64,000 nucleotides of DNA, taken from assembly GCA_000993405.1 (NCBI GenBank), contig LBWB01000009.1, positions 13,848 to 77,847 of the forward strand. The letters are read 5' to 3'. Under the pieces are notes generated by a model, which worked only from the letters and a program-made list of their open reading frames with translations, did no database searches and was not told the DNA's origin. This document shows, piece by piece, positions 1-64,000 of the stretch (position 1 is the first letter of the stretch; each line of letters begins with the position of its first letter). Both the position numbers and the translations under genes were made by a program. The DNA comes from Candidatus Woesebacteria bacterium GW2011_GWB1_39_12 (lineage in GTDB: Bacteria > Patescibacteriota > Microgenomatia > UBA8517).

Positions 1-338
1 CTGCGTCTTTTACAATACGCCCGTAGTGCTCAACGTGCGCGGCGGTCGGAACTTTATTGGCAACTTCAACCAAAAAGCTCACTCCGCCAATTTTTTTGAG
101 TACCTTTCTTTTTTTCAGACGTTCTGAAACGGTTAAAACGTCAATCGGAATTCTGTCTTCGTAAAGTTCAAGTGCACACTCGTAAATTTCTCTGTGTCTA
201 TCATCATAAAAATCATCAGACTTTAAAAATTCGGCAACAGCAATTATTGCGTCGCGATCCAATAAAAGCGCACCCAGCACCGACTCCTCTGCTTCAGGTG
301 AATGGGGCGGGATACGAACTTGAAGTTGATCAGCCATA
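1..338 (-). CDS. dnaB: Replicative DNA helicase DnaB, N-terminal part (gene continues beyond window start)
   Basis: Reverse-strand translation from ATG at 338: MADQLQVRIPPHSPEAEESVLGALLLDRDAIIAV... matches the conserved DnaB N-terminal motif (PPHSxEAEQSVLG). Confidence 0.8.
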
Positions 339-466
339 ATAAATTAAACTCTAAATTCTAAGCACAAAATTCGAAACAATATCTAATGTCAAATTTTCAA
401 AATTCAAAAAAGTTTTAATATTGGAACTTTGAGTTTTGAATTTGTTTAGAATTTAGGATTTCGGAT

Positions 467-1117
467 TTAGGATTTCTTTTCTAACACTACCACCTTCATC
501 TCTTCTCCTAATTCATTTTTCTTTATACTTAATTTTTCCAATCTTTCCACAGGTAAGCTGACTTCCCTCAGAAAATCATCAACAGTTGCTAATTCTCCGA
601 AGACCTCCTGATTAATCCCGGAAATTTTATAGTGCATAGGAATCGTAATTCTGGGTTCAATGTCTCGAACAACTTCTCCTGCTTCGCTTGGGCCAATAGT
701 ATATATTCCTCCTACAGGAATCATAAGAACATCAACCTCTCCCAACTCTCCAAGCACATCTTCAGTCAGTCTATGACCCAAATCTCCCAAATGGACAAGC
801 CTCAAATCGTCCATCTCGATAACATAAATTGTATTTTTTCCTCGCTCAACACCCTTTTTTGAGTCATGGTAGGTCCCAAAACCAATTATAGATACACCCG
901 AAATCTCATATTCACCCGGTCCATCAATAACTTTTTTTACATCTGATACCGCTTGAACAAAACCATGGTCATCGTGCGCGTGAGAAACCGTAACTAAATC
1001 CGCCGATATTTTAGGAAACTTTAATCCTACCTTTTTCGAATCAAACGGGTCGGATACAAGACTTAAAGACTTACCCCTAAGTTTGAAAGATGAGTGTCCA
1101 AGATAAGTAATATCCAT
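467..1117 (-). CDS. MBL-fold metal-dependent hydrolase (UPF0173-like)
   Basis: 216 aa; HAHDDH metal-binding motif and overall beta-lactamase-fold signature. Confidence 0.75.
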   Translation of the reverse strand: MDITYLGHSSFKLRGKSLSLVSDPFDSKKVGLKFPKISADLVTVSHAHDDHGFVQAVSDVKKVIDGPGEYEISGVSIIGFGTYHDSKKGVERGKNTIYVIEMDDLRLVHLGDLGHRLTEDVLGELGEVDVLMIPVGGIYTIGPSEAGEVVRDIEPRITIPMHYKISGINQEVFGELATVDDFLREVSLPVERLEKLSIKKNELGEEMKVVVLEKKS

Positions 1118-1298
1118 AGAACTTGTTTCAAAACTCGCCAGGCGGGCTCGTTTTGAGGCCTTATGGCAAGTTATATGAAGTGTTTTGAAACCACTTCATA
1201 ACCCTTTCGTCATCCTACCAAAGAGAGCTTAAGTTGACAAGGGGCTTTATCTCAATTATATTAACGCTGACCGGCCAGAAATTTCTCCTGCCACAATA

Positions 1299-2306
1299 AT
1301 GCGTAAAGAACTCATAATTGCTATAATCGCTGGAATCATAGTGGGACTGACAATCGCCTTTGGCGTCTGGAGAGCAAATTCTGCTTTAAAAAAAGTTAAG
1401 GTTGTAACAAAAGAGCCTACTTCGTTAGATCAAAAAAGGTCGGTCAGTCAAAATGGTTCTTCTAAAATTACTCTTGCCGCGCCTGAGGCAGAGGACGTAA
1501 TAACCCAAAATCCGACCAAGGTATCAGGAATTACATTAAAAGACGCATTAGTCGTAGTTTCATCAGAAGAAGAAGACTATATATTGAAAGCTGACGCTTC
1601 GGGGTCCTTTGAACAGGAAGTCGAGCTTATTGGCGGGATAAATCAGTTAATTGTAGCCTCGTTTGATGAAAGTGAAGGGAAATCTGAACAAGAATTAACG
1701 GTTATCTTTTCGAGGGAATTTAAGGTCAGTGAAGAAGGTTCCGGAAATCCTACTGCAACCGACGAGGGTGACCCTATCCGCGAAAAAGTAAGAGAAAAGC
1801 TTGAGGAGGTTAAGAAAAATCCTAAAGCTTATATCGGAACAATAACAGATAAGCTTGAAACATCTCTTCAGATTAAAAACGCTCTTGGTGAAATTCAATT
1901 AATATCTGTTGACAGCGAAAACGTCGACTTCGTAAAAACAAGTAAGAGTCAAACCACCATTAAATACAATGACTTGGCAATCGGAGACTTTATAATTGCC
2001 ATGGGTTTTGCGACTAACTCGAATGGAGTTTTGGCTGCTCAAAGAATACTGGTTTCTCCCCAACTTGAAGCTCCAAAAAGGGAAATAGTATTTGGTCAGG
2101 CTACAGGTATCGCCAAAAACGTGCTTAGTCTAAAAGACAAACAGGGAAAAGAATGGAAACTTACATTTCCCAAAAAATGGAAGGGTCCTGAAATAAAAGA
2201 AATCAAAGAAGGAGAAAAAGTCGTGGCTATAGTTGAGCAAGAAGAAAATATCTATAATATAAGAACCATAGAAATTACGTCAAAAGTTGAAACTTCCTCA
2301 AATTAA
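1299..2306 (+). CDS. Hypothetical membrane-anchored protein
   Basis: 335 aa ORF with an N-terminal hydrophobic helix (IIAIIAGIIVGLTIAFGVW); no recognisable domain. Confidence 0.5.
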   Translation: MRKELIIAIIAGIIVGLTIAFGVWRANSALKKVKVVTKEPTSLDQKRSVSQNGSSKITLAAPEAEDVITQNPTKVSGITLKDALVVVSSEEEDYILKADASGSFEQEVELIGGINQLIVASFDESEGKSEQELTVIFSREFKVSEEGSGNPTATDEGDPIREKVREKLEEVKKNPKAYIGTITDKLETSLQIKNALGEIQLISVDSENVDFVKTSKSQTTIKYNDLAIGDFIIAMGFATNSNGVLAAQRILVSPQLEAPKREIVFGQATGIAKNVLSLKDKQGKEWKLTFPKKWKGPEIKEIKEGEKVVAIVEQEENIYNIRTIEITSKVETSSN

Positions 2307-2317
2307 TTTTTCTTTAT

Positions 2318-2839
2318 ATGATACGGCTGCTAACGGAAAAGGACGCAAATCAATATCAAAAGATTAGATTACAAAGTTTAAAAACCGATCCGGAGGCATT
2401 TTTGTCTACTTTCGAAAGCGAATCAAAGTTACCTCTAGAATACTTTCAGCATAAAATTCGAAATGCCGAAAAAGATCCAACTTTCGGATATTATGGCCTC
2501 TTCGAAAGCTCAAGACTAATAGCCTACGCTCAAATTTCTGACGGCTACTTAGCTAAAAAAAAGCACGTTGCCTATTTCTATGAAGTGTATGTTGATCCCG
2601 ACTTCAGGAAAAAGGGGTATGCTACCCAACTGATAAATTTTTTAATAGACAAAGTCAGGAAATATAAAGAAATCGAACAGATAGAACTAAAAGTTAATTC
2701 AAGAAATAAAAGCGCCATTGCCTTATACGAGAAACTTGGGTTTAAAAGAATTGCTCAGCTCCCCCACGCTGTCAAAGAACCCGACGGAACTTATCAAGAT
2801 GAATTTATTTACAGTTTTTCTTTAAAAAACTTCCATTGA
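2318..2839 (+). CDS. GNAT family N-acetyltransferase
   Basis: 173 aa; acetyl-CoA binding signature (RKKGYATQLINFL...ALYEKLGF). Confidence 0.8.
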   Translation: MIRLLTEKDANQYQKIRLQSLKTDPEAFLSTFESESKLPLEYFQHKIRNAEKDPTFGYYGLFESSRLIAYAQISDGYLAKKKHVAYFYEVYVDPDFRKKGYATQLINFLIDKVRKYKEIEQIELKVNSRNKSAIALYEKLGFKRIAQLPHAVKEPDGTYQDEFIYSFSLKNFH

Positions 2840-2872
2840 CAAAAAATCTTACACGAAGCATTATTTTACTAA

Positions 2873-3062
2873 ATGAAGATGAGTTTACATAGAATTGTTA
2901 CAAAATCTTTCAGTTATCCTATTTTAAAAGAACTTAGAGAAATCAAAAAAATAATAAGGGAAACTAATAAAATTGCAAACTCCAGATACAAAAATTGATG
3001 AAGAAGTTTATAAACTCTACGGATTAACTCAAAAAGAAATTGAAATTATAGAGAAAGGTTGA
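2873..3062 (+). pseudogene. Decayed 3' remnant of a type II/IIG restriction-modification (N6-adenine MTase/REase) gene
   Basis: Two short frames joined by one frameshift. Frame 2 (2873-2998): MKMSLHRIVTKSFSYPILKELREIKKIIRETNKIANSRYKN*. Frame 0 (2958-3062): GKLIKLQTPDTKIDEEVYKLYGLTQKEIEIIEKG*. The second is the characteristic ...IDEEVYKLYGLTEEEIKIIE C-terminus of Eco57I/MmeI/PglX-type enzymes. No upstream catalytic part is present. Confidence 0.5.
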
Positions 3063-3132
3063 CACGCACATTTTCGTTTATTGCTTGATTAAGTTTTGTG
3101 GTAGTAGTATAAGTAAAGTATAATAACTTTTC

Positions 3133-3384
3133 ATGCCTAAAGCATTGAGGAAATATATCAAAACTGACCCGAAAATTTTAGGAGGGGCTCCTGTTATAGC
3201 AGGAACAAGGATTCCCATTGAAAGAATTTTTCATTTAGTAAGACAGGGTTATACTACAAAAACACTGGAAGAAGAATACCCGCAGTTGGAAGCTCGGAAA
3301 ATACAATACCTCTTATCCTACTTAATGGAAGCCGGCCTCGATGCCTTCAAGAAAACACAAAAGATACAACCTTCTACTCGATGA
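3133..3384 (+). CDS. DUF433 domain protein (antitoxin-like partner of a DUF5615 protein)
   Basis: 83 aa; GGAPVIAGTRIPIERIFHLVRQGYT core typical of DUF433. Confidence 0.7.
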   Translation: MPKALRKYIKTDPKILGGAPVIAGTRIPIERIFHLVRQGYTTKTLEEEYPQLEARKIQYLLSYLMEAGLDAFKKTQKIQPSTR

Positions 3385-3745
3385 GGGATTGCCTCCGAGA
3401 CAAAACTACCATCGACTGAACAATCTTCATGATGTTAAACACATTAAGCATGACTCCAAATTGGGCGGGGCTGCAGATAAAAAAGTGTTGGAGAAAGCCA
3501 AGAAAGAATCGCGTATTCTTGTAACATTTAATATAAAAGACTTTAAATTGCTTATCCATGAAGATACTCCCTCTATTATTGCCTTGTCGCCCAAACTTAC
3601 TAATTTACAGGCAGATCTTAAGATTTGTAAGTTATTAAGAAAGTTAAAAACAGGTGAAAAGAAAGGGTATCTTATTTCCATTTCCAACAGCGGAATAATT
3701 TTAAAAAGAAGATTAATTAACCAAGATAATAAACTTAAAATCTAA
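3341..3745 (+). CDS. DUF5615 (PIN-like, Mut7-C-type) protein; start uncertain, overlaps the upstream DUF433 gene
   Basis: LLLDEGLP...LGHDV-like N-terminus (NLHDVKHI), ...VLEKAKKESRILVTFNIKDF; the ORF-track start overlaps the DUF433 stop by 44 nt. Confidence 0.6.
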   Translation: MPSRKHKRYNLLLDEGLPPRQNYHRLNNLHDVKHIKHDSKLGGAADKKVLEKAKKESRILVTFNIKDFKLLIHEDTPSIIALSPKLTNLQADLKICKLLRKLKTGEKKGYLISISNSGIILKRRLINQDNKLKI

Positions 3746-3835
3746 TTTGTACAAAGTATCTGCCTCCGAGGTGGTAAGTCAAAATCATAAACTAATAAAT
3801 TGTCTAATCAACTTATTATTGCTATCATTTAAAGT

Positions 3836-5086
3836 ATGGACAAGACGAAGTTACAGACCTTAAAAGGTTTTAGGGATTTTTTGCCAAAGGAGGCAAGAAA
3901 AAGGCAGTATCTAATTGACAAACTAAGAAGCATTTTTGAACTCTTCGGTTTTGAACCTTTAGAAACACCAGCTCTGGAATATAAAGAAATATTGTTTGGA
4001 AAATCCGGAAGTGAAACCGACAAGTTAGCCTACTCTTTTAAAGACCAAGGCGGTCGTGAGGTGGCACTTCGCTATGACCAAACAGTTCCAACAGCCCGTG
4101 TTATGGCTATGTATCAAAATTCTCTTCCAATGCCTTTCAGAAGATATCAGATCCAGCCTGCGTGGCGAGCCGAAAATCCTCAATCAGGCCGCTTCCGAGA
4201 ATTCCTGCAGTGTGATGCAGATATTTACGGATCCCAATCCCCCATTTCGGATGCAGAGATAATCTCTCTGACAAATTACATTTTTACAAACTTGGGTTTT
4301 ACGAAATTTAAAATTTTTATAAATGACAGGAAATTACTTTTCGAATTGATGACTTTTGCCTCTATTCCTCCGGAATTACAATTTCAAGCGATAAGCGCTA
4401 TTGATAAATTAGACAGAAAGAGAGAGGACGAAGTGGGCGTCGAACTTAAAACAATAGGGCTTAGCGACGAATCAATAAAACATCTCTTTCATCATCTTGC
4501 AGAGTCTAAACCGAGCGAGAATCTTCTAAGTATCATAAAGTATGCCAAATCCCTTGGTGTTGATGAAGACAAACTCATCTTTCAAGCAAGACTAGCAAGA
4601 GGACTGGATTATTACACGGGAACTATATTTGAAGTAAAAATTGATGAATATAAAGCGGGCTCTGTTCTTGGTGGAGGCCGCTACGACAAACTTATAGAAA
4701 GCCTTTCAGGTATAAATATTCCGGCAGTCGGGTTTGGATTGGGATTTGACAGAACAATTGAGGCAATGGAACAATTTAAACTTTTCCCGGAAGAAGGAAG
4801 AAGATTTGGATCACTAATTGCCGTTTTTAATTCCGAACTCTTGGGGAAATCATTAGAGGTTACGCAAAAATTAAGAGATCAAGGAATTCAAGTTGAAACA
4901 TTTCCGGACGAAACCAAGGATTTAACAAAACAATTAAAATATGCCGACAAAAAAGGGGTCAAGTGGTTTATCGTAATCGGACCCGACGAAGCGGAAAAAG
5001 AAAGTGTAATACTTAAAAACTTGGAAACGGGTCGTCAGGAAGATTTACCTCTCAAAAACTTGATTTCTAAATTAAAAGAAGGTTAA
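3836..5086 (+). CDS. hisS: Histidine--tRNA ligase
   Basis: 416 aa; class II aaRS HisRS motifs (GFRDFLP, ALRYDQTVPTARV, GGGRYD). Confidence 0.95.
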   Translation: MDKTKLQTLKGFRDFLPKEARKRQYLIDKLRSIFELFGFEPLETPALEYKEILFGKSGSETDKLAYSFKDQGGREVALRYDQTVPTARVMAMYQNSLPMPFRRYQIQPAWRAENPQSGRFREFLQCDADIYGSQSPISDAEIISLTNYIFTNLGFTKFKIFINDRKLLFELMTFASIPPELQFQAISAIDKLDRKREDEVGVELKTIGLSDESIKHLFHHLAESKPSENLLSIIKYAKSLGVDEDKLIFQARLARGLDYYTGTIFEVKIDEYKAGSVLGGGRYDKLIESLSGINIPAVGFGLGFDRTIEAMEQFKLFPEEGRRFGSLIAVFNSELLGKSLEVTQKLRDQGIQVETFPDETKDLTKQLKYADKKGVKWFIVIGPDEAEKESVILKNLETGRQEDLPLKNLISKLKEG

Positions 5087-5089
5087 TCC

Positions 5090-5947
5090 ATGGCCCCAAA
5101 AAGAGTTAAAGCATATATCTACTTATTATTGGCAGCTCTTATCTGGGGTATCGCCGGTCCAGTTATTAAATTCACGCTTGATGGAATTGATCCCCTACCA
5201 TTCATTTCTTATAGACTTGCAATATCCGCTGTTATTTCAATCATTTTTTTTATCTTAAAAATTAAAAAAGGTAAAAAATTTAGGCAATTAAGGGTTCATT
5301 TACCTTTGGTTTTTCTTTACGGATTTTTGGCCGTTCCGGCTGCACTTGGACTACTTTTTGCCGGACTTGATAATGGAGCGGCATTCTTCAGCGAGCACAT
5401 AACTAAAAGGGAAAGGATCGGGGTTTCTATCGTGCTTTTGGGTGTTTTACTTAATTCCCTATACCCTATTATTAAAGCCGAGGGAGTCAAGCTTACTGCA
5501 AACATCTTGCTCTTTGCATACCTTTTAGCGGATTCCGGCTCAATTCTTATTGCCAAGAAACTTTCGCGTTTCAAAATTAATTCCGCCAACCTCACAAACC
5601 TGGCATTTATTATTGGTGCTATTACTTTACTTCCTTTAACGCTGGTTTCTTATGGCTGGGAAAATTTTTTTAGTCAAATTGTAAATCTACCTTTAAAATA
5701 TCATCTCGGTGTATGGTATATGGCTATTTTCTCAGGCAGCATAGCTTATTATCTTTTCGTGAGAGCTCATAAATCAATAGAAGTGTCCGAAGCGGTTCTA
5801 TTTAACTATCTCCAGCCGGTAATCACAATTCCCTTGGCAATTTTCTGGCTCCACGAAAGTATATCCCCATCATTTATCACCGGGGCTATTCTTATTACAA
5901 TTGGTCTTATAATTGCCGAATACAAAAAGAAACGCTATAATACTTGA
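5090..5947 (+). CDS. EamA/DMT family transporter
   Basis: 285 aa, ~10 predicted TM helices, two EamA-like halves. Confidence 0.75.
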   Translation: MAPKRVKAYIYLLLAALIWGIAGPVIKFTLDGIDPLPFISYRLAISAVISIIFFILKIKKGKKFRQLRVHLPLVFLYGFLAVPAALGLLFAGLDNGAAFFSEHITKRERIGVSIVLLGVLLNSLYPIIKAEGVKLTANILLFAYLLADSGSILIAKKLSRFKINSANLTNLAFIIGAITLLPLTLVSYGWENFFSQIVNLPLKYHLGVWYMAIFSGSIAYYLFVRAHKSIEVSEAVLFNYLQPVITIPLAIFWLHESISPSFITGAILITIGLIIAEYKKKRYNT

Positions 5948-5950
5948 ATC

Positions 5951-6274
5951 GTGAAAGCAAACATACATCCAGAGTGGTTTCCGGAAGCGCAAGTAACTTG
6001 TGCCTGCGGAAATACATTTAAGGTCGGGAGTACCTTACCCAAAATCGAGGTCGAGGTATGCTATAATTGCCATCCTTTTTATACGGGCCAGATGAAATAT
6101 GTCGATACCGCAGGACGTGTTGACTCTTTTGAGGCAAGACGTAAAATGGCGGTCGAAGAAAGAGTTTCCAAGACCGAGAAAAGAATGTTGAGGCGGGAAA
6201 GAAAGATTCAAAAAGAACTAGAACGACCGGATACATTAGCCGAGCTTCGAAAGATATCTAAGAAAAAAAATTAG
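5951..6274 (+). CDS. rpmE: 50S ribosomal protein L31 (GTG start) with a basic C-terminal extension
   Basis: IHPEW...CxCG...[10 protein letters not shown] zinc-ribbon signature of L31. Confidence 0.85.
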
Positions 6275-6307
6275 CAGTTTCTAACAATTAATAATCACTC
6301 ACCCCGT

Positions 6308-7024
6308 GTGATTTTATTTATGAATAACGATATCCAAAAAGTATACATCGAAATCCGGGGCGCAACTGGTGGAGATGAAGCTAAACTCTGGGGGGGCGAC
6401 CTTCTACGCATGTACATGCGCTATGCTACCAAAAAGGGTTGGCGCTCTTCCCCTATTGACGAAAAAACTCTATTAATTTCCGGCTCTCGTGCGTTTGACT
6501 TGCTAAAAAACGAATCGGGCGTCCACAGGGTCCAGCGAGTTCCAACCACAGAAAAGAGGGGCCGAATTCACACCTCGACTGCAACAGTTGCCGTTTTACC
6601 TGAAATAAAAGAAACTGAAGTACAAGTTAACCCACAAGACCTGGAAATATCTTTTTTCCGATCAGGTGGGCACGGAGGTCAAAACGTAAATAAAGTCTCG
6701 ACCGCTGTGAGGTTGGTACATAAACCGACAAGCATTGTCGTAACCGCTTCCGAAGAGCGATTTCAGGAAGCCAACAGGCAAATTGCCCTTGCCCTTCTCC
6801 GTTCTAAACTTTGGGAAAGGGAGGAAGAAAAAAAGATGACAACAATCGCCGGATACCGCTCTCCCATCGGCCGCGGCATGAGGGCTGAAAAAATCCGCAC
6901 CTACAATTTCCCTCAAGATAGGGTCACCGACCACCGAATCGGCAAATCATTTGGTAACCTTGAGTCCATAGTTGACGGGAATTTGGATAAATTGGTTACT
7001 TATCTTCAAACGGCCAATATATAA
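6308..7024 (+). CDS. prfA: Peptide chain release factor 1, N-terminally truncated (domains 2-4 only)
   Basis: 238 aa; begins at the region equivalent to E. coli RF1 residue ~110 ([23 protein letters not shown]); PTT codon-recognition tripeptide (RF1 PxT), GGQ motif ([11 protein letters not shown]), [16 protein letters not shown]. Confidence 0.8.
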
Positions 7025-7054
7025 AATTCTCCAATAATATTCTACGTACAGATT

Positions 7055-8278
7055 TTATGAATTAAACCCCATACTTAATGTAGCAAGAGCCTCGCGCAAC
7101 CGCATTTCTCTTGGATCCTCGGCAAGAGGAGGTATCATTATCTTTACTTCAGACGGAATATCCTCTGGTGTAATAATTGCAGGTTTAATTTTTTCCGGAG
7201 TTAGACCAATTCTGGGATTAGGTAGAATGACCCCTTCTGGTTCAAACCAATTCCTTCTTCCATACATTTCGTCCCTTATGCTTTTTTTCTGGATTAGTCT
7301 AAACCATTGGGTTTCAAATGTCCGCTCTCCAACCTCATCCTTCCATACACGACGTGATGACAACACATTATCCACTTGGCTGATGAATGGTTCACCAAGC
7401 CGATGAATAAAGTCTTCAAAGCGTGGGAATGACAGAGGAATTGCCCCAATTTCACGACATCTTTTTACAACTAAGTCAAATCTGGGATGGTCCCTCGCAA
7501 TATGAATTCCGAACGGGCGTAGAAGTGAATATTTGTGTAACCAGTGTCTATCAATTTCTTTACTTTTTTTATCAAAACTGCCTGATGGACAGATGTAATC
7601 ACAATAAGGTGAATAAGAAATAAGTGACGTTCTCCAAAAGGTATTTAAGTATGGCGTACTCCCTGCATCAGTAATCTCTTGGTTGGTATCCGCAACTACA
7701 ACCGTAACCATATCTTCGTACCTAATTCCATAAAGCAGTGCCACATCTTCTTCTGTATCAGTTTGAGCATATATATGACCAGGGTGTGGAATTGTATTCC
7801 ATTTTCCATGGAGTAAAAGAACTTTTAAGTTGGGGTTAAATTTTCTCCTTCGTTCTATATCAAGAGCTACTTCTTCCACCGACCCTAAAACTTTATTTCC
7901 AAGTAACTGATTTGCTGGTCCTAAATAGATATCTCTTTCCGATTGGGCTAAATTCTCTCGGGGCATTTTTCCTTGCATGAGAAGAGGGATATCTGATCCC
8001 AATAAAAAGTCGTGGAATATACCATAACTGATAGCATTGAGTTGAAACTGTTTACTGGGGTGATGATGATATCCTTCTTCATCGTAAAAACCATTGCTTG
8101 TCATAAGGAGAAGTGTTCTAATTGCCTTTGGTGAGGCTCTAACCCCAAGATGTAATAGATTGTAATTATCCTCTACTGCCTCACCGAGAGATCCATAGAC
8201 TATATCAAGAGGTAAATAGGCTTCTGGTAAACCTTTTTCAATTGCGTTTTTAAGGTCGGGGTGCACCCTCTCTGTCAC
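7055..8278 (-). CDS. Hypothetical protein (possible nucleotidyltransferase-like HxGH motif)
   Basis: 407 aa; LLLHGKWNTIPHPGH and IHIARDHPRF motifs loosely reminiscent of ATP-sulfurylase/cytidylyltransferase-fold enzymes; no firm assignment. Confidence 0.45.
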   Translation of the reverse strand: MTERVHPDLKNAIEKGLPEAYLPLDIVYGSLGEAVEDNYNLLHLGVRASPKAIRTLLLMTSNGFYDEEGYHHHPSKQFQLNAISYGIFHDFLLGSDIPLLMQGKMPRENLAQSERDIYLGPANQLLGNKVLGSVEEVALDIERRRKFNPNLKVLLLHGKWNTIPHPGHIYAQTDTEEDVALLYGIRYEDMVTVVVADTNQEITDAGSTPYLNTFWRTSLISYSPYCDYICPSGSFDKKSKEIDRHWLHKYSLLRPFGIHIARDHPRFDLVVKRCREIGAIPLSFPRFEDFIHRLGEPFISQVDNVLSSRRVWKDEVGERTFETQWFRLIQKKSIRDEMYGRRNWFEPEGVILPNPRIGLTPEKIKPAIITPEDIPSEVKIMIPPLAEDPREMRLREALATLSMGFNS

Positions 8279-8319
8279 GGTACGTAATTATACACAAGAA
8301 CTGATGAATAAAAACTTCG

Positions 8320-8412
8320 ACTGCAATCAAAGAGGGCTCGAGGCAAATGTAGATGGGAATTTGGATAAAGTAGTCGAACTTCTTCAAGAGAAATTAAAAT
8401 AAAATAACTCTT
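8320..8412 (+). pseudogene. Fossil 3' end of a second release-factor gene
   Basis: Frame-1 translation ...NFDCNQRGLEANVDGNLDKVVELLQEKLK* parallels the C-terminus of the intact prfA at 6960-7024 ([27 protein letters not shown]); no start or upstream domains. Confidence 0.45.
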
Positions 8413-8415
8413 CTC

Positions 8416-9387
8416 TCATTCGACAAAAAGTGACTCATTGTAACCAATACGATTTAAGTCTTTTAAAAAATCACCCTTAAGATACTCAGATATATCCCAT
8501 TTTTGCGATTTCAATCCTGCATTCTCTACCCCAATACTTAATCTTTCTACTCTCGTTGAAATTGACTCAACCGGCAGATCAGGAATTACTCGTAAATTTT
8601 GTCTAACAAAAAGATTGGTAATTTCTTCTATACTCATAGTTCCAGGCGTAAGTTCTTGCACGGCTTCTGTTGTACTTAGTAGAGGATAAGGATGGGTGAT
8701 CCTACAATCTAAATCCTGTTCTCCCCTTGCCAACTTTTCCGTTAGATACGGATCCTTCTCATGAACAAAAAAATATTTAGCACCGGAACCTAAAAACAAC
8801 CCATTATAGTGGTCGTTATCTGGTAAATCCCGAGTATTTCTTGGCAGTACTGTAAGATGAGTTAATGTCCCTTCGTGAACCCACATAGAAAGCCTTAAGG
8901 GAAGTGAAAGAAAAGGCGCCTTGCGGTCCTTCCTTTGCATATATTCATCCTGTTCAAATCCCCAAATTGTCACAGGAACAACACGTGCCATATACTTTGC
9001 CGCATGCACATGACCTTTGTGGCCTTCAGCCCCGGCAACAAATAACATGCCGGTATTTTCATCCCTGTATTTTGTTTCAAGTAAGCTGGATAAATCTTCG
9101 AACTTAACTAATTTATCTCCGGATGACACCAATCCTGTTCCTGATTCTAGCTGAGGTGCTTTTAGCAAATCCTTCCAATAGCCAAACCATTCAGGTGCGA
9201 GCACCTTTCTTCTTGCGAAATTTGGGCCGGGATGAGTAACTAATAATTGTTCAGCCTCCTTAAGCGCAGCAAGTACATTTTGGGGCGCAAAGACAACCTT
9301 TTTATCAAGCATTTCTTGCCAAGTTATTTTGGGTAAAGCTTCGGACTCGAAGTTAATGAAGAACCTCGGTTTGTTTTCCGCCGTCAT
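8416..9387 (-). CDS. Hypothetical protein (possible HxGH nucleotidyltransferase-like motif)
   Basis: 323 aa; FVAGAEGHKGHVHAAKYMA motif; adjacent to and co-oriented with the 407-aa unknown. Confidence 0.45.
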   Translation of the reverse strand: MTAENKPRFFINFESEALPKITWQEMLDKKVVFAPQNVLAALKEAEQLLVTHPGPNFARRKVLAPEWFGYWKDLLKAPQLESGTGLVSSGDKLVKFEDLSSLLETKYRDENTGMLFVAGAEGHKGHVHAAKYMARVVPVTIWGFEQDEYMQRKDRKAPFLSLPLRLSMWVHEGTLTHLTVLPRNTRDLPDNDHYNGLFLGSGAKYFFVHEKDPYLTEKLARGEQDLDCRITHPYPLLSTTEAVQELTPGTMSIEEITNLFVRQNLRVIPDLPVESISTRVERLSIGVENAGLKSQKWDISEYLKGDFLKDLNRIGYNESLFVE

Positions 9388-9432
9388 TTGAGGCGATTAT
9401 ATCACTTGCGAAAAGGTTGAGAGGGTGCTATT

Positions 9433-9792
9433 TTGGCGGAAATGGAAAGAATACTTAGAAAAGGCAAAGAAATAGACCCAAAAAATCAATCTTTTATAAT
9501 AGAATTTGCAGGTACACCTCTTTGGAAACGTGGAGAGAAAATTCAAGTATATGGAGATTATTTAAAACATTCTTTTGGTTTCGATGTAAGATATAACGCA
9601 ATCGACCCGACACAAGAGACAGAACTTATAACTACTGAGGATGTTTTAATACTCGCACTGTCAACAGTAGACCGAGTTGCGAAAAGTTCAAATAAGGGTA
9701 GATACACTGGAGTTTTACTTCCTGGGGGCATTCTGGAAGAATTGACAAAAATATGTTATTACAATATAGAGAAAAAATTGGTTTGGCAATAG
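9433..9792 (+). CDS. Hypothetical protein
   Basis: 119 aa ORF with no recognisable domain; overlaps the next ORF by 40 nt in a different frame (possible split gene). Confidence 0.35.
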   Translation: MAEMERILRKGKEIDPKNQSFIIEFAGTPLWKRGEKIQVYGDYLKHSFGFDVRYNAIDPTQETELITTEDVLILALSTVDRVAKSSNKGRYTGVLLPGGILEELTKICYYNIEKKLVWQ

Positions 9793-10163
9793 TTGTATTG
9801 CTTTCACCCACCACTTCTTTATCTGAAGATACCATTGCTTCTTTGCATTACGAGAAACACGACCAATATGAGTTATTATCCTCGTTAAGTTCTAAACCCA
9901 GAAGAATAATGAACGAAGGAAATTTAATAGAATTAAACGGGTGTTTTGTAGATACAATACGAGAATATGGGGGAGGGTTTAACAAAATTCACACAGTCGA
10001 CTTAAGAGATATTGAGTTACCTTTTCGAGAAGAAAAAATAGGACTCGCATTTGCGGGGGGGATTTGGACAGGACTTTTTACCCTTTACCCGGTTCGTTTC
10101 CGCTTCGCGAATACAAACCTCTTCCTAAAACACCACTTCTTGTACAAAAAACAGACTAATTAA
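9753..10163 (+). CDS. Hypothetical protein
   Basis: 136 aa ORF with no recognisable domain. Confidence 0.35.
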   Translation: MLLQYREKIGLAIVVLLSPTTSLSEDTIASLHYEKHDQYELLSSLSSKPRRIMNEGNLIELNGCFVDTIREYGGGFNKIHTVDLRDIELPFREEKIGLAFAGGIWTGLFTLYPVRFRFANTNLFLKHHFLYKKQTN

Positions 10164-10197
10164 CACCGTGCGCTGATTAGGTTCTAACTTGGGGTAA

Positions 10198-11376
10198 TTA
10201 TTCGCTGAATTCGGAAAGAGTTGCGGAAAGTTGAAGTGTTTCACCATCGCGCCAGACTTCTAGCGTTATTGATTGACCGGCTTTTTTCTTGGAAATTAAA
10301 TCAGCCAGTCCGCCGTCGTCCCCTTTTACTTCTTCGCCGTCGAATTTAGTAATGATATCGTTTGGCTTAATCCCTGCACTTGCGGCAGGAGAATTTTCAA
10401 CCACCTCAACAACATAAGCTCCCTGCGGAACTTTATTTAAAATTGCAGTCTCCTGATCGACCATTTGGTACTGAACACCCAAGAAAGGCTTGGAGGCAAA
10501 CGATCCCGATTTTTTAAACTGATCCAGCGCATCTCTGACCAAATTAATAGGAATTGCAAATCCGATGTTTTCTGCTCCTTGAGCAACGGCAACATTAACC
10601 CCAATTACCTGTCCCGCACTATTTAGAAGCGGCCCACCCGAATTTCCGGGGTTTATGGCCGCGTCTGTTTGGATAACGTCATCTAGTCTTTCGACAAATC
10701 CCTCAAAAGCGCTACCCGCAGTAATTCCCCGACCAAGTCCCGAGATAACTCCGGTCGTAACCGTATGCCTGAATTCTCCCAAAGCAGTTCCAATGGCAAT
10801 CACAAACTGACCAACTTTGAGGTTACCCGACTCACCCAGTTCAACCGGTTGAAGCGCTTGCCCTGAGCCCGCCGAAGGGTCTATCTTTAGTACGGCTAAA
10901 TCATTCGAAGGATCGCGACTGACTTTTTGAACCTCATACTCTTTGCCGTCTTTGGTTATCACCTTATATTTAGAATCCGTATCCGAAACTACATGTTTAT
11001 TCGTTATGATAAGTCCGTCTTCGGAAACGACAAAACCGGACCCTATATCCTGAGGTTGTCCTCCCTCGATGCGAGATCTAAATCCCCCGCCAAAAGGATT
11101 AAACTCCAAAATTCTTCTCTGGGGCGTCTGGATAGAAACGGTTACCACGGATGGGGAAACGCGATCTGCAACATTTATGACAACCGATTCTTCGCTCAAG
11201 ACTTTCTGTTCAATTGTCCCGGTTCTAAAACCGCCTGAGCTATCTCTTGCAACTAAAAGGTCTAATGGCTTAATCACAAAAAATCTGTCAGCTAAAGCAC
11301 CGCCCAAGGCAGATACCAGGACAACAAACCCGACCACAAGACCTATCACTAAACCTTGAAATTTTGATCTATTCAT
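10198..11376 (-). CDS. htrA: Trypsin-like serine protease HtrA/DegP family with C-terminal PDZ domain
   Basis: N-terminal TM anchor; catalytic triad context (ITNKHVV, DLAVLKI, GNSGGPLLN); PDZ domain at C-terminus. Confidence 0.9.
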   Translation of the reverse strand: MNRSKFQGLVIGLVVGFVVLVSALGGALADRFFVIKPLDLLVARDSSGGFRTGTIEQKVLSEESVVINVADRVSPSVVTVSIQTPQRRILEFNPFGGGFRSRIEGGQPQDIGSGFVVSEDGLIITNKHVVSDTDSKYKVITKDGKEYEVQKVSRDPSNDLAVLKIDPSAGSGQALQPVELGESGNLKVGQFVIAIGTALGEFRHTVTTGVISGLGRGITAGSAFEGFVERLDDVIQTDAAINPGNSGGPLLNSAGQVIGVNVAVAQGAENIGFAIPINLVRDALDQFKKSGSFASKPFLGVQYQMVDQETAILNKVPQGAYVVEVVENSPAASAGIKPNDIITKFDGEEVKGDDGGLADLISKKKAGQSITLEVWRDGETLQLSATLSEFSE

Positions 11377-11425
11377 ATACCCACTTTACTATAACTTATC
11401 TATTCTGAGAATTTCCTGAAATTAT

Positions 11426-12697
11426 TTAAGATCCGAGTAATTCAACTGCCTTTTCCAGCTGTTCATCCTCTTCCGTATCCTCTTTATCCTCTATCTCTAT
11501 ATCCGGTTTTAAACCTCCCTCATTCACCCAGAGTCCATTAGGAGTAAGCCACTTGGCAATTGTAATATGAAGTCCTGCTCCGCCGTCAACATCCATAGGC
11601 TCTTGAATAGTTCCCTTGCCGAAAGTCGTTTCGCCTACAAGCTCTGCCCTGTTATTATCTCTTAAAGCTCCTGCCAAAATTTCCGATGCCGAGGCCGACC
11701 CTTCATTAATTAAAACAACCACATCGACCTTTCTCAGTCTTCCAATTTTTTCTACCTTGTATTCGTTTCTGGTTCCGTCTCCTCCCTCTTCGATTACGAC
11801 CGTATCTTTATTTTCCAGAAAATCGGAGGAAAGCTCTACCGCCTTCTCCAAATAGCCTCCCGGATTATTGCGCACGTCAAGAATTACACCTTTCAGGTTA
11901 GTCTTCTTGACTAGTTCTATTACCGCCTTCTCCCATTCGCTGCTCGTTTCTGCTGAAAATTTTAAAACCTTGATATAAGCAATGGAATCACCGTCACCCC
12001 TATATTCGAGAACTATACTTGGCACATTTATACTTTGTCTTACAACTTCAACCTCAAACGGCTCATCCTTGCCTTCCCTTAATAGGGTAAGAGTTACGGA
12101 GGTCCCAGCCGGACCTCTTATCGCTTCAACCGCATCCGTAATTGAAATCCCGTCTGTTCCCTCATTAATTTTTCTGGATTCGTCCTTTATGACAAGTATC
12201 AGGTCTCCCGCTCTAACACCCGCTTTTTCCGCAGGCGTGCCGGGCAAAGGCGCAATCACTGCCAACCGAGTTCCTTTAAAGCCTATTTGAATTCCAACTC
12301 CCTCGAATGTTCCTTGTAGATCCTCCTGAACTACCTTCTTCTCTTGAGGAGGCAAAAAGACTGTATAAGGGTCTCCCAAGGCAGAAACCATTCCGCGTAT
12401 TGCGCCGTAGACCATTTCGGACGGGATTATTTTTGATTTATCGTAGTATTTTGCGCCTAGGGTGTCCCAAACTTTCCAAAAAAGTTCAAAGTCTACATTT
12501 TGATTTTGAGGAATCTCTCTTGAGATTTTTACTTCTGGAAAGCCAAGGCTGGCCTTATAGCCTTTAAAACCTGAGGTATACCCTAATCCAAAAGAAACAG
12601 AAACTATAATAGCGAGAGTCAAGGCGTTTCTAACAAGACGCAGGTTAAACTTGAGAAAATTTATTTTTGACATACCAACCATTTTATACGCTTCCAC
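11426..12697 (-). CDS. ctpA: Carboxyl-terminal processing protease (S41 family) with PDZ domain
   Basis: 423 aa; S41 tail-specific protease core (GVGIQIG, NEGSASASEI). Confidence 0.85.
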   Translation of the reverse strand: MEAYKMVGMSKINFLKFNLRLVRNALTLAIIVSVSFGLGYTSGFKGYKASLGFPEVKISREIPQNQNVDFELFWKVWDTLGAKYYDKSKIIPSEMVYGAIRGMVSALGDPYTVFLPPQEKKVVQEDLQGTFEGVGIQIGFKGTRLAVIAPLPGTPAEKAGVRAGDLILVIKDESRKINEGTDGISITDAVEAIRGPAGTSVTLTLLREGKDEPFEVEVVRQSINVPSIVLEYRGDGDSIAYIKVLKFSAETSSEWEKAVIELVKKTNLKGVILDVRNNPGGYLEKAVELSSDFLENKDTVVIEEGGDGTRNEYKVEKIGRLRKVDVVVLINEGSASASEILAGALRDNNRAELVGETTFGKGTIQEPMDVDGGAGLHITIAKWLTPNGLWVNEGGLKPDIEIEDKEDTEEDEQLEKAVELLGS

Positions 12698-12740
12698 GCT
12701 AGAAAATCTAGCTTAAGTTACGGAAATTACACTCTTTGCC

Positions 12741-12989
12741 TCAAGCCGAGGGTGTAAAGGGAAGTAAACCCAGATAACGCGCCCTTTTAATCGAAAGCGA
12801 TAATATTCTTTGGTGTCGGGCGCATACTCCGCTTCGGTCACGACCTAAAATTTTTCCTCTGTCGGATAAAAACCTCTCTAATCTTTTGTAGTCCTTGTAA
12901 TCGGGAACCAAATGCTCTTCACAAAAGGGACACTTTAAATCTCTTTTAATTTCGCGTGTTTGCCGTTTTTGCTTGTTTTTTTTCAGCAT
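12741..12989 (-). CDS. rpsR: 30S ribosomal protein S18
   Basis: CPFC...DYKDYKRLERFLSDRGKILGRDRSGVCARHQRILSLSIKRARYLGLLPF. Confidence 0.9.
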   Translation of the reverse strand: MLKKNKQKRQTREIKRDLKCPFCEEHLVPDYKDYKRLERFLSDRGKILGRDRSGVCARHQRILSLSIKRARYLGLLPFTPSA

Positions 12990-13004
12990 AATATGAAGAA
13001 GGCT

Positions 13005-13523
13005 CTAAAAGGGGATGTCTTCATCAACTTCTTTTTCATTACTTTCTTCATTCTTAGATTCTTTTTTGTCTGTGGTTTTTTTCTTGGCTGGTTTAACGGA
13101 AGACGGCGTCTCCTCGGTAACCGGTTCGGCAGTCGTTGTCTCCCCAACTTCCTCAGGGACGTCAAAATCCTGTACTTCGTGCGGGCCCATGCGGGAGTCC
13201 AGTATAATCATGTCACTTGCCACAATTTCAGTGGTTGTTCTTTCATTCCCGTCCTGAGCCGTCCAGCGCCTCGTCTGAAGCCTACCCTCGATATAAACTT
13301 TTCTTCCTTTTGCCAAAAGTTGGGCACAAAGTTCGGCTAATTTATTCCAGGCAACAATTCTATGAAATTCAGCGTCTTCTTTCTTCTCACCCGACTCAGT
13401 TGTCCAATATCTATTGGTCGCCAAACCAAACGTACAAACAGCCGTACCCGCCGGTGTATATCGAAGTTCCGGGTCGCGAGTCAGGTTTCCAATTAATTCG
13501 ACTTTATTTAAACTCCTAGCCAC
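13005..13523 (-). CDS. ssb: Single-stranded DNA-binding protein
   Basis: OB-fold SSB core (KVELIGNLTRDPELRYTPAG...FHRIVAWNKLAE) and acidic C-terminal tail ending DEDIPF. Confidence 0.95.
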   Translation of the reverse strand: MARSLNKVELIGNLTRDPELRYTPAGTAVCTFGLATNRYWTTESGEKKEDAEFHRIVAWNKLAELCAQLLAKGRKVYIEGRLQTRRWTAQDGNERTTTEIVASDMIILDSRMGPHEVQDFDVPEEVGETTTAEPVTEETPSSVKPAKKKTTDKKESKNEESNEKEVDEDIPF

Positions 13524-13540
13524 TTTGTCTTACCGTATCC

Positions 13541-13840
13541 TTAAGCGGAGGCGGATAATTCCTTTCTAACTATCAAGTACCTAATTATATCACCTTCCAT
13601 CTTTAACTTTTGGTTCAAGGTTTGAGTAGATTGCGACTCCAATTCTAAATTAAAATGTAAAAACATTCCAGAACTATTCTTGGCAATCTTATGGGATAAC
13701 TCAACTTCTCCCCAATCATCTACCTTAACTACTTTACCTTTTAAGGTCTCTATAATCTTTCCCAACTTTTCCTGAGAAGTTTTTTTCTTGGCAGCCGTTG
13801 CCTTCCCGGGCAATATAACAGTTAATTCATACTTATTCAT
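13541..13840 (-). CDS. rpsF: 30S ribosomal protein S6 (start placed at MNKYELTVIL)
   Basis: S6 signature; classic rpsF-ssb-rpsR arrangement. Confidence 0.85.
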   Translation of the reverse strand: MNKYELTVILPGKATAAKKKTSQEKLGKIIETLKGKVVKVDDWGEVELSHKIAKNSSGMFLHFNLELESQSTQTLNQKLKMEGDIIRYLIVRKELSASA

Positions 13841-13895
13841 AACGCTTGAAAGTATAACATAAATAAATATCAAACTCGATGCGAAACTACGAATA

Positions 13896-14825
13896 CTATT
13901 GTCCTACTTTGAACTCTATAACGTCTTTATCTTGGACAACGTAATCTTTTCCTTCGAGTCCAACCCTACCTTTTTCCTTTGCATCTTTCCAACTACCAAT
14001 ATCAAGAAGGCTTTTAACATTAATCACCTCTGCTTTAATAAATTTTTTTGCAAAATCAGTGTGAACCCGTCCGGCCGCGTCTAACGCGGTTTCTCCCTTT
14101 TTTAAACTCCACGCACTTACCTCTTTCTCACCCTTAATCGTATAAAAAGTTATTAAATCAAGTAGTTTATAAGCTTCAAGGATCAGCCTTTCCAAACCCG
14201 ATCTCTCCCACTGAAGCATCTTAAACATTTCTGCCTTTTCAACATTATCCAAGTCGATCATCTCCTCTTCAAGTTTTCCCGCAATAGCCAAAACTTCTCC
14301 TTTAAACTTTTCCTCGATTAGCTTAGTTAACTGACCAACTTGATTTACTTTTTCCTCATCTACATTGAGCACATATATTGTCGGTTTCTTCTCAATTCCT
14401 CCAAGTTCGAGTTCCAAGTTTACAAGTTCTATATCTTCCAAAATCTGATGCTCGCTTCCCACTGGATGCGAAGTATGCGGATGAGAAACTTTTTCATCGC
14501 TAAATGCGCGAACAACATGGACAATTGCATCAACCTCGCGAATTTTGCCTAAAAACTGATTTCCCAATCCTTCTCCCTTATGCGCGTCCTTAACAAGACC
14601 CGCAATGTCTATAAATGTAACCGTTGCAGGAACACACTTCTCGGGCTTAATAAGATCACAAAGTCTATGGAAATCCTCGTCGTGCACAGGAACAACAGCC
14701 TCATGGGGATCTATTGTCGTAAAAGGACGGGGTGCGGTTTCAGATAACCGACGAGAAGCCAGCGCGTTAAAAAGCGTGCTCTTCCCCGCATTCGCAAGAC
14801 CCACAATTCCAACTGATAAACTCAT
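13896..14825 (-). CDS. ychF: Ribosome-binding ATPase YchF (Obg family GTPase)
   Basis: G1 motif GIVGLANAGKSTLFNAL; FTTIDP; C-terminal TGS-like domain. Confidence 0.9.
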   Translation of the reverse strand: MSLSVGIVGLANAGKSTLFNALASRRLSETAPRPFTTIDPHEAVVPVHDEDFHRLCDLIKPEKCVPATVTFIDIAGLVKDAHKGEGLGNQFLGKIREVDAIVHVVRAFSDEKVSHPHTSHPVGSEHQILEDIELVNLELELGGIEKKPTIYVLNVDEEKVNQVGQLTKLIEEKFKGEVLAIAGKLEEEMIDLDNVEKAEMFKMLQWERSGLERLILEAYKLLDLITFYTIKGEKEVSAWSLKKGETALDAAGRVHTDFAKKFIKAEVINVKSLLDIGSWKDAKEKGRVGLEGKDYVVQDKDVIEFKVGQ

Positions 14826-14884
14826 GAAGCTATTGTACTGCAAACACAAATATATTTCTTATAGTTTCGCTGATTTGAGCATAA

Positions 14885-15685
14885 CTACACTAATTCTCTT
14901 GCAATGCTTTCAGACTTAGTATTGTAAATTATTGGATTTAACCTTCTTCGGATATCACTTGCAATTCGTAATGCAACTTCTCCTTTTGGTGCAGACGCAT
15001 CGATGTTAATCACTTCAGTATTTGGAAAAACTTTTTCAACAACCAAAGGAATTTCCTGGAACGCTTCACTTAGTAAGGTTAAACCTTGGACAGTTTCGTG
15101 TCTGTGTTGCCATAAAGGTTGGCCGGTTGGTTTTACTCGCTCTTCAGCAATACGTCCTTCTATTATTTTATATGCCGTTAAGGGATCGATCTGCATAAAA
15201 TAGATTTGATCATAATCGGGCAGTCTTGATATTTGTTTCATAAAACGCAAACGTTCTTCAATGGTTAATGCAGTTAGTTCCGGAGCGTAAAATTGTGCAT
15301 AGGCTGTAGGATCCGTAAAGTAGTTTCTTCCACTCAAATACAAATCGGGCTTAAATGAATCATTTGATATCCTCCTGACAACCCATCCTTGCATCATCAC
15401 ATTTGCTGTATTAGCTGCTTGAACCAAACGAATATTCGCGTCTCGATCCCCCACCTTGTGTACGTGATTAATAAATCTAAAAAAAGGAACAAAGAGCTTT
15501 CGGGTCATTCTATTACCATCTTTATCTTGCCAGATATACATCGGAGGCCTATCAAGGCGTACTATTCTAAGATCTTCTTCAAACGTTTGAAATAACAAGT
15601 CAAGTACTCCCAGAACTACAGTGTCTTTTCCGGAACCATCAGGTCCTGAAAGTGATGTGTCGAGAGGTTTTAATCGCTCAGCCAT
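14885..15685 (-). CDS. P-loop kinase-like protein (uncharacterised)
   Basis: 266 aa; N-terminal GPDGSGKDT Walker-A-like motif (atypical Asp after Lys). Confidence 0.4.
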   Translation of the reverse strand: MAERLKPLDTSLSGPDGSGKDTVVLGVLDLLFQTFEEDLRIVRLDRPPMYIWQDKDGNRMTRKLFVPFFRFINHVHKVGDRDANIRLVQAANTANVMMQGWVVRRISNDSFKPDLYLSGRNYFTDPTAYAQFYAPELTALTIEERLRFMKQISRLPDYDQIYFMQIDPLTAYKIIEGRIAEERVKPTGQPLWQHRHETVQGLTLLSEAFQEIPLVVEKVFPNTEVINIDASAPKGEVALRIASDIRRRLNPIIYNTKSESIARELV

Positions 15686-15887
15686 AGTAATATCTTAAAT
15701 ATAGAATTTGGATTTGTTATTCTATACGAACCCCAACAAACAATGACATCTTGAGGCAATTTTACTCTGAAAAAGTTTCAAAACAAAATCTGAAAGGTTA
15801 GAAGCTAATCAACCCGACGGGCTAGAACTCACTAGGATACCTACTTGAAAAGTGCCATCAGTTTTTTGTAATCTTAGAAGATCAAAA

Positions 15888-16379
15888 ATGAATAAATTTT
15901 TAGTAGTTGTGTCCGTTCTAGCAGTAATTGGGGTAAGTGTTTTTTATTTTAATAAAAATTCCCAAGTGAATAATTCAACCAATTCATCCTTACCAACCCC
16001 AACAACAATTACGCCAACTCAGGAACCGACACAAGATGTTACAATTACACCCATGCAGGAGGAATTAACAACCGAGGATTTAAAAATAGGAACAGGTGCA
16101 GAAGCTGTTGCCGGAAAAACTGTGACCGTAAATTACAAAGGAACTTTAACAAACGGCACCCAATTTGATAGCTCCTATGACCGTGGTGAACCTTTTAGCT
16201 TCGTCTTAGGTTCAGGTTTTGTAATCAAGGGTTGGGATCAGGGTGTAGCCGGAATGAAGGTTGGTGGAAAAAGAAAGCTTACTATTCCTCCTTCTCTGGG
16301 GTACGGCGCACAAGTTGCCGGAACAATTCCAGCTAACTCGACTCTGATCTTCGAAATAGAACTTCTAAAAGTTGAATAA
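15888..16379 (+). CDS. FKBP-type peptidyl-prolyl cis-trans isomerase, membrane/secretion-anchored
   Basis: FKBP core ([57 protein letters not shown]); the ORF track extends to a GTG at 15852. Confidence 0.85.
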
Positions 16380-16380
16380 A

Positions 16381-16412
16381 CTACCGAGGGTTAAGAGCCC
16401 TCGGTATTCTCG
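16381..16412 (+). terminator. Stem-loop downstream of the FKBP gene (TACCGAGGG-N-CCCTCGGTA)
   Basis: 9-bp inverted repeat seen directly; weak U-tract. Confidence 0.4.
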
Positions 16413-16553
16413 CCCTTTGGGCTCAACAAGTTTGTTTCTTTGCGTTCGCTTCATCCGAGCGTTATAACACTCGTTATTCGCGAATGCTCGAAATAAACAA
16501 AAATCCGATGGATTCGAACTCAATCGACTGTTCTGCTTGATTTCTACAAAATT

Positions 16554-17369
16554 TTGTTCGATTTTGATATAATAATATATATGACCCTGGAGGCGGAAAG
16601 TACTCTATCTGCGTTGGAAATAAGGGGTCTTTCCGTTGATCGTGACCAGCCATTTTCTCCGGCAGTCACTTCCGAAAATCTTCCTGAACTAAACTGGAAA
16701 AGGACAGAGCCTCTAAATGGCGCAAATCTTACTGAAGCAGTAATATCCGCAGGAAACAAAGGTCCTCTTATTGTAGCCCGATACATAAGAAACAACTCTG
16801 GAAGAGAGAGTATGGATATCAGTTTAAGAATTCCGGCAGAAGATGCTACATGTTTTCTCCGGCACGACGCTAACGCAGACCCAGAAGGTTATAAAGATTG
16901 GGAACTTATAAAGACAGTCTCCGGAGTTAATCCAAATGGGGGTAACAAAGTTGAACGGGTTGTTTTCAAGGAAGTGTCAACCGATCCAACTTTTATTCTT
17001 GATGACCCATTAGAGGCTCGCGAGTGGCAAAAAGTTTTAGAGAATACCAGAATTTTATTATCATCACTTCCCAATGATTATCCCGAAAAAGAAATCCTAT
17101 CGGCTGCATGGCAGCAAGTTAGTGTGACAGATGAAGCTACTCACACAGCTTTACTTGAGCAACAAGGAGCCCTAAAGAAACAAAGTGAGCAGGAGGAACA
17201 ACGAAGACAAATGGAAATACTATTTCCTCCAACAAAAAAACAAACTTTCATTCAACGAACTCTCGGACGCATAACTACCTTTCTCCAAGGACCGAATGGT
17301 TACGGAAGCGAGAGATCACAACCGCAAGACCCCGGGTCATTCCACGACAAGCAATATTACAGACGCTAA
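16554..17369 (+). CDS. Hypothetical protein (compositionally GC-richer than neighbours)
   Basis: 271 aa ORF, no recognisable domain. Confidence 0.5.
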   Translation: MFDFDIIIYMTLEAESTLSALEIRGLSVDRDQPFSPAVTSENLPELNWKRTEPLNGANLTEAVISAGNKGPLIVARYIRNNSGRESMDISLRIPAEDATCFLRHDANADPEGYKDWELIKTVSGVNPNGGNKVERVVFKEVSTDPTFILDDPLEAREWQKVLENTRILLSSLPNDYPEKEILSAAWQQVSVTDEATHTALLEQQGALKKQSEQEEQRRQMEILFPPTKKQTFIQRTLGRITTFLQGPNGYGSERSQPQDPGSFHDKQYYRR

Positions 17370-17380
17370 AAATAATCTTT

Positions 17381-17806
17381 TCATTTTTTATATAACGATT
17401 TCTCAAATTTATAGTGCGGCGAATCGGGATAGGTTTTCACTAATTCTAATTTATTTCCTTCGGGATCAAATAGCCAAACATTTTTATTATTATCACGAGT
17501 ATCAAGAATTTCAGAATCAAATACTACCCCCTTTTGTTCCATTTCTTCTTTAGACTTAGCTAAATCGTCAACCGTAAAACTTATATGCCGAACTCCAACA
17601 CTTTTACTATCGTCAAAAGAAGGTTTTTCCTCTCCACCCAAACATAATTCCAAATATTGCCCTTCAGATATATGAAGATAAACTATACGCAAACTTCCGT
17701 CATCATTATTAATTCTAAAAGCTTCCTTAAACCCCATGCCTTTACAATAAAATTCCAACATCTTATCGATATCCTTTACTCTTATTGCAACGTGTCCAAA
17801 TCTCAT
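17381..17806 (-). CDS. VOC family (glyoxalase/bleomycin-resistance fold) protein
   Basis: MRFGHVAIRVKDIDKMLEFY... typical VOC N-terminus. Confidence 0.75.
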   Translation of the reverse strand: MRFGHVAIRVKDIDKMLEFYCKGMGFKEAFRINNDDGSLRIVYLHISEGQYLELCLGGEEKPSFDDSKSVGVRHISFTVDDLAKSKEEMEQKGVVFDSEILDTRDNNKNVWLFDPEGNKLELVKTYPDSPHYKFEKSLYKK

Positions 17807-18048
17807 ATTTTCTCAACTCTTTCTTTAAACTCATCAACCGCTCCCTTCCAACCCCACTTAGTAAGGTAAGGAGGTAGAACTTCTTTAATATCAACCTCTC
17901 CAATAGCAGCTTTCTTATAATCGCCTTTGAAGAACGGGAGTATCTCTTCAATCGGAACATCATAATCCTGCGAGTAAGTCTCACTGAAGTATTTATTTCG
18001 AGGTCGAATCACAACCCCATCTGCATCTAATAATAAAAATTTACTCAT
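17803..18048 (-). CDS. Small protein with HAD motif I (DADGVV); possible truncated HAD hydrolase
   Basis: 81 aa; LLLDADGVV only, later HAD motifs absent. Confidence 0.35.
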   Translation of the reverse strand: MSKFLLLDADGVVIRPRNKYFSETYSQDYDVPIEEILPFFKGDYKKAAIGEVDIKEVLPPYLTKWGWKGAVDEFKERVEKI

Positions 18049-18054
18049 TTATAT

Positions 18055-18645
18055 TTAAGTTAAATACTTTTCTGGAAAGTCTCCAGAATTTTCCATCACA
18101 AATCTATTTCTATTCTCGAAAGCTTTTTTGACTTCTGGTAGAACTATTTTCCTGTTCCAATCTTTTAATGCTTTTCCTTTATTATCTTCCATCAATTCCT
18201 CAAAAGTTTTGTGTGGACTTTCTAACCACCAAAGTGAATAAAATGGACCAACCATATGTGATGCTGCATCTGCTGAAGATGTTATTTGAACCTCGATTGG
18301 AGCTTTTGTTAACTCAAATTCCATTTTGCTTTCAAAAATTCTTAAGTACTGAATAGCTTTATCTGTAAATTCTTGCTCGAATCCAATTTCTTCCATTAAT
18401 TTTGCAGTTACTTCAGTAATCTTTTCCACGCCATCTCGAATGCCAAGAATTTTTCCATAATCATGAATCCAAATAAGAGTTTTAACTAAGTTTCTGTTTG
18501 CATTTTTATATATGTCACAAAGTTCAAGAGCGATTTGTTCAACTATATTTAGGTGATATTTAACAAACCATTTATGATGAATAAAGTCGGGGTTAAAAGA
18601 CGCTTTCGTAACTTTCGCTCTCAATTTGTCGATTAAATGATCCAT
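18055..18645 (-). CDS. HD-domain phosphohydrolase
   Basis: H...HD motif (HHKW...WIHDYGK). Confidence 0.7.
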   Translation of the reverse strand: MDHLIDKLRAKVTKASFNPDFIHHKWFVKYHLNIVEQIALELCDIYKNANRNLVKTLIWIHDYGKILGIRDGVEKITEVTAKLMEEIGFEQEFTDKAIQYLRIFESKMEFELTKAPIEVQITSSADAASHMVGPFYSLWWLESPHKTFEELMEDNKGKALKDWNRKIVLPEVKKAFENRNRFVMENSGDFPEKYLT

Positions 18646-18661
18646 AGTTACAAATGTAAAT

Positions 18662-19036
18662 TTATTTAATTGGGTGGGAGTACATCTTTTCGTTATATGC
18701 TGGTATAGAAATTAGAAGCAGGGTTCCTTTGCCATATATTTCATATTTTGATACACCTTTTAAGTAGACATATTCCTTGTTTCTTAGTACTTGTTCCTCA
18801 AAATTCCCCTTGTCATACAATGTGAACTTAAATTCTCCAGCCACTACAACATATAATGCAGTAAATCCTTCATAGAGTTGTATAATTACTTTCTCGTCTG
18901 ACGGATCCCTTGCATTATCAAGGTCCATATAGGCCAAGGAGTATTCTTTAGATGTGGGATCTGTAATCTCTAGATCAAATCCTTCTCCCTTATGCACCTT
19001 CTTAAAATCGTCTATTTTAATTATTTTATGGCTCAT
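18662..19036 (-). CDS. Hypothetical protein
   Basis: 124 aa ORF. Confidence 0.45.
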   Translation of the reverse strand: MSHKIIKIDDFKKVHKGEGFDLEITDPTSKEYSLAYMDLDNARDPSDEKVIIQLYEGFTALYVVVAGEFKFTLYDKGNFEEQVLRNKEYVYLKGVSKYEIYGKGTLLLISIPAYNEKMYSHPIK

Positions 19037-19045
19037 AAAATGAAA

Positions 19046-19618
19046 TTAATCCAAAATTTCCTCTAACAATTCAGGAAACTTGTGAGATTTCATATCTTCA
19101 TAACAGAAGTGTCCGTAATTATGAAATTCCTTATATTTAAGTCCTTTTACTTTTGCACGAACAATTTCTACTGTCTTTTGAACGCTTTCTTGATCGTTGT
19201 CCGAAGCAAAAATCGTTACCCCTTTTGTTCTCTTTGGAAAATCAGGATCAATCTCAAAATCATCAAAGAAGTCTTTTGTTTTATCGTGATGTGGATCAAG
19301 CCAAGGAGCAACTAATACTACTTTTCCAATTTTTAATTTTGGATGAATACTTAAATATTTAATGAAGTAACCACTGCCTGTGCTATGTCCTACCAATATA
19401 GTTTCAGGTGTAATATCAAAACGTTCTACTTCTTTTGTCCAAACCTTCCAGTTCCTATCGTATGAATTTGGAACTTCTGGTGTTGCTGCTGCAATATCGT
19501 GTTTTAAGAGTTGTCCTTGAAGCCAAGGGATCCAGTGAGCATTGCTCATACTTGGAGCTTCAGGATCGTAATACTCCTTCTTACTCGGACCACCGTGTAA
19601 GATAATTGCGTTTTTCAT
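19046..19618 (-). CDS. Alpha/beta serine hydrolase, YdeN/RBBP9-like
   Basis: GHSTGSG nucleophile elbow; 190 aa. Confidence 0.7.
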   Translation of the reverse strand: MKNAIILHGGPSKKEYYDPEAPSMSNAHWIPWLQGQLLKHDIAAATPEVPNSYDRNWKVWTKEVERFDITPETILVGHSTGSGYFIKYLSIHPKLKIGKVVLVAPWLDPHHDKTKDFFDDFEIDPDFPKRTKGVTIFASDNDQESVQKTVEIVRAKVKGLKYKEFHNYGHFCYEDMKSHKFPELLEEILD

Positions 19619-19685
19619 ATTAAATTTTGTTTTTCTAAGAAACTCCTGACAATTTTAACAATAGGATAGTTCATATAATTTCTTA

Positions 19686-20426
19686 TCAGCCGAGGGTAAT
19701 TAAACTCATACCTCCATCAACAGTCAATATTTCACCGCAAACTGCATCATTTTTTACAAGGTAAACGATACTTTCTGCAATTTCTTCAGGTTGAATCATT
19801 CGTTTGATTAAATGAACTTTTCCTAATTCTTCTTGTTCTTTGTCATCAGGATTACCCCACATTGGAGTTGCAACTCTGCCAGGAGCAATTGCATTAACAA
19901 GTATCTTAGGAGCTAGTTCTTTTGCTAAATTCTTAGTATAACTTTCAAGAGCAGCTTTAAAAGCTGAATAAGCAATTGCTTCTGAACTTCCGTGTCCCAA
20001 TCTACCATGAATCGATGAAACATTTACAATCTTCCCTTCATTCATTAACTCCAAAGCATATTTAGTAACAAGTACACAACTTAAAAAATTATTCTCATAA
20101 ACATTTTCAAATGCTTTAATATTTGTTGGGCTATCATTACTATCAAATATCCCAGCATTATTAACCAAAACATCAAGATGGGTGAATTTATCTTTTATCT
20201 TCTTAAATATTCCTTTTACTTCATTCTCGTTAGTTACATCTGCCTTTATTGTTATATTTCCTTTAGAGTATTTATTACATTCATTTAAAACCTCCTGAGC
20301 TGATTTTAAATCCGATTTGAAGTTAATAACTACAGAACAACCCTCTTTTGCGAAAGCAATTGCAGTTGCTCTTCCTATTCCCTTTGAAGCCCCCGTAACA
20401 AGAACGACTTTATTTTTGAGATTCAT
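19686..20426 (-). CDS. SDR family oxidoreductase (3-oxoacyl-ACP reductase-like)
   Basis: TGASKGIGRATA, NNAG, YxxxK (YSAFKAAL). Confidence 0.9.
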   Translation of the reverse strand: MNLKNKVVLVTGASKGIGRATAIAFAKEGCSVVINFKSDLKSAQEVLNECNKYSKGNITIKADVTNENEVKGIFKKIKDKFTHLDVLVNNAGIFDSNDSPTNIKAFENVYENNFLSCVLVTKYALELMNEGKIVNVSSIHGRLGHGSSEAIAYSAFKAALESYTKNLAKELAPKILVNAIAPGRVATPMWGNPDDKEQEELGKVHLIKRMIQPEEIAESIVYLVKNDAVCGEILTVDGGMSLITLG

Positions 20427-20529
20427 ATAAATCTTAATTTACAAACCCAATTATACTAGAAACATTTCTGGTTGTTTATTGGGAATTATTTGTGAGCTAA
20501 TGGAGGAAATTTGGAGTCGAGCTTCTCGC

Positions 20530-21294
20530 CTACTTTCCGGAATCAAAACCCGTATCCCACACTCTTTGATATGCCTGCATTACTCTTTCAATATCTTCGG
20601 AAGTAACTTCAGCATCTTGTGGTAAACGTAGTACAGCTCTTACAAACCCGGGTACGTCGTTATTTTCAGCATATTCATCCGCTAACGTATTTGTTAATGG
20701 AAAAAGTTGAAGCGTAAGTTTGCCTATATCAAAATATCTTTGATTTTCTACCTGATAATCACCCAAACCTGCAGCGTTCCTTTCCGCCATTCCCTCCTCA
20801 AATAATCTAAAGTATGTCTCTTCTCCTGAATTTAAATGGACTTTAATTGACAACCCATGATATCCGATTATTAAACCGCCACTAAAAAGAAGCGGCTCGG
20901 GTAAAACAGTTTCTTCCTTCGGAACACAAGCATGCGTCATTGCGTGACGAACTATATCATTAGGATCTGTGGCATCCGGAGATATAAATATTTCTCCTGG
21001 TATTGCCATTTCTGTCGTATCCGATGTTAATAATTCCTCCAAATCGTCTGGCAAATCTAATAAAGGCATTACGGTAATATCTTTAATACATTCATATTTA
21101 TCGTGCCACTGCCGAGCACCCTTCTGAATTTCAGCCGAAAATTTCTGACCAAAACCTTTGACTGTAACACCTAATTCTCTGCCGGGGGCGGTGGATGTTA
21201 TTTCAATTGACCTTATTTCTGGAGGCTTTACCACGGAACAACCAGCTAAAAGCGATCCTATTAATATACTATTTAGTCCTTCAACACGTCTCAT
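20530..21294 (-). CDS. Hypothetical lipoprotein
   Basis: Signal peptide with lipobox LLAGC; no known domain. Confidence 0.55.
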   Translation of the reverse strand: MRRVEGLNSILIGSLLAGCSVVKPPEIRSIEITSTAPGRELGVTVKGFGQKFSAEIQKGARQWHDKYECIKDITVMPLLDLPDDLEELLTSDTTEMAIPGEIFISPDATDPNDIVRHAMTHACVPKEETVLPEPLLFSGGLIIGYHGLSIKVHLNSGEETYFRLFEEGMAERNAAGLGDYQVENQRYFDIGKLTLQLFPLTNTLADEYAENNDVPGFVRAVLRLPQDAEVTSEDIERVMQAYQRVWDTGFDSGK

Positions 21295-21373
21295 GTAGGG
21301 GAGATTATAATAACCCGGGAGGTACAAATCAAATTTTCAGTTATTTCTCAGCTTCAGAGGTATAATTTAAATC

Positions 21374-22048
21374 ATGCGGATACTCGTTGTCGAAGATGAA
21401 CATAAGATTGCAAACTCGATTAAAAAAGGAATGGAGCTGGAAGGATTTGCTGTGGACATTACTTACGACGGGATAGAAGGCTACGATATGGCTTCTAGCG
21501 AAGAATATGACGTAATAATATTAGACTTGATGCTCCCCGGAATGGACGGAGTAACTCTTTGTAAAAAACTTCGTGAAGAAAAAAATCACACACCGATTTT
21601 GATGTTAACCGCAAAAGGGCAGGTTCAAGATAAAGTTTTGGGGCTTAACTCGGGCGCCGATGACTATTTAGTAAAACCTTTCGCTTTTGAAGAACTTCTG
21701 GCTCGCGTCAAAGCTCTGACGCGAAGGCCTAAAAACGGTGGCAATATAATACTTAAAACTAAAGACTTAATATTAAATACTGTAACATACGAAGTGAAAA
21801 GATCTGGGGAAAAAATAAGTTTGTCCAGAAAAGAATTCTCACTTCTCGAATATTTAATGCGTAATCCTGACAAAATTATTAGTAAAGACCAAATTATTGG
21901 CCATGTATGGGATTATGATGCAGACATTTTGCCTAATACTGTTGAAGTTTATATTGGATATTTAAGGAAAAAAATAGACTTGGCATTTCCAAATTCCACT
22001 CCCCTAATTCATACGGTGAGAGGATTCGGATATAAGATAGGAGAATAA
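21374..22048 (+). CDS. OmpR/PhoB-family response regulator (receiver + winged helix)
   Basis: VVEDE...DVIILDLMLPGMDG...LTAKG; C-terminal Trans_reg_C. Confidence 0.9.
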   Translation: MRILVVEDEHKIANSIKKGMELEGFAVDITYDGIEGYDMASSEEYDVIILDLMLPGMDGVTLCKKLREEKNHTPILMLTAKGQVQDKVLGLNSGADDYLVKPFAFEELLARVKALTRRPKNGGNIILKTKDLILNTVTYEVKRSGEKISLSRKEFSLLEYLMRNPDKIISKDQIIGHVWDYDADILPNTVEVYIGYLRKKIDLAFPNSTPLIHTVRGFGYKIGE

Positions 22049-22134
22049 ATTGTTAGATAGCTAAATAGCTGATGGTAAGATAACTTTTAGAAATTTAACA
22101 ATATAGCCATATAACCATCTAGCTATTTCTAATC

Positions 22135-23181
22135 ATGTTTCATTCAGCACGCATCAAACTAACTTTCTGGTACTTGGTCATAATCATGTTGGTAAGCGGC
22201 TTTTTCAGCCTTATTGTTTATCGTGGTTTTACAAAAGAACTCGGTCGAGGATTTCGCTTCCAAGCTCTTCACACTGCGCCAGAAAGAAGAGTTGTAGTGC
22301 AGGAACGCAACGGTTTCTTTAGAATTTTGCCTTTTATGATTTATCCTGACGAAATAGCTCCTGAAGAGTTTGTAGAGATTATTAATCTTGCAAAGCGGAG
22401 GTTCGCGCTTCAACTTTTGATTATAAATGGGGGCATTTTATTTTTAGCGGGTACGGCGGGATATTTTTTGGCCGGGAAAACGCTTCAACCTATTGAAGTT
22501 ATGGTTGACGAACAAAAACGCTTTGTTGCAGACGCATCGCACGAACTTCGTACTCCCCTGACTTCGATTAAAACCGAAGTTGAAGTTGCGTTAAGAGACA
22601 AAAAATTAAAATTGGTTGATGCAAAAGAATTGTTAAAAAGTAACTTGACGGAAATAGACAAAATGAAATATTTTTCCGATAATCTTCTGGCCTTAAGTCG
22701 CTATGAAGCAAGTGGACGAGATTTATCAATGGAAGACGTTGATTTAGCTGAAGCAGTAAGACAAGCGATTGAAAGAAATGCACCTCAAGCCAGAGAAAAG
22801 AAAATATCCATAAAGGAGGATTTGTCTGCCGTTACAGTCAAAGGAAATCCCCAAAGCTTAGTAGAACTCATTTCGATACTAATTAATAATGCGATTAAAT
22901 ACAGTCCTGAAGGTAAGGAAGTAAGAGTAAGTGTAAGGATAAAAGGAAAAAAAGCTGTAATCGAAGTTAGGGATCAGGGAATTGGTATATCCGAAAAAGA
23001 AATTCCTCACATTTTCGACCGATTTTATAGGGCAGATAGCTCGCGAAATAAAACCATAGTAGATGGCTATGGTCTTGGCCTTTCTATTGCAAAATCCATT
23101 GTTGATGCGCATAAAGGAGAAATCAAGGTTGAAAGTGAAGTTGGGAAAGGATCCAGATTTATAGTAGTTCTTCCAAGATAA
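22135..23181 (+). CDS. Sensor histidine kinase (2 TM, HisKA + HATPase_c)
   Basis: H-box VADASHELRTPLTSI; N, G1, G2 boxes. Confidence 0.9.
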   Translation: MFHSARIKLTFWYLVIIMLVSGFFSLIVYRGFTKELGRGFRFQALHTAPERRVVVQERNGFFRILPFMIYPDEIAPEEFVEIINLAKRRFALQLLIINGGILFLAGTAGYFLAGKTLQPIEVMVDEQKRFVADASHELRTPLTSIKTEVEVALRDKKLKLVDAKELLKSNLTEIDKMKYFSDNLLALSRYEASGRDLSMEDVDLAEAVRQAIERNAPQAREKKISIKEDLSAVTVKGNPQSLVELISILINNAIKYSPEGKEVRVSVRIKGKKAVIEVRDQGIGISEKEIPHIFDRFYRADSSRNKTIVDGYGLGLSIAKSIVDAHKGEIKVESEVGKGSRFIVVLPR

Positions 23182-23201
23182 CGTTTTTAGAAACTATTCA
23201 A

Positions 23202-23225
23202 AACAGATTAGTAATTCTGTTTTGC
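23202..23225 (+). terminator. Intrinsic terminator after the histidine kinase gene
   Basis: AACAGAttagtaatTCTGTT followed by TTTGC. Confidence 0.5.
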
Positions 23226-23339
23226 ACCTTCGGTGAGTTTACCACGCCTTGTGTGGCCAAGCTTTGCTTATATAACTTGGTTCAAAACTCTTGTTCGTTC
23301 CGTTAAAATACGGAACTCACGGATTTTGAAACAAGTTAT

Positions 23340-23356
23340 AAGCCTTTTCTCAGAAT
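23340..23356 (+). promoter_or_regulatory. Copy 1 of the conserved AGC(C/T)TTTTCTCAGAAT motif upstream of the Spy-like gene
   Basis: agccttttctcagaatg; see copies at 23931, 27438, 27961. Confidence 0.45.
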
Positions 23357-23417
23357 GAAGTAGTAACTTATCAATATCAAGCCCGCCTACGCTAAAAGCT
23401 ATGGCGAGGTAAAGGGG

Positions 23418-23864
23418 GTGAGAAAAATGAGCAAAAAACTTTTAATATCATTACTTACTTTAGGCGCAGTAATTTCTCTGGCTACATATGGTGTAAGTTC
23501 TATTCGAGCAAGCGAAACCGGAACTGCTAATCCGGTAATTTCTCGTCTGGCCGAAAAATTTAATTTAGAAGAAAATGATGTCGAGGCTGTATTTGATGCA
23601 GTTCACGAAGAACGCCAGGAAGAGATGAGAAAGGCAAGAGAAGAACGCTTAAACGAAGCTGTTTCCAATGGCGTGATTACAGAAGCTCAAAAGACGGCTT
23701 TGTTAGATAAGTGGGAAGAAATGCAAAACAAAAGAGAGCAGGAAAGGCTGGAAATGCAAAATTGGTTTGAGCAAGAAGGAATTGACCCAACCAAACTTGC
23801 CCCATACGGAGGTTTTGGTCACCATGAAGGATTTGGCAAAATGGGCATGGGCATGATGCACTAA
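23418..23864 (+). CDS. Secreted Spy/CpxP-like (LTxxQ-type) periplasmic protein with a Met/His-rich C-terminal tail
   Basis: Signal peptide; ITEAQKTALLDKWEEM LTxxQ-like motif; tail GGFGHHEGFGKMGMGMMH; strong RBS AAAGGGGGTGAG. Confidence 0.5.
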   Translation: MRKMSKKLLISLLTLGAVISLATYGVSSIRASETGTANPVISRLAEKFNLEENDVEAVFDAVHEERQEEMRKAREERLNEAVSNGVITEAQKTALLDKWEEMQNKREQERLEMQNWFEQEGIDPTKLAPYGGFGHHEGFGKMGMGMMH

Positions 23865-23886
23865 AATTTCTTCGCTATCGTAGAAA

Positions 23887-23919
23887 CACTCCCGCAGTAA
23901 TATGCGGGGGTGTTTTTTT
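23887..23919 (+). terminator. Rho-independent terminator
   Basis: CACTCCCGCAgtaatatGCGGGGGTG + TTTTTTT. Confidence 0.7.
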
Positions 23920-23930
23920 AGATCAAGTTC

Positions 23931-23950
23931 TTCAGCTTTTTCTCAGAATT
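23931..23950 (+). promoter_or_regulatory. Copy 2 of the conserved motif (TTCAGCTTTTTCTCAGAATT), 20 nt upstream of the adaptor gene
   Basis: Identical 17-mer to the copy at 27961. Confidence 0.5.
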
Positions 23951-23971
23951 CGATTCTACACTTAGGCTTGT

Positions 23972-25186
23972 ATGAATAAAATAAAAGCCATTTTTTCGTG
24001 GTTTTTAAAGGACAAGAAAAGAATTGTCATCGCCGTCATTATTATCGGCGTCTTGATTTTCGGTTACGGAGAAATCTTTGGCAATAAATCCAATCAAACT
24101 CAAATCCAAACCGCAAAAGCAGAAAAAGGAACAATCGTTTCTACTGTTTCCGCATCCGGTAGCGTCATCTCATCAAATATTACCAGCGTTACGACCCAAA
24201 CGAGCGGCCTTGTCAAAAAAGTATACGTAAAAGAGGGCGATAATGTGGCAGTAGGACAAAAATTAGCCGAAATTGAACTTGATTTAGACGGTGCCCAACA
24301 AAATGCATCTGCATATTCAAACTACGTCAGTGCTGTAAATTCTCTTAATTCAGCAAACAATAATCTACGAAGTGCCCAAGCATCTTTGGATGTAGTCTAT
24401 GACGAAATTAAAGGACATGATAATGACGAGTCGCTTACCATTAAAGAGACAAGAACTAAAACTGAAGTTGCGAAAGACAATGCCTACAACTCCATAATAA
24501 ATACTAAGGCAAACCTAACATCTTCTAGTTATAACTTACGCTTAAATTCGCCTGTAATTACCGCACCGACCTCTGGAAAACTAATCAGTTTAACAATTGC
24601 CGAGGGAATGTCTCTAAGCGCACTTACCTCCTCAAGCGGCACAAGAACCGGTCAAAGAGTTGCATCAATTGTTACGGAAGGAAAATCCCTCATTTCGGTC
24701 AATATTTCCGAAATTGACGTTCCGAATGTAGAAATTGGCCAAAAAGCAACCGTAACCTTCGACAGTATTACCGACAAAACTTTTTCCGGCCAGGTGGTTA
24801 CTATCGACAGAGTCGGATCAACAATAAGTAATGTCACTTCCTACCCAGCGATTATCGCTCTCGACACAAATTCCGACCAGATTCTGACTAATATGGCGGT
24901 AACTGTAAATATCATTACCCAGATTAAAAACGATGTACTTCTTATTCCAACATCTGCAGTCCAATTGCAGGGAACCGAGTCTTCCGTCAGGGTTATCAAA
25001 AATGGTGTTCAAGAGAATGTTATTGTCCAAACCGGACTTACCTCTGATTCACAAACTGAAATCACCTCAGGCCTTTTTGAAGGAGATGAAGTGATTACCT
25101 CGACCACAACTTCAACCAGCGGCACTCAAACAAGATCTGTATTTAGTACTGGCGGATTCGGTGGAGCACGATTTATCGGCAGATAA
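23972..25186 (+). CDS. HlyD/MacA-family periplasmic adaptor subunit of an ABC-type efflux pump
   Basis: N-terminal TM; biotin-lipoyl-like and beta-barrel regions (VKKVYVKEGDNVAVGQKLAEIE). Confidence 0.75.
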   Translation: MNKIKAIFSWFLKDKKRIVIAVIIIGVLIFGYGEIFGNKSNQTQIQTAKAEKGTIVSTVSASGSVISSNITSVTTQTSGLVKKVYVKEGDNVAVGQKLAEIELDLDGAQQNASAYSNYVSAVNSLNSANNNLRSAQASLDVVYDEIKGHDNDESLTIKETRTKTEVAKDNAYNSIINTKANLTSSSYNLRLNSPVITAPTSGKLISLTIAEGMSLSALTSSSGTRTGQRVASIVTEGKSLISVNISEIDVPNVEIGQKATVTFDSITDKTFSGQVVTIDRVGSTISNVTSYPAIIALDTNSDQILTNMAVTVNIITQIKNDVLLIPTSAVQLQGTESSVRVIKNGVQENVIVQTGLTSDSQTEITSGLFEGDEVITSTTTSTSGTQTRSVFSTGGFGGARFIGR

Positions 25187-25202
25187 ATCAGGAAGAATTA
25201 AT

Positions 25203-25901
25203 ATGATTGCGGTAAATCATCTATCAAAAATCTACAAAACCGATTCTGTCGAAACAATGGCTCTTTCCGATGTTTCGTTTAATATTAAAAAGGGGGAATT
25301 TGTAGCCATAATGGGCCCTTCTGGTTCGGGCAAATCTACCCTCATGCATATATTAGGAGCCTTGGATTTACCCACAAGCGGATCCTATACTTTGGACGGC
25401 GATAACGTCTCCAATCTTTCTGAAGATGAACTCGCTGATATCAGAAACAAAAAAATTGGCTTTGTTTTCCAAGCTTTTAATTTGCTTCCTCGCACAACCG
25501 CCTTGAAAAATGTCCAGCTACCTATGATCTATGCCGGAATAAAAAAAGAAGACCGCATCAAACTCGCCGAGAAATATTTAACATTGGTTGGCCTTGCCGA
25601 TCGCATGGAACACACGTCAAGCCAGCTCTCCGGTGGTCAACAACAGCGCGTCGCAATTGCCAGATCTTTAGTAATGAATCCCTCAATAATTCTCGCCGAC
25701 GAGCCAACAGGCAATATCGCTACAACCCAAGCCGAAGAAATTATGGAAATCTTCGAGCACCTAAATGACGAGGGGCACACAATTATTATGATTACTCATG
25801 AGCAAGATATTGCCGAACATGCCAAACGCATCATCACCATCCGAGACGGCAAAATTGTTGGAGACATTAAAAACGGCAAAAGAAGAAATTTAAAATCGTA
25901 A
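25203..25901 (+). CDS. ABC transporter ATP-binding protein (MacB/LolD-like)
   Basis: Walker A GPSGSGKST, signature LSGGQQQRVAIARSL, Walker B ILADEPTG. Confidence 0.9.
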   Translation: MIAVNHLSKIYKTDSVETMALSDVSFNIKKGEFVAIMGPSGSGKSTLMHILGALDLPTSGSYTLDGDNVSNLSEDELADIRNKKIGFVFQAFNLLPRTTALKNVQLPMIYAGIKKEDRIKLAEKYLTLVGLADRMEHTSSQLSGGQQQRVAIARSLVMNPSIILADEPTGNIATTQAEEIMEIFEHLNDEGHTIIMITHEQDIAEHAKRIITIRDGKIVGDIKNGKRRNLKS

Positions 25902-25904
25902 ATT

Positions 25905-27128
<1,224 letters not shown>

Positions 27129-27133
27129 GATTA

Positions 27134-27385
27134 TTCTCCTTCTACTCTACGAAATCCTTCAAGAATTTCTGCTTTTTTAGGGGTAAGTCCGAAACTTTTT
27201 AATGCCCCATCACTTCCCCCCAGATTGATTCCTAGTTCTTACATTCTTTGGTTTATTAAAGGGCTATCTTCAGTGTCAAGTTCTCTTCCCAACCCTTCTT
27301 CAATTGCCTTAATAGTATCTCGAAGTAGAATATGATCAGAACCAGTTAGTCCTTGTTTTTTCCAAAAACGATAATCAAAAGACAT
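27134..27385 (-). pseudogene. Small ORF interrupted by an in-frame TAA (possible decayed small gene)
   Basis: MSFDYRFWKKQGLTGSDHILLRDTIKAIEEGLGRELDTEDSPLINQRM*ELGINLGGSDGALKSFGLTPKKAEILEGFRRVEGE*; coding-like on both sides of the stop. Confidence 0.25.
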
Positions 27386-27437
27386 AAGCTATTTGATTCA
27401 AATCTTATTTTATCACTGATTTGTTACAAAAGCTTCA

Positions 27438-27457
27438 TTCAGCTTGTTCTCAGCAAT
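27438..27457 (+). promoter_or_regulatory. Copy 3 of the conserved motif (TTCAGCTTGTTCTCAGCAAT)
   Basis: Upstream of the 27496 gene. Confidence 0.4.
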
Positions 27458-27495
27458 GAAACTTAAAATCTAGGTCAAGAACTGAGGTGATATTT

Positions 27496-27954
27496 ATGAC
27501 AGACGAAGAGAAATCTAAACCAAATAAAAATAGTTTGCTAGTTATATCAGTAGTTGCGTTGGTTGTTGGAGTTGCAGCCTTCCTTGGCGGAATGAAATAT
27601 CAACAAACTAAATCGACAACTCGTTTTTCAGGTTTTAACGGCGAAAAAGGCCAATTTGTGCAAAGAATGGGTGGACCAAGTGGGAATGAAGCAAATTTTC
27701 AACCCATAAACGGCGAAATTATCAGCTCGGACGAGACATCAGTAACAATTAAGTTGCAAGACGGCTCGAGCAAAATTGTTCTTTTGAGTGATTCTACTTC
27801 TATCAATAAAGCGGAATCTGGTTCAAAAGAGGATTTGAAAGAAGGCGAAAAGGTTCTAGTCTTGGGAAATTCTAATTCCGACGGCAGTGTTTCTGCTCAG
27901 TCAATTCAACTCAACCCACCGGATCGAGTGATTTTCAGGCAGGAAAACCAATAA
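27496..27954 (+). CDS. Hypothetical membrane-anchored protein
   Basis: N-terminal TM, Ser/Gly-rich. Confidence 0.5.
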   Translation: MTDEEKSKPNKNSLLVISVVALVVGVAAFLGGMKYQQTKSTTRFSGFNGEKGQFVQRMGGPSGNEANFQPINGEIISSDETSVTIKLQDGSSKIVLLSDSTSINKAESGSKEDLKEGEKVLVLGNSNSDGSVSAQSIQLNPPDRVIFRQENQ

Positions 27955-27960
27955 GAAGCT

Positions 27961-27980
27961 TTCAGCTTTTTCTCAGATTT
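27961..27980 (+). promoter_or_regulatory. Copy 4 of the conserved motif (TTCAGCTTTTTCTCAGATTT), followed by TATAAT
   Basis: Upstream of the S9 peptidase gene. Confidence 0.5.
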
Positions 27981-27994
27981 CTTTTCTATAATTT

Positions 27995-29143
27995 TTGCTT
28001 TCGGTTATAATGGATTTTATGTTTTTGAAAAGCAAATTAATCATTCTTCTTCTTGGAATTTTTCTTATCGTCGCGGGAATCGTTTACCTTTCAAGAGATC
28101 GAAACATACCAAAAGTCATAGATAATCTCACTGATAACCCTAACCTCAATTTAGAAGACGAAGGGGGGTTGGAAAGCTCACAACATCCTCTTTCTATAGA
28201 AGCTTTAAGATCCGGTGAATATCCCGGAAGCGATATCGTAATTGAACAAACTCTTGAACCAGGTTCAAATTATAAAAGATATATTGCTTCATACAAATCC
28301 GAAGGCCTAAAAATTTATGGACTTTTGACCGTTCCTTCGACAGGCTCAGGACCATGGCCCGCCATCGTTTTCAACCACGGCTATATTCCCCCAACCCAAT
28401 ATCAAACAACGGAGCGATATGTAGCTTACGTCGATGGGTTTGCAAGAAACGGATATGTCGTTTTCAAACCCGATTACAGAGGTCATGGTAATTCAGAAGG
28501 AGAGCCAACAGGAGCATACGGATCAAGTGGATATACTATAGATGTTTTAAACGCAGTTTCTTCTCTAAAAAGATTAAAGAACCCCGAAAACCAGACAAGT
28601 TTATCCCGAGCGGAGTCGAGGGACTCAGGACGACTTGTTGACTCAAGTCGCATAGGTATGTGGGGACATTCTTTGGGAGGCTATGTTACTTTAAGAAGCA
28701 TGGTAATTTCCAAAGATATTAAGGCAGGTGTTATTTGGGCCGGAGTTGTCGGATCATACGAAGATCTTTTAAATAACTGGCGAAGAAGAAACACTTCTCC
28801 CCCACCCGGAATTCCAACTGGAGCAAGAAGATGGCGCCAAGAATTACAAGAAAAATTCGGAACGCCCGAACAAAATCCCGAGTTTTGGAATTCTATTTCC
28901 GCAAATTCATATTTGACTGACATTTCGGGTCCGCTACAGCTTCATCACGGAACTGCCGATGCGTCTGTTCCAATCGAATTTTCCCAAAAATTAGAAACAC
29001 AGCTGAAAGAAGCTAAAAAAGTGGTTGAATTTTATTCATATAGCGGAGATAATCATAATCTGTCGAATAATTTCTCTCTGGCAATGAGAAGGTCGGTTGA
29101 ATTTTTTGACAAATACTTGAAAAATGGCCCCGCACCAAGTTAA
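27995..29143 (+). CDS. S9 family peptidase / alpha-beta hydrolase (prolyl oligopeptidase-like), membrane-anchored
   Basis: GMWGHSLGGY nucleophile elbow; C-terminal Asp/His (HHGTADASVP). Confidence 0.7.
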   Translation: MLSVIMDFMFLKSKLIILLLGIFLIVAGIVYLSRDRNIPKVIDNLTDNPNLNLEDEGGLESSQHPLSIEALRSGEYPGSDIVIEQTLEPGSNYKRYIASYKSEGLKIYGLLTVPSTGSGPWPAIVFNHGYIPPTQYQTTERYVAYVDGFARNGYVVFKPDYRGHGNSEGEPTGAYGSSGYTIDVLNAVSSLKRLKNPENQTSLSRAESRDSGRLVDSSRIGMWGHSLGGYVTLRSMVISKDIKAGVIWAGVVGSYEDLLNNWRRRNTSPPPGIPTGARRWRQELQEKFGTPEQNPEFWNSISANSYLTDISGPLQLHHGTADASVPIEFSQKLETQLKEAKKVVEFYSYSGDNHNLSNNFSLAMRRSVEFFDKYLKNGPAPS

Positions 29144-29278
29144 TAGAAAATATTACATTGATTTTGAGTTTGCTTTTAATTTAAATCTAAAGTTTATTGA
29201 AAATATTAAATAATTAATAAACTCATATTTCATATTTTAAAAATCAACTATTAATTTGGTGCGGGGGAGGTGATTAGT

Positions 29279-29791
29279 ATGGAAGAAAATCAAGAAACAC
29301 AAAATAGCGAGATAAAAAATCGAAAACCGATGAACCCAATTCTTCTAGGCGGAATTGCCATTGTCGTACTTTTAGTCGTAGGTGGATTTTTATTTAGCCA
29401 GAGAAGAAATCAACCCGTGAGTGATGTAATGCCGGCGACTGACGAGAATGTGCAAGGAGTGGAAACCGAAGTAGATAATGCGATTGTCAAAGACGCATTG
29501 CCAACGGTCGAAACAGAACAAGTTATAAATATTGAAGCGGGATCGTTTTACTATTCACAAAAAGAAATTCGGGTTAAAAAGGGACAAACCGTAAAAATTG
29601 TGCTAACCGCCAAAGATATGATGCACGACTTTAATATTGACGAATTAGAAGTTGACGGTCCTATTATTAAGGCTGGAGAATCAACTACGATTGAATTTGT
29701 TGCGGACCGGGTTGGTGAGTTTGAATATTATTGCTCAGTCGGCCAGCACCGCGCAAACGGCCAAGTAGGAAAATTAATTATCGAGGAGTAA
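29279..29791 (+). CDS. Cupredoxin-domain (type-1 copper, plastocyanin/CoxII-like) protein with N-terminal TM anchor
   Basis: MHDF...YYCSVGQHRANGQ: His...Cys-x4-His with a Gln axial ligand. Confidence 0.65.
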   Translation: MEENQETQNSEIKNRKPMNPILLGGIAIVVLLVVGGFLFSQRRNQPVSDVMPATDENVQGVETEVDNAIVKDALPTVETEQVINIEAGSFYYSQKEIRVKKGQTVKIVLTAKDMMHDFNIDELEVDGPIIKAGESTTIEFVADRVGEFEYYCSVGQHRANGQVGKLIIEE

Positions 29792-29811
29792 AGTACTCCC
29801 CCCTTTCACCA

Positions 29812-29856
29812 AAAACCCCACCTTAAAGAACAGGTGGGGTTTAATTATTTTTTAAG
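29812..29856. terminator. Bidirectional intrinsic terminator between convergent genes
   Basis: AAAACCCCACCttaaagaacaGGTGGGGTTT, flanked by an A-run upstream and a T-run downstream. Confidence 0.7.
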
Positions 29857-30232
29857 CTCTTACTTGTACTAATTGAAAATAATTTCCGTCAGGATCCTCG
29901 TAAGTTACGATCCAGCCGTAACCTTCAAGGTGATATTTATCCTGAATCTTTTTGACCTTCTTACCGTCTAATTTCTTAACCTCCTTATCAATATCATCAA
30001 CCTCAAAATTAAGTAAAATCCTATTGGGATCTTTTGCCTCACCCTTAACTTTCGAGTGATCCATTATATAAAAGCCACTACTTCCTTTAACCTCAAAAGC
30101 AAAAAGGTTCTCGTTATTCTCACCCATTTCAGCCTCAAGAGTGAGCTTTAAACCTACAACGTCTTTATAAAAACTCGCTAATTTTTTTGCGTTGGCACTT
30201 CCTAATACAACGCTTTCTAATCCCTTAAGCAT
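29852..30232 (-). CDS. VOC/glyoxalase-fold protein
   Basis: MLKGLESVVLGSANAKKLASFYKDVVGL. Confidence 0.65.
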   Translation of the reverse strand: MLKGLESVVLGSANAKKLASFYKDVVGLKLTLEAEMGENNENLFAFEVKGSSGFYIMDHSKVKGEAKDPNRILLNFEVDDIDKEVKKLDGKKVKKIQDKYHLEGYGWIVTYEDPDGNYFQLVQVRA

Positions 30233-30335
30233 CTTTCTCACCCCCTTTCCAATAAAAATTAATAATATCCTAATTGTCAACTCCTTGCAAAACATTCATA
30301 TGGTTGAAAGTTCACCTTCTGATTAATACAATCTA

Positions 30336-30665
30336 ATGATGACTAAATATAAAGAATACGTTGCCAAAATGCTCAAGGAGAACAAGGAAATTTTTGAGAG
30401 TTTTAGAAATCTCCACGACGATTATGCATTAAACCCAGACGGACTCCAAGATAGATTCAATACTGAAGGTAAAAAAGTTTTAGAAATTATCCACGAGTAC
30501 GAAAACAGGCTTTGCGCAAATACGGAACGCGGAATGTACAATAAGTTCTCGCAAGGTTTAGCCGAGAAATTCCAAAACGAAGTTAGAAAAATCTTCCCCA
30601 AAATCGACTATATCGGACTTATTACCACACAAGAATTCGTTCTTAAGAAAATAAACCTCTCTTAA
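30336..30665 (+). CDS. Hypothetical protein
   Basis: 109 aa ORF. Confidence 0.45.
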   Translation: MMTKYKEYVAKMLKENKEIFESFRNLHDDYALNPDGLQDRFNTEGKKVLEIIHEYENRLCANTERGMYNKFSQGLAEKFQNEVRKIFPKIDYIGLITTQEFVLKKINLS

Positions 30666-30679
30666 ATTCTACAACTTAA

Positions 30680-31171
30680 TTATCTTGCAACCGAGATGCT
30701 TTCACCACCTTCTGCTGAACAGGAAGCTACTGTGACAATTCCATTATTTACTCTTAATGTATATTCAGTGTGATCTGTTGTAACTCCTCCCGGATCAGAC
30801 GGTAAAGACGCAAGATATGCCTGATTGGTAACCAATTCTGTTTCAAGGTCAGCACAGTTACCTGTTGCAGCTACTCCACACCCTGCAACAGCATTACACC
30901 CTGTGGTAATTCCTGTATTAACGATCTCGCGCACTGTTCCATCATTAGTCAGTCCACAAGTTGCATAAGTGCCACCATTATCAACCAAACACTCATGTAC
31001 TGCGGTCAAATATTGATTTACATCGTTCCAGCGTCTGGCATTTCTAGTGTCCGCTAGTCTGGTTGCCGGATTAAGAGCGGCAAAGACCACCACCAATAAA
31101 ATTGAAAGAATAGCAACGACTAAAAGAATTTCTATTAAAGTAAAACCTCTTTTTATTTTGGGCAGAATCAT
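30680..31171 (-). CDS. pilA: Type IV pilin (major pilin PilA-like)
   Basis: Prepilin leader MILPKIKRG|FTLIEILLVVAIL; Cys-rich C-terminal region. Confidence 0.8.
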   Translation of the reverse strand: MILPKIKRGFTLIEILLVVAILSILLVVVFAALNPATRLADTRNARRWNDVNQYLTAVHECLVDNGGTYATCGLTNDGTVREIVNTGITTGCNAVAGCGVAATGNCADLETELVTNQAYLASLPSDPGGVTTDHTEYTLRVNNGIVTVASCSAEGGESISVAR

Positions 31172-31226
31172 TCTTTTCACCCCCAATCTGAACACTTCTA
31201 GTATAGACATAAATGAGAGCCTTATG

Positions 31227-32306
31227 TCAATCCCGTTTCTTCCCAACTATCACCACAACGTCATATTCTGAGTCTTCTGCTAAAGTTTCATCTGATTTAA
31301 CGACTTCATAATCAACAAGAGCCTCTTTTATCAACACAAGTACTTGATCATTTATACCCTCTTTCATTTTCACTTGTGTCTCAACATAATCACTTTTATC
31401 AGCATTGCCTGTATCAACCGTGCTAAAACCAATCGGATCGAGAAGCACTTTCACACTGCCCGCTTCTCCCACCACACCCGAACCGTTTTGAACTTGAACT
31501 TTATAGCCGGATACATCTACTTCCTCTTCCGGAGTGGGTTCGACTGTCGGCATCGGTGCCAAGGTTGGTGTCAACGTAACCTGCGGCGTTTCAACACTCT
31601 CTTCCGGCTTTTTGAAAAGAAACATTTTAGCCAAAACTATAAGTCCTATAACGAATAAAATAAGTAAAATTAATGTCGTAAAACTCATTCTGAAAGTAAG
31701 AACTCCTTTTTTTTCCGACTTAGTCTCTTCCTCCTTAGAAACTTCTTGAGTTTCACCTTCGGTTTCGGTCTCGGTAGCCTTCTTCCCATCTTTTAGGGTT
31801 ATGTTTAAAACTTCTTCATCACGCCCTGCAATATCTTCTTTCATTGCAAGGCCGATAATGGGATTGGCGTCGCGCGTTTTGGCCACAACCTCCGGCTCAA
31901 TTGCTTCAACCATAAGTCCTACATTTTCAATGGACGAGGATAAGGTTTTGTAAAAATCGCCAACAAGAGCAAAGACTAAAGCCGATCCTACGCCAACTTC
32001 TTTATAATCCCATTCACCGGCCTCCAAAGACTCCGGAATTTTTTCTTTCAACTGATCGGTAATATAATCCCTCTTGGCTTCGTGAGAAAGATTTTCATCA
32101 ACATCTAACCTGACTGCATACGAAAACTCGTCGGCAACCAAAATCCTAAATTTCTTGGTTTTAAATCTTTTGACAATTTCTGCAAAAGCCAAATCCAGAG
32201 TTTCCGACGTCCAGCCAAATTCGTAAGATTGAAGAATCTTTTCCTTTGCGCCCGGATTAATTTCGGCGGTAATAATTTTATCTTTGGCAATCGCAATTAT
32301 TATCAT
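31227..32306 (-). CDS. PilM/PilN-like pilus assembly protein with C-terminal LytR_C-like domain
   Basis: N-terminal degenerate PilM-like segment, central TM helix, Pro/Thr/Glu linker, C-terminal YKVQVQNGSGVVGEAGSVKVLLDPIGFSTVDTGNADKSDYVETQV (LytR_C pattern). Confidence 0.5.
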   Translation of the reverse strand: MIIIAIAKDKIITAEINPGAKEKILQSYEFGWTSETLDLAFAEIVKRFKTKKFRILVADEFSYAVRLDVDENLSHEAKRDYITDQLKEKIPESLEAGEWDYKEVGVGSALVFALVGDFYKTLSSSIENVGLMVEAIEPEVVAKTRDANPIIGLAMKEDIAGRDEEVLNITLKDGKKATETETEGETQEVSKEEETKSEKKGVLTFRMSFTTLILLILFVIGLIVLAKMFLFKKPEESVETPQVTLTPTLAPMPTVEPTPEEEVDVSGYKVQVQNGSGVVGEAGSVKVLLDPIGFSTVDTGNADKSDYVETQVKMKEGINDQVLVLIKEALVDYEVVKSDETLAEDSEYDVVVIVGKKRD

Positions 32307-32308
32307 AG

Positions 32309-32680
32309 TTATGGAGCCTCCTTCCAGCTTGTTATAGATACTGTTGACGTTCGAGAGGCCGTTACCCTTATCTTTTTAGTATACCCTTCATTTGCAGCCT
32401 CTACAGTAAAGTCCCAATTATCACCTACCTGCGAACTCGTAACCGTACATGTTTTACCGGCAATAGTTATTGAACCGGGAATAAAATTTTCTTCATTCAG
32501 TCTTAACAGTGCGTCTTCTACACACGCTTCGACCAAGTTTAACGTTTCTTCGTTTCGCATCGCGGCAAATGAAGACTGCAGATCGTTTATCGATAAGGCA
32601 GATACCGAAATTCCGATAAGAATTACAAGTGCCGTGACAACAATCAAGCTGGTTAGGGCGATATATCCTTTTTGGTTCAT
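32309..32680 (-). CDS. PilX-like minor pilin
   Basis: MNQKGYIALTSLIVVTALVILIGISVSAL resembles the PilX N-terminal domain. Confidence 0.55.
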   Translation of the reverse strand: MNQKGYIALTSLIVVTALVILIGISVSALSINDLQSSFAAMRNEETLNLVEACVEDALLRLNEENFIPGSITIAGKTCTVTSSQVGDNWDFTVEAANEGYTKKIRVTASRTSTVSITSWKEAP

Positions 32681-32689
32681 ACAATTATT

Positions 32690-32715
32690 GTCATCCTGAA
32701 TTTATTTCAGGATCT
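32690..32715. repeat. Palindromic element GTCATCCTGAAtttaTTTCAGGATCT immediately upstream of the PilX-like gene start (second copy at 62732)
   Basis: 8-bp perfect inverted repeat ATCCTGAA/TTCAGGAT; 24/26 nt identical to 62732-62757. Confidence 0.6.
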
Positions 32716-32768
32716 AAGATTTCGAAACTAGTTCGGAATGACTATTCCATAGTCCATTGTCCACTTTT

Positions 32769-33290
32769 TCACTGTGATCGTAATTCAACCGATGTTTCAT
32801 AAGTTTCACTTTTCTGAAACTCCTGTCTGTCACCTGTTGCTTCAATAGTTATCGAAAACCTGACGTTGGTTGAGCCGGCAGTAGAAAAGTCGGTAAAATT
32901 TAAGGCTGTAACAGTTACTTTGTTGCTTGTCAAAAAATACTGGTTACCCCCATATCCGATCCTCAGGCGTCCGCTCGAAACATCTCTATCTATAACAGTT
33001 GGATTTCGACCAGCATCGGTTGACGCCAAAGAAATTGATGATGCCGAGACAGAATTAACTCCCGAAGCATTTCTGATCTCATACATTATTATTTTTACGG
33101 CGAGTCTCATGTTTTGGTTAACTTCCTGATGCACCTGCGATCTGACTCTTCCGTAAACTATATCCGAAGTAAAATAAATTACTCCGGTCATAAACATCGT
33201 CACAATGGCGATATATAAAATAAGCTCAACCAAAGTAAAGCCTCTTGAGAATTTGGAATTTGGAACTTGGAATTTGGAATTATTCATCAT
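32769..33290 (-). CDS. Prepilin-type minor pilin (start ATG overlaps the upstream stop as ATGA)
   Basis: Leader MMNNSKFQVPNSKFSRG|FTLVELILYIAIV; ORF track extends to a TTG at 33302. Confidence 0.75.
   Translation of the reverse strand: MMNNSKFQVPNSKFSRGFTLVELILYIAIVTMFMTGVIYFTSDIVYGRVRSQVHQEVNQNMRLAVKIIMYEIRNASGVNSVSASSISLASTDAGRNPTVIDRDVSSGRLRIGYGGNQYFLTSNKVTVTALNFTDFSTAGSTNVRFSITIEATGDRQEFQKSETYETSVELRSQ
33248..33280. repeat. Heptanucleotide tandem repeat (GAATTTG)x4.7 inside the prepilin leader coding region
   Basis: gaatttg gaatttg gaacttg gaatttg gaatt; period 7 is not a multiple of 3. Confidence 0.8.
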
Positions 33291-35125
33291 GGATTTCTCC
33301 AATAACCAAAATAAAATGGACTGGTAGTGCTTTGGACTAGATTAGCTTCCAAAGTCGTTCCATCTGCATACGTCGGATTGGTCCAAGTAAATACACCGGC
33401 GCTGTCCATTTCGAGCCGTTTGGCAAATAAATCATTCACAGAGTTAGATACAAGAAACATCAATTTATCTTTATTTTTTGGATCTGTCTGGATGTCGTAC
33501 CATCTCGGAGTTCCAAACAACGGAGTTGGCGTAAACCAAGGAGTACTATCAGTTCCCTGCCTGACAAAGGTGCTGCCATTCCATACAAATCCATGAATTC
33601 TTTGTGATTGAGTACTACTATTATCAAAAACCACAATTCCACGGGTAGTAGCACCATTAATCAACCATCCGGTTGCTACAAAACTTGCACCAGCTACAGG
33701 AGTCAGGGCAGAAGTATCAAGATCATTTGTTCCCGTCCAAGCCGAACCAGACCAGCGTGCGGCTTGCAAATCGCTTCCTCCATCGCCAATTGATGCAAAT
33801 AGAATTTCGTCAGAGTTTGGATTTGATGAGATATCAAGTGACGTTGCATCATTTGCCATACTTGTAATTGCCGTTCTACTTGCATTCCACGTACATGAAG
33901 GGGGGGATCCACCGTCGCACTTGTTATACCACGCACCATTTGCCGTACCAGATCCTCCAGATCCCCAAACGACCATCAAATGCCCAGATAATGACTCAAA
34001 ATCAATATCGAAACTATCTCCATTTGGAATAGTGGGAGAAGAAGTACAATTTCCTCTACATTCAAGTGTAGTCTCCAGAGCAGACGTCCTTTGAGTCCAA
34101 GAAGAACCGCTCCAAATAGCTGCTTGCAGATCTCTATTCATATCAGCCCAGGCTGCAGCTATGACATCTGAACTAGCTCGGCTGTCTGCTGATAACTTTA
34201 CCCACGTCACCACTCCGTTTGTTCCCGGAGAGTCAAAAGCCGTCTGATCTACCCAATTGGCGCTCCCGCACCCTAAAGAACCAGATTTAGTTTGATAGTC
34301 AAGCTCGCCAGTACCAGCATCTGTAGAATAAAGCACTATCGCATCCCCCGACTGATATTCATAGGCTATATCAAATCTTCTGGTAGTACCGGTTCCCCCG
34401 ACTGTCACACTCCACTCATTCGTCCAGGTTGTTCCGTCAAAGCATAAAATCCGTAAAGTGCTAGAATCAACATAAGCAGCGATTGCTTCCTGTTTTGTCG
34501 GCGAAGTCTTGATAACAAAGTTTCTTCCAGGTGCACCAGCCACCGTATCGCTGTTTGCACTAAATGTATTACTGGCATTGCTATAAACGTTAAATCGCGG
34601 AATGGAACTTCCTGTTCGACCATACACCAAAAGTGCGTCTCCGGCTGAAGAAATTGCTTTTCTGAAATTAGTTAAATATGTCGCAAGAGTAATACTTCTT
34701 GCTCGGACGTCGGAAAAATCCCAGTCAACTGTGGCGTCAATTTTTTTAGCGTCAGGGTCAGGAGTCCCACCTGAGGCCACAATATTTCCGCCCACATCTC
34801 TTTGCACGTCAGAAATTACAATAGTTCTTAAAAACTTTCCAACATTATCTGGTCCTGCATCAAAACTCCAGACGTTTCCGGTCGTGTCTAAACCATATGT
34901 ACCCGCGGTTAAATTCCCCCACGACTGATTTTTAATCGACCTAACTCCTTCGATTCCCTCTTGGGCAATAAGTGTAGCCTGTGTTTCTTCCTCGGCTTGT
35001 CTATTAACCGAAAAGCTGTGTATTACAGTCGCAACTCCTGTCGCCGCTATGATTATAAACATAAAAACGGCGAGTATCACTTCGACTACTGAAAACCCTT
35101 TTTTAACAGTTTTTCTTTTAAACAT
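33287..35125 (-). CDS. Large pilin-like protein (prepilin N-terminus; putative pilus tip/adhesin), GC-rich
   Basis: MFKRKTVKKG|FSVVEVILAVFMFIIIAA; 612 aa Gly/Thr/Ser/Trp-rich; local GC ~55-58% versus ~40% surroundings. Confidence 0.65.
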   Translation of the reverse strand: MFKRKTVKKGFSVVEVILAVFMFIIIAATGVATVIHSFSVNRQAEEETQATLIAQEGIEGVRSIKNQSWGNLTAGTYGLDTTGNVWSFDAGPDNVGKFLRTIVISDVQRDVGGNIVASGGTPDPDAKKIDATVDWDFSDVRARSITLATYLTNFRKAISSAGDALLVYGRTGSSIPRFNVYSNASNTFSANSDTVAGAPGRNFVIKTSPTKQEAIAAYVDSSTLRILCFDGTTWTNEWSVTVGGTGTTRRFDIAYEYQSGDAIVLYSTDAGTGELDYQTKSGSLGCGSANWVDQTAFDSPGTNGVVTWVKLSADSRASSDVIAAAWADMNRDLQAAIWSGSSWTQRTSALETTLECRGNCTSSPTIPNGDSFDIDFESLSGHLMVVWGSGGSGTANGAWYNKCDGGSPPSCTWNASRTAITSMANDATSLDISSNPNSDEILFASIGDGGSDLQAARWSGSAWTGTNDLDTSALTPVAGASFVATGWLINGATTRGIVVFDNSSTQSQRIHGFVWNGSTFVRQGTDSTPWFTPTPLFGTPRWYDIQTDPKNKDKLMFLVSNSVNDLFAKRLEMDSAGVFTWTNPTYADGTTLEANLVQSTTSPFYFGYWRNP

Positions 35126-35134
35126 AGTCCACGA

Positions 35135-36028
35135 TTAATTTATATCCAATCCCCCTGCTGCATTTAAACCAACTGTAGTAGATCCCAAATCGTTACTTAT
35201 GGTGATATTTAAAACACTTGAAGGCTCTCCCCTCTGACCCGAAGTACCCGAAAAAGTTGTCTCGCTTAGTCCCGATACACTGACACCAGTCAAGTCGTAA
35301 TCTTCACTGTAAGTAGGACTTGCACACGAACCGCTGAATAAACGTAAATTAGCCCCGCTCATGCAAACTCCCCAAGTAGTGTTGCCTTTACCATCCATTG
35401 CATAGCTTTGGGCCTTACGAATTGCGCTTATTACTTTATCGCTTCCTACCTCCAAATTGTTTGTAATAAGAAGCCGCGTTAAAGAAGGGCCGGCTGAAGC
35501 AGCTAGAATGGCAACTATCGCGATTACCAAAAGAAGCTCGATTAGGGTAAAAGCCGCTGATAAACTCCGATGAGAACGCAGATTAACGCTTTTATTTATT
35601 AGTGTTTTTCTCTGTTCTCGAGAATACTTACTTCTTACAGTGTCATATACTCTACGAATAATATCCAATTTTTCCTCTCCAAAGTTAATCAAGAAGCCCA
35701 ACTTGTAAGGAGTACCTCTCAGATAGTTCCAAAATTGTTTCTTATCTGATGCTGTTATAAAGGGTTTAGATTTCAGCTCAATTATTATCCTTTCATTTAC
35801 GACAAAATCGGGGGTATATATTCCAACCGTGACATTCTTATATGCAACTGTGATTCTTTTCTGGGTTTCAACTTGTAACTTACGATCCTCTAATTCTTTT
35901 TTCAAAGCTCGTTCTACTATCTTTTCTTTATGAACACCAGCAAAGGCTTTCCATACTTCAAAACATGCTCCTCTTATAGAATATGATTCTTGTTCATATA
36001 AAAAATTATCGACTCTTTTTTTTGGCAT
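35135..36028 (-). CDS. Fusion protein: N-terminal GxxExxY (PD-(D/E)XK-like) domain + C-terminal prepilin-type pilin
   Basis: Residues 1-~140 match the GxxExxY family (LYEQESYSIRGACFEVWKAFAGVHKEKIVERAL...GFLINFGEEKLDIIRRV); residues ~155-297 are a pilin (SAAFTLIELLLVIAIVAILAA...). Confidence 0.55.
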   Translation of the reverse strand: MPKKRVDNFLYEQESYSIRGACFEVWKAFAGVHKEKIVERALKKELEDRKLQVETQKRITVAYKNVTVGIYTPDFVVNERIIIELKSKPFITASDKKQFWNYLRGTPYKLGFLINFGEEKLDIIRRVYDTVRSKYSREQRKTLINKSVNLRSHRSLSAAFTLIELLLVIAIVAILAASAGPSLTRLLITNNLEVGSDKVISAIRKAQSYAMDGKGNTTWGVCMSGANLRLFSGSCASPTYSEDYDLTGVSVSGLSETTFSGTSGQRGEPSSVLNITISNDLGSTTVGLNAAGGLDIN

Positions 36029-36099
36029 ATGGACATTTTCAGCGTTTCTCGGCGTTATTTATCTGCATTCAGCGTACTCATCAGCATTGATCAGCGTTA

Positions 36100-37173
36100 T
36101 TATCTGCGAATTGACCCAGTCAATTGGTAGATCGGTGAGATTATCGACAAAGCCACAAACCCCACAACTAACCCTATCACAATAAGGAGAGCCGGCTCTA
36201 AAATAGTGGATAGATTGCGACTTATGTCATCGACTTCGTCTTCAAAAAAATCTCCCAAATATAAGAGCGTTTCGTCGAGTTTTCCTGTTTTTTCACCAAC
36301 AGAAATCATTCTTCCTACAAGTGGTGGAAATTCTGAGTAACCTTTACGCATTGACTCCCCGATGTTTTTTCCCTTTGTTAAAGACTTTGAAAGAGTTAAA
36401 ACGTCACCTCTAAAACGCAGGTTTGAAAGAGTATTTGCCGTTACTTCAAGACTTTTTGTTATCGGAACTCCGCTTGTTATAAGGGTTCCAAGATTTCGGG
36501 TAAAACGTGCGAGTTGGCCGTATGCAATAAGTTTTCCCATTACCGGAGTTTTCAGTAGGGCGGCATGCCAGAGCGGTTTAACTTTAGGAAGCTGTGATAC
36601 TATTCGAAAGAGTACAACAAAAATGACGATTCCTACAGCAATTAGCGACCCATAATTTTTCATCATCTCCGCAAAAAAGATCAGAATTCTTGTGGTTAAA
36701 GGAAGTTCAATATCAAACGACTTAAAAAAATCAACAAGTTGTGGAAGTATATAAAACGAAATAAAACTTCCCATTATTACTGTTGCGAAAAGTACTATTG
36801 CCGGATAAGTCATCGCGCCTTGAACTTTCTTTCGGAGTGAATAGTCTTTACCAAGTTGTTTTGCCAAAAAATCAAGGTTCTCCCCCAAAGTACCCGAACT
36901 CTCCCCGACTTCAATAAGACTTACGTAAAACTGGTCAAACACTTTAGGGTGTTTTCTAAAAGAATCAGCCAAGTTTTTACCGTTTTTGACGTCTTCCAAA
37001 ACTTGAGCGAGAACTTTCCTGAAGTATGCATTTTTACTCTGATCAACCAAAGTCTCCAAGGCCTCGGTAATTGATATTCCGGCCTTCATCATTGTAGCCA
37101 GATGCTTGGTAAATAAAAGCCGCTCCTGAATGCCCACTCTTTTCAAAAATGTAACTTGGGTAGTAAATATCAT
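36100..37173 (-). CDS. pilC: Type IV pilus assembly platform protein PilC (GspF family)
   Basis: T2SSF domain repeats, 3 TM helices. Confidence 0.85.
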   Translation of the reverse strand: MIFTTQVTFLKRVGIQERLLFTKHLATMMKAGISITEALETLVDQSKNAYFRKVLAQVLEDVKNGKNLADSFRKHPKVFDQFYVSLIEVGESSGTLGENLDFLAKQLGKDYSLRKKVQGAMTYPAIVLFATVIMGSFISFYILPQLVDFFKSFDIELPLTTRILIFFAEMMKNYGSLIAVGIVIFVVLFRIVSQLPKVKPLWHAALLKTPVMGKLIAYGQLARFTRNLGTLITSGVPITKSLEVTANTLSNLRFRGDVLTLSKSLTKGKNIGESMRKGYSEFPPLVGRMISVGEKTGKLDETLLYLGDFFEDEVDDISRNLSTILEPALLIVIGLVVGFVALSIISPIYQLTGSIRR

Positions 37174-37242
37174 ATGTTTATACTCGACACGAATTTAAAT
37201 ATTCGCATAATTCGCATGAATTCGTATATTAGCATCGCTTAT

Positions 37243-38919
37243 TTATTCTTTCGTCACCCTAATTATCTCATCAATGGTTGTTATGCCTTGTTTTACCTTT
37301 CCGATGCCATCCTCCAACATGGTTGTCATTCCATTTTTAACTGCAATTTTTTTAATTTCAGATGACTCTTTTTTGGCAACAATTGCAGTCTTCATTTCGT
37401 CGTCGACTAAAAGTACCTCAAAAATTCCCACGCGACCAACGTAGCCTGTCCCGTGGCACAAATCACAACCCTTACCCTTATATACTCTCAGATTTTTTTC
37501 ATTTGGAAAATACTTTTGCATAATACTTTCCGAAATTTCGTTAATTAAAATGCCGCTAACTTCTTCTGAAACGCGACACTTAAGGCAAATTTTTCTTACC
37601 AAACGCTGGGCAATTACCACATTAACGGTCGTTGCAATAAGAAAAGGTTCAACCCCAAAATCAAGAAGTCTCGGGAAGGCTGTTGCAGCGTCGTTCGTGT
37701 GCAGGGTCGATAAAACCAAGTGTCCTGTCATAGCGGCGTTTATAGAAATGTCTGCGGTTTCTTCGTCACGAATCTCCCCGACCAGAATTATATCGGGGTC
37801 TTGCCTAACTATGGACTTCAAGCCTGCCGCAAAAGTTAAGTTCGTATTCGGATTTACCTGAATTTGATTAACCCCTTCCATGTCGTATTCAACAGGATCT
37901 TCTATTGTCATTATATTCACATTCCTTTTGTTCAAGAGTTTCAAAACCGCATAAAGGGTCGTGGTTTTACCGCTTCCGGTGGGCCCTGTTGACAAAATCA
38001 TCCCGTGAGGCTTGTTGTAAGCGCTTACGACCTTTTTCAGATCGCTTTCGGAAAAACCAAGATCCTGAAGTGAAAATTGGCGACTTCTCTCGGATAAAAG
38101 CCGCATGACAACTTTTTCACCGTTAGTCACTGGAACAATGGAGATCCTGATATCCAAGTTTTCCTCGGCGAGCTCGACACTTATCTTCCCGTCCTGGGCT
38201 GATTGATGTTCGTCTGTTCTTAAGCGGGCCATAACTTTTACCCTGGTCACTATCTGCGGATGTATCACGGAAGGCAAATTTATAATGTCGTGAAGCATTC
38301 CGTCTATTCTGAAACGTACGGTCGAACCGTCATCCGTTGGCTCAATATGAATATCAGATGAGCGGTTTTGGTAAGCATAGGTGATAATTGTATCTACGAT
38401 TTTAATAATTGAAGGTTCGGCAACCTTGGTACCCTTAGCCTCTTTGACACTTTCCGCAATAATTTCATCAAAGACTTTTGCAATATCTTTTGCATAAAGA
38501 TTGAGGGCATCCTTTATACTTCTTTTGGATGCATAATAGGTTTTTACCGGAATCCCGATCTTCTTGCCTATAAAATCCGGCACTTGTTTGTCAGATGGGT
38601 CATTTAAAACAATGTGCAGTCCTTCCTTATCTCTCTTAAATGCAACGACCATCTGCTTTTTTGCATAAACCTCCGGAATTGTATTTAATACACCCTCATC
38701 TATTGCCGTTTCGGAAAGATTAACAAAAGGATAATTAATAAGATCCGCAATAATCTTGCCGATATTAGTGTCTGAAATTAAATCCTTTTGGACAAGTAAT
38801 TCTTCTAAAGAGATTTTTTTAAGACTCGCTTCCTCAAAGGATTCCTTTAATTTGTCCAAGGGAATGACGTCCAATTCTTTTAAAGTATCAAAAAGTTCCT
38901 GCTCGCTAAAAAGCCTCAT
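37243..38919 (-). CDS. pilB: Type IV pilus assembly ATPase PilB (GspE family)
   Basis: Walker A GPTGSGKTTT, Asp/His boxes, C-terminal CxxC...CxxC zinc site. Confidence 0.9.
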   Translation of the reverse strand: MRLFSEQELFDTLKELDVIPLDKLKESFEEASLKKISLEELLVQKDLISDTNIGKIIADLINYPFVNLSETAIDEGVLNTIPEVYAKKQMVVAFKRDKEGLHIVLNDPSDKQVPDFIGKKIGIPVKTYYASKRSIKDALNLYAKDIAKVFDEIIAESVKEAKGTKVAEPSIIKIVDTIITYAYQNRSSDIHIEPTDDGSTVRFRIDGMLHDIINLPSVIHPQIVTRVKVMARLRTDEHQSAQDGKISVELAEENLDIRISIVPVTNGEKVVMRLLSERSRQFSLQDLGFSESDLKKVVSAYNKPHGMILSTGPTGSGKTTTLYAVLKLLNKRNVNIMTIEDPVEYDMEGVNQIQVNPNTNLTFAAGLKSIVRQDPDIILVGEIRDEETADISINAAMTGHLVLSTLHTNDAATAFPRLLDFGVEPFLIATTVNVVIAQRLVRKICLKCRVSEEVSGILINEISESIMQKYFPNEKNLRVYKGKGCDLCHGTGYVGRVGIFEVLLVDDEMKTAIVAKKESSEIKKIAVKNGMTTMLEDGIGKVKQGITTIDEIIRVTKE

Positions 38920-38978
38920 ACTTCCATATTACCAAGCCCGAAGAGGTTTGACTAGAGACCCGAAGGAGGAAGTGGGTT

Positions 38979-39851
38979 GTGATGGAATTGTGGGTCATAG
39001 AAAATGGACATATAAAGTGTTATATTTCGGTTGTGCCAAAAGAATATCCAATACTTGACTACATCGACGACCCAAACATTTGGAAATACTGGTTAATGGA
39101 AGGAATTCCCAAACCTCACGTTGCAGCAGCCCTTTTAACTAATTGGCTCTCGCAATTTGAAACCGGCACACCTGAACATAACACAGGCTTTTGGACCCAA
39201 AGAGCTGCGATGTTTTATACTTCTGTTAGATGGATTAACTACAATATACGAGGAGAATGGGGTGAGAGAGCGGAAATTGTTAACTGGAATGATTTTCTCT
39301 CAAAGATTTCAGCAATTCCAAAAGATACTGGATTCATATTTTTTCCCGGAAAATTTAGAACACTTCCGACACTCAACCAAGTAGAAACCGTCTATTTTGG
39401 TCTGGAAAACTTAAAAACTAAGAAAATTGTTAGTGCTTTAATTTATGAACCTCGTGAGAACGTATCAACAATTGAAGGTGAGAAAATTGTACTTGATGAC
39501 CAAATAAGGAAATGGGCTTATTCACAATTACCCGTTAACGCAGTTACCAGTTTTCCCATTATTAAAGAAGGAGAAAACGTTACTCAGTTTTACACCGATA
39601 GATACAAAGAAATACGAAATGCTAAAAGAGGTTATGTTGGGGTTGCGGTGGGAGCTAGCATTCACAGAAATGAGATAATTAGACTAAGTCAACAATACGA
39701 CATAGAGGTTGTGGATACATCAATAGGAGTAGACGATAGTTTTAAACCTATCTCTTCACTTGATACAACCGACTTCGACAATCTTTCATCTAAATCAGAC
39801 TTAGCCAATGAGCTAATACTCAAATATCTGCAACATATGGGACAGATTTAG
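38979..39851 (+). CDS. Hypothetical protein
   Basis: 290 aa ORF, no recognisable domain. Confidence 0.45.
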   Translation: MMELWVIENGHIKCYISVVPKEYPILDYIDDPNIWKYWLMEGIPKPHVAAALLTNWLSQFETGTPEHNTGFWTQRAAMFYTSVRWINYNIRGEWGERAEIVNWNDFLSKISAIPKDTGFIFFPGKFRTLPTLNQVETVYFGLENLKTKKIVSALIYEPRENVSTIEGEKIVLDDQIRKWAYSQLPVNAVTSFPIIKEGENVTQFYTDRYKEIRNAKRGYVGVAVGASIHRNEIIRLSQQYDIEVVDTSIGVDDSFKPISSLDTTDFDNLSSKSDLANELILKYLQHMGQI

Positions 39852-39875
39852 CTCATCTATAAGTAGATTGGCCAC

Positions 39876-39891
39876 GAAGGAAATGGGTTCT
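39876..39891. repeat. Family-Y element GAAGGAAATGGGTTCT at the 3' end of the methyltransferase gene
   Basis: One of five copies of GGAGGAAATGGGTTC (39876, 40657, 42404, 42736, 43325; loose copy 20502). Confidence 0.6.
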
Positions 39892-40614
39892 CTATTGTTT
39901 AACTCCAATTAATAATCCTCTTTCCTTCATAAGTCCATTTTTAAAATATTTTGAATCTAATCCCTCTTGCTTCATCAACTCTAAAGTTCTATCTATTTCA
40001 AACATCCCAAGTTCGTGTCTGTCAGAAAAATGGATAACACCTTTACCTTTCTCTGCAACCAAATAATGCATATCCATCACTGATAAGTTTCCATCAGCAG
40101 AAGACACATTTAATCTTGCTATTTTGATATCGGGAGCGTCATAAGTTGTCATATGAGGTGCACCAACTTTATAGGTCTTTTTTGTAAACCAGGGTTCAAT
40201 TATAACTACACCGCCCCTTCTTAAATGCCTAGCAAAGTTTTTTAACGTCCTTTGTAAATTTTCATAAGTTTTAACATATCCTATTGAACTAAATAAACAA
40301 GTAATTATGTCAAACTGTTTACCTAATTCCATATTAATCATGTCTGCTTGCCTAAAATCGATATTTTTTAGCCGCTGTCTTGCCATTTTTAACATACCGT
40401 CATTTATATCTACTCCTACACATTTAAATTCTTTCTTTAAATGTTCTAGATGTTTACCAGTTCCACAAGCAACTTCTAATAGCTCGTTTCTACTGGATTT
40501 CTTAAACCGTCCGATTAGCTTTTTAACTTTTAAAGCCTCTTCCCGATAATCTTTAAAAGAATATATAAGGTCGTAGTATTTGGCTGAATTTTTATATAAG
40601 AGTTGTTTTTTCAT
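39892..40614 (-). CDS. Class I SAM-dependent methyltransferase
   Basis: Motif I LEVACGTGKH; 240 aa. Confidence 0.8.
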   Translation of the reverse strand: MKKQLLYKNSAKYYDLIYSFKDYREEALKVKKLIGRFKKSSRNELLEVACGTGKHLEHLKKEFKCVGVDINDGMLKMARQRLKNIDFRQADMINMELGKQFDIITCLFSSIGYVKTYENLQRTLKNFARHLRRGGVVIIEPWFTKKTYKVGAPHMTTYDAPDIKIARLNVSSADGNLSVMDMHYLVAEKGKGVIHFSDRHELGMFEIDRTLELMKQEGLDSKYFKNGLMKERGLLIGVKQ

Positions 40615-40656
40615 TAACTGAAGTATATCAAATTTACAGAATTATCAAGAAGCCGT

Positions 40657-40670
40657 GGAGGAAATGGGTT
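40657..40670. repeat. Family-Y element GGAGGAAATGGGTT
   Basis: Downstream of the ZIP gene stop. Confidence 0.6.
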
Positions 40671-40684
40671 ATCAACTTCAATTA

Positions 40685-41506
40685 TTAACCCAGAGCAACG
40701 TCTAAAATCATCATTATTGTAAAACCCAGCATTGCGCCGATTGTGGCAACGTCGGTTGAATTTTTCTGTGATTCGGGAATGATTTCTTCAACCGATACAT
40801 AAATCATTGCTCCTGCTGCAAATGCAAGCGCATAAGGCAAAAGCGGGCGCATAGCCAAAATACCGACTACTCCGATAACCGCAGCAATAGGCTCAACAAT
40901 CGCCGATCCCTGACCAAAGAGAAAACTCTTTAATTTCCCTACACCCACACGCCTGAAGGGCATTGAAACCGCAAAGCCTTCTGGAAAATTCTGGATTCCG
41001 ATGCCTATGGCCAGAGCAATTGCACTAGCAATAGTTGCTCCGGGAATACCGGCCGCCGCTGCGCCAAATGCAACCCCCACCGCTAGCCCTTCGGGAAAAT
41101 TATGAAATGTTATTGCCAGAAACAGAAGAACGGTAGTATGCCAGCCTGTGGGTAAACCCTCAGGACGCGATCGCGATTTAACAATATTCAGGTGCGGCAG
41201 AATTTTATCCACAATCCATAAAAAAGCCCCTCCTGTTAGAAAACCTATTGCAGGAGGCACCCATTTTATTACACCCAATTGCCCACTGAGAACTATGGAC
41301 GGAGCCAGGAGAGACCAAAAACTGGCAGCGATCATAACGCCGGCCGCAAACCCAAGCATCGCGTCAAGCAACTTTTGTGTAACAGTGCGAAAGACAAATA
41401 CCCCTCCCGCACCGAGTGCCGTCATTCCCCAAGCAAAGAGACCTGCAATAAGTGCAGCAAATATTGGATGGTTGACTAGTACTGTTTGATCCATTAAATT
41501 GAACAT
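40685..41506 (-). CDS. ZIP family metal transporter (ZupT-like)
   Basis: HNFPEGLAVGVAF signature, 8 TM helices. Confidence 0.85.
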   Translation of the reverse strand: MFNLMDQTVLVNHPIFAALIAGLFAWGMTALGAGGVFVFRTVTQKLLDAMLGFAAGVMIAASFWSLLAPSIVLSGQLGVIKWVPPAIGFLTGGAFLWIVDKILPHLNIVKSRSRPEGLPTGWHTTVLLFLAITFHNFPEGLAVGVAFGAAAAGIPGATIASAIALAIGIGIQNFPEGFAVSMPFRRVGVGKLKSFLFGQGSAIVEPIAAVIGVVGILAMRPLLPYALAFAAGAMIYVSVEEIIPESQKNSTDVATIGAMLGFTIMMILDVALG

Positions 41507-41624
41507 ATTTTACTCTAAGAACTTATATTTACTATACTAGTTCCAAATGAAGATATCACAGGTTAAAACCCATGATATCTTCTCGCTAAATATTGATTTT
41601 TGCTTCATCCCCTAGTTGTGGTAT

Positions 41625-42317
41625 TTAATATTCTTCTACTACTCTGGGTCTATCTATATACAGGAGGGTTTTACTATTTACGATTTCAATAACCTCGTCC
41701 ACTGTTGCAAAAACATTTTTTAATTTTCTATATTCTTTCTCACTCATCCAAATGTTTCTACCTTCAGGAACAAGCTTCTTTAATTTTCCTTTAACATTAT
41801 CCACCCTATAAACCCAGAAGTATTTATCCTCCAAAAGTCTACCGTCTTTATGGAAATGGTGGTAATGGATAATTCCTTTCAATTCGAATTTTCCTGTCAA
41901 ACCGGTTTCTTCAAGAAACTCTCTCTTGGCACAATCTTGTGGATTTTCTCCCCATCTTATTTTTCCGCTATGGCTGCCGTACCAGCCGTAAAAAGGTTCT
42001 TTCAATCTTTGGTGCACAAGATACTCTGTAATTCCTTTATGTTCTCTTACTGCATGAAGAGCAACGGCCAGTTTTGCTTGCCTTTCGAGTTTCAAAGCAT
42101 CGGTGTCCATTCTATTAGCAAACTCCTTGCCGTCATCCGTAAGAGAATACCTTCCGTTTGTTTTTACCACTAAACCTTCTTTTAATAAGTGTTTAAGGTG
42201 GAAAGTAAAATGGTCGTTTGTTATGTCAACCTTTTTGAGGTCTCTAAATCTTGCGTTGGGTTTAAAAAGAAGTTCCCGTAAAATTGAAATTTGAAATTCG
42301 TGAATTTTGATTTCCAT
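41625..42317 (-). CDS. NUDIX hydrolase with N-terminal winged-helix DNA-binding domain
   Basis: HTH-like N-terminus; Nudix box GKIRWGENPQDCAKREFLEETGL. Confidence 0.65.
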   Translation of the reverse strand: MEIKIHEFQISILRELLFKPNARFRDLKKVDITNDHFTFHLKHLLKEGLVVKTNGRYSLTDDGKEFANRMDTDALKLERQAKLAVALHAVREHKGITEYLVHQRLKEPFYGWYGSHSGKIRWGENPQDCAKREFLEETGLTGKFELKGIIHYHHFHKDGRLLEDKYFWVYRVDNVKGKLKKLVPEGRNIWMSEKEYRKLKNVFATVDEVIEIVNSKTLLYIDRPRVVEEY

Positions 42318-42403
42318 GTTTACCGCTATTATTTACCACAAAATTCCAGAAGTCTAGTATAGTCAACTTAACCAAATGGATATTATCTAGTTTTCTAAGG
42401 CTG

Positions 42404-42418
42404 GAGGGGAAATGAAGT
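42404..42418. repeat. Family-Y element variant GGAGGGGAAATGAAG
   Basis: Immediately 3' of the 42420 gene stop. Confidence 0.45.
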
Positions 42419-42419
42419 A

Positions 42420-42719
42420 TTATGCAGTAGGGTGAATTTGAACTTTCTTCTCAACCTTTTCCATTCTTGGTTCAAGGTCATCATAAACCTTACTCGTCAA
42501 TACAATCTGTTCTTCTCTCATCGTTTTCAGCTCGGTCATTATCTCATCCATTTTGCTAAAGAAGTCTTCCTTAGACGGAAAATGCTTTAGTTTTTCATTA
42601 AGTTTCTCTTCCAATTCTTCATCAATAGTAATTTTCATCAAATCTTTAATTGCGTTTAAATCCTTATCTGTAAGTGCCATATTGCTATTTAAGTATATAA
42701 AAGAAAATCTGTCAATCAT
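42420..42719 (-). CDS. Hypothetical coiled-coil protein
   Basis: 99 aa charged/helical ORF. Confidence 0.45.
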   Translation of the reverse strand: MIDRFSFIYLNSNMALTDKDLNAIKDLMKITIDEELEEKLNEKLKHFPSKEDFFSKMDEIMTELKTMREEQIVLTSKVYDDLEPRMEKVEKKVQIHPTA

Positions 42720-42735
42720 TTAAAATCACATCTCT

Positions 42736-42750
42736 GGAGGAAATGGGTTC
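42736..42750. repeat. Family-Y element GGAGGAAATGGGTTC overlapping the stop of the NUDIX gene
   Basis: Seen in sequence. Confidence 0.6.
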
Positions 42751-43275
42751 TTATCCATTCTTGTCTACTCTCTGATTGAGAGATTTTACCAGTTGTGAGT
42801 TTTTCCATTGGATGTTTGTGTACAAAATACCTGGTTTGTCGTTAAGTACGTGGTCAAAATAATATTTCGCTGGCGGAAAAACGTTATCCATAACAAGTAG
42901 TTCTTCAAGTGGTATCCATTTGGCATTTCCTTCCAGATCTTCTTTTTTTTCCTTTTGGTTTTTCTTGATGGTTGCCAGAAAGACAAAAGATACCCAGACT
43001 TCTTTCCTATCCATGTGGTGATGAAGAGCTATACCCTTCAATTTTATGTCGTCTAAATCAACTTTAACTCCAGCCTCTTCGTCTATTTCTCTTACAGCTG
43101 CCAAAAGAGCATCTTCATCATGATCGATATGGCCACCCGGTCCAATCCAAAAACCCGGAAATTTACTGGCAGTGTCGCTTCTTTTGAACATCAATACTTT
43201 GCCATCTTTGATTACATAGCACTCCGACGCAAGCATTATCTGGCCTAGCTCGTCTAAATGCTTTGATTCATTCAT
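42751..43275 (-). CDS. NUDIX hydrolase
   Basis: Nudix box GPGGHIDHDEDALLAAVREIDEEAGV. Confidence 0.8.
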   Translation of the reverse strand: MNESKHLDELGQIMLASECYVIKDGKVLMFKRSDTASKFPGFWIGPGGHIDHDEDALLAAVREIDEEAGVKVDLDDIKLKGIALHHHMDRKEVWVSFVFLATIKKNQKEKKEDLEGNAKWIPLEELLVMDNVFPPAKYYFDHVLNDKPGILYTNIQWKNSQLVKSLNQRVDKNG

Positions 43276-43324
43276 ACAGAATTAATTATATAATACTTTA
43301 GGCAATATAATGCGAAAATGCTGC

Positions 43325-43339
43325 GGGGGAAATGGGTTC
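43325..43339. repeat. Family-Y element GGGGGAAATGGGTTC overlapping the EamA gene stop
   Basis: Seen in sequence. Confidence 0.6.
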
Positions 43340-44221
43340 TTAAGTTCTTCTATATAAAACAGCATTTATATTTGGAAGTATTGCGGCTGAAATTATTAAT
43401 AAACCACCAAGATATGTCGCAGGTTGAGGATACTCCTTGAAAACAAAATAGGAAAATAGTGTTGCGAATATAATCTCGACCGGTAGAATAATGCTTCCTA
43501 CCTGGGCTTCGATATTTTTAAACCCGTAAACTATCAGGCCGACATTTACTGTTTGGACAAGTGCATAGACAAATATCCAAAACCATTTAACTGAAGAGGA
43601 TTCCATTGGCAGTTTTTCTTTAAAAAGCATGGATCCAATAAGTGCAGCAATTACCCCCCCCGCCGCATCCATCATAACTATTTGGTTATTAGAATAATGA
43701 TCAGAGAACTTCTTCGAAATCGTATTCCAAACACCTGTCATAAATCCGGATGTAAAAGCCAGAATAACATAAATGACTTCGTTTGAGCTAATACTAAATC
43801 TGTAAATTATTACAAGTCCCAGAAAGCAAAGCACCAAAGACGCAGTTTTTGAAATATTTAACTTCTCTTTAAAAAATATCTTCCCGGAAATGAATCCTGC
43901 AGCAATCATCGACGAATAAATTATCAAATATGTCGTTCCGATTTGGAGATTGTTAAATGCAATAAATGTTAAAACCGTCACCCAAGATCCGGATAAAAGC
44001 CATAAAATAATCCATTTCAGATCTTCCTTTCGAATTGCCAGAAGCTTGGTCTTTCTTATGACTATCACGCCAGCAATTAATGCGAGAACAATCAGGTTTC
44101 TTACCCAGTTTTGACTAAAACTTCCAAAAGAAGTTCCAATTAATCTTGAAAATATCCCATAAAGTCCATAAAATCCCGCAGCAGTAAAAAGTGAAATTGC
44201 ACCAAACTTCTGATTCTTCAT
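43340..44221 (-). CDS. EamA/DMT family transporter
   Basis: 293 aa, ~10 TM helices. Confidence 0.7.
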   Translation of the reverse strand: MKNQKFGAISLFTAAGFYGLYGIFSRLIGTSFGSFSQNWVRNLIVLALIAGVIVIRKTKLLAIRKEDLKWIILWLLSGSWVTVLTFIAFNNLQIGTTYLIIYSSMIAAGFISGKIFFKEKLNISKTASLVLCFLGLVIIYRFSISSNEVIYVILAFTSGFMTGVWNTISKKFSDHYSNNQIVMMDAAGGVIAALIGSMLFKEKLPMESSSVKWFWIFVYALVQTVNVGLIVYGFKNIEAQVGSIILPVEIIFATLFSYFVFKEYPQPATYLGGLLIISAAILPNINAVLYRRT

Positions 44222-44241
44222 TACAAATTAAATTTTATCAC

Positions 44242-44313
44242 GATCCTGAGTGAAATCGAAGGATTATAATCCTGAGTTCATCGAAGGACTCCGGAGTTAA
44301 TTTGAAGACAAAT
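44242..44313. repeat. Extended family-X element (72 nt): direct repeats ATCCTGAGT..TCGAAGGA x2, palindrome AGGATTATAATCCT, CTCCGGAG, AATTTGAAGACAAAT
   Basis: ~95% identical to 46013-46083; contains a TATAAT hexamer inside the palindrome. Confidence 0.7.
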
Positions 44314-44819
44314 TATTTATTGATTTTATACCTGTTAAATGCCTCCACAAATCCCGGTGGAAAATCTTTTGGGTTATCTTCCATCATTTTTTCCACAGTA
44401 GCCAAACTAAACCATCGCCCGCCACTCAGCTCATTCTGGTCCAACATTATCGCTCCGTCAAAAATAGTTGTGTAAAGAGTACTAAATTCTTTTAGTAACT
44501 GTCCCTTAAAATCTTGCTCTTTGTAAAATTTTGTAATCCTATCCAGTGTCGAGGTGCTAATCCCCAATTCTTCTCTCAACTCACGCATTGCAGCTTCATC
44601 GTAAGTTTCACCCTCATCAACATGTCCGCCCGCTGATTGATCCCATGTGTCAGGGTAAGTTGTCATACTAGCACTCCTCCTTTGAAGGTACATCTCACCC
44701 TTACTGTTAAATACAAATATTCTAACAATTCTTCTTATTAAACCATTTTTAAATGCAGTCTCTTTATCCTCCGAGCCAACGACATTATCATTCTTATCAA
44801 CAATTACCACTTTCGACAT
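44313..44819 (-). CDS. NUDIX hydrolase (IPP-isomerase-like fold)
   Basis: Nudix box SAGGHVDEGETYDEAAMRELREELGI. Confidence 0.75.
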   Translation of the reverse strand: MSKVVIVDKNDNVVGSEDKETAFKNGLIRRIVRIFVFNSKGEMYLQRRSASMTTYPDTWDQSAGGHVDEGETYDEAAMRELREELGISTSTLDRITKFYKEQDFKGQLLKEFSTLYTTIFDGAIMLDQNELSGGRWFSLATVEKMMEDNPKDFPPGFVEAFNRYKINK

Positions 44820-44841
44820 AATGAAATTATATCATTTTCTT

Positions 44842-44864
44842 CTGGAGTCAATTTGAAGACAAAT
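44842..44864. repeat. Family-X core CTGGAGTCAATTTGAAGACAAAT
   Basis: Between the DUF5615 stop and the NUDIX start. Confidence 0.6.
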
Positions 44865-44880
44865 ATTCTTTCCTGAAATT

Positions 44881-45258
44881 TTAACTAACTATCCTAAAAC
44901 CTGTTTCCTTGACTACAGTTAGTTTATTGTTTAAGTTTATTGAGGGTTTTGGATTCTCAATAAACCTTCTGAGAATTTCATTGACGTTCTCGGGTGTTTG
45001 ATTTTTTGTTCGTACATGTATTATTCCAATCTTGCCCTTCTCACGGAAATACCATAGATCCGCAAAATCACGGTCAAAGGTAATAATAATTCTTGCTTCC
45101 CTTTTAGCTTTCTTCACTACCTCTTCATCAGACAAATAATGAAGCTTTTGCTCAAGAATTGAGGTAGCATCAAAATTAAGATTTCTCAAAAATTCTGCAG
45201 TAAGTGGAGAAAGATTTGCATCCAAAAGAAATTTAGGCAAAGTTGTAGTTTTCCTCAC
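44881..45258 (-). CDS. DUF5615 (PIN-like) protein, second copy
   Basis: KFLLDANLSP...ARIIITFDRDF. Confidence 0.65.
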   Translation of the reverse strand: MRKTTTLPKFLLDANLSPLTAEFLRNLNFDATSILEQKLHYLSDEEVVKKAKREARIIITFDRDFADLWYFREKGKIGIIHVRTKNQTPENVNEILRRFIENPKPSINLNNKLTVVKETGFRIVS

Positions 45259-45460
45259 GATTTAACTTCTCTGCTGCAAATGCGAGCGCTGCCTCAATTT
45301 GCTTTCTGGTAATAGGTGGGTAAGCTTTCGCTATTTTTTCAAAAGTGTATCCATTTGCAAGAAGGTTAAGGATAGTTCCCACAGGAATCCTAGTGCCTTT
45401 TATGACGGGCTTACCAACCATCACCTTCGGATTGATTTCAATATACTTATCGTATTTCAT
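45233..45460 (-). CDS. DUF433 protein, second copy (overlaps DUF5615 gene by 26 nt)
   Basis: VMVGKPVIKGTRIPVGTILNLLANGYT. Confidence 0.7.
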   Translation of the reverse strand: MKYDKYIEINPKVMVGKPVIKGTRIPVGTILNLLANGYTFEKIAKAYPPITRKQIEAALAFAAEKLNREENYNFA

Positions 45461-45516
45461 ACCCGTTATTGTAGCACTTCAATCAAGACGTAGTAAGTGC
45501 AGAACTTCCACAAAAC

Positions 45517-45541
45517 CTCCGGAGCTAATTTGAAGACAAAT
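45517..45541. repeat. Family-X core CTCCGGAGCTAATTTGAAGACAAAT abutting the HIT gene stop
   Basis: Seen in sequence. Confidence 0.6.
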
Positions 45542-45996
45542 TATAAATTTTCCTTTAATTCTTTAATGATCTTTATTAGAACGTCTTCGGGTTGTAAAAA
45601 GATTCTATCTTGCCCTCGAGCATAATGTGAGCCAAATTCAGGATCTTTAAAGGTAAGTCCTGCAAACTTCACGTCTCTTTCATATCTTGGCCTTACATGC
45701 CAATGAATATGCGGATTAGCCGTTTTTTCTTTAAAAGCATTATTCATTAAACAGGACCAATTGATGAGTTTCGCATCAAAAGTTCTTTTAAAACAACTTT
45801 CAAGTTTTCTTACTAATTCAGAAAAATCTAACCATTCGTCTTTTGTTAATTCAGAAAGACTTCCGCAATGCCTTTTTAAAGAAACAAAAGAACGTCCTAA
45901 ATATTCCTGATTTTCATTGATATCAACTTTCCAAAATTTAGTTTGAGTAATCGTTCTACCGAAATTATTCAGAAAAGGGCAAACATCGCAGTTCAT
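45541..45996 (-). CDS. HIT family hydrolase
   Basis: HIHWHVRP histidine triad; N-terminal CxxC. Confidence 0.7.
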   Translation of the reverse strand: MNCDVCPFLNNFGRTITQTKFWKVDINENQEYLGRSFVSLKRHCGSLSELTKDEWLDFSELVRKLESCFKRTFDAKLINWSCLMNNAFKEKTANPHIHWHVRPRYERDVKFAGLTFKDPEFGSHYARGQDRIFLQPEDVLIKIIKELKENL

Positions 45997-46012
45997 GAGC
46001 CAATTTTACCAT

Positions 46013-46083
46013 GATCCTGAGTCAAATCGAAGGATTATAATCCTGAGTTTACCGAAGGACTCCGGAGCTAATTTGAAGACAAA
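46013..46083. repeat. Extended family-X element, second copy, in the divergent region between the HIT and SGNH genes
   Basis: ~95% identity to 44242-44313. Confidence 0.7.
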
Positions 46084-46113
46084 TGATTATTTCAGATACG
46101 ATACAATGGTTGG

Positions 46114-46971
46114 ATGGATATTCAAAAAAAGGATGTTTTCATACGATTGTTATCTCTTTCTGTTCTTTTTCTTATTTTCGTCGCCTCCTTATCAAATGTT
46201 CAAAGACCTCAGAAAGTTAATCCTGCGCGGGGATTCAACCCGACATACACGCCCACTCCTATCCCTTTTAATCCTTTTCCTTACAAAATTCCAACCATTC
46301 CTTATTCCCGTGCGTATCGAACGATGCTCGTCGGAGATTCAATAGTCGGCTCTCTCGGGCCAAACGCAGACCGCCTGCGCCAACACCTGATAGTTTTTTA
46401 CCCGAGTCATGAATTTGTTAACTATAATTACGGTTTCGGCGCAACCAGTATAGAAACGTTACCAGAGAGACTCGCTGAAAATACTGTTTATAGAGGTCAA
46501 AGTTATCAGCCGATTTTATCCCAGGGCTTTGATCTTATCATTGTAGAATCATTTGGCTACAATCCCCTCTCGCAGTTAAATGAAGGGGAAGGCCTTGCAA
46601 AACACATGCAAATTTTGGACGAAAACATAAAGAAAATTATCATAGAAAAACCCCACTCAGTAGTTGCAATAATGACCCCAATTGCTCCGAATAAAAGTTA
46701 TTTTGCGAAGGGCGTCTATGACCTTTCCTCAGAGGAAAGAATTAAGTGGGCAAATGAGCGGATTTCATATATCGAAGCCGTAATTGTCTATGCGAAGGAT
46801 AACGAAATTCCTCTCATTAATGTTTATGAGAAATCTTTGACCGCCCAAGACGACGGCAATCTAGCCTACATCAATCCGGATGATTATGTTCACCCCTCAG
46901 CCGAGGGTATTGAACTTATTAGTAGAACTATTGCGGAATTCATCTTTAGCGCTAAAATCTTCCCGGAGTAG
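46114..46971 (+). CDS. SGNH/GDSL-type hydrolase, secreted
   Basis: Block I LVGDSIVGS; block V DDYVHPS; N-terminal signal anchor. Confidence 0.65.
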   Translation: MDIQKKDVFIRLLSLSVLFLIFVASLSNVQRPQKVNPARGFNPTYTPTPIPFNPFPYKIPTIPYSRAYRTMLVGDSIVGSLGPNADRLRQHLIVFYPSHEFVNYNYGFGATSIETLPERLAENTVYRGQSYQPILSQGFDLIIVESFGYNPLSQLNEGEGLAKHMQILDENIKKIIIEKPHSVVAIMTPIAPNKSYFAKGVYDLSSEERIKWANERISYIEAVIVYAKDNEIPLINVYEKSLTAQDDGNLAYINPDDYVHPSAEGIELISRTIAEFIFSAKIFPE

Positions 46972-46975
46972 ACAA

Positions 46976-47539
46976 TTACTTAAACATAACCACCCATTTA
47001 TAATCTGGAAGAATCAGAAGCGGAAGTTTTTCCTTGTAAGAAGCTAGTTTTTTGATTATCTTTATATCCCCTTGCTTATAATGACAATACGACTTTATAT
47101 CTAGAATTCCCAAACCTCTCTCAATTTTCTGAACTTCGTTTCCGTAATAATACTTAGCCAGACAATTTACTCCAGCAGACGAACCTCCAACAACCTTACC
47201 CTCAAGTAACTTACCAAGATTTTTTGTTACCGCAAGTTTCTTGATCAACTTATCTGTTGCAAAACCACCCGCAAGATAGATAAGATCAGCCCATTTCACC
47301 TGCTCAGGGAAGTTATTAACTTCTGCTAATTTAAACTCGACATTTTTACCCTTAGCAAAATACCTGAATGTCTCGCTGTGCCGTTTAAATTTATCTTCAA
47401 CTTTATTCTCGTCGCTTGCAAAATAAGTCATAAGAAGATTGAGGTTTTCTTTATTTCCGATAGTCATTTCTTTAAAGAAACCGTAGTTGTCTTGATTTTT
47501 GTCGCCAAGATTCCCGCCGTGCAAAACAAATTTAATCAT
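46976..47539 (-). CDS. Peptidase S51 (dipeptidase E/cyanophycinase-like) family protein
   Basis: GGSSAG nucleophile motif. Confidence 0.6.
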   Translation of the reverse strand: MIKFVLHGGNLGDKNQDNYGFFKEMTIGNKENLNLLMTYFASDENKVEDKFKRHSETFRYFAKGKNVEFKLAEVNNFPEQVKWADLIYLAGGFATDKLIKKLAVTKNLGKLLEGKVVGGSSAGVNCLAKYYYGNEVQKIERGLGILDIKSYCHYKQGDIKIIKKLASYKEKLPLLILPDYKWVVMFK

Positions 47540-47561
47540 TAGCGAATTATATCAAATTTCT

Positions 47562-47583
47562 CGAAGCTAATTTGAAGACAAAT
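47562..47583. repeat. Family-X core CGAAGCTAATTTGAAGACAAAT
   Basis: Between the receiver gene stop and the S51 gene start. Confidence 0.6.
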
Positions 47584-47602
47584 CTTAATATGGAGATTGC
47601 AT

Positions 47603-47977
47603 TCATTGGGCTGGGCCGATGAGGGATTGGAGCTTGGCGACCAAACCCGTTATTGCAAAATCAGTTTTGACAATGTAGTCTTTAGCTCCCAAGCCCATTG
47701 CTTTCTCTATATCTTCTTTTTGACCTAAGTTAGAGGCAACAATAACAGGAATATTTTTCCACTCGTCATTTTTCTTCATCTCGGAAAGAACCGAGAAACC
47801 GTCCTTTTTTGGCATTACCAAGTCCAATATAATAAGATCGAATTTGCCCTTTTGAAGCGCCGCAAGTGTTTCCTCACCGTCTGCAACCAAAGTTACGTCG
47901 TATGAAGCTTTAGTAAGTTTTACTCTATAGGCATTTGCTAAAAATTTATCATCTTCGGCAACAAGTATTTTCTTCAT
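47603..47977 (-). CDS. Single-domain response regulator (CheY-like receiver) 3
   Basis: ILVAEDD...DLIILDLVMPKKDG...K; 124 aa. Confidence 0.85.
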   Translation of the reverse strand: MKKILVAEDDKFLANAYRVKLTKASYDVTLVADGEETLAALQKGKFDLIILDLVMPKKDGFSVLSEMKKNDEWKNIPVIVASNLGQKEDIEKAMGLGAKDYIVKTDFAITGLVAKLQSLIGPAQ

Positions 47978-48357
47978 GAATTCTTAAGTGTCTCGCGAAC
48001 CTTGGCAACAACTTCATCTAACTTCCAATCAGTCTTTACTAGATAGGAGTTGACTCCTTTATCTTTGCTTTCTTCAATGGTTGATGCATCGCTTAAGTTT
48101 GAAAGAATTATTACGGGAACATTTTTCCCCCACTCATCTTCCCGAAGTCTATCAAGAAGCGTAACCCCGTCCATAACCGGAAGAACGATGTCTAAAAGTA
48201 CCAGATTGGGATGTTTCTCTAAAGCTGCCGCCAAACCTTCTCCACCATCAAAAGCCTCCAAAACTTCAAACCCTCCTTTTTCCAGCTTTCTTTTTATCGC
48301 CTTAGAAAGAAGCCTCTCATCTTCTACTAATAATACGATTGTCTTTTTATCACTCAT
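47974..48357 (-). CDS. Single-domain response regulator (CheY-like receiver) 2
   Basis: 127 aa receiver domain; ATGA overlap with the next gene. Confidence 0.85.
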   Translation of the reverse strand: MSDKKTIVLLVEDERLLSKAIKRKLEKGGFEVLEAFDGGEGLAAALEKHPNLVLLDIVLPVMDGVTLLDRLREDEWGKNVPVIILSNLSDASTIEESKDKGVNSYLVKTDWKLDEVVAKVRETLKNS

Positions 48358-48389
48358 ACTACTTGCTCTTAGCCATTATAGTTTTACAC

Positions 48390-48776
48390 TCAGTTCTTTT
48401 CAACGGTTTCCCGAAGTATTTCTATAATGTCCTCAAGTCTATATTGCGCTTTTAATAAATACTGTTTTACTCCAAGTTCGAGCATCGAATTTTTCTTTTC
48501 GTCGCTGGCTGAATTACTGACTACAACAACAGGTATTTTTGCCCAGGCTTCTTTTTTCTTCAATTCCCGCATAAACTCCAATCCGTTCATGTCCTCAAGA
48601 TAGTAATCGAGCCAAATAACGTCCGGAAATTCTGTTATATTAGTTAAATAATCTATCGCTTGCTTGGCCGAAGTACACGTAATAGGTTCAAAACCCTTGC
48701 TTGTTAATTTTTTGGAAATAGCCTGAAGAAGCAGCTCTTCATCTTCAATTACCATCACTTTTATCGTTTTTTCCAT
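48390..48776 (-). CDS. Single-domain response regulator (CheY-like receiver) 1
   Basis: 128 aa receiver domain. Confidence 0.85.
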   Translation of the reverse strand: MEKTIKVMVIEDEELLLQAISKKLTSKGFEPITCTSAKQAIDYLTNITEFPDVIWLDYYLEDMNGLEFMRELKKKEAWAKIPVVVVSNSASDEKKNSMLELGVKQYLLKAQYRLEDIIEILRETVEKN

Positions 48777-48796
48777 TTCTTTTATTATATATTATC

Positions 48797-50452
48797 CTAT
48801 ATATCTATTGTAACCTCTCCTTCTTTTTGAACACTACCCGAAAGCGGTACGGCAAACCAAAACGTAGTACCCTTACCCTCATCGCTTTCAAACCAGATTC
48901 TCCCTCCTGATGATTCGACAATGGCTTTAGTCAAATATAGACCCAAGCCGGTTCCTTCGGTTTCGATCTTGATCACGTTTTCTGCTCTGAAGAATTTTTT
49001 GAAAACCTGCTCGTGCTGGCGCCTCGGAATACCGTATCCACTGTCTGAAACTTGAGAGACAACCTCGCCATTCTTTACAGATATAATAATAACGATTTCA
49101 CCCCCATCCGGCGTATATTTTATCGCATTTGTCAGAAGATTCATGTAGACGTGCCTAATGAGTCTGGGATCGATATTCACCAAAGGAAGATTCTTATGGA
49201 TGGAAATTGCTAAATGCTGTTTCTTTTTATCAAATCTTGGTCTAACTTCAAGAATCACTTCGTCAAGAAGTTTTCTTAAATCAGTCGGCTTGGGATCAAT
49301 TATAATCCTCCCTGATTCAATTCGTGAAATATTCAAAAGTGTATTCACCAGTTGAATCATGCGCTCATTAGATTGATATATATTTGTAAGAAGTTCTTCT
49401 TGCTCCTTATTCAGGTCTCCCGCGTCGCGATCTAAAAGAATTTCACAAAACCACTTCATTGCAGAAAGAGGAGTTCTGAGTTGGTGTGAAGCAAGCGAAA
49501 TAAACTCAGTCTTCATTCTATCTATTTCCTTTTCTTTGGTGATGTCTCGAAATACATCGACTCCTCCGATAACTCTGTCAAAGACTATTACGGGTGTTGC
49601 AGTTATAGAAACCGGAAATTTACTGCCGTCGCGTCTAACAAAAAAATAGTTGGTGCTCTCGATTTTTTTCTTTAGAAAAAGGGCATTTCTGATGGGACGT
49701 TCATTTACGCTTACCTCTTTATCGTCTTTGTCAAACATTTTTATCGAATACCAAATTGGTTTTCCGATGAGTTCATCTTGCTTTAGACCAGTCATGTATT
49801 CAACTTGTTGATTTGTAAAGATTATTTCCCCTCTATCGTTTATTCCAACCACGCCGTCTCCAATATTCGCAAGCATTGCGTCATCCATCGCTTTTTCCTC
49901 GGCAAGTTCTCTATTCTTACTAACAAGCTCTTCCTGAATTTTTTTCTGTTCAAGGGAAATCTGATAGGTTAACGAACTCCTCAAAAATTCCACATCTACC
50001 CAGGTAGATAAGTCTTTTAAGGTTGAGACTTCTAAGTCAGAAAATTTCCTAGGCAAGCGGTCTGCCAAAAAAAGACTCCCGACGACCGAGAGGTCCGAAG
50101 CTCTTATGGGTACGCCCGCAAAAAATCGTATTTTAGGTCCATCGGTAACATAAGGATTACTCTTAAATTCCTCATTTTGAAGAGTATCCTCAATAATAAC
50201 CATCTCTTCTTTTAAAACGACGGCGTTAGAAAAAGAAGTGCTTCGATCTTCCGTCAAGTGGTCAAGTCCCTGTATAGACTTAAACCATACCTTTTGAGCG
50301 TCAACCAAAGAAATTCCGGCGACGGGAACGGCAAAAATTTTTGAAGCAAGACGCGTAATTATTTCAAATCTCTCTTCTTTCGGAGTATTAAGAAGGTTCA
50401 AACTCGTTAGGGCTATTAATCTTTTCCTTTCTTTTTCTTTCTCAGGATCCAT
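48797..50452 (-). CDS. Cytoplasmic sensor histidine kinase (GAF-PAS-HisKA-HATPase_c)
   Basis: No TM helix; GAF N-terminus, PAS, H-box SLASHQLRTPLSAM, ATP-binding N/G boxes. Confidence 0.9.
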   Translation of the reverse strand: MDPEKEKERKRLIALTSLNLLNTPKEERFEIITRLASKIFAVPVAGISLVDAQKVWFKSIQGLDHLTEDRSTSFSNAVVLKEEMVIIEDTLQNEEFKSNPYVTDGPKIRFFAGVPIRASDLSVVGSLFLADRLPRKFSDLEVSTLKDLSTWVDVEFLRSSLTYQISLEQKKIQEELVSKNRELAEEKAMDDAMLANIGDGVVGINDRGEIIFTNQQVEYMTGLKQDELIGKPIWYSIKMFDKDDKEVSVNERPIRNALFLKKKIESTNYFFVRRDGSKFPVSITATPVIVFDRVIGGVDVFRDITKEKEIDRMKTEFISLASHQLRTPLSAMKWFCEILLDRDAGDLNKEQEELLTNIYQSNERMIQLVNTLLNISRIESGRIIIDPKPTDLRKLLDEVILEVRPRFDKKKQHLAISIHKNLPLVNIDPRLIRHVYMNLLTNAIKYTPDGGEIVIIISVKNGEVVSQVSDSGYGIPRRQHEQVFKKFFRAENVIKIETEGTGLGLYLTKAIVESSGGRIWFESDEGKGTTFWFAVPLSGSVQKEGEVTIDI

Positions 50453-50512
50453 ATATAGAGTATATCGTTGAAACTTTAAACAAAAAAGTGGATTTTGAAA
50501 ATACCGGTAATT

Positions 50513-51889
50513 CTAGCGAGGGATGAGTTCAAATATGGCTGCTGAATTTGTCTGGAAAAATTGTTCTGTCGTCCAACTTAGACTATTTGTTGAGACTTCA
50601 GTTTCAATTGTCTGTCCCAAAAAATTAGATCTTCTGAATGTAAAATTTTTGAAAGGCAAATTATTAAATGTTATGGGAACACTTTCTGAATGACTTAAAT
50701 ATGGATCATAGTTAACTACCAAAATCTTTACCACATTTCCAGAAGCACTCTTGGTAGCAATCGCTTTTACCCATGTCCCCGATCCTTCCACTGGATAGTA
50801 TTTCCAGTCTAAGTTATTTAAAAAGTCTATTGCCTTATATCTTGGTTTTTCCTCCGGATCACCGAAACTTTCGTTTGTAAGTATTCCCCATCTTCCCCAA
50901 TTTTTGGTTTGACCTCTGCCGTCTTTTATTTCAAAAAGAAATACTATTGGAAGTTTTTGAAATGTGGCAGCATACATGGCCAGTGTTTGAATTGCACTAA
51001 AGTTAGTATCGTAACCCTCGTCAATCTCAGAATTATGGCCACTCTCGCTTATTATAAACTGTGTATTCATATACTTAGGATATCGGGTTATCCACAGGTT
51101 TACATTCTCTATATCATTTTCAAAATCATCAACCTCTTTTGAATATCTATGCCAGGAGTAAAAATCAACCCTTAAATCATTTTTAAGAGCATAATCAAAA
51201 AAATCCTGGAACCAACCCCCAAAGGCAAAAGGCAATACGTCTTGGGCGTCCTTAGCACCTTTTTCAGCATACTCATAAAGAGTTAAATAATTCTTTGGCC
51301 CTGACAATTTAAATCCGCCAAAAAGATCGGGCTCATTCCAGACTTCGTAATATACCCCCGCAATTGCCAATCCCCTATTTCCACTTACGTGCTCAATCGT
51401 CCTTTGGACAACAGTTTTCCATTCATCCCAAGAATAAGGTAAGTCGGTTTCTGTCCGTTGCGACAAAGCTTTCGGCATGTAGGAAAGCGATAAAAACGGC
51501 CTTGCTCCCATTGCCTGTATAATTTTTATCTGGATGTCCAACCTTCCCCAATCGAAACTTAAGTTTCCGCCTGTATCTTTGGAAATGGGATCATAAAAAT
51601 CATAAATATGATCAATCCGGATATAATAAGGTTCAATCTTTTTGACTTTTTGTATTACAGGTGTCAGCATATCATTCTTATCCTCACCGCCCTGAGCCAA
51701 ATATTTCCAGTGGGGAACAAAAGAGTATGATCTTGATAAATCTACAACTAAATTTGCTTCCCTTCCTGAAAAATTAAAATAGGCTTTTTCAAAAAATGAA
51801 GTCTTTCTATTCAACAAAAAAATCGTGACCGGCAAGCTCAAGGTTATGACAAAAATTGCAAAATACCTAAAATTACGTCTTTTTCGCAT
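50513..51889 (-). CDS. Glycoside hydrolase, clan GH-A (GH39/GH5-like), membrane-anchored
   Basis: VYYEVWNEPD (NEP acid/base), ISESGH (nucleophile Glu); N-terminal TM. Confidence 0.6.
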   Translation of the reverse strand: MRKRRNFRYFAIFVITLSLPVTIFLLNRKTSFFEKAYFNFSGREANLVVDLSRSYSFVPHWKYLAQGGEDKNDMLTPVIQKVKKIEPYYIRIDHIYDFYDPISKDTGGNLSFDWGRLDIQIKIIQAMGARPFLSLSYMPKALSQRTETDLPYSWDEWKTVVQRTIEHVSGNRGLAIAGVYYEVWNEPDLFGGFKLSGPKNYLTLYEYAEKGAKDAQDVLPFAFGGWFQDFFDYALKNDLRVDFYSWHRYSKEVDDFENDIENVNLWITRYPKYMNTQFIISESGHNSEIDEGYDTNFSAIQTLAMYAATFQKLPIVFLFEIKDGRGQTKNWGRWGILTNESFGDPEEKPRYKAIDFLNNLDWKYYPVEGSGTWVKAIATKSASGNVVKILVVNYDPYLSHSESVPITFNNLPFKNFTFRRSNFLGQTIETEVSTNSLSWTTEQFFQTNSAAIFELIPR

Positions 51890-51890
51890 G

Positions 51891-52535
51891 CTACTCTTCA
51901 GTTATTATTTTCAGTTTTCCAGATTCGTAAACTGCCGTGTCGGCGGTTAGGGTCTTTGCCTGAACAATATAGTGATTATACCCTTCCCACAAAGATACTT
52001 TTCCGGATGAAACAAAAACTGAAGTCTGACTTGTGGTTTCAATTTGACTACCCCCAACTCCGATAAAATGGGTCGTATCGTATATTCTAAAAAAGGCTTT
52101 ACCATTAGCGTTCAACAATTTTATATTCGCCTCAAAATAGACTTCCAGAAGGCCTGGGAAATCGTTTTTGCTTAAATAAAAATCGGTACCGGAAAGATTA
52201 GTCCAATCTGTCGCCAACGTGCTTCCCGATCCCGGAATCGGAACGTAGTATGTACGGCGAGATTTCTTCGTTGGAACTAATCTTGGAGTCGGAGTTGACG
52301 AGATGACTTCTTTCGTATCCAAGGTTAACTCAGAAACTTTAAGCTCTATGTAGCGCTTACATTCCTCCCCACATTCATCTTTTGACTCTTCATTTTGGGA
52401 AGAAATCTCCTGAAGTCGTTCTATATTAGAATCTTCATCTGTCAACTTAAACTCATTCTTGTATATCAAAAAACCAAGAAGTGCATTTATAAGAATTAAG
52501 TCGATCGCCACAAAAACTTTGAGTAGATTTTTCAT
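51891..52535 (-). CDS. Hypothetical membrane-anchored protein
   Basis: N-terminal TM. Confidence 0.45.
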   Translation of the reverse strand: MKNLLKVFVAIDLILINALLGFLIYKNEFKLTDEDSNIERLQEISSQNEESKDECGEECKRYIELKVSELTLDTKEVISSTPTPRLVPTKKSRRTYYVPIPGSGSTLATDWTNLSGTDFYLSKNDFPGLLEVYFEANIKLLNANGKAFFRIYDTTHFIGVGGSQIETTSQTSVFVSSGKVSLWEGYNHYIVQAKTLTADTAVYESGKLKIITEE

Positions 52536-53146
52536 TTAAAACTCACGTTGTAATCTAGGTTTGGGGGTATAAGCTTATCTTCGCGAAGGTTGCTTCCCGA
52601 GATTTCTCTCTCAAGGACATTTATGTCTTCTTCGAGTTGCAAGATTTCGGGATCATTCGCATAGACTGATGGTTTATAGGGTTGATACAATGCCGGGGTT
52701 GGACTTACTTCATTTCTGGGTACCTTCACCTCACCATCCTCCTGTAAAAGTCTGAAAAGTCTTATGCCTATAAAGACCAAGATCATCAAAAAAACCAAAA
52801 TGAGAAAGGTCCTTACGAGTCTTTTAATGAATTTATTTTCAAATGCTCCTTTTACAGAAGAGGTTAATACAGAACCGGTCGCCAAACCCTTGGAAGTGAG
52901 AGGCTTAGATGAAGTAGAAACTTTAGTGATACTTTTTCTAACAAAAGTTTTAAATTTTTGGACGTCTTGCTTAACGCTGTCTTCTTCGGGTGGAACCTGT
53001 TGCGAAGAAGTGTTTGGTTGTGAAGTCTCTTTTGAAACCGGAGATTTACCCGTAAGCGAACGAATCCAACCAGTAAGTCCACCCATGCCGCTAAAAATAC
53101 CCTTTACTCCTTCTTTATTTTCTGTTTGATTTTGTATCGTTCCCAT
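52532..53146 (-). CDS. Hypothetical single-pass membrane protein
   Basis: Central TM (LVRTFLILVFLMILVFIGI). Confidence 0.45.
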   Translation of the reverse strand: MGTIQNQTENKEGVKGIFSGMGGLTGWIRSLTGKSPVSKETSQPNTSSQQVPPEEDSVKQDVQKFKTFVRKSITKVSTSSKPLTSKGLATGSVLTSSVKGAFENKFIKRLVRTFLILVFLMILVFIGIRLFRLLQEDGEVKVPRNEVSPTPALYQPYKPSVYANDPEILQLEEDINVLEREISGSNLREDKLIPPNLDYNVSFK

Positions 53147-53148
53147 TT

Positions 53149-54024
53149 TTAATCCTCTGCCGTTTTGACTTCCCGTATTACCTCTTTCAAAAAGGTGTTT
53201 GCTTCTTTCAAGAAAAGCTGAGATTCGCCCAAAACGCCAATCATATTGTTAAAGTATTTGAGAACATCTTTTCTCTGTTTGACAATAAGAACGAGCATAT
53301 TATCAACCTCGACCTGTTTTTCTTTGCTTCTTACAATCTTCTCTTCCGTCTCAAAAATCCAGCGGTCCAAAACTTCAAACTTTTCATTGCTAAATTTATA
53401 CTCGTCTCTATCTTCCTTGCTAATAATTTCAAGTTTATTTTTAACGGCAGTTAGTGCTCCTTCAGATCTCACGGTAAAATCGGATATCTTCCCGTAAGCG
53501 GTTGTGCCTAAAATTTCGTAAACAAGGGGCTCTACTCCCTCCCACCGTTTCTTTGCAAGATCTGAATCTTTTACAAGATCTTCCAGTGTTCCTGCAGAGG
53601 GAACGGTATCTTTGTGATCGGTAAACCAACCTACTTCTTCATTTACTCTCAAGGTAAGAGCTTCTTTTCTGACTTCATGAACTCCAATTCCTTCAGAGAG
53701 TCTCGCTAAAAGAGTGGTTAAGTAGGTAATTACTACTTCATCTCTAGCCTGAAGCATTTTTACCGTGGCTTCTTGGGCATCTTGCCTACTTTTCAGGGAC
53801 TGGAAACGAAGATATTGAGACCTTCTTAAAATATATTCTTCATGAACCTTTTGATAATCTTGAAGTTTTAAAATGTATTCTTGATATGCCTGATCAAAAC
53901 CTTTTTCTTCTTCTTTAATCTCGGATGATTGTGTTGCCTCGGGAGATTGCGAAAAAACTTGTTGAACTGAAATTAAACTCAAGGCGACAAAAAAAATAGT
54001 GGGCAGAATCAAAACTTTCCTCAT
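53149..54024 (-). CDS. Hypothetical secreted coiled-coil protein
   Basis: Signal peptide from MRKVLILPTIFFVALSLISV. Confidence 0.45.
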   Translation of the reverse strand: MRKVLILPTIFFVALSLISVQQVFSQSPEATQSSEIKEEEKGFDQAYQEYILKLQDYQKVHEEYILRRSQYLRFQSLKSRQDAQEATVKMLQARDEVVITYLTTLLARLSEGIGVHEVRKEALTLRVNEEVGWFTDHKDTVPSAGTLEDLVKDSDLAKKRWEGVEPLVYEILGTTAYGKISDFTVRSEGALTAVKNKLEIISKEDRDEYKFSNEKFEVLDRWIFETEEKIVRSKEKQVEVDNMLVLIVKQRKDVLKYFNNMIGVLGESQLFLKEANTFLKEVIREVKTAED

Positions 54025-54084
54025 GTATTTTAAATTTACACTTTTACCTTCAGGACTACAACTTTTTTTGTGTATCAAGTAAAA

Positions 54085-55524
54085 TTAGGGGCCTTGAGAT
54101 TTTATCTTTGGCCCTTCTGACGTATCCTCAACCTTAAGTCCTTTCTTTTCTATATTTTTCCTTATCTCATCAGCCTCTTTAAATTTACCTTCTTTTCTCA
54201 ACTCTTCTCTTTCCTCAATTAATCCTTTTAATTCTTTTGATACCTTTGGTACTTTTGATACTTCTGATACCTCTCCAAGTTTTAATCCTAACACCTCGTC
54301 AAATGAAAGTGCTAAATCATATTTATCTTCGGAAGGGATATTGCTTTTCATAGCTTCCCAAAAAACCGCAAGAGCCTGGGGCGTATTTAAGTCATCCGTT
54401 ACTGCTTCACTAAAGCGCTTACTGTAATCATCAACTTTCTTGCTTTTCTCGCTGGATAAAGAGGTTCTCGAACTTTGAATTTTTGCAGCTAAAACTTGTT
54501 CACGCAGATTATTTAAAGCTTTCTGGGCACTAGCCAAAGAATTCCAAGTAAAATTTAAGGAATCTCGATAATGCGCAGTTAAATAAAGATATCTTAGAGA
54601 AAGCGGACCGAAACCTTTTTTTACAACATCATGCAAAGTATACGCATTCCCTAACGATTTCCCCATCCGACCGCCATCAACTTTTAAAAACTCCCCATGC
54701 AACCAATATTTTGCGAGAGGCTTACCCGTAGCACCCTCGCTTTGGGCAATCTCATTGGTATGATGTAATGCTACGTGATCAATTCCACCGGTATGGATAT
54801 CAAAGCTCTCACCCAAATATTTCATTGACATGGCAGAACACTCCAAATGCCAACCAGGAAAACCCCTTCCCCAAGGAGAATCCCATTCCATATGTCTTTT
54901 TTCATCAGGCTTAGAAAATTTCCAGAGAGCAAAATCAAAAGTATTTCTTTTCTCTTTATCTTCTTTCAACTCTTCCCTGCTGGCTTTCCTTTTATCAATC
55001 AATTTCTGTCCACCCAGTTTTCCATAATCAGGAAATTTTGAAATATCAAAGTAAACCCCCATTTTTGTTATGTAAGTCAGACCTTTTTCTTCAAGTCTTT
55101 TAATAAGACTAATTTGCTCACTTATATGATCTGTTGCTCGGACAAAATAAGTGGGGGCAAGAATATTAAACTTATCACGGCTTTCGATAAAATCTTTTAT
55201 GTAAAAATCAGCAATTTCCCAAGCGGTTTTGTTTTCCTTTCGCGCTTCTTTCTCCATTCTGTCTTCGCCCAAATCCGCATCCCCAATGTTATCTCCCGTC
55301 AAATGTCCAACATCCGTAATGTTCATAACATGTTTCACTAGATATCCGTTATAAACCAATACTCTCCTTAAAATGTCTTCAAAAACGAAAGTTCGCCAGT
55401 TGCCAATTTGCGGGTAAAAATACACTGTCGGACCACAGGTGTACATTCCTACATTTGGAGGATCAATCGGAATAAACTTCTCCTTTTTACGAGTGAGTGA
55501 ATTTGTAAGATAAAGATCTGACAT
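54085..55524 (-). CDS. cysS: Cysteine--tRNA ligase
   Basis: MYTCGPTVY (HIGH region), KMSKS-type RMGKSLGN; 479 aa. Confidence 0.95.
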   Translation of the reverse strand: MSDLYLTNSLTRKKEKFIPIDPPNVGMYTCGPTVYFYPQIGNWRTFVFEDILRRVLVYNGYLVKHVMNITDVGHLTGDNIGDADLGEDRMEKEARKENKTAWEIADFYIKDFIESRDKFNILAPTYFVRATDHISEQISLIKRLEEKGLTYITKMGVYFDISKFPDYGKLGGQKLIDKRKASREELKEDKEKRNTFDFALWKFSKPDEKRHMEWDSPWGRGFPGWHLECSAMSMKYLGESFDIHTGGIDHVALHHTNEIAQSEGATGKPLAKYWLHGEFLKVDGGRMGKSLGNAYTLHDVVKKGFGPLSLRYLYLTAHYRDSLNFTWNSLASAQKALNNLREQVLAAKIQSSRTSLSSEKSKKVDDYSKRFSEAVTDDLNTPQALAVFWEAMKSNIPSEDKYDLALSFDEVLGLKLGEVSEVSKVPKVSKELKGLIEEREELRKEGKFKEADEIRKNIEKKGLKVEDTSEGPKIKSQGP

Positions 55525-55528
55525 ATAT

Positions 55529-55981
55529 TTATCCTGAAATCTGTTTTCCCATTTCCTTAGTTCCTTGTTTCTTCTTCAGAAATCCCATAAATCCGCGTCT
55601 GGGCTTTGTCGTTGGCTCAATAAAAGGTTGATGGGATCCAACACTATCTTGAGTAGTACCCATCTTCTGCTGTTGTAACTGCGACCATTCCTCCTCTTTT
55701 TTCTCTCTCTCATGTCGAATCCTTTTCAACTCTTCTTCCAATTCCTCTATCCGCTTTCTTTTTTTTGCCTCAATTTCGACTTTTTGAGTCTCCGAAATTT
55801 CTCCCGATTCTCCATTGCCGCTTACCATCTCTTGAACCAGGCGAGAAGTATCGCTTTCTTGTCTCAATACTTGAGATTTGGACGTCTTTAAAAGTTCGAT
55901 CGGTTCTCGAGCAATTTGCTTAGCAACTTTCCTTGCAGCATCGGACGCAGATATTTTAGTTTGTTTAACGAAACTATCCAT
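55529..55981 (-). CDS. Hypothetical basic coiled-coil protein
   Basis: 150 aa. Confidence 0.45.
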   Translation of the reverse strand: MDSFVKQTKISASDAARKVAKQIAREPIELLKTSKSQVLRQESDTSRLVQEMVSGNGESGEISETQKVEIEAKKRKRIEELEEELKRIRHEREKKEEEWSQLQQQKMGTTQDSVGSHQPFIEPTTKPRRGFMGFLKKKQGTKEMGKQISG

Positions 55982-56611
55982 CTACATTTCCCTTCTTCCT
56001 TCGATTGCTTCTCTTAATGTTGTTTCATCCGCATACTCTAAATCGGCTCCGGTCGGAATTCCCATTCCCAGCCTTGTAACTTTCAATTCTTTTCCATTTA
56101 AAAATCTTTCTCTTAACTTTTTAGCTAAATACATTGCGGTTGCGTCACCTTCCATTGTGGGATTTGTTGCAATAATTATTTCCTTTATTTCATAATTCTT
56201 GCCTCTTCTATCTAACTCTAACCTTTTGAAAAGATCTTCTATAAAAAGTTCGTCTGGTCCTATATTCTCCAGCGGATTTATTGCTCCATGGAGAACATGA
56301 TAAGTTCCATCATACTTTCCTGTTTTTTCAAATGCCAGAACTTCGAGAGGTTCTTCAACAATCATTACTTGACTTTTGTCTCTTTTAAAATCGGAGCAGA
56401 TTGGACATGGGTCTTCCTCGCTAACGTTCTTGCAGATCGAACAGATAATCGTGTTTTTCTTCAAGTTCGATAGAGATTCTGCAAAATATTCGAGTTCGGT
56501 CTGAGGAACGTGCAAAAGATAATAAGTTAACCTTTGGGCTGTTTTCGGCCCGATTCCCGGAAGTTTTTGAAAAGACTCAATTAAATTATTTAAAGCCTTA
56601 GGTATTCTCAC
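55982..56611 (-). CDS. recR: Recombination protein RecR
   Basis: HhH (LPGIGPKTAQRL), C4 zinc finger, Toprim. Confidence 0.9.
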   Translation of the reverse strand: MRIPKALNNLIESFQKLPGIGPKTAQRLTYYLLHVPQTELEYFAESLSNLKKNTIICSICKNVSEEDPCPICSDFKRDKSQVMIVEEPLEVLAFEKTGKYDGTYHVLHGAINPLENIGPDELFIEDLFKRLELDRRGKNYEIKEIIIATNPTMEGDATAMYLAKKLRERFLNGKELKVTRLGMGIPTGADLEYADETTLREAIEGRREM

Positions 56612-56671
56612 AGCTTCATTTTATCAGAACAACAGCCTAATGTCATTGAAGTAATCTTTGAAGTTTAAATT

Positions 56672-56956
56672 CTAACTCATTCCACCAAGAAGTCCTGAAA
56701 GTCCACCGCCCATTTCCATCATTTTTTTGGCTGCTTTTTTCTGGACCTCCTTCATTGCGCGATTTAGAAGATCAATTATTTCCGTCTTGTCTTCACCACC
56801 GATTTCCAAAGCAACAATATTTTGCGTTCCGTCCACGGTTACCTTCATACCGTCCCTTTCTTCGGTATGCCTTATGTCTTTTAATTCGTCCTGAAGCTTT
56901 TTAGCCTGCTGACGAAGCTTAATTAATTCCTTTGCTTGTTGTAATTTGTCAAACAT
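56672..56956 (-). CDS. ybaB: Nucleoid-associated protein YbaB/EbfC
   Basis: 94 aa YbaB signature. Confidence 0.9.
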   Translation of the reverse strand: MFDKLQQAKELIKLRQQAKKLQDELKDIRHTEERDGMKVTVDGTQNIVALEIGGEDKTEIIDLLNRAMKEVQKKAAKKMMEMGGGLSGLLGGMS

Positions 56957-56959
56957 ATT

Positions 56960-58594
56960 CTAACTCCCAAATATCTCTTTGGCCACCTTAATTATATCCT
57001 CATCTTCTCCTTCAGTCAAAACCGCGTCGGAAGCGGCTGGGGCCGAGTGAGACGCGGCTGGGGCCGAGTCCGACTCGGTCAAAACGACATTTGATTCATT
57101 GTTAGATTGAACTCCTCCAATAATCTTTCCGTCCTTTGGACGAAAAGGGGGTTCTGTTAATGTACAAACAATCCTAACCCTATTACCAAGAACTCCCTCT
57201 ACGACTTCCTCAAGTATATCTCTGTGGGGATTTGCCTCGAGTCTCTCTTTATGAAATCTATAATAAACGCCCAACGTTAAAACGCTTCCGTCTAAACCCA
57301 ATGGCCTTGCCGCCCTAAGAAGTGCCTCTGTTGAAGAATTTTTTGGCTTAATTTGGGTTAATATTTGTCCCCAAGTCTCATCACTAAAACCATTGACATG
57401 AACACTTTCTGAATTTGTATGCTTAGAAACACCAACTTTTGTATGTTCTTTCTTAGTTCTACCAATTTCCGTCACCTCTGTCTTATTTTCGTCATCGAGA
57501 AAATCGTTATTGTTGTCATCTTTGATATTTGATTTTTCATTTTTAATATTTACTTCTCCCCACTCTACAACCACAAGTTCTAGTGGAATCTGCTCCAAAT
57601 AAGAATCCGATATATCGCTATATGCCTGCGAGAATAGTTTAATTAAACGAACGATTTCTTCCTTATTAAAATACTTTAGATCTTCACCTTCTATGCCTAT
57701 TTTATTCATTAAAGCACTCCGTAATCTTGTAATAATCTGTTCTGTAATATTTTTTAGTGATATCCCTAAACTAGCAGCGGATTCGATTGCTAAAAGATTT
57801 TTCTTAACGTCTTTTTTTGATAAAACCAGGAGGAATTCTTCAACATCAAATGCTTTTTTATTGAAAAGGTAGTCTTCAATTTCTTTTCTTTCCAATTTTT
57901 GGACCTCTATTACCACAGTTTCCAAAAGTTTGGTAGCATCTCGAAAAGAGCCGTCCGAGTACTTCGCAATTAGTTCAAGGACTTCCTTCCCGGTCTTTAT
58001 TTTTTCCTCTCTGGAAACTCTTTCCAACGACCTTACAACTTCGACTAAATTCGCCTTCTTAAAAATTACATTTGTACACCTCGACCGAATAGTTTCTATC
58101 AACTTTTCAGGATTTGTGGTTGCCAAAATAAACATAACGTGCTCTGGAGGTTCTTCCAAAGTTTTAAGAAGTGCGTTCGAGGCTTCAGTTGTCAACATGT
58201 GTGCCTCATCAATGATATAAACTTTTTTTCTGGAGTTGGCGGGTGCAAGTTTGACGGCATCTCTTAAAGTTCTTACATCGTCGATTCCCCTGTGAGACGC
58301 AGCATCAAGTTCGATTACGTCTACATTCGTTCCTTTTGATATGGAAATACACTGCCCACACTGATTACATGGCTCAAATTTCCCTGGTCCTCGAAGTGCT
58401 GGCGTTGTGGACTCACAATTTACTATCTTGGCCAAAATCCTGGCCGCAGAAGTCTTTCCAATTCCTTTTGGGCCCGAAAAAAGAAAGGCGTGTGGAATAT
58501 TTCCTGACGAAACAATCTTTTTTAAAGTTTCTCGCGCACCTTCAGAATCCAGCTCGTCTAGAGTTTGGGGGCGGTATTTTAGATATAATGTCAT
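56960..58594 (-). CDS. dnaX: DNA polymerase III subunit gamma/tau
   Basis: AAA+ motifs (FSGPKGIGKTSAARI, DEAHML); contains an in-frame 21-nt tandem duplication at 57033-57069. Confidence 0.9.
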   Translation of the reverse strand: MTLYLKYRPQTLDELDSEGARETLKKIVSSGNIPHAFLFSGPKGIGKTSAARILAKIVNCESTTPALRGPGKFEPCNQCGQCISISKGTNVDVIELDAASHRGIDDVRTLRDAVKLAPANSRKKVYIIDEAHMLTTEASNALLKTLEEPPEHVMFILATTNPEKLIETIRSRCTNVIFKKANLVEVVRSLERVSREEKIKTGKEVLELIAKYSDGSFRDATKLLETVVIEVQKLERKEIEDYLFNKKAFDVEEFLLVLSKKDVKKNLLAIESAASLGISLKNITEQIITRLRSALMNKIGIEGEDLKYFNKEEIVRLIKLFSQAYSDISDSYLEQIPLELVVVEWGEVNIKNEKSNIKDDNNNDFLDDENKTEVTEIGRTKKEHTKVGVSKHTNSESVHVNGFSDETWGQILTQIKPKNSSTEALLRAARPLGLDGSVLTLGVYYRFHKERLEANPHRDILEEVVEGVLGNRVRIVCTLTEPPFRPKDGKIIGGVQSNNESNVVLTESDSAPAASHSAPAASDAVLTEGEDEDIIKVAKEIFGS

Positions 58595-58597
58595 TCG

Positions 58598-58678
58598 TTA
58601 GTGAATAGTGAATAGTGGATAGTGAATAGTGGATTTCTAATTCTGTATTACCAACCACCAATCACTAATCACCAAACA
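58598..58678. repeat. Two heptanucleotide arrays in inverted orientation filling the ybeY-dnaX intergenic region
   Basis: Left: AGTGAAT AGTGAAT AGTGGAT AGTGAAT AGTGGAT. Right: CACCAAT CACTAAT CACCAAA CACTAAT (approximate reverse complement). 16-nt spacer. Confidence 0.7.
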
Positions 58679-59065
58679 CTAATTATGGTGCTTTCCCATC
58701 AAATGTAGCGCACCGTGCTCGACTAATTCAAGTACCTTTTCGTCTATCAGCTTACCCTCGCTTTCTGCTTCCTTGACGACTTTGGGGTAACAAATGACAA
58801 TGTCTCCCAAGTGAATAGTCTCATCTGGCGGCTCGATAAAAGCCTGGTCACCTTCGAGGTAAGGGAATGTCAAAACGTCATGAACCTCTCTTTCCCTTAA
58901 ATACTTTATGGCAAGATTAAGCATATGTTTTTGGCTAACAAAACTAACGCTTACATCTGCCTTCGAAACAATTCCCTCCTTTGTCAAAACTTCCTTCAAA
59001 ATTTTTTTGACTTTTGGAGCACTAACCGGGCAGTTTGTAAGTTTTTTGACATAAACCTGTATCAT
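58679..59065 (-). CDS. ybeY: rRNA maturation endoribonuclease YbeY
   Basis: HGALHLMGKHH zinc-binding motif. Confidence 0.85.
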   Translation of the reverse strand: MIQVYVKKLTNCPVSAPKVKKILKEVLTKEGIVSKADVSVSFVSQKHMLNLAIKYLREREVHDVLTFPYLEGDQAFIEPPDETIHLGDIVICYPKVVKEAESEGKLIDEKVLELVEHGALHLMGKHHN

Positions 59066-59505
59066 GGCTCGAGCTTCTTTTTTACCAATGCTGAAACTTT
59101 ACTACCTTCTGCTTTTCCTCCTGCTTTTTTCATTACATCGCCTATTACTCTCCCCATATCTTGCATTGTTTTTGCTCCCAAGTGCTTTATAGATTCACTG
59201 ATTAACTCATTTAATTCTCCCTCAGGCATCTCGGCCGGTAAAAATTCTTTTAAAATCTCCTGTTCTTTTTTCTCTCTTTCTGCCCGATCTTTCGCATCAA
59301 CTTTTTCATAAGCCTCAATTGCATCTTGGCGCTTTTTGGCTTCCCGGCGAACAACGACTATTTCTTCATCGCCGGAAAGATCGTGTTGTTTAGCGATCTT
59401 TTCATAATTTAAAGCCGACGATAGCATCCTTAAAGTCGATAATCTTACCTCGTCTCTAGCCTTCAGGGCTTGTGAAATTTTTTGATTAATTGTATCTGTA
59501 ATCAT
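59062..59505 (-). CDS. GatB/YqeY domain protein
   Basis: 147 aa YqeY signature. Confidence 0.8.
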   Translation of the reverse strand: MITDTINQKISQALKARDEVRLSTLRMLSSALNYEKIAKQHDLSGDEEIVVVRREAKKRQDAIEAYEKVDAKDRAEREKKEQEILKEFLPAEMPEGELNELISESIKHLGAKTMQDMGRVIGDVMKKAGGKAEGSKVSALVKKKLEP

Positions 59506-59556
59506 ATCTATTATATTGCACCTTAGAGGTGAAATGGCTTCACACCTTTGGTATTT

Positions 59557-59976
59557 TCAAACTCTTTCTCTGATTTTTCCAGAAATTTCTTTCATCTCTT
59601 CCTCACTTATTTGTTTTTTGGGAATTTCAGGCGGAATAATATCCAGTTCCCCTCTCACATTACTCGTGCCTACTTCAGTCATGCGAGGCAGAATATGGAT
59701 ATGAGCGTGAGGAACCGCTCCATACGTGTAGTAATTCACATAAACTGGGTTTAGTGTTTTTTGCATAGCTCTGGTTATTTTTAATACTCTCATCCAATAC
59801 TCATCAAATTTCGGCACGTCATATATCCAGCGATAATGCTTTTTAGGAATTAGTAACGTGTGTCCTTTTACAGCTGGAGCTGTATCCAAGAATGCCATAT
59901 ATTCCTCATCTTCATAGACTTTGTAGCAAGGAATTTCGCCTCTGACTATTTTGCAAAATACGCAAAGTGATTTCAT
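59557..59976 (-). CDS. HIT family protein
   Basis: HAHIHILPR histidine triad. Confidence 0.8.
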   Translation of the reverse strand: MKSLCVFCKIVRGEIPCYKVYEDEEYMAFLDTAPAVKGHTLLIPKKHYRWIYDVPKFDEYWMRVLKITRAMQKTLNPVYVNYYTYGAVPHAHIHILPRMTEVGTSNVRGELDIIPPEIPKKQISEEEMKEISGKIRERV

Positions 59977-60293
59977 GCTGCTCGTTCTGGTGTAATATCG
60001 GCCAAGAAGTGAATCTGCATGTGCGGAATCGAGGCAGCGTCTCCTGAATTATGAATCAAACGAAATCCTTTTGCGCTTCTATCTCGTGCAATTAAGACCG
60101 CTACATCTTTTATTTCCTTCCAAACTTTATCATCAACTTCACCCAAATCCTTAATGTGTTTTTTGGGAACAATGAGAAGATGGATTGCGGCTTGAGGATT
60201 TATGTCGCGAAAAACTACAAGATTATCAGTCTCTTTTTCAAGCTTAGTGTCCGTTTTTCCTTGTACAATCTGACAAAATACGCAATCTTCCAT
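59973..60293 (-). CDS. HIT-like protein (Hint-type)
   Basis: CVFCQI...HLLIVPKKH...HMQIHFL. Confidence 0.7.
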   Translation of the reverse strand: MEDCVFCQIVQGKTDTKLEKETDNLVVFRDINPQAAIHLLIVPKKHIKDLGEVDDKVWKEIKDVAVLIARDRSAKGFRLIHNSGDAASIPHMQIHFLADITPERAA

Positions 60294-60373
60294 AGTTCTT
60301 TCTCCTTTCTCCTTTTATCCTTCACCCTTTACCTTTAATTAAATATACCAATTTGTGAAAATTCTTACAAGAC

Positions 60374-61363
60374 CTAAAGAAGAGAAATTATGGCTTTGGC
60401 TAATATTTCCGGGTCGTGGCGAACGAGACTCCGAGTGAGCTTATCAGCACTATGTTTTTTATAAATTTCCGAATAGACAAAATTATCTCTTATAACTTTT
60501 ACTCCTTTTAGGCTCTTCAAATCATCCTCTACCGGTTCAGCATTCGTCTTCTTATACCATTTAAGGGCTTTAGCCGGAATCTTTCCGTCATTCACCAAAA
60601 GATAATCAATGGCATCTTTCCCAAGATATTTTTGCATTTCGGCCAAGAAATCTGATGTTTTAAATCCATTTGTTTGGCCAAAACGCGTCATAAGGTTAAC
60701 TATATAAGCAACTTTTCCTTTCGACGACTTTACGGCTTCTTTTATTCCGGAAACAACAATATTAGGCAAAATACTCGTGTAAAGATCTCCGGGGCCTAAT
60801 ACTATTAAATCTGCCTCCTTAATTTTCTTTACTGCTTTTTTATTTGCAGAAGCTTCCGGAAAAACCGAAAGTTCAACAATTCTCCTTTTACTCAAATCCT
60901 CATCAGGCTCATCAATTGCATGTTCTCCTAAAATCTGTCTTCCGTTATCGTAAACAGCAACAAGATTCGTATTATCATAGGTAATCGGAATAATTTCCCC
61001 TTTTACATCCAGAAATTCGCAGGTCTTTTCGATTGCTTTTTCCTGTGATCCGTAAATATCTGTAAGTGCAGCCATAAAAAGATTTCCGAAAGTCATGCCC
61101 GTAATTCCGGTTCCGGCGTTGTAACGGTAAGTGAAAAGTTTCCTTAAAATATCCCTGGGTCTTTCTTCAGAGAGTGCAACGATACACTGACGAATATCAG
61201 AAGTCGGAAGAAGTCCGAACTCGTCTCTTATCACACGATTGCTTCCTCCCGAATCCATCATTGAAACGATAACAGAAAGATCAACCGGATATTTTTTTAG
61301 ACCAATTAAAACTGTATAGGTTCCCGTACCTCCACCAACAACAACGATCTTCTTCCTTTTCAT
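60374..61363 (-). CDS. YvcK/CofD-like (UPF0052, gluconeogenesis factor family) protein
   Basis: VVVGGGTGTYTVLIGLKKY N-terminus. Confidence 0.8.
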   Translation of the reverse strand: MKRKKIVVVGGGTGTYTVLIGLKKYPVDLSVIVSMMDSGGSNRVIRDEFGLLPTSDIRQCIVALSEERPRDILRKLFTYRYNAGTGITGMTFGNLFMAALTDIYGSQEKAIEKTCEFLDVKGEIIPITYDNTNLVAVYDNGRQILGEHAIDEPDEDLSKRRIVELSVFPEASANKKAVKKIKEADLIVLGPGDLYTSILPNIVVSGIKEAVKSSKGKVAYIVNLMTRFGQTNGFKTSDFLAEMQKYLGKDAIDYLLVNDGKIPAKALKWYKKTNAEPVEDDLKSLKGVKVIRDNFVYSEIYKKHSADKLTRSLVRHDPEILAKAIISLL

Positions 61364-61445
61364 TTAGAAAGTTTTTTTACATCTCATTTCAAAACCTTGA
61401 AATGAGATGCTATAAGCTGTCGCCAAAGGCGACTCAAAACCGAGC

Positions 61446-62726
61446 CTACAGACGAGATTTTGTAATAGCTTCTATCACTTGATCGATTGTGAGAAGCTCG
61501 GTTTTTTCGGAAGCCCTGCTTTTCCACTCAATTTTATCTTTAGTTTTTTCTGAAGTTACCAATCTCACAGGAATACCTATAAGATCCGCATCTGCGAACT
61601 TCTCTCCGGCTCCAACATTTCTATCATCCCACAGAGCTTCAATACCCGAATCCTCTAATTTCTGGTAAATCTCCTTTGCTCTTTGGCCTTTGTCGTTTGT
61701 CCTGATGTCCAATAAATGGACATCAAAAGGAGCAATGGTCTTATTCCATATTATTCCCCGCTCATCATGGCTAACCTCAACCCATGTACCCATTACCCTT
61801 GTTGAGCCAATGCCGTAAGAACCAAACCAGACAGGTTTTCTCATTCCCTTTTCATCGGTATAGTAAACCCTCATTCTCTCAGAATAATATGTTCCGAAAG
61901 GGAAAATATTACCTACTTCAATCGATTTGGATTGCCTGATCGAACCTTTCTTACAAACCGGGCACGTAATTACCCCTCCGGGCCCGAGGCCCTCCGGGCC
62001 GGGGGCTTTAAAAATTTCTTGATTTTGTGCAAAGTCGCATTTTTCGCAATAGTAAATTGTGTCTTCTCCTCCTTCTGCTAAAACTTGGAACTCATGAGTA
62101 TTATTGTCCGTAAATACGCCCCCTGCTGCCTCTGTAATTTTGAAATCAAAACCTAATCGCTTAAATACCCGGCAGTAAGCTTTCTTTACTTCCTCGTAAT
62201 ATTTCCAAAAATCCTCTTCTCCCGCGTGAATAGAATATAAATCCTTCATCATAAATTCCCGTCCCCTTAAGATTCCAGACCGAGCTCTTGGCTCATTCCT
62301 GAACTTCGTTGAAAAATGATAAAGTGCCAAAGGCAAATCCTGATAGCTTGTTATGTGTTTTCTTACCAAATCCAAAACTATTTCCTCATGAGTGAAACCT
62401 AGTCCCAAGTCCTTATTCCGACTGTCTTTAAGTTGATACATTATTTCGCGAGCGGTGTCCCATCTTCCGGTTTCTTGCCAAACTTCTTTGGGATGCATCA
62501 AAGGCATTAATATCTCCTGAGCTCCGGTTGAATTCATCTCTTCTCTTATAATTTGATTTATTTTATTAACCACTCGCCATCCCATTGGAAGAAGAGTCCA
62601 GCTCCCGGCCATCAGTTGATCGATAAATCCTGCGCGGACCAGAAGTTTATGATTAATGCTTTCCGCGTCTTTAGGAGCTTCTTTTTTTGTTTTTGGAAAA
62701 AGTGACGATTGTCTCATAAGCGTCAT
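61446..62726 (-). CDS. proS: Proline--tRNA ligase (bacterial type lacking the editing insertion)
   Basis: Class II motifs, zinc-binding CPVCKKG; 426 aa; GC-rich low-complexity insert at 61982-62015. Confidence 0.9.
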   Translation of the reverse strand: MTLMRQSSLFPKTKKEAPKDAESINHKLLVRAGFIDQLMAGSWTLLPMGWRVVNKINQIIREEMNSTGAQEILMPLMHPKEVWQETGRWDTAREIMYQLKDSRNKDLGLGFTHEEIVLDLVRKHITSYQDLPLALYHFSTKFRNEPRARSGILRGREFMMKDLYSIHAGEEDFWKYYEEVKKAYCRVFKRLGFDFKITEAAGGVFTDNNTHEFQVLAEGGEDTIYYCEKCDFAQNQEIFKAPGPEGLGPGGVITCPVCKKGSIRQSKSIEVGNIFPFGTYYSERMRVYYTDEKGMRKPVWFGSYGIGSTRVMGTWVEVSHDERGIIWNKTIAPFDVHLLDIRTNDKGQRAKEIYQKLEDSGIEALWDDRNVGAGEKFADADLIGIPVRLVTSEKTKDKIEWKSRASEKTELLTIDQVIEAITKSRL

Positions 62727-62731
62727 CCTGA

Positions 62732-62757
62732 ATTCATTTCAGGATCTCTGGATATAA
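62732..62757. repeat. Second copy of palindromic element GTCATCCTGAAttcaTTTCAGGATCT, spanning the GIY-YIG stop and the proS upstream region
   Basis: 24/26 identical to 32690-32715; followed by a second hairpin ATAAATCCctgaatccAGGATTTAT (62762-62788). Confidence 0.6.
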
Positions 62758-63024
62758 ATCCCTGAATCCAGGATTTATTGATTTTACCAAATTTAACTTC
62801 CACTCTCTATGCCAATTTTTCATTTGCTTCTCCCTCTTAATTGCCTCACTTGGAGTATCGAATATTTCATAAAACAACAGTTTATGAATTTTGTATTTCT
62901 TTGTAAATCCTTCAACAAAACCGTTTTTATGCTGATAAACTCGTTTTACTAAATTTGAAGTTGTCCCAATATAAAGCGTAAGTCTGTTGCTACCCAAAAT
63001 GTAGACAAAATATTTTTTCTCCAC
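62734..63024 (-). CDS. GIY-YIG nuclease superfamily protein (stand-alone)
   Basis: KYFVYILGSNRLTLYIGTTSNLVKRVYQHK. Confidence 0.8.
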   Translation of the reverse strand: MEKKYFVYILGSNRLTLYIGTTSNLVKRVYQHKNGFVEGFTKKYKIHKLLFYEIFDTPSEAIKREKQMKNWHREWKLNLVKSINPGFRDLYPEILK

Positions 63025-63064
63025 TTTAAGATGCTGAAACTAGTTCAGCATGACAAAATGAGTA

Positions 63065-64000
63065 TTATTTAAAAACCGATTCGATATAGCCCGAAATTCC
63101 TCCGCCTAAAATAAGCTTTTGAATATCGCTTGCCGTTATCGCAAGTATTAGTAAAATTAGAATTATCATTCCAACCGTATGAATTGTAGCTTCAACTTTT
63201 GGAACAATTCTCTTGCCAAAAAAGGATTCAATCACAACAAAAAGAAGTCTTCCTCCATCCAGTGCCGGAAAAGGAATCACATTTAGAATCGCCAAATTAA
63301 CCGACAGAATTCCTATAAAATTAATTAAAGGCAAAATGCCAAATTTTGCCGCCTCGCTGGTTAGTGCAAAAATTCCAACCGGTCCTGCAATGTCTTTGGG
63401 AACGACGCCTCCGAAAAGATCTCTAAAAAGCTTTATAAATCCTCCAATAACAATCCCTGACCAAAAAATGCTTTCCTTAAAACCGTAGTAAATTCCAATA
63501 AAAGGCCTCTGCCATATCGGCGGAAAATAAATTTCCGTTGTCGAGATTAAAACTCCCAGTGCTCCCTCCCCTTCCGGAGGATTTTCGCGGGGAATCACCT
63601 TTGTCTCAAATATTTTATCGCCTCTTTGGACATCTAAGGTAATCTCTCTTCCCTTATTTGCATCAACAGTTTGTATCAAGACGGCATTTGAAGTAATTTC
63701 GACTCCGTCGATTTTTCTTACTATATCATCTATCGTTAAACCCGAAGAAGCTGCAGGAGAATCCTCTCTAATCTCAACTACTTTTACATTCTCTGTTTCT
63801 TTTGGAATTCCGGTAAAAGAATAAACAAGCGAAAATGCCGTTATTGCTAAAATAAAATTCATTACAACACCTGCTAAAATTATTACCGCCCTTACCCGTT
63901 TATTTTTATTAAGAAATGCCTTTGAGGTGTCAGTTACCGTATCTTCCGTGGTTTCTCCGTGAAGTTTGACAAATCCCCCAAAAGGTAACAGGTTAAGGGA
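63065..64000 (-). CDS. rseP: Site-2 protease RseP (M50 zinc metalloprotease), C-terminal part; gene continues past window end
   Basis: PDZ region and PALDGGRL motif; upstream translation continues (LPFGGFVKLHGE). Confidence 0.8.
   Translation of the reverse strand, partial: SLNLLPFGGFVKLHGETTEDTVTDTSKAFLNKNKRVRAVIILAGVVMNFILAITAFSLVYSFTGIPKETENVKVVEIREDSPAASSGLTIDDIVRKIDGVEITSNAVLIQTVDANKGREITLDVQRGDKIFETKVIPRENPPEGEGALGVLISTTEIYFPPIWQRPFIGIYYGFKESIFWSGIVIGGFIKLFRDLFGGVVPKDIAGPVGIFALTSEAAKFGILPLINFIGILSVNLAILNVIPFPALDGGRLLFVVIESFFGKRIVPKVEATIHTVGMIILILLILAITASDIQKLILGGGISGYIESVFK

What the first reader, a model, noticed from the sequence alone, without database searches (positions are those of the whole stretch)
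35135..36028. GxxExxY (PD-(D/E)XK-like) domain fused in frame to a type IV pilin
One 297-aa ORF combines a complete GxxExxY-family domain with a prepilin-type pilin.

The GxxExxY domain ends in its hallmark GFLINFG motif. Such domains are usually stand-alone ~125-aa genes, often selfish and associated with rRNA intervening sequences.

The pilin part has a hydrophobic FTLIELLLVIAIVAIL N-helix and a Ser/Thr/Gly-rich globular region. There is no Met or Gly at the expected prepilin cleavage position (SLSAA|FTLIE).

Either this is a genuine chimeric protein, with a nuclease-like domain on the cytoplasmic side of a pilin anchor, or a GxxExxY gene has inserted into or fused with the pilin leader.
Basis: partly seen in the sequence, partly recalled or inferred. 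Interest (0 to 1): 0.7.

Follow-up and report, generated by a model that had tools for sequence, protein, structure and literature searches.

The report
Selfish nuclease gene fused onto pilin
In a groundwater CPR bacterium (Candidatus Woesebacteria), a mobile GxxExxY nuclease gene sits on the front end of a pilus-subunit gene so that both are read as one protein; the same fusion recurs on many unrelated pilins, probably because cells clip off the front of every pilin anyway.

Summary
ORF 35135-36028 (minus strand, 297 aa) encodes a complete GxxExxY / PDDEXK_3 nuclease domain (res 13-125). A basic 34-residue linker follows, then a type IV pilin (res 160-297). The pilin part has no start codon of its own.

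The identical ORF occurs on at least 24 independently assembled contigs of Candidatus Woesebacteria, so it is not an assembly artefact.

The nuclease gene is a palindromic element. It is flanked by tandem CGCNGA hexamers at 10/12-nt spacing upstream and by their inverted complement downstream. The upstream arm starts at the pilC stop codon. The downstream arm is translated as the linker and abuts the pilin cleavage site (SAA|FTLIE).

Orthologous pilus operons carry this pilin with an ordinary 27-30 aa leader, with the same fusion, or with an internally deleted, still in-frame remnant. At least 15 such fusions on about 8 unrelated pilin families exist. The same element also lies in frame inside RecG and glycosyltransferases.

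Best reading: a selfish element replaced the pilin leader, the pilin now depends on the element's ATG, and prepilin peptidase probably releases both parts. Cleavage is inferred only, and Ala replaces Gly at -1. I found nothing published on this.

The parts
37243..38919 (-). PilB assembly ATPase, first gene of the pilus operon
   Evidence: PF00437 T2SSE (E 1e-130) and PF05157 MshEN. NCBI names it PilB of Candidatus Woesebacteria.
36100..37173 (-). PilC platform protein. Its stop codon TAA (36100-36102) directly precedes the element's 5' arm.
   Evidence: PF00482 T2SSF, E 2e-59. Sequence.
36029..36108 (-). 5' arm of the GxxExxY element: tandem CGCNGA-type hexamers. On the minus strand these are CGCAGA 36103-36108, CGCTGA 36091-36096, TGCTGA 36081-36086, CGCTGA 36069-36074, TGCAGA 36062-36067, CGCCGA 36049-36054 and CGCTGA 36039-36044. 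The arm is untranslated here except for the first hexamer, which lies in the last codons of pilC.
   Evidence: Hexamer coordinates. Inverted repeat with 35555-35582 (28 nt, 79% complementary). Cofold of the two arms gives -45.7 kcal/mol, z = -4.3, with 0 of 200 shuffles as good. The same architecture occurs in eight other loci.
36026..36028 (-). ATG of the element. It is the only usable start codon for the whole 297-aa ORF, and therefore for the pilin.
   Evidence: There is no Shine-Dalgarno sequence, but most genes of the window lack one too.
35654..35992 (-). GxxExxY / PDDEXK_3 nuclease domain (res 13-125). Putative catalytic residues are E35 (35924-35926), D74 (35807-35809), E84 (35777-35779) and K86 (35771-35773). 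The conserved GFLINFG motif is at res 111-117.
   Evidence: K34, E35, P73, D74, E84 and K86 are invariant in the alignment of fused domains. The AF2 model is confident. Fold matches to the PD-(D/E)XK nucleases Cas4 SSO0001, MGME1 and Hjc are weak (E 6e-3 to 0.1).
35552..35653 (-). Linker, res 126-159 (RVYDTVRSKYSREQRKTLINKSVNLRSHRSLSAA). Its last part (35555-35591) is the translated 3' arm, with minus-strand hexamers AAGCGT, TCTGCG, TCATCG and TCAGCG. It is basic (9 K/R, 2 D/E) and predicted disordered.
   Evidence: pLDDT is about 47-53. The linker is open only in the pilin frame.
35549..35554 (-). Predicted prepilin peptidase cleavage site, A159|F160. Position -1 is Ala rather than the canonical Gly.
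   Evidence: Sequence. The published motif requires Gly at this position (PMC8578077). The three other pilins of the window have Gly.
35492..35560 (-). Class III signal / N-methylation motif (res 157-179), with E164 at +5.
   Evidence: PF07963 and TIGR02532, both above their cut-offs.
35138..35551 (-). Mature pilin, 138 aa (res 160-297). It has a long alpha-1 helix (162-212) and a beta-sheet body. It resembles GspH/EpsH-type minor pilins.
   Evidence: AF2 model. Foldseek match to V. cholerae EpsH 2qv8/4dq9: probability 1.0, TM-score normalised to the target 0.55-0.63. It is 54-59% identical to syntenic orthologues that lack the fusion.
33287..35125 (-). Next gene of the operon: a 612-aa pilin-like protein with an ordinary leader, MFKRKTVKKG|FSVVEV.
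   Evidence: Orthologues in L004 and L005 carry PF08309 LVIVD hits.
32769..33302 (-). Further pilin with an ordinary leader (...SKFSRG|FTLVEL).
   Evidence: PF07963.
30680..31246 (-). Further pilin with an ordinary leader (...PKIKRG|FTLIEIL).
   Evidence: PF07963.

Best explanation
**What is shown**
- A GxxExxY element occupies the position of the leader-coding region of the first pilin gene after pilC. The element is a PD-(D/E)XK nuclease ORF flanked by inverted arrays of CGCNGA hexamers. The pilin is a GspH-like minor pilin.
- The element's 3' arm is open in the pilin frame and runs straight into the +1 Phe codon.
- The pilin has lost its own start codon and leader.

**What is inferred**
- The pilin can only be made by translation from the element's ATG, as a 297-aa preprotein.
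- In that preprotein the nuclease domain and basic linker stay in the cytoplasm. Residues 160-180 span the membrane as in any prepilin, and the globular part faces outward.
- The prepilin peptidase, which acts at the cytoplasmic face, cuts between A159 and F160. This would release a free nuclease of about 18 kDa and a normal 138-aa pilin, so the insertion would cost the host little. This cleavage step is the least certain.

**Why pilins recur as hosts (inferred)**
- The N-terminus of a pilin is discarded anyway, which makes it one of the few places where an in-frame N-terminal insertion is tolerated.
- Once the native start is lost, the pilin depends on the element. The element can then decay but cannot be lost.
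For: - **Domains, frame and missing internal start:**
- **Not an artefact:** the identical ORF is on at least 24 contigs and in two named MAGs.
- **It is an element:**
  - Hexamer arms surround every copy examined (window, L001, L004, L009, L011, L013, L134, L135, L137). Spacing is 10/12 nt and mirror-imaged in the two arms. The hexamer variant co-varies between arms.
  - The arms are complementary, with z = -4.0 to -5.6 and 0 of 200 shuffles as good.
  - Stand-alone copies stop inside or just after the 3' arm ('...SA*'). Fused copies read on into 'SA(G/A)|FTLIE'.
- **Empty and occupied sites in syntenic operons**:
  - L005 and L006 have the pilin with a 27-30 aa leader.
  - L001 has the full fusion.
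  - L004 (P0002) has a 73-residue internal deletion that removes E35, D74, E84 and K86. It keeps the ATG, the arm-encoded linker and the frame.
- **Recurrence:** 15 canonical fusions lie on about 8 pilin families whose globular parts are only about 20-35% identical. Genomic contexts differ, two of them next to an A24 prepilin peptidase gene.
- **Independent acquisition:** nuclease similarity is incongruent with pilin similarity.
- **Signals for processing are kept:** Glu at +5 in 15 of 15 fusions, and Gly at -1 in 12 of 15.
- **The pilin half is conserved and folds confidently**.
- **The nuclease active-site residues are invariant in non-deleted fusions**.
- **The linker is basic,** as expected for a cytoplasmic flank.
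Against: - Position -1 is Ala here, as in P0004 and P0018. The published cleavage motif has Gly there (PMC8578077).
- From memory of Strom & Lory 1991 (not checked here), Ala is the one substitution that still allows some cleavage.
- Known leaders are under 10 aa (type IVa) or about 15-30 aa (type IVb) (PMC3927602). No peptidase has been shown to accept a folded leader of about 160 aa.
- No prepilin peptidase gene lies in the window.
- The fusions were found through protein searches, which only see in-frame cases. The frame-agnostic DNA census failed. The excess of in-frame insertions over chance is therefore not quantified.
- The same element lies in frame inside RecG and glycosyltransferases, where no leader peptidase can remove it. 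Removal is therefore not a general requirement for tolerance.
Confidence: 0.6

Rival explanations
1. The protein is an uncleaved, membrane-anchored chimera. With Ala at -1 and a bulky leader, the peptidase does not cut. The product stays a bitopic membrane protein, with the nuclease tethered at the cytoplasmic face and a pilin-like domain outside. It would not be assembled into the pilus. It might be inert, or it might interfere with or cap assembly.
For: - Ala replaces the canonical Gly at -1 (motif in PMC8578077).
- The three other pilins of the window have Gly at -1.
- The leader is 5-15 times longer than any documented one (PMC3927602).
- The window's 3' arm is degenerate, which suggests an old copy that no longer moves.
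Against: - 12 of 15 fusions keep Gly at -1, and all keep Glu at +5. This is hard to explain if processing were irrelevant.
- The mature part is as conserved as in unfused orthologues (54-59%). This suggests it still works as a pilin.
Confidence: 0.2
2. The pilin gene is dead. The insertion destroyed its start and leader, and the open frame is a coincidence that has not yet decayed.
For: - The pilin has no start codon or leader of its own.
- Other pilins in the operon could compensate.
- The downstream 612-aa pilin gene is split in one population variant (L141).
Against: - The frame is open for 138 codons and gives a high-confidence pilin fold.
- The pilin is 54-59% identical to unfused orthologues.
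- The linker is open only in the pilin frame.
- The same in-frame state occurs in L001, whose pilin is only 33% identical, and in the deleted remnant in L004.
- 15 independent fusions all keep Glu at +5.
Confidence: 0.08
3. Two products are made without a fusion protein. Either the pilin is translated from a non-canonical start inside the 3' arm (for example CTG150, giving the leader MRSHRSLSAA). Or the arm stem is cut or spliced at the RNA level, as in an rRNA intervening sequence.
For: - In-frame CTG150 and ATA144 exist.
- The arms can form a long stem that closes off the nuclease ORF, in both the MFE and centroid structures.
Against: - Rare start codons are not conserved among the fusions. 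L001 has none near the junction apart from one ATT.
- Excising the stem would leave the pilin directly after the pilC stop codon, with no start at all.
- The stem would bury any internal start.
- The strict openness of the 3' arm in the pilin frame would be unnecessary.
Confidence: 0.07
4. The protein is an adaptive chimera. The nuclease is deliberately anchored at the base of the pilus machine, for example to process DNA taken up through the pilus in these DNA-scavenging CPR bacteria.
For: - The catalytic residues are intact.
- The fusion recurs in pilus operons.
- The fusion has persisted across deep divergence.
Against: - Eight unrelated pilin types are involved, including minor pilins of different positions.
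- The same element also sits in RecG, in glycosyltransferases and after a riboflavin kinase.
- The remnant P0002 has lost the nuclease core but keeps the frame.
- Closer orthologues do without the nuclease.
- The stand-alone form outnumbers fusions by orders of magnitude.
Confidence: 0.04
5. The fusion is a sequencing or assembly artefact, with a missing stop or a frameshift between two genes.
For: None found.
Against: - The identical 297-aa ORF is on at least 24 contigs from many samples and assemblers, and in two deposited MAGs.
- There is no pilin start codon even if a stop were restored.
- Analogous fusions occur in many other assemblies.
Confidence: 0.01

Closest known systems
Type IV prepilins / minor (pseudo)pilins of the GspH-EpsH-FimU type, processed by the A24 prepilin peptidase PilD
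   Same: - The class III signal motif matches Pfam and TIGRFAM models above their cut-offs.
- Glu lies at +5, and a hydrophobic alpha-1 helix is followed by a beta-sheet body.
- The gene lies directly after pilB-pilC and is followed by further pilins.
- The best fold match of the C-terminal half is EpsH.
   Different: - The leader is 159 aa and contains a folded nuclease domain. Documented leaders are under 10 aa or about 15-30 aa (PMC3927602).
- Ala replaces Gly at -1.
- The gene has no start codon of its own.
Stand-alone GxxExxY proteins (TIGR04256; Pfam PF13366 PDDEXK_3); function listed as unknown (PMC3424549)
   Same: - The HMM match is full-length.
- The PD...ExK residues and the C-terminal GFLINFG...RRVYD motif are present.
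- The same inverted hexamer-repeat arms surround the ORF.
   Different: - There is no stop after the 3' arm, so the ORF continues into a host gene.
- The eponymous motif is degenerate (VHKEKIV).
- The arms are partly decayed.
Rickettsia palindromic elements and other MITEs that insert in frame into host ORFs (PMC10969869)
   Same: - It is a palindromic repeat element whose sequence stays open in the host frame and is translated as part of host proteins.
- It is found in unrelated host genes: pilins, RecG, glycosyltransferases.
   Different: - RPEs are about 150 bp, carry no enzyme and are non-autonomous. This element carries a complete nuclease gene of about 125 codons.
- Its arms are arrays of a periodic hexamer rather than a simple palindrome.
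- In pilins it replaces the N-terminus rather than decorating a loop.
Inteins and homing-endonuclease genes in conserved sites of essential genes
   Same: - A nuclease-encoding selfish insert is translated in frame with its host protein.
- It recurs at the same site in diverged hosts: RecG motif II/III, and the pilin -1/+1 site.
- A removable insert would make the element nearly cost-free.
   Different: - No Hint/intein domain or splice-junction residues were found.
- In pilins, any removal would be done by a host peptidase, not by self-splicing.
- Homing activity is untested.
REP sequences with their RAYT transposases
   Same: A small nuclease-type gene is flanked by inverted copies of a short repeated motif. 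Many copies are dispersed over genomes of a lineage.
   Different: - The enzyme fold differs: PD-(D/E)XK rather than HUH/IS200-like.
- The arms are tandem hexamers at 10/12-nt spacing.
- RAYT/REP units are not known to be translated into host proteins.

Membership tests
Type IV pilin / class III signal peptide protein | N-terminal methylation / cleavage motif recognised by curated models | tested here: met
   PF07963 scores 25.3 bits (cut-off 21.2). TIGR02532 scores 24.0 bits (cut-off 16.3) at res 157-179.
Type IV pilin / class III signal peptide protein | Gly at -1 of the cleavage site | tested here: not met
   The site reads SLSAA|FTLIE, with Ala159 at -1. The motif is given in PMC8578077. 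12 of 15 other fusions have Gly.
Type IV pilin / class III signal peptide protein | Glu at +5 and a hydrophobic helix of about 20 residues after the site | tested here: met
   E164 is at +5, and the following sequence is FTLIELLLVIAIVAILAASAG. The predicted helix spans res 162-212.
Type IV pilin / class III signal peptide protein | Short basic leader (under 10 aa in type IVa, 15-30 aa in type IVb) beginning with the gene's own Met | tested here: not met
   The leader is 159 aa and contains a folded domain. There is no in-frame start in codons 122-159 (PMC3927602).
Type IV pilin / class III signal peptide protein | Pilin fold and pilus-operon context | tested here: met
   Foldseek matches EpsH with probability 1.0 and a target-normalised TM-score of 0.55-0.63. 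The gene lies after PilB and PilC and before three more pilins.
Type IV pilin / class III signal peptide protein | Actual cleavage and N-methylation by the prepilin peptidase, and incorporation into pili | not testable with these tools
   This needs biochemistry or proteomics. No A24 peptidase gene lies in the window.
GxxExxY protein (TIGR04256 / PF13366 PDDEXK_3) | Full-length HMM match above the curated cut-off | tested here: met
   TIGR04256 scores 98 bits (cut-off 35) over positions 2-115 of 116. PF13366 scores 97 bits (cut-off 22).
GxxExxY protein (TIGR04256 / PF13366 PDDEXK_3) | PD-(D/E)XK catalytic signature (E ... PD ... ExK) | tested here: met
   E35, P73-D74 and E84-L-K86 are invariant across the fused domains.
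GxxExxY protein (TIGR04256 / PF13366 PDDEXK_3) | Eponymous GxxExxY motif | tested here: inconclusive
   Res 32-38 read VHKEKIV, with Glu kept and Gly and Tyr replaced. P0010 has GHKEVVY at the same place.
GxxExxY protein (TIGR04256 / PF13366 PDDEXK_3) | Stand-alone gene of about 125-170 codons | tested here: not met
   Here the domain is part of a 297-aa ORF. The 120 best homologues are 127-169 aa.
GxxExxY protein (TIGR04256 / PF13366 PDDEXK_3) | Nuclease activity | not testable with these tools
   The function of the family is listed as unknown (PMC3424549). No solved structure was found by sequence search.
In-frame palindromic mobile elements (RPE / MITE-like) | Terminal inverted repeats | tested here: met
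   Arms 36029-36108 and 35555-35591. The cofold z-score is -4.3 in the window and -4.0 to -5.6 in five other loci.
In-frame palindromic mobile elements (RPE / MITE-like) | Inserted in frame in unrelated host ORFs and translated with them | tested here: met
   Host ORFs include pilins of about 8 families, RecG (two cases), GT4 glycosyltransferases (two cases) and a riboflavin kinase. Translation itself is inferred from the open frames.
In-frame palindromic mobile elements (RPE / MITE-like) | Small, non-coding-capacity, non-autonomous repeat | tested here: not met
   The element carries a complete nuclease ORF of about 125 codons.
In-frame palindromic mobile elements (RPE / MITE-like) | Many copies per genome, target-site duplications, demonstrated mobility | tested here: inconclusive
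   There is only one copy in this 64-kb window. No target-site duplication was seen at the junctions. Patchy distribution and incongruent trees argue for mobility. The whole genome was not available.
Intein / homing endonuclease insert | Hint/intein splicing domain and junction residues | tested here: not met
   No Hint or intein family appears in the Pfam scans of the fusion or of the RecG and glycosyltransferase inserts.
rRNA intervening-sequence ORF | Location inside an rRNA gene | tested here: not met
   The window has no rRNA or any other Rfam match. The element lies in a pilus operon.

The most novel reading that the evidence does not exclude
GxxExxY genes with their periodic-hexamer inverted arms may be an undescribed class of autonomous mobile elements that are 'translated through', in CPR and neighbouring phyla. 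They would colonise protein-coding genes in frame. On pilins they would take over the class III signal peptide, so that the host's own prepilin peptidase acts as the excision enzyme. It would free a cytoplasmic nuclease and an intact pilin. This resembles an intein in outcome but uses a host protease. Because the pilin comes to depend on the element's start codon, the element would become impossible to lose.
Probability: 0.35. Interest if true: 0.8.

Novelty: new variant of a known kind. Interest (0 to 1): 0.68.

Why it matters
- **For pilus biology:** this would be by far the longest prepilin leader known, and the only one that is a folded domain. It gives a natural test of what a prepilin peptidase will accept, including Ala at -1.
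- **For mobile-element biology:** GxxExxY / PDDEXK_3 is a very large family with thousands of members and no assigned function.
  - Here it has a defined element architecture: hexamers at 10/12-nt spacing in mirror-image arms.
  - It also inserts in frame into host genes (pilins, RecG, glycosyltransferases). Both features make its mobility and target choice directly testable.
- **For evolution:** it is a clean case of a host gene becoming dependent on a selfish insert. The start codon is captured, and a decayed but still in-frame remnant is seen in a sister genome.
- **For annotation:** such genes are currently labelled only 'GxxExxY protein' or 'hypothetical', which hides the pilin.

Tried and rejected
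1. **Frame-agnostic DNA census.** I scanned metagenome contigs for the junction pattern TCNGCGGSNTTYACNYTNRTNGAR. All were ordinary pilins with an SAG|FTLIE leader, the one locus I read being high-GC. None had a GxxExxY domain within 750 nt upstream. The in-frame excess therefore could not be quantified.
2. **Junction-profile search of the 5.8-billion-protein set.** The candidate filter was swamped by stand-alone GxxExxY proteins, and no fusions were listed.
3. **Domain-profile search.** Only the best 120 of 4211 hits are shown, and all are stand-alone. It confirms the normal form but gives no census of architectures.
4. **Genome-contig scan with the whole protein.** It found only one distant pilin relative, from Candidatus Roizmanbacteria.
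5. **Other copies of the element or its arms in the window.** None were found. Two CGCTGA hexamers at 10171 and 10203 look like chance.
6. **Prepilin peptidase in the window.** None was found, either by motif or by tblastn with two A24 peptidases from related loci.
7. **RNA fold of the whole element.** The overall energy is not unusual (z = -0.3). Only the arm-arm pairing is significant.
8. **RNA-excision (IVS-like) model.** Rejected for the pilin loci, because excision would leave no start codon.
9. **Leader of orthologue P0005.** I suspected an ORF-less arm pair, but it is not a significant hairpin (z = +1.6).
10. **Solved structures by sequence for the nuclease domain.** None were found.
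11. **Literature.** I found no paper on GxxExxY-pilin fusions or on GxxExxY element architecture.
Full report
**1. Observation**

The minus strand of 35135..36028 holds one ATG-initiated ORF of 297 codons.
- Residues 13-125 match Pfam PF13366 (PDDEXK_3) almost end to end (E 1e-27). They also match NCBIfam TIGR04256 (GxxExxY, E 4e-28). Both scores are far above the curated cut-offs.
- Residues 157-179 match the prepilin N-methylation motif: PF07963 at 25.3 bits against a cut-off of 21.2, and TIGR02532 at 24.0 bits against 16.3.
- The junction reads ...NLRSHRSLSAA|FTLIELLLVIAIVAIL. Glu is at +5, but Ala, not Gly, is at -1.
- No ATG, GTG or TTG lies in frame between codon 122 and Phe160. The two other frames of the linker contain 3 and 5 stops.
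- AlphaFold2, run on a 45-sequence alignment, gives two confident domains (mean pLDDT 88.8). They are separated by a low-confidence linker at about res 131-159. A 50-residue pilin helix (162-212) and a beta-sheet follow.
- In a Foldseek search of the PDB, the C-terminal half resembles the minor pseudopilin EpsH/GspH (probability 1.0, target-normalised TM-score 0.55-0.63). The N-terminal half weakly resembles the PD-(D/E)XK nucleases Cas4 SSO0001, MGME1 and Hjc.

- GFLINFG is a conserved C-terminal motif. The motif that names the family sits at res 32-38 and is degenerate here (VHKEKIV).
- The link to rRNA intervening sequences could not be verified.

**2. Not an artefact; organism**

The exact protein is KKQ98561.1 / KKR00744.1 (UniRef100_A0A0G0QA16). 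It comes from Candidatus Woesebacteria bacterium GW2011_GWB1_39_12 and GWA1_39_12, which are CPR bacteria. It is labelled only 'hypothetical' or 'GxxExxY protein'. The identical ORF is on at least 24 contigs from many samples and assemblers. The gene order is always PilB-PilC-fusion-612-aa pilin.

**3. Surroundings**

The gene is third in a minus-strand pilus operon.
- PilB lies at 37243-38919 and PilC at 36100-37173.
- The fusion follows, then a 612-aa pilin-like protein (33287-35125).
- Two further pilins lie at 32769-33302 and 30680-31246.

Those three other pilins have ordinary short basic leaders that end in Gly. No A24 prepilin peptidase gene lies in the window. The window also has no tRNA or Rfam match.

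**4. The nuclease ORF is a palindromic element**

- Between the pilC stop codon (36100-36102) and the ATG (36026-36028) lies a run of CGCNGA-type hexamers, read on the minus strand. The exact copies are at 36103, 36091, 36069, 36049 and 36039. Degenerate copies lie between them.
- The end of the linker (35555-35591) carries the inverted complement, TCNGCG.
- The two arms pair. A 28-nt stretch is 79% complementary. The cofold energy is -45.7 kcal/mol, with z = -4.3 and 0 of 200 dinucleotide shuffles as good.
- The same architecture surrounds every GxxExxY ORF whose DNA I could read. That set comprises five other pilin fusions (L001, L004, L009, L011, L013), two stand-alone genes (L134, L135) and an insert in RecG (L137).
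  - Each has 2-6 exact hexamers per arm.
  - Spacing is mostly 10 and 12 nt and is mirror-imaged in the two arms.
  - The hexamer variant co-varies between arms: CGCTGA/TCAGCG, CGCGGA/TCCGCG or CGCAGA/TCTGCG.
  - Arm-arm cofold z-scores for the window and the five pilin-fusion loci are -4.0 to -5.6.
- In stand-alone copies the ORF ends inside or just after the 3' arm. Typical C-termini are '...SA*'.
- In the fusions the 3' arm stays open in the pilin frame only and runs into the cleavage site. Examples are TCAGCG-GCT|TTT here, and TCGGCG-GGA|CTC, TCCGCG-GGA|GTA and TCCGCG-GGT|TTC elsewhere.

**5. Related loci: empty, occupied and decayed sites**

Syntenic operons (PilB-PilC-pilin-large pilin-pilin) show four states.
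- L005 and L006 have this pilin with an ordinary 27-30 aa leader and no GxxExxY.
- L138 (P0005) is a short contig on which only PilC upstream is visible. Its pilin has a 49-aa repeat-rich leader and no GxxExxY.
- L001 has the full fusion, also 297 aa.
- L004 (P0002) has a copy with a 73-residue internal deletion. The deletion removes E35, D74, E84 and K86. The ATG, the conserved ends, the arm-encoded linker and the reading frame are all kept.

The mature pilin of the window is 54-59% identical to the unfused orthologues. It is only 33% identical to the fused one in L001, whereas the two nuclease halves are about 65% identical. The distribution is therefore patchy, which argues for repeated gain or loss rather than one old event.

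**6. The fusion is recurrent**

- Searches of the 5.8-billion and 1.84-billion protein sets found 15 canonical GxxExxY-pilin fusions in total. These are the window's protein plus P0001-4, P0008-10, P0013-16, P0018, P0023 and P0056.
- Three more fusions join the domain to pilin-like N-terminal anchors. P0059 carries an Flp/TadE-like G|QAVMEY motif. P0057 and P0017 carry PilX-like segments.
- The globular pilin parts fall into about 8 groups, only about 20-35% identical to each other.
- Genomic contexts differ. In L013 the fusion directly follows an A24 prepilin peptidase gene. In L009 one lies three genes upstream.
- Nuclease similarity is incongruent with pilin similarity. P0009's nuclease is 74-78% identical to those of P0004, P0008 and P0018, which sit on unrelated pilins. 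It is only 54-56% identical to those of P0010 and P0056, which sit on the same pilin family.
- All 15 fusions keep Glu at +5. Twelve have Gly at -1 and three have Ala (the window, P0004 and P0018).
- The catalytic residues of the nuclease are invariant in all non-deleted fusions aligned.
- Stand-alone genes remain the norm. The best 120 of 4211 homologues are all 127-169 aa.

**7. The element also sits in frame inside non-pilin genes**

The junction search also returned several non-pilin hosts.
- A complete PDDEXK_3 domain lies inside two RecG helicases (P0031, P0041), between the DEAD and Helicase_C domains.
- The same domain lies inside two GT4 glycosyltransferases (P0069, P0073).
- It also follows a riboflavin kinase (P0051).

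For the RecG insert whose DNA I read (L137), the details are as follows.
- The insert is 175 codons.
- It has four hexamers in each arm and no ATG of its own.
- It is open only in the host frame; the other frames have 14 and 17 stops.

The two RecG hosts are 38-49% identical and carry the insert at the same site. The inserts are 67.5% identical. Of 33 cluster representatives that matched only through the nuclease part of my query, 5 are embedded in larger host proteins. This is a rough figure because long chimeras cluster separately.

**8. Mechanism**

*Shown:*
- An element with inverted hexamer arms occupies the place of the pilin leader.
- The pilin has no start of its own.
- Only the fused frame is open.
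- The state is stable in the population and recurs on many pilins.

*Inferred:*
- The pilin is translated from the element's ATG.
- The nuclease and the basic linker (9 K/R against 2 D/E) stay cytoplasmic, as the positive-inside rule predicts. From general knowledge, single-pass proteins with sizeable cytoplasmic N-domains, such as anti-sigma factors, show this topology is feasible.
- The prepilin peptidase, which acts at the cytoplasmic face, cuts before Phe160 and frees both parts.

Two further points fit this model.
- It explains why pilins are recurrent hosts. Their N-terminus is discarded, so an in-frame N-terminal insert is tolerated.
- Once the native start is lost the pilin depends on the element. 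The in-frame remnant in L004 illustrates this.

The weak point is cleavage itself.
- Ala at -1 violates the published motif (PMC8578077).
- Documented leaders are under 10 aa or about 15-30 aa (PMC3927602).
- The RecG and glycosyltransferase inserts show the element can persist where no leader peptidase can remove it.

I put about 0.9 on the insertion and start-capture part and about 0.5-0.6 on cleavage, giving 0.6 overall.

**9. Rivals**

- An uncleaved membrane-tethered chimera: 0.2.
- A dead pilin gene: 0.08.
- Separate products through a rare start codon or RNA processing: 0.07.
- An adaptive nuclease anchored at the pilus base: 0.04.
- An assembly artefact: 0.01.

Evidence for and against each is in the structured fields. 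The RNA-excision idea fails for the pilin loci, because removing the stem would leave the pilin directly behind the pilC stop codon with no start.

**10. Comparison with the known**

- It works like a prepilin but fails two defining features: a short leader of its own, and Gly at -1.
- Its N-terminal half is a bona fide GxxExxY family member, except that it is not stand-alone.
- As an in-frame palindromic insert, the closest described phenomenon is the Rickettsia palindromic elements (PMC10969869). Those are about 150 bp and carry no enzyme.
- It resembles an intein or homing-endonuclease insert in outcome but has no splicing domain.
- Its layout recalls REP/RAYT units but with another enzyme fold.
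- PF13366 is listed with unknown function (PMC3424549). I found no paper on GxxExxY-pilin fusions or on the arm architecture.

**11. Verdict**

It is best explained as a selfish GxxExxY element that has captured the translation start of a minor pilin gene. It is one case of a wider, apparently undescribed habit of this element family: sitting in frame in host genes of CPR bacteria. I rate it a new variant of known kinds, with interest 0.68. The frame-agnostic census and the cleavage test are the two missing pieces.

Noticed in passing
L137:1001-3721 (P0031) and P0041: Two RecG helicases, 38-49% identical, carry a complete GxxExxY element in frame at the same site, between helicase motifs II and III. 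In L137 the insert is 175 codons with four hexamers per arm and no ATG of its own. It is open only in the host frame (14 and 17 stops in the other frames). How RecG tolerates it is unknown.
   Followed up: partly
P0069, P0073, P0051 (proteins): A complete PDDEXK_3 domain with arm-derived flanks ('TQIDAD...', '...NQRKSA') is embedded in two GT4 glycosyltransferases. It is also fused after a riboflavin kinase domain.
   Followed up: partly
P0059, P0057, P0017 (proteins): GxxExxY is fused to non-canonical pilin-type anchors. P0059 has an Flp/TadE-like 'G|QAVMEY' motif. P0057 and P0017 have PilX-like N-terminal transmembrane segments. These were identified by eye only; Pfam found only PDDEXK_3.
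   Followed up: no
L138:499-1056 (P0005): An orthologous pilin has a 49-aa leader built from GAAGT-type repeats followed by CTTCGAAC repeats, and it starts at the pilC stop codon. The leader is not a significant hairpin (z = +1.6). It may be another kind of repeat insertion in the same leader.
   Followed up: partly
window:33287-35125 (-) and L141:2404-3894: The 612-aa pilin-like protein downstream has no Pfam hit here, while orthologues show LVIVD beta-propeller hits. In one population variant (L141) this gene is split into 150-aa and 446-aa ORFs.
   Followed up: no
window:1-64000: The 64 kb contain no tRNA gene and no Rfam match. Most of the 16 longer genes whose upstream regions I read show no Shine-Dalgarno sequence upstream of the start. 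GC content is 38.9%.
   Followed up: no
window:31227-32306 (-): A protein with a LytR_C domain is encoded inside the pilus gene cluster, between pilin genes. The same arrangement is seen in L004.
   Followed up: no
window:10171-10208 (+): Two CGCTGA hexamers lie 32 nt apart in an intergenic region between convergent ORFs. There is no GxxExxY ORF nearby, so this is probably chance.
   Followed up: partly
window:35555-35591 and 36029-36108: The window's copy has more degenerate arms than the other loci: only two exact hexamers in the 3' arm, and 20-22 nt gaps where intermediate hexamers have decayed. This suggests an old copy that no longer moves, whose 3' arm now evolves as coding linker.
   Followed up: partly

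Follow-up and report, generated by a model that had tools for sequence, protein, structure and literature searches.

Two described systems come closest to the array reported here: the PeSL (promoter-stem-loop) cassettes of T4-type phages (PMC2839356; PMC4122927), in which homology-driven recombination is thought to operate, and the integrons, with their integrase and attC sites. We analysed a 64-kb window (the whole stretch of DNA studied) from Candidatus Woesebacteria, an uncultured CPR bacterium. Its 38.9-47.6 kb portion, between a HisKA-RR-RR-RR cluster and pilB, is on balance best read as a hyperplastic gene-cassette array.

A variable slot between a kinase cluster and pilB

Coordinates are those of the window, and features lie on the minus strand unless marked otherwise. 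Conserved genes flank the array, on the left the HisKA-RR-RR-RR cluster with its third response-regulator gene (47603..47977) and on the right pilB (37243-38919). In two relatives, L161 and L162 (PilB 69% and 64% identical, respectively), HK-RR-RR(-RR) directly adjoins pilB; the slot is empty, and neither of the repeat families X and Y described below is present in the kinase-pilB gap. The closest relative, L160 (PilB 91%), has six other genes in the slot, again with X and Y. The slot being empty in distant relatives and differently filled in the closest one, the locus lacks synteny; it is a hypervariable insertion slot, where whole small genes come and go and change order from one related genome to another. 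Gene adjacency is lost far faster within the array than among the flanking core genes.

Pfam matches were obtained for all the gene families that a first-pass annotation, made from the sequence alone, had named in the array. These are an S51-family peptidase (46976..47539); a HIT-family protein (45541..45996); DUF433 (45233-45460) and DUF5615/PIN-like (44881-45258) proteins, which form a toxin-antitoxin-like unit (44881..45460); NUDIXa (44313..44819); an EamA transporter (43340..44221); and, in the Y sub-array, whose genes span 39892..43275, NUDIXb (42751-43275), a wHTH-NUDIX protein that is a putative regulator (41625-42317), ZIP (40685-41506), and a SAM methyltransferase (39892-40614). The match of the GDSL/SGNH gene (46114-46971, plus strand), which belongs to the same unit as S51 on the opposite strand, is weak. 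An 86-aa ORF without a Pfam match (42420-42680) had been overlooked; a 289-aa ORF (38982..39851, plus strand), also without a match, is the last gene of the slot before pilB.

Two families of short repeats

Both repeat families said to punctuate the genes are real. Family X has five copies in the window, in gene sense AATAATTTGTCTTCAAATTAGCTCCGGAG, all within 38.9-47.6 kb. A search with CTCCGGAGYTAATTTGAAGACAAAT, allowing up to three mismatches, finds 44289, 44840, 45517 and 46060 (expectation from shuffles, 0); a repeat search detects 47559 as well, so that five copies are in register. The positions first proposed were exact for 44289 and 45517 and off by 1-3 nt for the other three (44842, 46059 and 47562). 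The core, A-ATTTGTCTTCAAATTAGC-T, folds into an AT-rich hairpin of 5-7 bp and includes a -35-like TTGTCT; X also has two palindromes, ATTTG-N4-CAAAT and CTCCGGAG. Copy 1 (ATTTGTCTTCAAATTAGCTTCGAGA, 47559..47583) starts the array; the third response-regulator gene has its stop 19 nt before this copy, and the S51 -10 box follows 24 nt downstream. Copy 2 (46060..46084) occupies the divergent gap between SGNH (plus) and HIT (minus) and is the exception in having no co-directional gene upstream. Copy 3 (45517..45541) shares 1 nt with the HIT stop and delimits the DUF433-DUF5615 unit on its 5' side; copy 4 (44840..44864, with 2-3 mismatches), 16 nt past the DUF5615 stop, delimits that unit on its 3' side, upstream of NUDIXa. 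Copy 5 (44289..44313) shares 1 nt with the NUDIXa stop, and no further X precedes the Y sub-array.

Two of these copies belong to an extended module, which had also been noticed earlier and which the repeat search delimits at 87 nt and 92% identity (44231-44317 versus 46002-46088). In it, two ~25-nt units (TCCTTCGnTnnACTCAGGAT) stand in tandem and separate the X core from an extended -10 box. At 46013..46059 the units read TCCTTCGGTAAACTCAGGAT-TATAA and TCCTTCGATTTGACTCAGGAT-CATGG, contain the palindrome AGGATTATAATCCT, and are followed by the TGGTAAAAT -10 box of HIT; the second ~50-nt copy (44242..44288) separates X copy 5 from the TGATAAAAT -10 box of EamA. One- and two-unit versions occur also in L043, L062, L069 and L089.

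Family Y, in gene sense GAACCCATTTCCTCC, likewise has five copies in the window, one of them degenerate, and a further, terminal Y-like copy. A search with GGAGGAAATGGGTTC recovers 39876, 40657, 42736 and 43325 with 0-1 mismatch and 38965 with 2 mismatches; at up to three mismatches there are 8 matches against 2.0 expected, a number reached by no shuffle. All positions originally listed are thus present, although 42404 is degenerate, and 38965 is new. Y, GAAMCCATTTCCTCC, supplies the 5' half of an imperfect hairpin, and GCGGCTTC, with which the next unit starts, completes it. The copy at 43325..43339 (GAACCCATTTCCCCC) lies 0 nt past the stop of EamA, the only unit with X at its 5' and Y at its 3' side, which marks the X-to-Y transition. 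An exact copy (42736..42750) follows the NUDIXb stop at 0 nt, and the degenerate one (CTTCATTTCCCCTCC, 42404..42418, with a 1-nt insertion) follows the 86-aa ORF at 1 nt. The copy 13 nt past the ZIP stop (TAACCCATTTCCTCC, 40657..40671) is succeeded by ACGGCTTCTTGA, 17-18 nt, and the TATACT box of the predicted methyltransferase promoter. The one 1 nt past the methyltransferase stop (GAACCCATTTCCTTC, 39876..39890) stands at a convergent gene end and, having no downstream gene, cannot be part of a promoter. The terminal copy (CAACCCACTTCCTCC, 38965..38979) is directly upstream of the predicted pilB promoter, and the closest relative has a terminal Y in the same place (L160:7016). Only the wHTH-NUDIX/ZIP junction lacks both X and Y; it has a 10-bp inverted repeat, GAAGATATCA-N14-TGATATCTTC (41549..41582, no strand assigned), read directly from the sequence.

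Arrays in other Woesebacteria

We compared the window with about 180 X contexts (181 in the spacing test below) and about 80 Y contexts from other Woesebacteria. The order is the same, an X sub-array and then a Y sub-array, and the two families are never intermixed among the arrays compared. The 279 inter-element intervals have a median length of 687 nt and hold 197 protein families, the commonest being NUDIX, methyltransferase, GNAT, S51, EamA, glyoxalase, HIT and HAD, with toxin-antitoxin pairs also numerous; a co-directional ORF dominates 148 intervals and a reversed one 29. Placement at or just after stop codons, as originally described, holds for most copies: 39 of 63 Y copies begin within -2 to +6 nt of the upstream stop, and 70 of 100 X copies lie at -1 to +9 nt. 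Across species the cores, 15-20 nt long, hardly vary and have sharp boundaries. In both elements the base is conserved and the apex may carry an inserted GC-rich hairpin (loop inserts in X of L160, L038 and L131, GGACG/CGTCC versus GAACG/CGTTC; nested inserts in Y). They occur also at convergent gene ends and at gene-free X-Y junctions (39876 in the window; L037, L022, L056 and L013). Neither is a generic gene-end element of the genome studied; in the rest of the 64-kb window there are only chance-level three-mismatch matches, and both are absent from 21-kb array-less stretches of relatives.

Gain, loss and shuffling of units

Filled and empty sites differ by one gene with one repeat, the break lying inside the repeat core and a single core being left. 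L089 and L151, with flanks 98.9% identical, differ by a 712-nt unit between two Y cores, with the crossover inside CCATTTCCTCC; L101 and L038 differ by a unit at Y, and L131 and L049 differ from L148 by a further one, in each case with one core left. L045 lacks the DUF433-DUF5615 unit, which in L127, L114 and L038 lies between two X cores. Cassette order changes from array to array: NUDIXa is downstream of the toxin-antitoxin pair in the window and upstream of it in L127, L114 and L038, and HIT homologues (70-86% aa identity) are found in other X arrays next to different genes. Both neighbours are common almost only at an identity of at least 97% (108 of 117 X pairs, the other nine at 90-97%, and 18 of 18 Y pairs); below 90%, the pairs with just one neighbour in common number 409 for X and 32 for Y. 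Comparison of otherwise homologous intergenic regions revealed no insertion or deletion of a repeat alone. Single gene-plus-repeat units are thus gained or lost between near-identical genomes and shuffled among arrays, with breakpoints in X or Y, and this, together with the confinement of the motifs and the lack of synteny, sustains the cassette-array or genomic-island reading of the first-pass annotation.

Predicted promoter and terminator signals

A TGn-extended -10 box, TGATATAAT (47546..47551), is predicted for S51, 6 nt upstream of its ATG. Corresponding boxes stand 6-10 nt before the ATG of HIT (46003-46008), DUF433 (45468-45473), NUDIXa (44826-44831), EamA (44232-44237), NUDIXb (43285-43290), the 86-aa ORF (42687-42692) and the methyltransferase (40622-40627), a putative leaderless-type architecture. 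Among the 181 X copies, 52 have a -10-like hexamer exactly 17 nt past TTGTCT, against a background of ~2 per offset, and a start codon is found 6-8 nt past the -10 so placed in 27 of 58. X does lie at gene ends, as first described, but this spacing statistic suggests that it may simultaneously provide the -35/spacer half of the next gene's promoter. In the window the canonical 17-nt spacing is missing from all five X copies (it is 24, 25 or ~55 nt, or is broken by the 50-nt module), so promoter use of X there is doubtful. Medium-length forms of Y fold into a three-part hairpin (-11 to -19 kcal/mol); those in the window are of the short form and make no stable hairpin (0 to -8 kcal/mol), and their terminator activity is therefore unsupported. 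A generic promoter/terminator scan of the array region did not rise above shuffles.

Origin of the array

With slightly better than even confidence, we regard the locus as a cellular counterpart of the PeSL regulatory cassettes of phages, or as an integron-like array without an integrase. In each unit, a leaderless-type promoter of its own would precede one or two small accessory genes, and an X or Y core would come after the stop codon. The cores would act as transcriptional punctuation, X giving the -35 and spacer to the next unit's -10 box and Y, with an optional GC-rich hairpin and a CTTCTGA box, standing before the next promoter. Because they are repeated in direct orientation, they may also serve as crossover points for deletion, insertion, replacement and re-ordering of units among related genomes; if like pairs with like, X with X and Y with Y, the universal order of sub-arrays would be kept. 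Recombination would most likely be homology-driven, by short-repeat deletion and by double crossovers on DNA taken up by pilus- and competence-bearing cells.

The cores are short for RecA-dependent recombination, and their near-invariance and sharp bounds fit protein recognition at least as well. This bears on the possible, though rather unlikely, alternative that X and Y are dedicated recombination sites, analogues of attC, for a recombinase encoded elsewhere, which may recognise them as folded single strands, gene-plus-site units being excised and integrated and promoter features being secondary. The conserved element abutting or overlapping the stop at the 3' end of co-oriented units, the integron-like content (NUDIX, GNAT, glyoxalase, toxin-antitoxin), the precise indels that leave one core behind, and the hairpins with variable apex, which resemble the variable terminal structure of attC, are all consistent with it, and most window copies have no evident promoter or terminator role. 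However, the 64-kb window encodes no integrase (IntI), as had been stated at first, and no other recombinase, nor does ~1 Mb of array-bearing related loci contain an ORF with the HxLRH tyrosine-recombinase motif; no tRNA was found. The sole transposase-like find is a partial Y1-transposase-like ORF in L147, 6 kb from an array. The likeness to attC suggested earlier is formal, since X and Y fit neither the R'' nor the R' box, are far shorter, and belong to units with predicted promoters of their own. That X and Y never intermix is expected under identity-dependent recombination and less so under structure-based recognition, and the strong 17-nt peak argues for selection on X for promoter function.

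More improbable still is a purely regulatory role, with X and Y serving a set of stress or 'housecleaning' genes as DNA or RNA signals (a regulon operator, a promoter for a specific factor, a 3'-end or terminator signal) and the changes of order being ordinary intergenic rearrangements. The operator-like overlap of the X palindromes with the -35/spacer, the promoter geometry of X, the putative wHTH-NUDIX regulator encoded within the array, and the tight coupling of Y to stop codons agree with such a role, but convergent ends and empty X-Y junctions offer nothing to regulate, ~200 unrelated families, many of them toxin-antitoxin pairs, carry X or Y, indel breakpoints fall repeatedly and exactly in the cores, and adjacency decays far faster than among the flanking core genes. 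Autonomous small mobile repeats of REP/BIME-like or MITE-like type, inserted into existing intergenic DNA, are already largely refuted and very improbable: X and Y are short, hairpin-capable and intergenic, have short and long subfamilies, and in some copies bear outward promoter signals such as Correia elements carry, but they are clustered rather than dispersed (none in the window's other 55 kb, or in L161 or L162), lack terminal inverted repeats and target-site duplications, are not associated with a RAYT gene, and show no element-only insertion polymorphism.

The favoured reading, of recombining regulatory cassettes, can be set against both known systems. The Woesebacteria array differs from integrons in that no integrase was found and the attC consensus is absent, and resembles them in the element at the 3' end of each co-oriented unit and in gene content. 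The published description of the PeSL cassettes of T4-type phages (PMC2839356; PMC4122927) is matched by it point by point, and the same homology-driven recombination is proposed for both.

Two repeat families in a block of small genes

The first-pass annotation had described two short conserved repeats, X and Y, at the ends of small accessory genes at 39876-47583 of the window, and both proved to be genuine families. On the plus strand, X (CTCCGGAGYTAATTTGAAGACAAAT) is found at 44289, 44840, 45517 and 46060 with at most three mismatches and has no match in shuffled sequences; a fifth copy, in the same register, is at 47559 (repeat family D1). Y (GGAGGAAATGGGTTC) occurs at 39876, 40657, 42736 and 43325 with no or one mismatch, and there is a Y-like copy at 38965 and a degenerate one at 42404 (repeat family D19); its total of eight matches at up to three mismatches, against 2.0 expected, was reached by no shuffle. 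Neither family was found in the other ~55 kb of the window. Because all array genes except two are on the minus strand, the elements are read in gene sense, in which X is AATAATTTGTCTTCAAATTAGCTCCGGAG and Y is (TAA)GAACCCATTTCCTCC.

Pfam agrees with the earlier gene calls, to which we add an overlooked 86-aa ORF at 42420-42680. The extended module reported next to two X copies is an 87-nt repeat, 92% identical between 44231-44317 and 46002-46088 (repeat family D3). The sole array junction devoid of X and Y, between the wHTH-NUDIX and ZIP genes, has a 10-bp perfect inverted repeat, GAAGATATCA-N14-TGATATCTTC, at 41549-41582.

A variable slot between conserved flanks

PilB was used as the anchor for comparing the locus among relatives. 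The window proteins are identical to those of GW2011_GWB1_39_12-type genomes from the Rifle aquifer. In conspecific assemblies gene order is unchanged; one of them (L007) breaks directly after the HIT gene, at the X/module repeat, a break compatible with a fragmented assembly or with strain differences at the array. In two array-less relatives the sensor-kinase/response-regulator cluster adjoins pilB, as HisKA-RR-RR-RR with a 134-nt gap in L161 (PilB 69% identity) and as HisKA-RR-RR with a 54-nt gap in L162 (64% identity), and X and Y are absent from both gaps. The closest relative, L160 (PilB 91%), has the same flanks as the window and six other genes in the slot, including MOSC, a split EamA and unknowns, together with X and Y; its Y directly upstream of the pilB promoter matches the copy at window 38965. 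Since the flanks keep synteny while the slot is either empty (L161, L162) or differently filled (L160), the 38.9-47.6 kb segment is a hypervariable slot amid conserved syntenic flanks.

The first-pass reading of the segment as a cassette array in a genomic island is thus supported: slot content differs among relatives, and units are gained and lost at the repeat cores (see below). No integrase, transposase or tRNA gene was found in the window, and a dedicated tRNA/tmRNA scan was likewise negative, so that the island is not tRNA-linked; an Rfam scan of the whole window gave no family at gathering score. GC content of the island (0.35-0.37 vs 0.38-0.41) is slightly lower only and is not diagnostic. 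The window also encodes ribosomal proteins, tRNA synthetases, DnaX and RecR.

Arrays in other Woesebacteria

When one genome per species was scanned for the exact pattern, X turned up in nine Woesebacteria MAGs, a single contig having up to seven copies, and as single chance matches in unrelated AT-rich genomes. A scan of metagenomes gave 106 loci, and after de-duplication ~180 X and ~80 Y contexts were available. These loci were retrieved without ever using Y, which occurs in them at up to one per kilobase (L058, L079, L013) and which the 21-kb core regions of L161 and L162 lack. We did not find X or Y described in the searchable literature on CPR promoter motifs, Woesebacteria intergenic repeats, and Patescibacteria integrons or cassettes.

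The polarity of the arrays is constant: in the direction of transcription, the X sub-array is followed by the Y sub-array (the window, L101, L049, L079, L038, L127, L033, L140), often with an "empty" X-Y junction of 20-60 nt at the transition (empty junctions are seen in L101, L132, L160, L022, L056, L013, L122 and L075). Median spacing over 279 inter-element intervals is 687 nt; the main ORF is co-directional in 148 of them and reversed in 29. Interval ORFs form 197 families, and Pfam annotation of 133 representatives found NUDIX (11), methyltransferases (5), S51 peptidases, EamA and GNAT (4 each), and glyoxalase, HIT and HAD (3 each); RelE, HigA, BrnT/A and HicA/B-type pairs are numerous, as judged by eye. 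The commonest unit-encoded family is DUF5674 (~112 aa; 10 copies, which form 7 clusters at 90% identity; e.g., L024:1692-2027).

Typical X/Y arrays are also present in MAGs labelled "uncultured Gammaproteobacteria" (L012, L024, L033, L038, L041, L049; GTDB MAGs SRP050083_co1_427, co3_9 and co1_18). Their units show 75-95% aa identity to the ZIP, NUDIX, HIT and DUF433 genes of the window, and these contigs are almost certainly mis-binned or mislabelled Woesebacteria DNA. X is absent from IMG/VR, and the Y pattern has only single matches there, judged to be at chance level from pattern length and collection size; a phage origin of the elements was rejected on these grounds.

Structure of the X element

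The conserved block of X, ATTTGTCTTCAAATTAGC, is sharply limited by A on its 5' side and T on its 3' side; beyond these limits the 5' side is A-rich, and a moderately conserved YCGGAGTAAAAT is found on the 3' side. The core can form an AT-rich hairpin of 5-7 bp, (TA)ATTTG-TCTT-CAAAT(TA). In some copies (L160, L038, L131) a ~19-nt GC-rich hairpin sits within the loop, and such loop inserts differ (GGACG/CGTCC vs GAACG/CGTTC). For 70 of 100 X copies the upstream stop codon lies between -1 and +9 nt from the element, and in 22 cases it is the TAA within the AATAA of X; the downstream start codon is mostly 18-35 nt away.

A -10-like hexamer stands exactly 17 nt after TTGTCT in 52 of 181 X copies, against a background of ~2 per offset, with minor spacing peaks at 24 and 28 nt. 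The element is then a composite of stop codon, hairpin overlapping TTGTCT, 17-nt spacer, TAAAAT and ATG, and complete predicted promoters are formed in this way by X copies in relatives. The -10 box is 6-8 nt from the start codon in 27 of 58 X promoters, which is the geometry of leaderless mRNAs. Because leaderless-type TATAAT boxes, 5-10 nt before ATG, are common throughout the window, X is, judging from sequence, an additional island-specific layer over a genome-wide promoter style. Many first genes of transcription units have such a box and no Shine-Dalgarno sequence (e.g., those starting at 16581, 21374 and 27995 and, on the minus strand, at 20530, 36100, 48797 and 59062); other genes have strong GGGGGTGA or GGAGG sites (23427, 29279, and 29852 on the minus strand), suggesting that leaderless mRNAs are widespread in this Woesebacteria genome.

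Within the window, every unit (one or two small genes with a predicted promoter, a stop codon and an X or Y core) includes a TGn-extended -10 box of its own, 6-10 nt ahead of ATG, and none of the five X copies has the canonical 17-nt form. TTGTCT is 24 and 25 nt from the -10 box in the predicted promoters of the S51 peptidase and NUDIXa genes, and ~55 nt from it in that of DUF433; ahead of HIT and EamA, X and the TGn-extended -10 box are kept apart by a 25-nt module, TCCTTCGnTnnACTCAGGAT, present in duplicate. A generic sigma-70 promoter and terminator scan of 38.9-47.7 kb gave counts not above those of shuffles; the scan is uninformative in this AT-rich DNA with extended -10 promoters.

Several genomes have one or two copies of the 25-nt unit between the X core and a -10 box of the CGTGATAAAAT type (window 44242-44288 and 46013-46059; L043, L062, L069, L089); the unit may act as an operator, or it may be inserted DNA by which the -10 box is uncoupled from X. 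Strings resembling it (TCCTTCGACnnGCTCAGGA) are seen at window 28333, within a called coding gene, and at L161:2957 and L034:4975. At "empty" X-Y junctions (L022, L056, L075, L160:5890-5975, L101:8564-8640), the canonical X promoter (TTGTCT-17-TAAAAT) predicts a transcription start close to the first base of Y. The predicted product, a hairpin RNA of ~45-60 nt with an exposed anti-Shine-Dalgarno-like CCUCC and a U-rich end, could be a small RNA.

Structure of the Y element

In 39 of 63 cases Y begins between -2 and +6 nt from the stop codon of the upstream gene, and its distance to the next start codon is broadly distributed (median 42 nt); it is present also at convergent gene ends, as at window 39876. 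The element has the form GAAMCCATTTCCTCC...GCGGCTTC, in which the core is followed by GCGGCTTC(TGA), optionally with one or two nested GC-rich hairpins in between. The CCACC/GGCGG arms that are frequent at Y junctions would form G-T or G-U pairs on the bottom strand only. Intrinsic terminators are defined by a GC-rich stem-loop with an immediately adjoining U-tract at the gene's 3' end. Medium forms fold into a three-part imperfect hairpin (-11 to -19 kcal/mol); medium and long forms in relatives span the same range and have a T-rich run ~10 nt after the stem. The window copies are of the short form and weakly structured, the hairpins of short Y and of X being at 0 to -8 kcal/mol. Given that no window X has the 17-nt form and that the Y copies are short and weakly structured, the cores of this array resemble conserved unit boundaries more than they do working pieces of promoters or terminators.

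Several Y copies have CTTCTGA 17 nt before a TATACT or TATAAT box. Y as an ECF-type or fixed-distance -35 box was rejected on account of its variable distance from the -10 box (22-29 nt and more), and so was a small ORF on the opposite strand (GGAGGAAATG...), as the length of this antisense mini-ORF is not conserved.

Gain, loss and reordering of units

All-against-all comparison of the loci gave 43 co-linear pairs with an indel of at least 250 nt, most of them bounded by X or Y. Variation of single gene-plus-repeat units between relatives, the test proposed for the cassette reading at the first pass, is evident: units are present or absent, with breaks in the cores. L089 and L151 have flanks that are 98.9% identical; between two Y cores L089 contains a 712-nt unit, made of its own predicted promoter, a gene for a 210-aa membrane protein and a Y core, and L151 has a single Y at the empty site, with the crossover inside CCATTTCCTCC. 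A like pattern for Y is seen in L101 vs L038, with the boundary immediately after CCTCC. In L127, L114 and L038 the toxin-antitoxin-like DUF433-DUF5615 pair, which is the unit of window 44881-45460, is enclosed by two X cores, and L045 has one X. L131 and L148 differ by one unit, and the segment inserted in L049 and L100 relative to L148 holds four X copies. The order of units also changes: HIT, DUF433-DUF5615 pair and NUDIXa in the window; NUDIXa and then the pair in L127, L114 and L038; and the pair, another unit and NUDIXa in L101 and L053.

The loci include no orthologous junction pair at 65-93% identity, the range sought for gauging purifying selection on the cores, and we analyzed the turnover of junctions. 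Among pairs of X junctions with both neighbours in common, 108 of 117 are at least 97% identical at the nucleotide level and the other 9 are at 90-97%; for Y junctions, all 18 pairs are at 97% or above. Below 90% identity, only one neighbour is common in 409 X pairs and 32 Y pairs. The core flanks, unlike the array junctions, retain synteny at 64-91% aa identity. Locus alignments of at least 300 nt and at least 80% identity contain no indel made of X or Y only, and since no element-only indel separates homologous intergenic regions, the mobile unit is gene plus repeat, not the repeat by itself. No small circular contigs made of units were found among the loci.

Other motifs in the window

The motif TCAGCTTTTTCTCAGA has seven matches at up to three mismatches, against 1.2 expected, and five of them are at 21-28 kb on the plus strand (21337-21352, 23339-23354, 23932-23947, 27439-27454, 27962-27977). 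At least four of these five are just upstream of genes; the neighbours are an OmpR-type response regulator/HisKA pair, a membrane-fusion/ABC/MacB-FtsX transporter operon and adjoining genes, and the motif looks like a putative operator of that two-component system. A 21-nt palindrome, ATCCTGAATTYATTTCAGGAT, has near-identical copies at 32693-32713 and 62725-62745, each directly before the start codon of a minus-strand gene; the two genes are unrelated, one being a 123-aa ORF that heads the pilus gene block and the other a 423-aa gene of the tRNA synthetase class. The CAGGAT half-site of this palindrome recurs in the 25-nt module units beside X.

Mechanism and significance

We lean, with modest confidence, towards an integrase-less cassette array akin to the promoter-early stem-loop (PeSL) cassettes of T4-type phages, in which the repeats would serve as transcriptional punctuation and as crossover points and recombination would most likely be homology-driven. 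This choice is made because X fits PeSL closely and Y partly, and because integron membership is not supported and the REP- and MITE-like readings are rejected.

The main rival, which we regard as a rather unlikely but serious reading, is that X and Y are analogues of attC in a dedicated site-specific system. The cores of only 15-20 nt are nearly invariant and sharply bounded, the elements stand at the 3' end of each unit, and X and Y have variable apical hairpins reminiscent of attC; however, no recombinase was found among the called genes of the window and no tyrosine-recombinase motif in ~1 Mb of related loci, and X and Y never intermix. A new integron-like mode of gene capture in Woesebacteria, perhaps also in other CPR, is a similarly doubtful proposition: X and Y would be very short hairpin analogues of attC, and the recombinase would be encoded away from the array. 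The enzyme might be a host Xer-type one, HUH-type, or something new, and each captured gene would bring or receive a leaderless promoter, half of it supplied by the site.

CPR/Patescibacteria have tiny genomes and are thought to depend on hosts and DNA uptake; their means of acquiring and replacing accessory genes are poorly understood. The arrays are a tangible and recurring layout by which a major uncultured lineage gains and loses genes in modules, one that works without a visible integrase and in which repeats of 15-20 nt appear to double as transcription signals. Should homology-driven recombination be correct, PeSL-type shuffling of "regulatory cassettes" would extend from phages to cellular chromosomes; should recombination be site-specific, the arrays would represent a new class of gene capture, from which highly compact recombination sites might be obtained. 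Practically, the cores are simple tags for finding and cataloguing the flexible gene pool of Woesebacteria in metagenomes, and the repeats may explain assembly breaks at array loci.

Comparison with known systems

Integrons, including CALINs (attC clusters without integrase; IntI, attI and Pc are required only for a complete integron), share much with the X/Y arrays: co-oriented single-gene units of ~0.5-1 kb, in which a repeat able to form a hairpin comes right behind the stop codon; a hypervariable locus amid conserved flanks with unit-wise gain, loss and reshuffling; and a cargo of NUDIX, GNAT, glyoxalase, methyltransferases, toxin-antitoxin pairs and many unknowns. As with the VCRs of Vibrio, the repeat sequence is conserved in a species- or clade-specific manner. 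However, no IntI, attI or Pc was found at X/Y arrays. Pfam annotation of called genes at ~4-11 kb and ~16-64 kb of the window shows no recombinase, the HxLRH[STA] motif of tyrosine recombinases is absent from 1929 ORFs of the window and ~1 Mb of related loci, and a Y1-transposase query gave only one partial Y1_Tnp-like ORF (L147), 6 kb from the array. Sites of attC are 57-141 nt long, with R'' (RYYYAAC), R' (GTTRRRY), L''/L' and extrahelical bases, whereas X and Y are 15-35 nt long (up to ~75 nt with inserts), and these boxes are absent from the X core (TAATTTG-TCTT-CAAATTA) and from Y. The apparent crossover is in the 5' arm or the centre, not at the GTT of a 3' R' box; there are two site families that do not intermix; and, unlike integron cassettes, which are mostly promoterless and share a common Pc, each unit has its own predicted promoter. 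The resemblance to integrons drawn at the first pass thus does not extend to membership, which is not supported, given the missing IntI, the lack of attC consensus and length, and the predicted promoter in each unit.

Exchange of small gene sets without an integrase, at short sites or conserved flanks, with toxin-antitoxin genes in the cargo and spread plausibly by host recombination and transformation, is also known from the Xer-dependent pdif modules of Acinetobacter plasmids and from the minimal mobile elements of Neisseria. The 28-bp pdif sites consist of 11-bp arms around a 6-bp spacer and alternate in orientation, whereas X has arms of 5-7 bp and every copy is direct; the Neisseria elements have no per-gene punctuating repeats. 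The REP-like reading also raised at the first pass, including REP/BIME with RAYT, fails because copies are clustered in arrays only and not dispersed through extragenic space, show no element-only polymorphism and have no associated RAYT gene (the partial ORF of L147 is non-adjacent); the same absence of element-only indels speaks against MITEs, whose terminal inverted repeats and target-site duplications are also lacking, and clustering as opposed to genome-wide occurrence against DNA uptake sequences.

PeSL are composite repeats of promoter and stem-loop with their start at the stop codon of the preceding gene; they cluster in those hyperplastic regions of T4-type phages that are full of small ORFans, where recombination between them leads to modular shuffling and mini-circles (Arbiol et al. 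2010, PMC2839356; Comeau et al. 2014, PMC4122927). X and Y, too, are short intergenic repeats of composite structure, starting in an AT-rich stretch at the stop codon of the gene before; they lie in hyperplastic regions rich in small non-essential genes; and where close relatives differ by an insertion, deletion or replacement, the breakpoints fall within the repeats. X shares with PeSL a predicted sigma-70-like promoter and a stem-loop able to overlap the -35 box, and the stop-to-start composite of promoter and stem-loop is complete in 52 of 181 X copies, partial in the five window X copies and in Y. The differences are that X/Y arrays reside on a cellular CPR chromosome, not in a T4-type phage genome (nor is X in IMG/VR); that there are two distinct families in a fixed order, X then Y; that the X spacer and Y core are conserved far beyond promoter needs; that array genes are leaderless and have no preceding Shine-Dalgarno sequence; that Y has no promoter of its own and is at the 3' end of the unit; and that many of the hairpins are weak. 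All in all, PeSL is the closest described system, with X fitting it closely and Y in part.

Follow-up and report, generated by a model that had tools for sequence, protein, structure and literature searches.

A short direct repeat, probably a recombination site, at the joints of a shuffled gene-cassette island in Candidatus Woesebacteria

Results

The window analyzed here, a 64-kb stretch of DNA from Candidatus Woesebacteria GW2011_GWB1_39_12, an uncultured groundwater bacterium, contains a hypervariable island of ~8.6 kb on the minus strand (38965..47591), which is composed of ~10 cassettes and whose genes are absent or replaced in relatives. Its conserved flanks are the gene of the third single-domain response regulator (47603..47977, minus strand), just past the 3′ end of which synteny with relatives stops, and, on the opposite side, pilB, which encodes the T2SSE ATPase (37243..38919, minus strand). 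In array order, the island carries an S51 peptidase gene with an inverted GDSL hydrolase gene, a HIT gene, a toxin-antitoxin-like DUF433 and DUF5615 pair, a NUDIX gene, an EamA transporter gene, another NUDIX gene, a gene for an 86-aa protein, a wHTH-NUDIX gene with a ZIP transporter gene, a methyltransferase gene, and an inverted gene for a 289-aa protein. In a relative whose PilB is 91% identical (L018), the slot between the response regulator gene and pilB is occupied by unrelated genes, and in another whose PilB is 69% identical (L019) it is a 134-nt spacer only, with no genes. Nucleotide synteny with L018 breaks at 47613 and restarts at 38978, which is the 5′ edge of a copy of the repeat described below as Y.

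Two short elements, X and Y, occupy 10 sites in the window, all of them inside the island and on one strand, and neither was found in the remaining 55 kb of the window or in the adjoining 10 kb. This distribution, with zero copies over that whole distance, also led us to reject a DNA uptake sequence, which would be over-represented genome-wide. X forms a block of five minus-strand copies of ATTTGTCTTCAAATTAGCTC(CGGAG) (44294..47583; copies at 47564-47583, 46065-46084, 45522-45541, 44845-44864, and 44294-44313) and includes a 7-bp inverted repeat, TAATTTG/CAAATTA, and an 8-bp palindrome, CTCCGGAG. Three of these five copies share one base with the stop codon of the preceding gene, TAA being followed by TTTG at the joint.

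Y had been noticed in a sequence-only reading as a repeat unlikely to arise by chance, and this is borne out: the 12-mer GGAGGAAATGGG, with at most one mismatch, has five matches in the window, all on the plus strand (38965, 39876, 40657, 42736, and 43325), versus 0.45 expected, and five or more were reached in 0 of 100 shuffles. Y is therefore a real repeat. A profile built from 39 family members and searched against the window recovered four strong copies (39876, 40657, 42736, and 43325; E values of 1e-5 to 5e-5) and the copy at 38965 (E value of 0.13), with no further match anywhere in the 64 kb. On the gene (minus) strand Y reads G-AACCCATTTCCTCC; the family form is G-AAMCCATTTCCTCC, frequently continued by GCGGCTTCTGA, with TTTCCTCC as the best-conserved stretch of the profile and an element length of 15-26 nt.

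The first Y after the X block, GAACCCATTTCCCCC (43325..43339, minus strand), lies directly 3′ of the TAA of the EamA transporter gene (43340-43342), and the next, GAACCCATTTCCTCC (42736..42750, minus strand), directly 3′ of the TAA of the 174-aa NUDIX gene (42751-42753), each stop being followed at once by GAACCC. The copy GAACCCATTTCCTTC (39876..39890, minus strand) is located between convergent genes, 1 nt 3′ of the methyltransferase TAG, and reads TAG-A-GAACCC from 39892. Thus, after three unrelated genes, Y begins 0-1 nt past the stop codon, as the sequence-only reading had described. A degenerate sixth copy, TACTTCATTTCCCCTCC (42403..42419, minus strand), likewise abuts a stop, the TAA of the 86-aa gene (42420-42422), which is directly followed by TACTTCATTTCC; it was read by eye as GGAGGGGAAATGAAGTA on the other strand and is not picked up by the profile search. 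It is this copy that makes a fifth within the range first described (39876-43339), since the one at 38965 falls outside it. The remaining two copies are placed differently. In the junction at 40645..40670 (minus strand), AACCCATTTCCTCC is accompanied by a right box, ACGGCTTCTTGA, and lies upstream of the methyltransferase promoter, 14 nt past the stop of the ZIP transporter gene at 40685. The last array site, AACCCACTTCCTCC (38965..38978, minus strand), has no minus-strand stop ahead of it; it directly adjoins the start of the inverted gene, and 45 nt separate it from the pilB ATG downstream. That inverted gene (38979..39851, plus strand; 289-290 aa, no assigned function) is situated between two Y sites. 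So are its homologue in L151, which is 65% identical and likewise inverted, and its homologue in L018, which is 28% identical and in direct orientation.

On the plus strand, every copy was said to be GGAGGAAATGGG, a perfect Shine-Dalgarno (SD) sequence followed by ATG, but the exact string is found only at 40657 and 42736; the deviating copies read GAAGG at 39876, GGGGG at 43325, and GGAGGAAGTGGG at 38965, so that intact GGAGG followed by ATG is present in two of six copies. It was proposed on this basis that Y acts in translation, either through antisense micro-ORFs or through a CCUCC past the stop codon that meets ribosomes or SD sequences. The reverse complement of Y does resemble an SD sequence, two copies having GGAGG-4 nt-ATG in full and another two coming close to it; conservation within the family is highest at TTTCCTCC, and the micro-ORFs exist as described (MGSLLFNSN, MGYQLQLLTQSNV, MGSYPFLSTL, and MGS, each closed by a stop codon). 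However, these are only 3-13 codons long, their peptides share nothing past MG, and no conserved reading frame lies behind the plus-strand ATG. SD use is also rare in this genome: an SD-like 4-mer precedes 11 of 78 window genes, and GGAGG precedes 2 of 78. Most window genes look leaderless, to judge from a -10 box 5-10 nt ahead of the start codon. A partial exception is the reverse-complement GGAGG located 9-12 nt upstream of the inverted gene start at 38965 and of its counterpart in L151, which could serve as the SD sequence of the inverted gene. As for the sense strand, CCUCC is identical to the anti-SD sequence and therefore cannot pair with it. A post-termination role is further contradicted by the distribution of the motif, which is confined to the island, missing at the other stop codons of the window and 3′ of more distant homologues of the 174-aa NUDIX gene outside arrays, and oriented with the array rather than with the adjacent gene. 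A role in translation is largely refuted by this distribution and seems very improbable to us; the SD/anti-SD appearance of Y is best read as incidental, a by-product of the sequence of the site.

Similar arrays carrying both X and Y were found in ~20 independent metagenome contigs by a search seeded with X, which biases the sample toward genomes with X. Across 21 loci, all 83 sites lie on the array strand and X sites precede Y sites, the transitions between successive sites being XX in 28 cases, YY in 20, XY in 13, and YX in one. At 20 of 36 sites, the left edge of Y falls between -2 and +3 nt of a stop codon that ends a co-oriented ORF, compared with 2.3% of random positions. Homologous cassettes recur in different arrays with different neighbors, and the similarity stops at the elements. 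The cassette of the 174-aa NUDIX gene, for instance, is common to the window and L147, where the homologue (89%) is followed by TAA-G-ACCTCATTTCCTCC; the methyltransferase and inverted 289-aa cassettes are common to the window and L151, and the whole junction at 40645..40670 is homologous to that ahead of the L151 methyltransferase cassette. Further cassette pairs whose similarity ends at elements were seen between arrays. Inverted genes are not accompanied by inverted elements; the motif keeps the array orientation even beside inverted neighbors, which points to a site acting at the DNA level and not at the mRNA level. 

The element type found 3′ of homologous ORFs is identical in all eight pairs. 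This constancy, together with the tight adjoining of Y to stop codons and the GC-rich hairpins of its long forms, some of them followed by a T-rich run, would fit an RNA-level 3′-end element of the upstream gene, such as a signal for factor-dependent termination, for stability, or for processing, that travels with the gene. We regard such a function as improbable. The window copies have no significant structure, and the ~65 window genes outside the island do without Y by profile search, so that it is not a general companion of stop codons. Moreover, no inverted copy follows the inverted genes of the arrays, convergent or inverted genes lie together in one cassette enclosed by two elements of like orientation, and the GC-rich hairpins occur only as an optional insert separating the left box from the right box. 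An intrinsic (Rho-independent) terminator was rejected, given that the window copies lack a stable hairpin and that the T run of the long forms is not directly 3′ of their optional hairpins.

The hairpin modules of the long Y forms are inserted at one precise point, right after CCTCC, which resembles insertion 3′ of a fixed short target as in the IS200/IS605-type (HUH/Y1) family. X and Y might accordingly be the ends or targets of small non-autonomous units moved in trans by a single-strand transposase (HUH/Y1, IS200/IS605, or RAYT-like), the arrays being tandem insertions, and the location of all elements on one strand agrees with this. In the L151 array, a Y1_Tnp gene (PF01797) lies between CCGAGG...CCTCGG hairpins, and one hairpin of this type occurs in the window at 16384-16404. 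On the other hand, no Y1 transposase gene is present in the window or in the examined parts of most other arrays, the left box of Y has no hairpin, the cassettes hold ordinary metabolic and transporter genes and have no conserved terminal hairpins, and the hairpin modules may be separate hitch-hikers; transposable units of this kind are therefore doubtful to the point of improbability. Repetitive extragenic palindrome (REP/BIME) systems with a RAYT (Y1) transposase are similar in having short intergenic repeats just past stop codons, GC-rich hairpin modules are found in many Y elements, and GC-rich hairpins flank the Y1_Tnp gene of L151. REPs are, however, palindromic and dispersed across the genome, whereas the left box of Y is not palindromic, is confined to the island in the window, and coincides with the boundaries of exchanged genes; the only Y1_Tnp gene seen, in L151, is flanked by a different hairpin. 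A REP/RAYT system was rejected on these grounds.

Discussion

The island, its cassette structure, the shuffling of cassettes between arrays, the rules of orientation and order, and the adjacency to stop codons are observations, and the reading that we favor, with modest confidence, is that Y is a DNA-level junction element separating exchangeable gene cassettes in a hypervariable array between the response regulator gene and pilB. The earlier suggestion of a mobile-element footprint comes close to this picture from the comparative data, in which the motif marks the joints of exchangeable cassettes. Y is probably a recombination site, and we infer that the X or Y element itself is the substrate of recombination. 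Each cassette unit opens with a putative extended -10 promoter, which is followed by an ORF, or in some units two or three, that is mostly leaderless; the stop codon comes next, and X or Y immediately after it. Arrays may be built and reshuffled when elements of one kind recombine, X pairing with X and Y pairing with Y, through a site-specific recombinase or through short-homology recombination following DNA uptake. Such like-with-like recombination would account for the direct repeats on one strand, for the X block followed by a Y block, and for similarity between arrays that starts and stops at elements. Against the cassette reading stand the absence of any recombinase family from the Pfam results for the genes of the 64-kb window and of the array flanks, the fact that the left box of Y is not palindromic and that the window copies fold at only 0 to -5.4 kcal/mol, whereas symmetry or structure characterizes most known sites of site-specific recombination, the lack of any strain-level change in cassette content among contigs with exact window proteins, and the lack of an observed circular intermediate or empty-site pair.

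In their compact forms, X and Y take the exact position expected for the upstream half of a promoter, and their conservation could therefore be regulatory. X and Y might be portable cis-regulatory modules of the downstream gene, either the upstream half of its promoter or an operator for a shared regulator, and their joint appearance would then arise because streamlined genomes trim other intergenic DNA and islands are swapped by ordinary homologous recombination. At 9 of 50 X sites, TAAAAT lies exactly 3′ of X and gives TTGTCT-17 nt-TAAAAT-6/7 nt-ATG, which on its sequence has the textbook form of a promoter giving rise to a leaderless mRNA. In compact junctions of Y the order is GAACCCATTTCCTCCGCATCTTCTGATATAAT-9 nt-ATG, with the end of the right box providing the TG of an extended -10; the inverted repeat and palindrome of X could be operators; and in two arrays the methyltransferase cassette has kept the Y, the spacer, and the promoter that lie upstream. 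ECF-sigma-type promoters have GAAC at -35 and a TCTGA-like -10 at a spacing of 15-17 nt, and the Y core GAACCC-N15-TCTGA matches this consensus, but the right box is weak (~0.2-0.6 bit per position), the gap between the left and right boxes is 18-51 nt in about one-third of sites, and the best-conserved CCATTTCCTCC would sit in the spacer. A regulatory identity is nevertheless unlikely, though it deserves serious consideration. Between the element and the -10 box lie anything from 0 to >60 nt, with insertions breaking the interval, while the upstream stop codon is 0-2 nt away. The copy at 39876 lies between convergent genes, and there is thus no gene downstream in its own orientation for which it could be a promoter. 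The same ORF is preceded by Y, by an X variant, or by nothing, depending on the array, as with the GNAT cassette, whose upstream element is Y in L046 and an X variant in L074. In addition, neither the X-block-then-Y-block order nor the uniform strand of the 83 sites is predicted by regulation.

The arrangement of cassettes is best read as integron-like without the hallmarks of true integrons. As in integron arrays and CALIN, the units are mostly co-oriented, functionally unrelated, and often single-gene, and include toxin-antitoxin pairs; the repeat follows the ORF stop within 0-2 nt and is always in direct orientation; cassettes are common to arrays and reordered, with breakpoints at X or Y sites; and occasional inverted cassettes and fused cassettes that lost the repeat are found. 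The RYYYAAC...GTTRRRY core is the integrase crossover site of attC (PMC8876359). No RYYYAAC and GTTRRRY pair at attC-like spacing was found in any of 96 junctions, nor RYYYAAC in the first 45 nt of any of them, and no IntI tyrosine recombinase with attI was found among the genes of the window and the array flanks by Pfam. Whereas attC is an imperfect palindrome of ~55-141 nt, the X/Y-type element spans 15-26 nt and has no such architecture. As a rule, integron cassettes lack promoters of their own and depend on a common Pc promoter (PMC4670013, PMC1382264), in contrast to the junctions here, each of which has what reads as an extended -10-like box, ahead of the start codon by 5-10 nt. The two site classes arranged in blocks are a further difference from integron arrays. 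Another comparison is provided by the pdif modules of Acinetobacter plasmids, which are bounded by XerC/XerD sites of 28 bp, of the 11-6-11 type, in alternating orientation. They too are discrete gene modules, including toxin-antitoxin modules, with short conserved sites in varied contexts and no adjacent dedicated integrase, but X and Y are all co-oriented and contain no evident pdif-like site.

One possibility, tentative although quite conceivable, is that CPR bacteria (Woesebacteria and relatives) possess a gene-cassette system not described before, for which X and Y serve as attachment sites. Functionally it would be a counterpart of the integron, but its sites would be short, unlike attC, and divided into two self-recombining classes, its cassettes would bear promoters, and it would rely either on a recombinase encoded away from the array or on recombination coupled to uptake. 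Recombination of each class only with its own kind would generate the bipartite arrays of X followed by Y, the cassettes would bring their own promoters for leaderless mRNAs, and the neighboring type IV pilus genes might provide the route of uptake.

The present case also suggests caution, as a perfect-looking SD sequence with ATG, or an anti-SD string, may be a by-product of an unrelated DNA site. The X and Y motifs account for assembly breaks in the region, and as two short motifs they offer a handle for finding arrays and for designing cassette PCR on environmental DNA. CPR bacteria, with their tiny genomes, rely on hosts, and their ways of gaining accessory genes are little understood. If the proposed system exists, integron-like modular gene capture would have evolved with different sites and probably different enzymes, and a dedicated cassette platform present in many groundwater metagenomes would constitute a route of gene flow and niche adaptation for a large uncultured branch of bacteria.

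The Y repeat in the window

The repeat designated Y, which the sequence-only reading had described as a Shine–Dalgarno (SD) sequence joined to an ATG, was recovered in five copies in 64 kb, all on the plus strand (38965, 39876, 40657, 42736, and 43325), by a search for GGAGGAAATGGG with up to one mismatch. Dinucleotide-preserving shuffles averaged 0.45 matches and never gave five, which bears out the claim that so many copies are unlikely to arise by chance. A degenerate sixth copy is located at 42403, and a profile built from 39 family members recovered the same five copies and no others in the window, where Y occurs as short forms with a decayed right box and without a significant fold. The real genes around the copies all lie on the minus strand, on which Y reads G-AACCCATTTCCTCC. 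Several copies indeed follow stop codons directly, as had been proposed: those at the EamA gene and at NUDIX-174, which encodes a 174-aa NUDIX protein, begin 0 nt past TAA, that at the methyltransferase gene begins 1 nt past TAG, and the degenerate copy directly adjoins the TAA of an 86-aa gene. The copy at the ZIP transporter gene begins 14 nt past its stop. Because the genes bearing Y are mutually unrelated, the repeat is no relic of gene duplication. Two copies also misfit a simple reading of Y as a 3'-end or promoter element: that at 39876 has convergent genes on either side and none downstream, and that at 38965, which no minus-strand stop precedes, abuts the start of an inverted gene for a 289-aa protein (38979-39851, plus strand) and is itself 45 nt upstream of pilB. 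Past the wHTH-NUDIX gene, a hairpin with a perfect 10-bp stem, GAAGATATCA ... TGATATCTTC, and with ATTT after it (41560-41593), marks the sole junction of the Y block with a terminator-like hairpin in the place of Y.

The proposal that Y serves translation fares less well. The exact 12-mer combining SD and ATG is present in two copies only, with GAAGG in one other copy and GGGGG in another, and the antisense micro-ORFs of 3-13 codons, which do exist, share nothing past their first two residues. An SD-like 4-mer precedes 11 of the 78 candidate genes in the window, and GGAGG two of them; in 32/78, the start codon comes 5-10 nt after the end of a TAnnnT or extended -10 box. With so few SDs and with -10 boxes so close to start codons, the genes look predominantly leaderless. 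The distribution and orientation of Y, the rare use of SDs, and the lack of peptide conservation all oppose a role in translation. Y was likewise rejected as an intrinsic terminator, having no hairpin with a U tract, and as a general terminator or DNA uptake sequence, being absent from the rest of the 64 kb outside the island described below and from the adjoining 10 kb.

A hypervariable island next to pilB

PilB of the window matches, at 100% identity, a protein of Candidatus Woesebacteria bacterium GW2011_GWB1_39_12, a member of the CPR from the Rifle aquifer. At a related locus, L019, whose PilB is 69% identical, a histidine kinase gene and three response regulator genes are separated from pilB and pilC by a 134-nt spacer, and neither Y nor the second repeat, X, is present. 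At a closer relative, L018 (PilB 91% identical), the same slot holds different genes, which encode a sulfotransferase-like protein, a 154-aa protein, a split EamA transporter, a MOSC protein, and a 301-aa protein. At the nucleotide level, the window matches L018 across the regulator genes as far as 47613; the match is then lost and returns with the first base of the last Y copy, 38978. Y and X copies are present in L018 too, on the strand of its pilB, one of them directly past the TGA of the 301-aa gene. Thus, the slot is a hotspot between core genes, and the 8.6 kb at 38965-47591 constitute a hypervariable island of which the motifs are part. The EamA gene of L018 (4059-4921) is divided into ORFs of 125 and 150 aa and is therefore probably a pseudogene. 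A second accessory-type cluster of the window (~2300-6000), with a second DUF433/DUF5615 pair, a GNAT acetyltransferase, and an EamA transporter, is situated beside the histidyl-tRNA synthetase gene and has no X or Y sites.

In the other half of the island, X (ATTTGTCTTCAAATTAGCTCCGGAG; minus strand, 44294-47583, with copies at 47564, 46065, 45522, 44845, and 44294) separates the next five gene units (44.3-47.6 kb) in the same way as Y and in many cases shares one base with the stop codon. Within X are a 7-bp inverted repeat whose arms are 4 nt apart (TAATTTG TCTT CAAATTA) and an 8-bp palindrome, CTCCGGAG. Two X copies are embedded in an 87-nt repeat (44231-44317 and 46002-46088, 92% identical), which consists of X and an insertion of ~50 nt between X and the -10 box; the insertion is itself an internal direct repeat, with TCCTTCGAT..CTCAGGAT occurring twice. 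The homologous HIT cassette junction in locus L056 is without the insertion, and shorter versions exist in L051 and L058. Many assemblies of this population, represented by contigs carrying window proteins, break at or beside X and the 87-nt repeats, for example by starting ~90 nt ahead of the HIT gene or stopping just past it, which is consistent with repeat-induced breakage or with heterogeneity at the joints.

Arrays on other contigs

A metagenome scan was seeded with X, and its many irrelevant matches in a conserved coding sequence of unrelated bacteria were set aside. About 20 independent contigs carry X and Y together in arrays, and homologues of window proteins led to three further arrays (L147, L151). 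In 21 non-redundant loci, all 83 sites are direct repeats on a single strand, and a block of X sites is followed by a block of Y sites (transitions: XX 28, YY 20, XY 13, and YX 1). The left edges are sharp at stop codons: Y begins -2 to +3 nt from the stop of a co-oriented ORF at 20 of 36 non-redundant sites, and X does so at 17 of 50, against 2.3% of random positions in the same loci. The units between sites comprise one to three accessory-type genes (NUDIX, GNAT, methyltransferases, HIT, transporters, and toxin-antitoxin pairs), a minority of which are inverted while the sites around them keep their orientation. Viral contigs gave three single Y matches and no X, and hence no sign of a phage origin. 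Among 185,579 species genomes, a collection without the window's own genome, GGRGGAAATGGGTTCTTA gave 11 single matches in unrelated phyla, roughly the number expected by chance or below it by our own estimate.

Units recur between arrays with their similarity bounded by the repeats. The NUDIX-174 homologue in L147 is 89% identical, with similarity extending from the start codon to just past TAA-G-ACCTCATTTCCTCC, and upstream of it lies an inverted G6PD gene with no Y; no Y follows NUDIX-174 homologues of 74-75% identity in ordinary genomic contexts. L151 also contains the methyltransferase unit of the window, from the Y ahead of it across promoter and ORF up to the next Y, and the inverted 289-aa unit with a Y site on either side; both have neighbors there that differ from those in the window. 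The GNAT units of L046 and L074 have Y and an X variant upstream, respectively, and Y after both copies, and their similarity starts only at the -10 box. Other cassette pairs behave alike. The element after homologous ORFs is of the same type in 8/8 pairs and the upstream element agrees in ~6/8. On these counts, which are too few to decide the matter, the element may form part of the unit's 3' end, like attC.

The 289-aa protein belongs to a family of ~290-300 aa, also encoded at 6110-7015 in L018 and 836-1723 in a third array, L151 (65% identity), with no match in Pfam, NCBIfam, or PDB sequences. The L018 member, the 301-aa protein, is 28% identical to that of the window and occupies the same last slot before pilB in the opposite orientation. 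A hidden-integrase role for the 289-aa gene was rejected: the gene matches no family, and its homologues themselves move as a cassette and are absent from the other arrays examined.

Structure of Y and X

The left box of Y, AG-AAMCCATTTCCTCC, is well conserved, and the right box, GCGGCTTCTGA, less so. Roughly one site in three has a GC-rich hairpin module of 18-51 nt exactly between the boxes. These modules belong to a small number of recurring families, of which CCGCCAGAGGCGGACAGGC is an example, enter Y at a single fixed point between CCTCC and GCGGCTTC (arrays L094, L038, L125, L119, L058, L074, L018 at 5961-6030, and L151), and may be small mobile palindromes with CCTCC as their target. 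Folding of ten Y elements revealed no common structure, the outer AGAA.CC/GG.TTCT pairing being weak. Y and X did not resemble a tRNA 3' end by eye.

In compact junctions, both elements are immediately upstream of a -10 box: compact X reads TTGTCT-17 nt-TAAAAT-6/7 nt-ATG (9/50 sites) and compact Y reads ...CTTCTGATATAAT. Y also lies within the upstream part of the next gene's predicted promoter, and the main rival explanation takes Y for a promoter or operator module that is portable. A variable spacer or insertions shift the -10 box at most sites; X holds as a plain -35 box in 9/50 sites only, and an ECF-type promoter geometry fits only the core form of Y, whose best-conserved bases would then be spacer. 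The promoter or operator reading is compatible with a cassette junction.

Other repeats of the window include intergenic TTCAGCTTTTTCTCAGA on the plus strand (21336-27977; copies at 21336, 23338, 23931, 27438, and 27961), found five times at up to three mismatches against 0.57 expected. The genes downstream of its copies surround an OmpR-type two-component system and a MacB-type ABC transporter, and it may therefore act as operator or promoter for this regulon. Intergenic stretches beside the pilin operon and dnaX (33249-33281, 58599-58634, 58650-58683, and 445-475) hold short tandem repeats with a period of 7 nt (GAATTTG, TAGTGAA, ACCAATC, and TTTAGGA; 4-5 copies each). Neither an Rfam scan nor a tRNA scan of the window gave any match.

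Y as a probable cassette-junction site

The hotspot, the single-strand repeats, the block order, the sharp edges, and the shared cassettes would all result from recombination between like sites, whereas they are not predicted for an element with a purely regulatory or RNA-level role. Y is therefore read as a cassette-junction site, most likely serving as a recombination substrate; we infer recombination at the element itself, and with it an enzyme and a crossover point. Pfam, NCBIfam, and PDB-sequence searches across the window, the genes of the island, and the flanks of the arrays found no recombinase. No circular intermediate was found, and contigs carrying the exact window proteins showed no strain-level polymorphism in the form of cassette gain or loss.

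Transposase genes accompany arrays in isolated cases. An IS30-like gene with a weak rve match is immediately upstream of the first X site of array L055 (5213-6064; also in L114), and a Y1_Tnp gene (IS200/IS605 or RAYT-like) inside array L151 is flanked by two copies of a GC-rich hairpin, CCGAGG(N)CCTCGG (6815-6835 and 7292-7312). The same hairpin occurs in L019 (4570-4590) and once in the window (16384-16404), after a gene ending at 16379. A REP/RAYT relationship was rejected, as Y is not palindromic and a Y1 transposase gene occurs in that one array only.

The literature searched gave nothing relevant on cassette arrays, integron-like systems, genomic islands, or leaderless translation in CPR/Patescibacteria, where reports might still exist. 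The arrangement works like an integron array, yet it departs from what defines an integron. The RYYYAAC/GTTRRRY pair of a true attC (core site as in PMC8876359) was present in 0/96 junctions, and no integrase was found in the 64-kb window. The array cassettes also have their own predicted promoters, in contrast to typical integron cassettes (PMC4670013, PMC1382264). The chance that the X/Y arrays represent a distinct cassette system is substantial.
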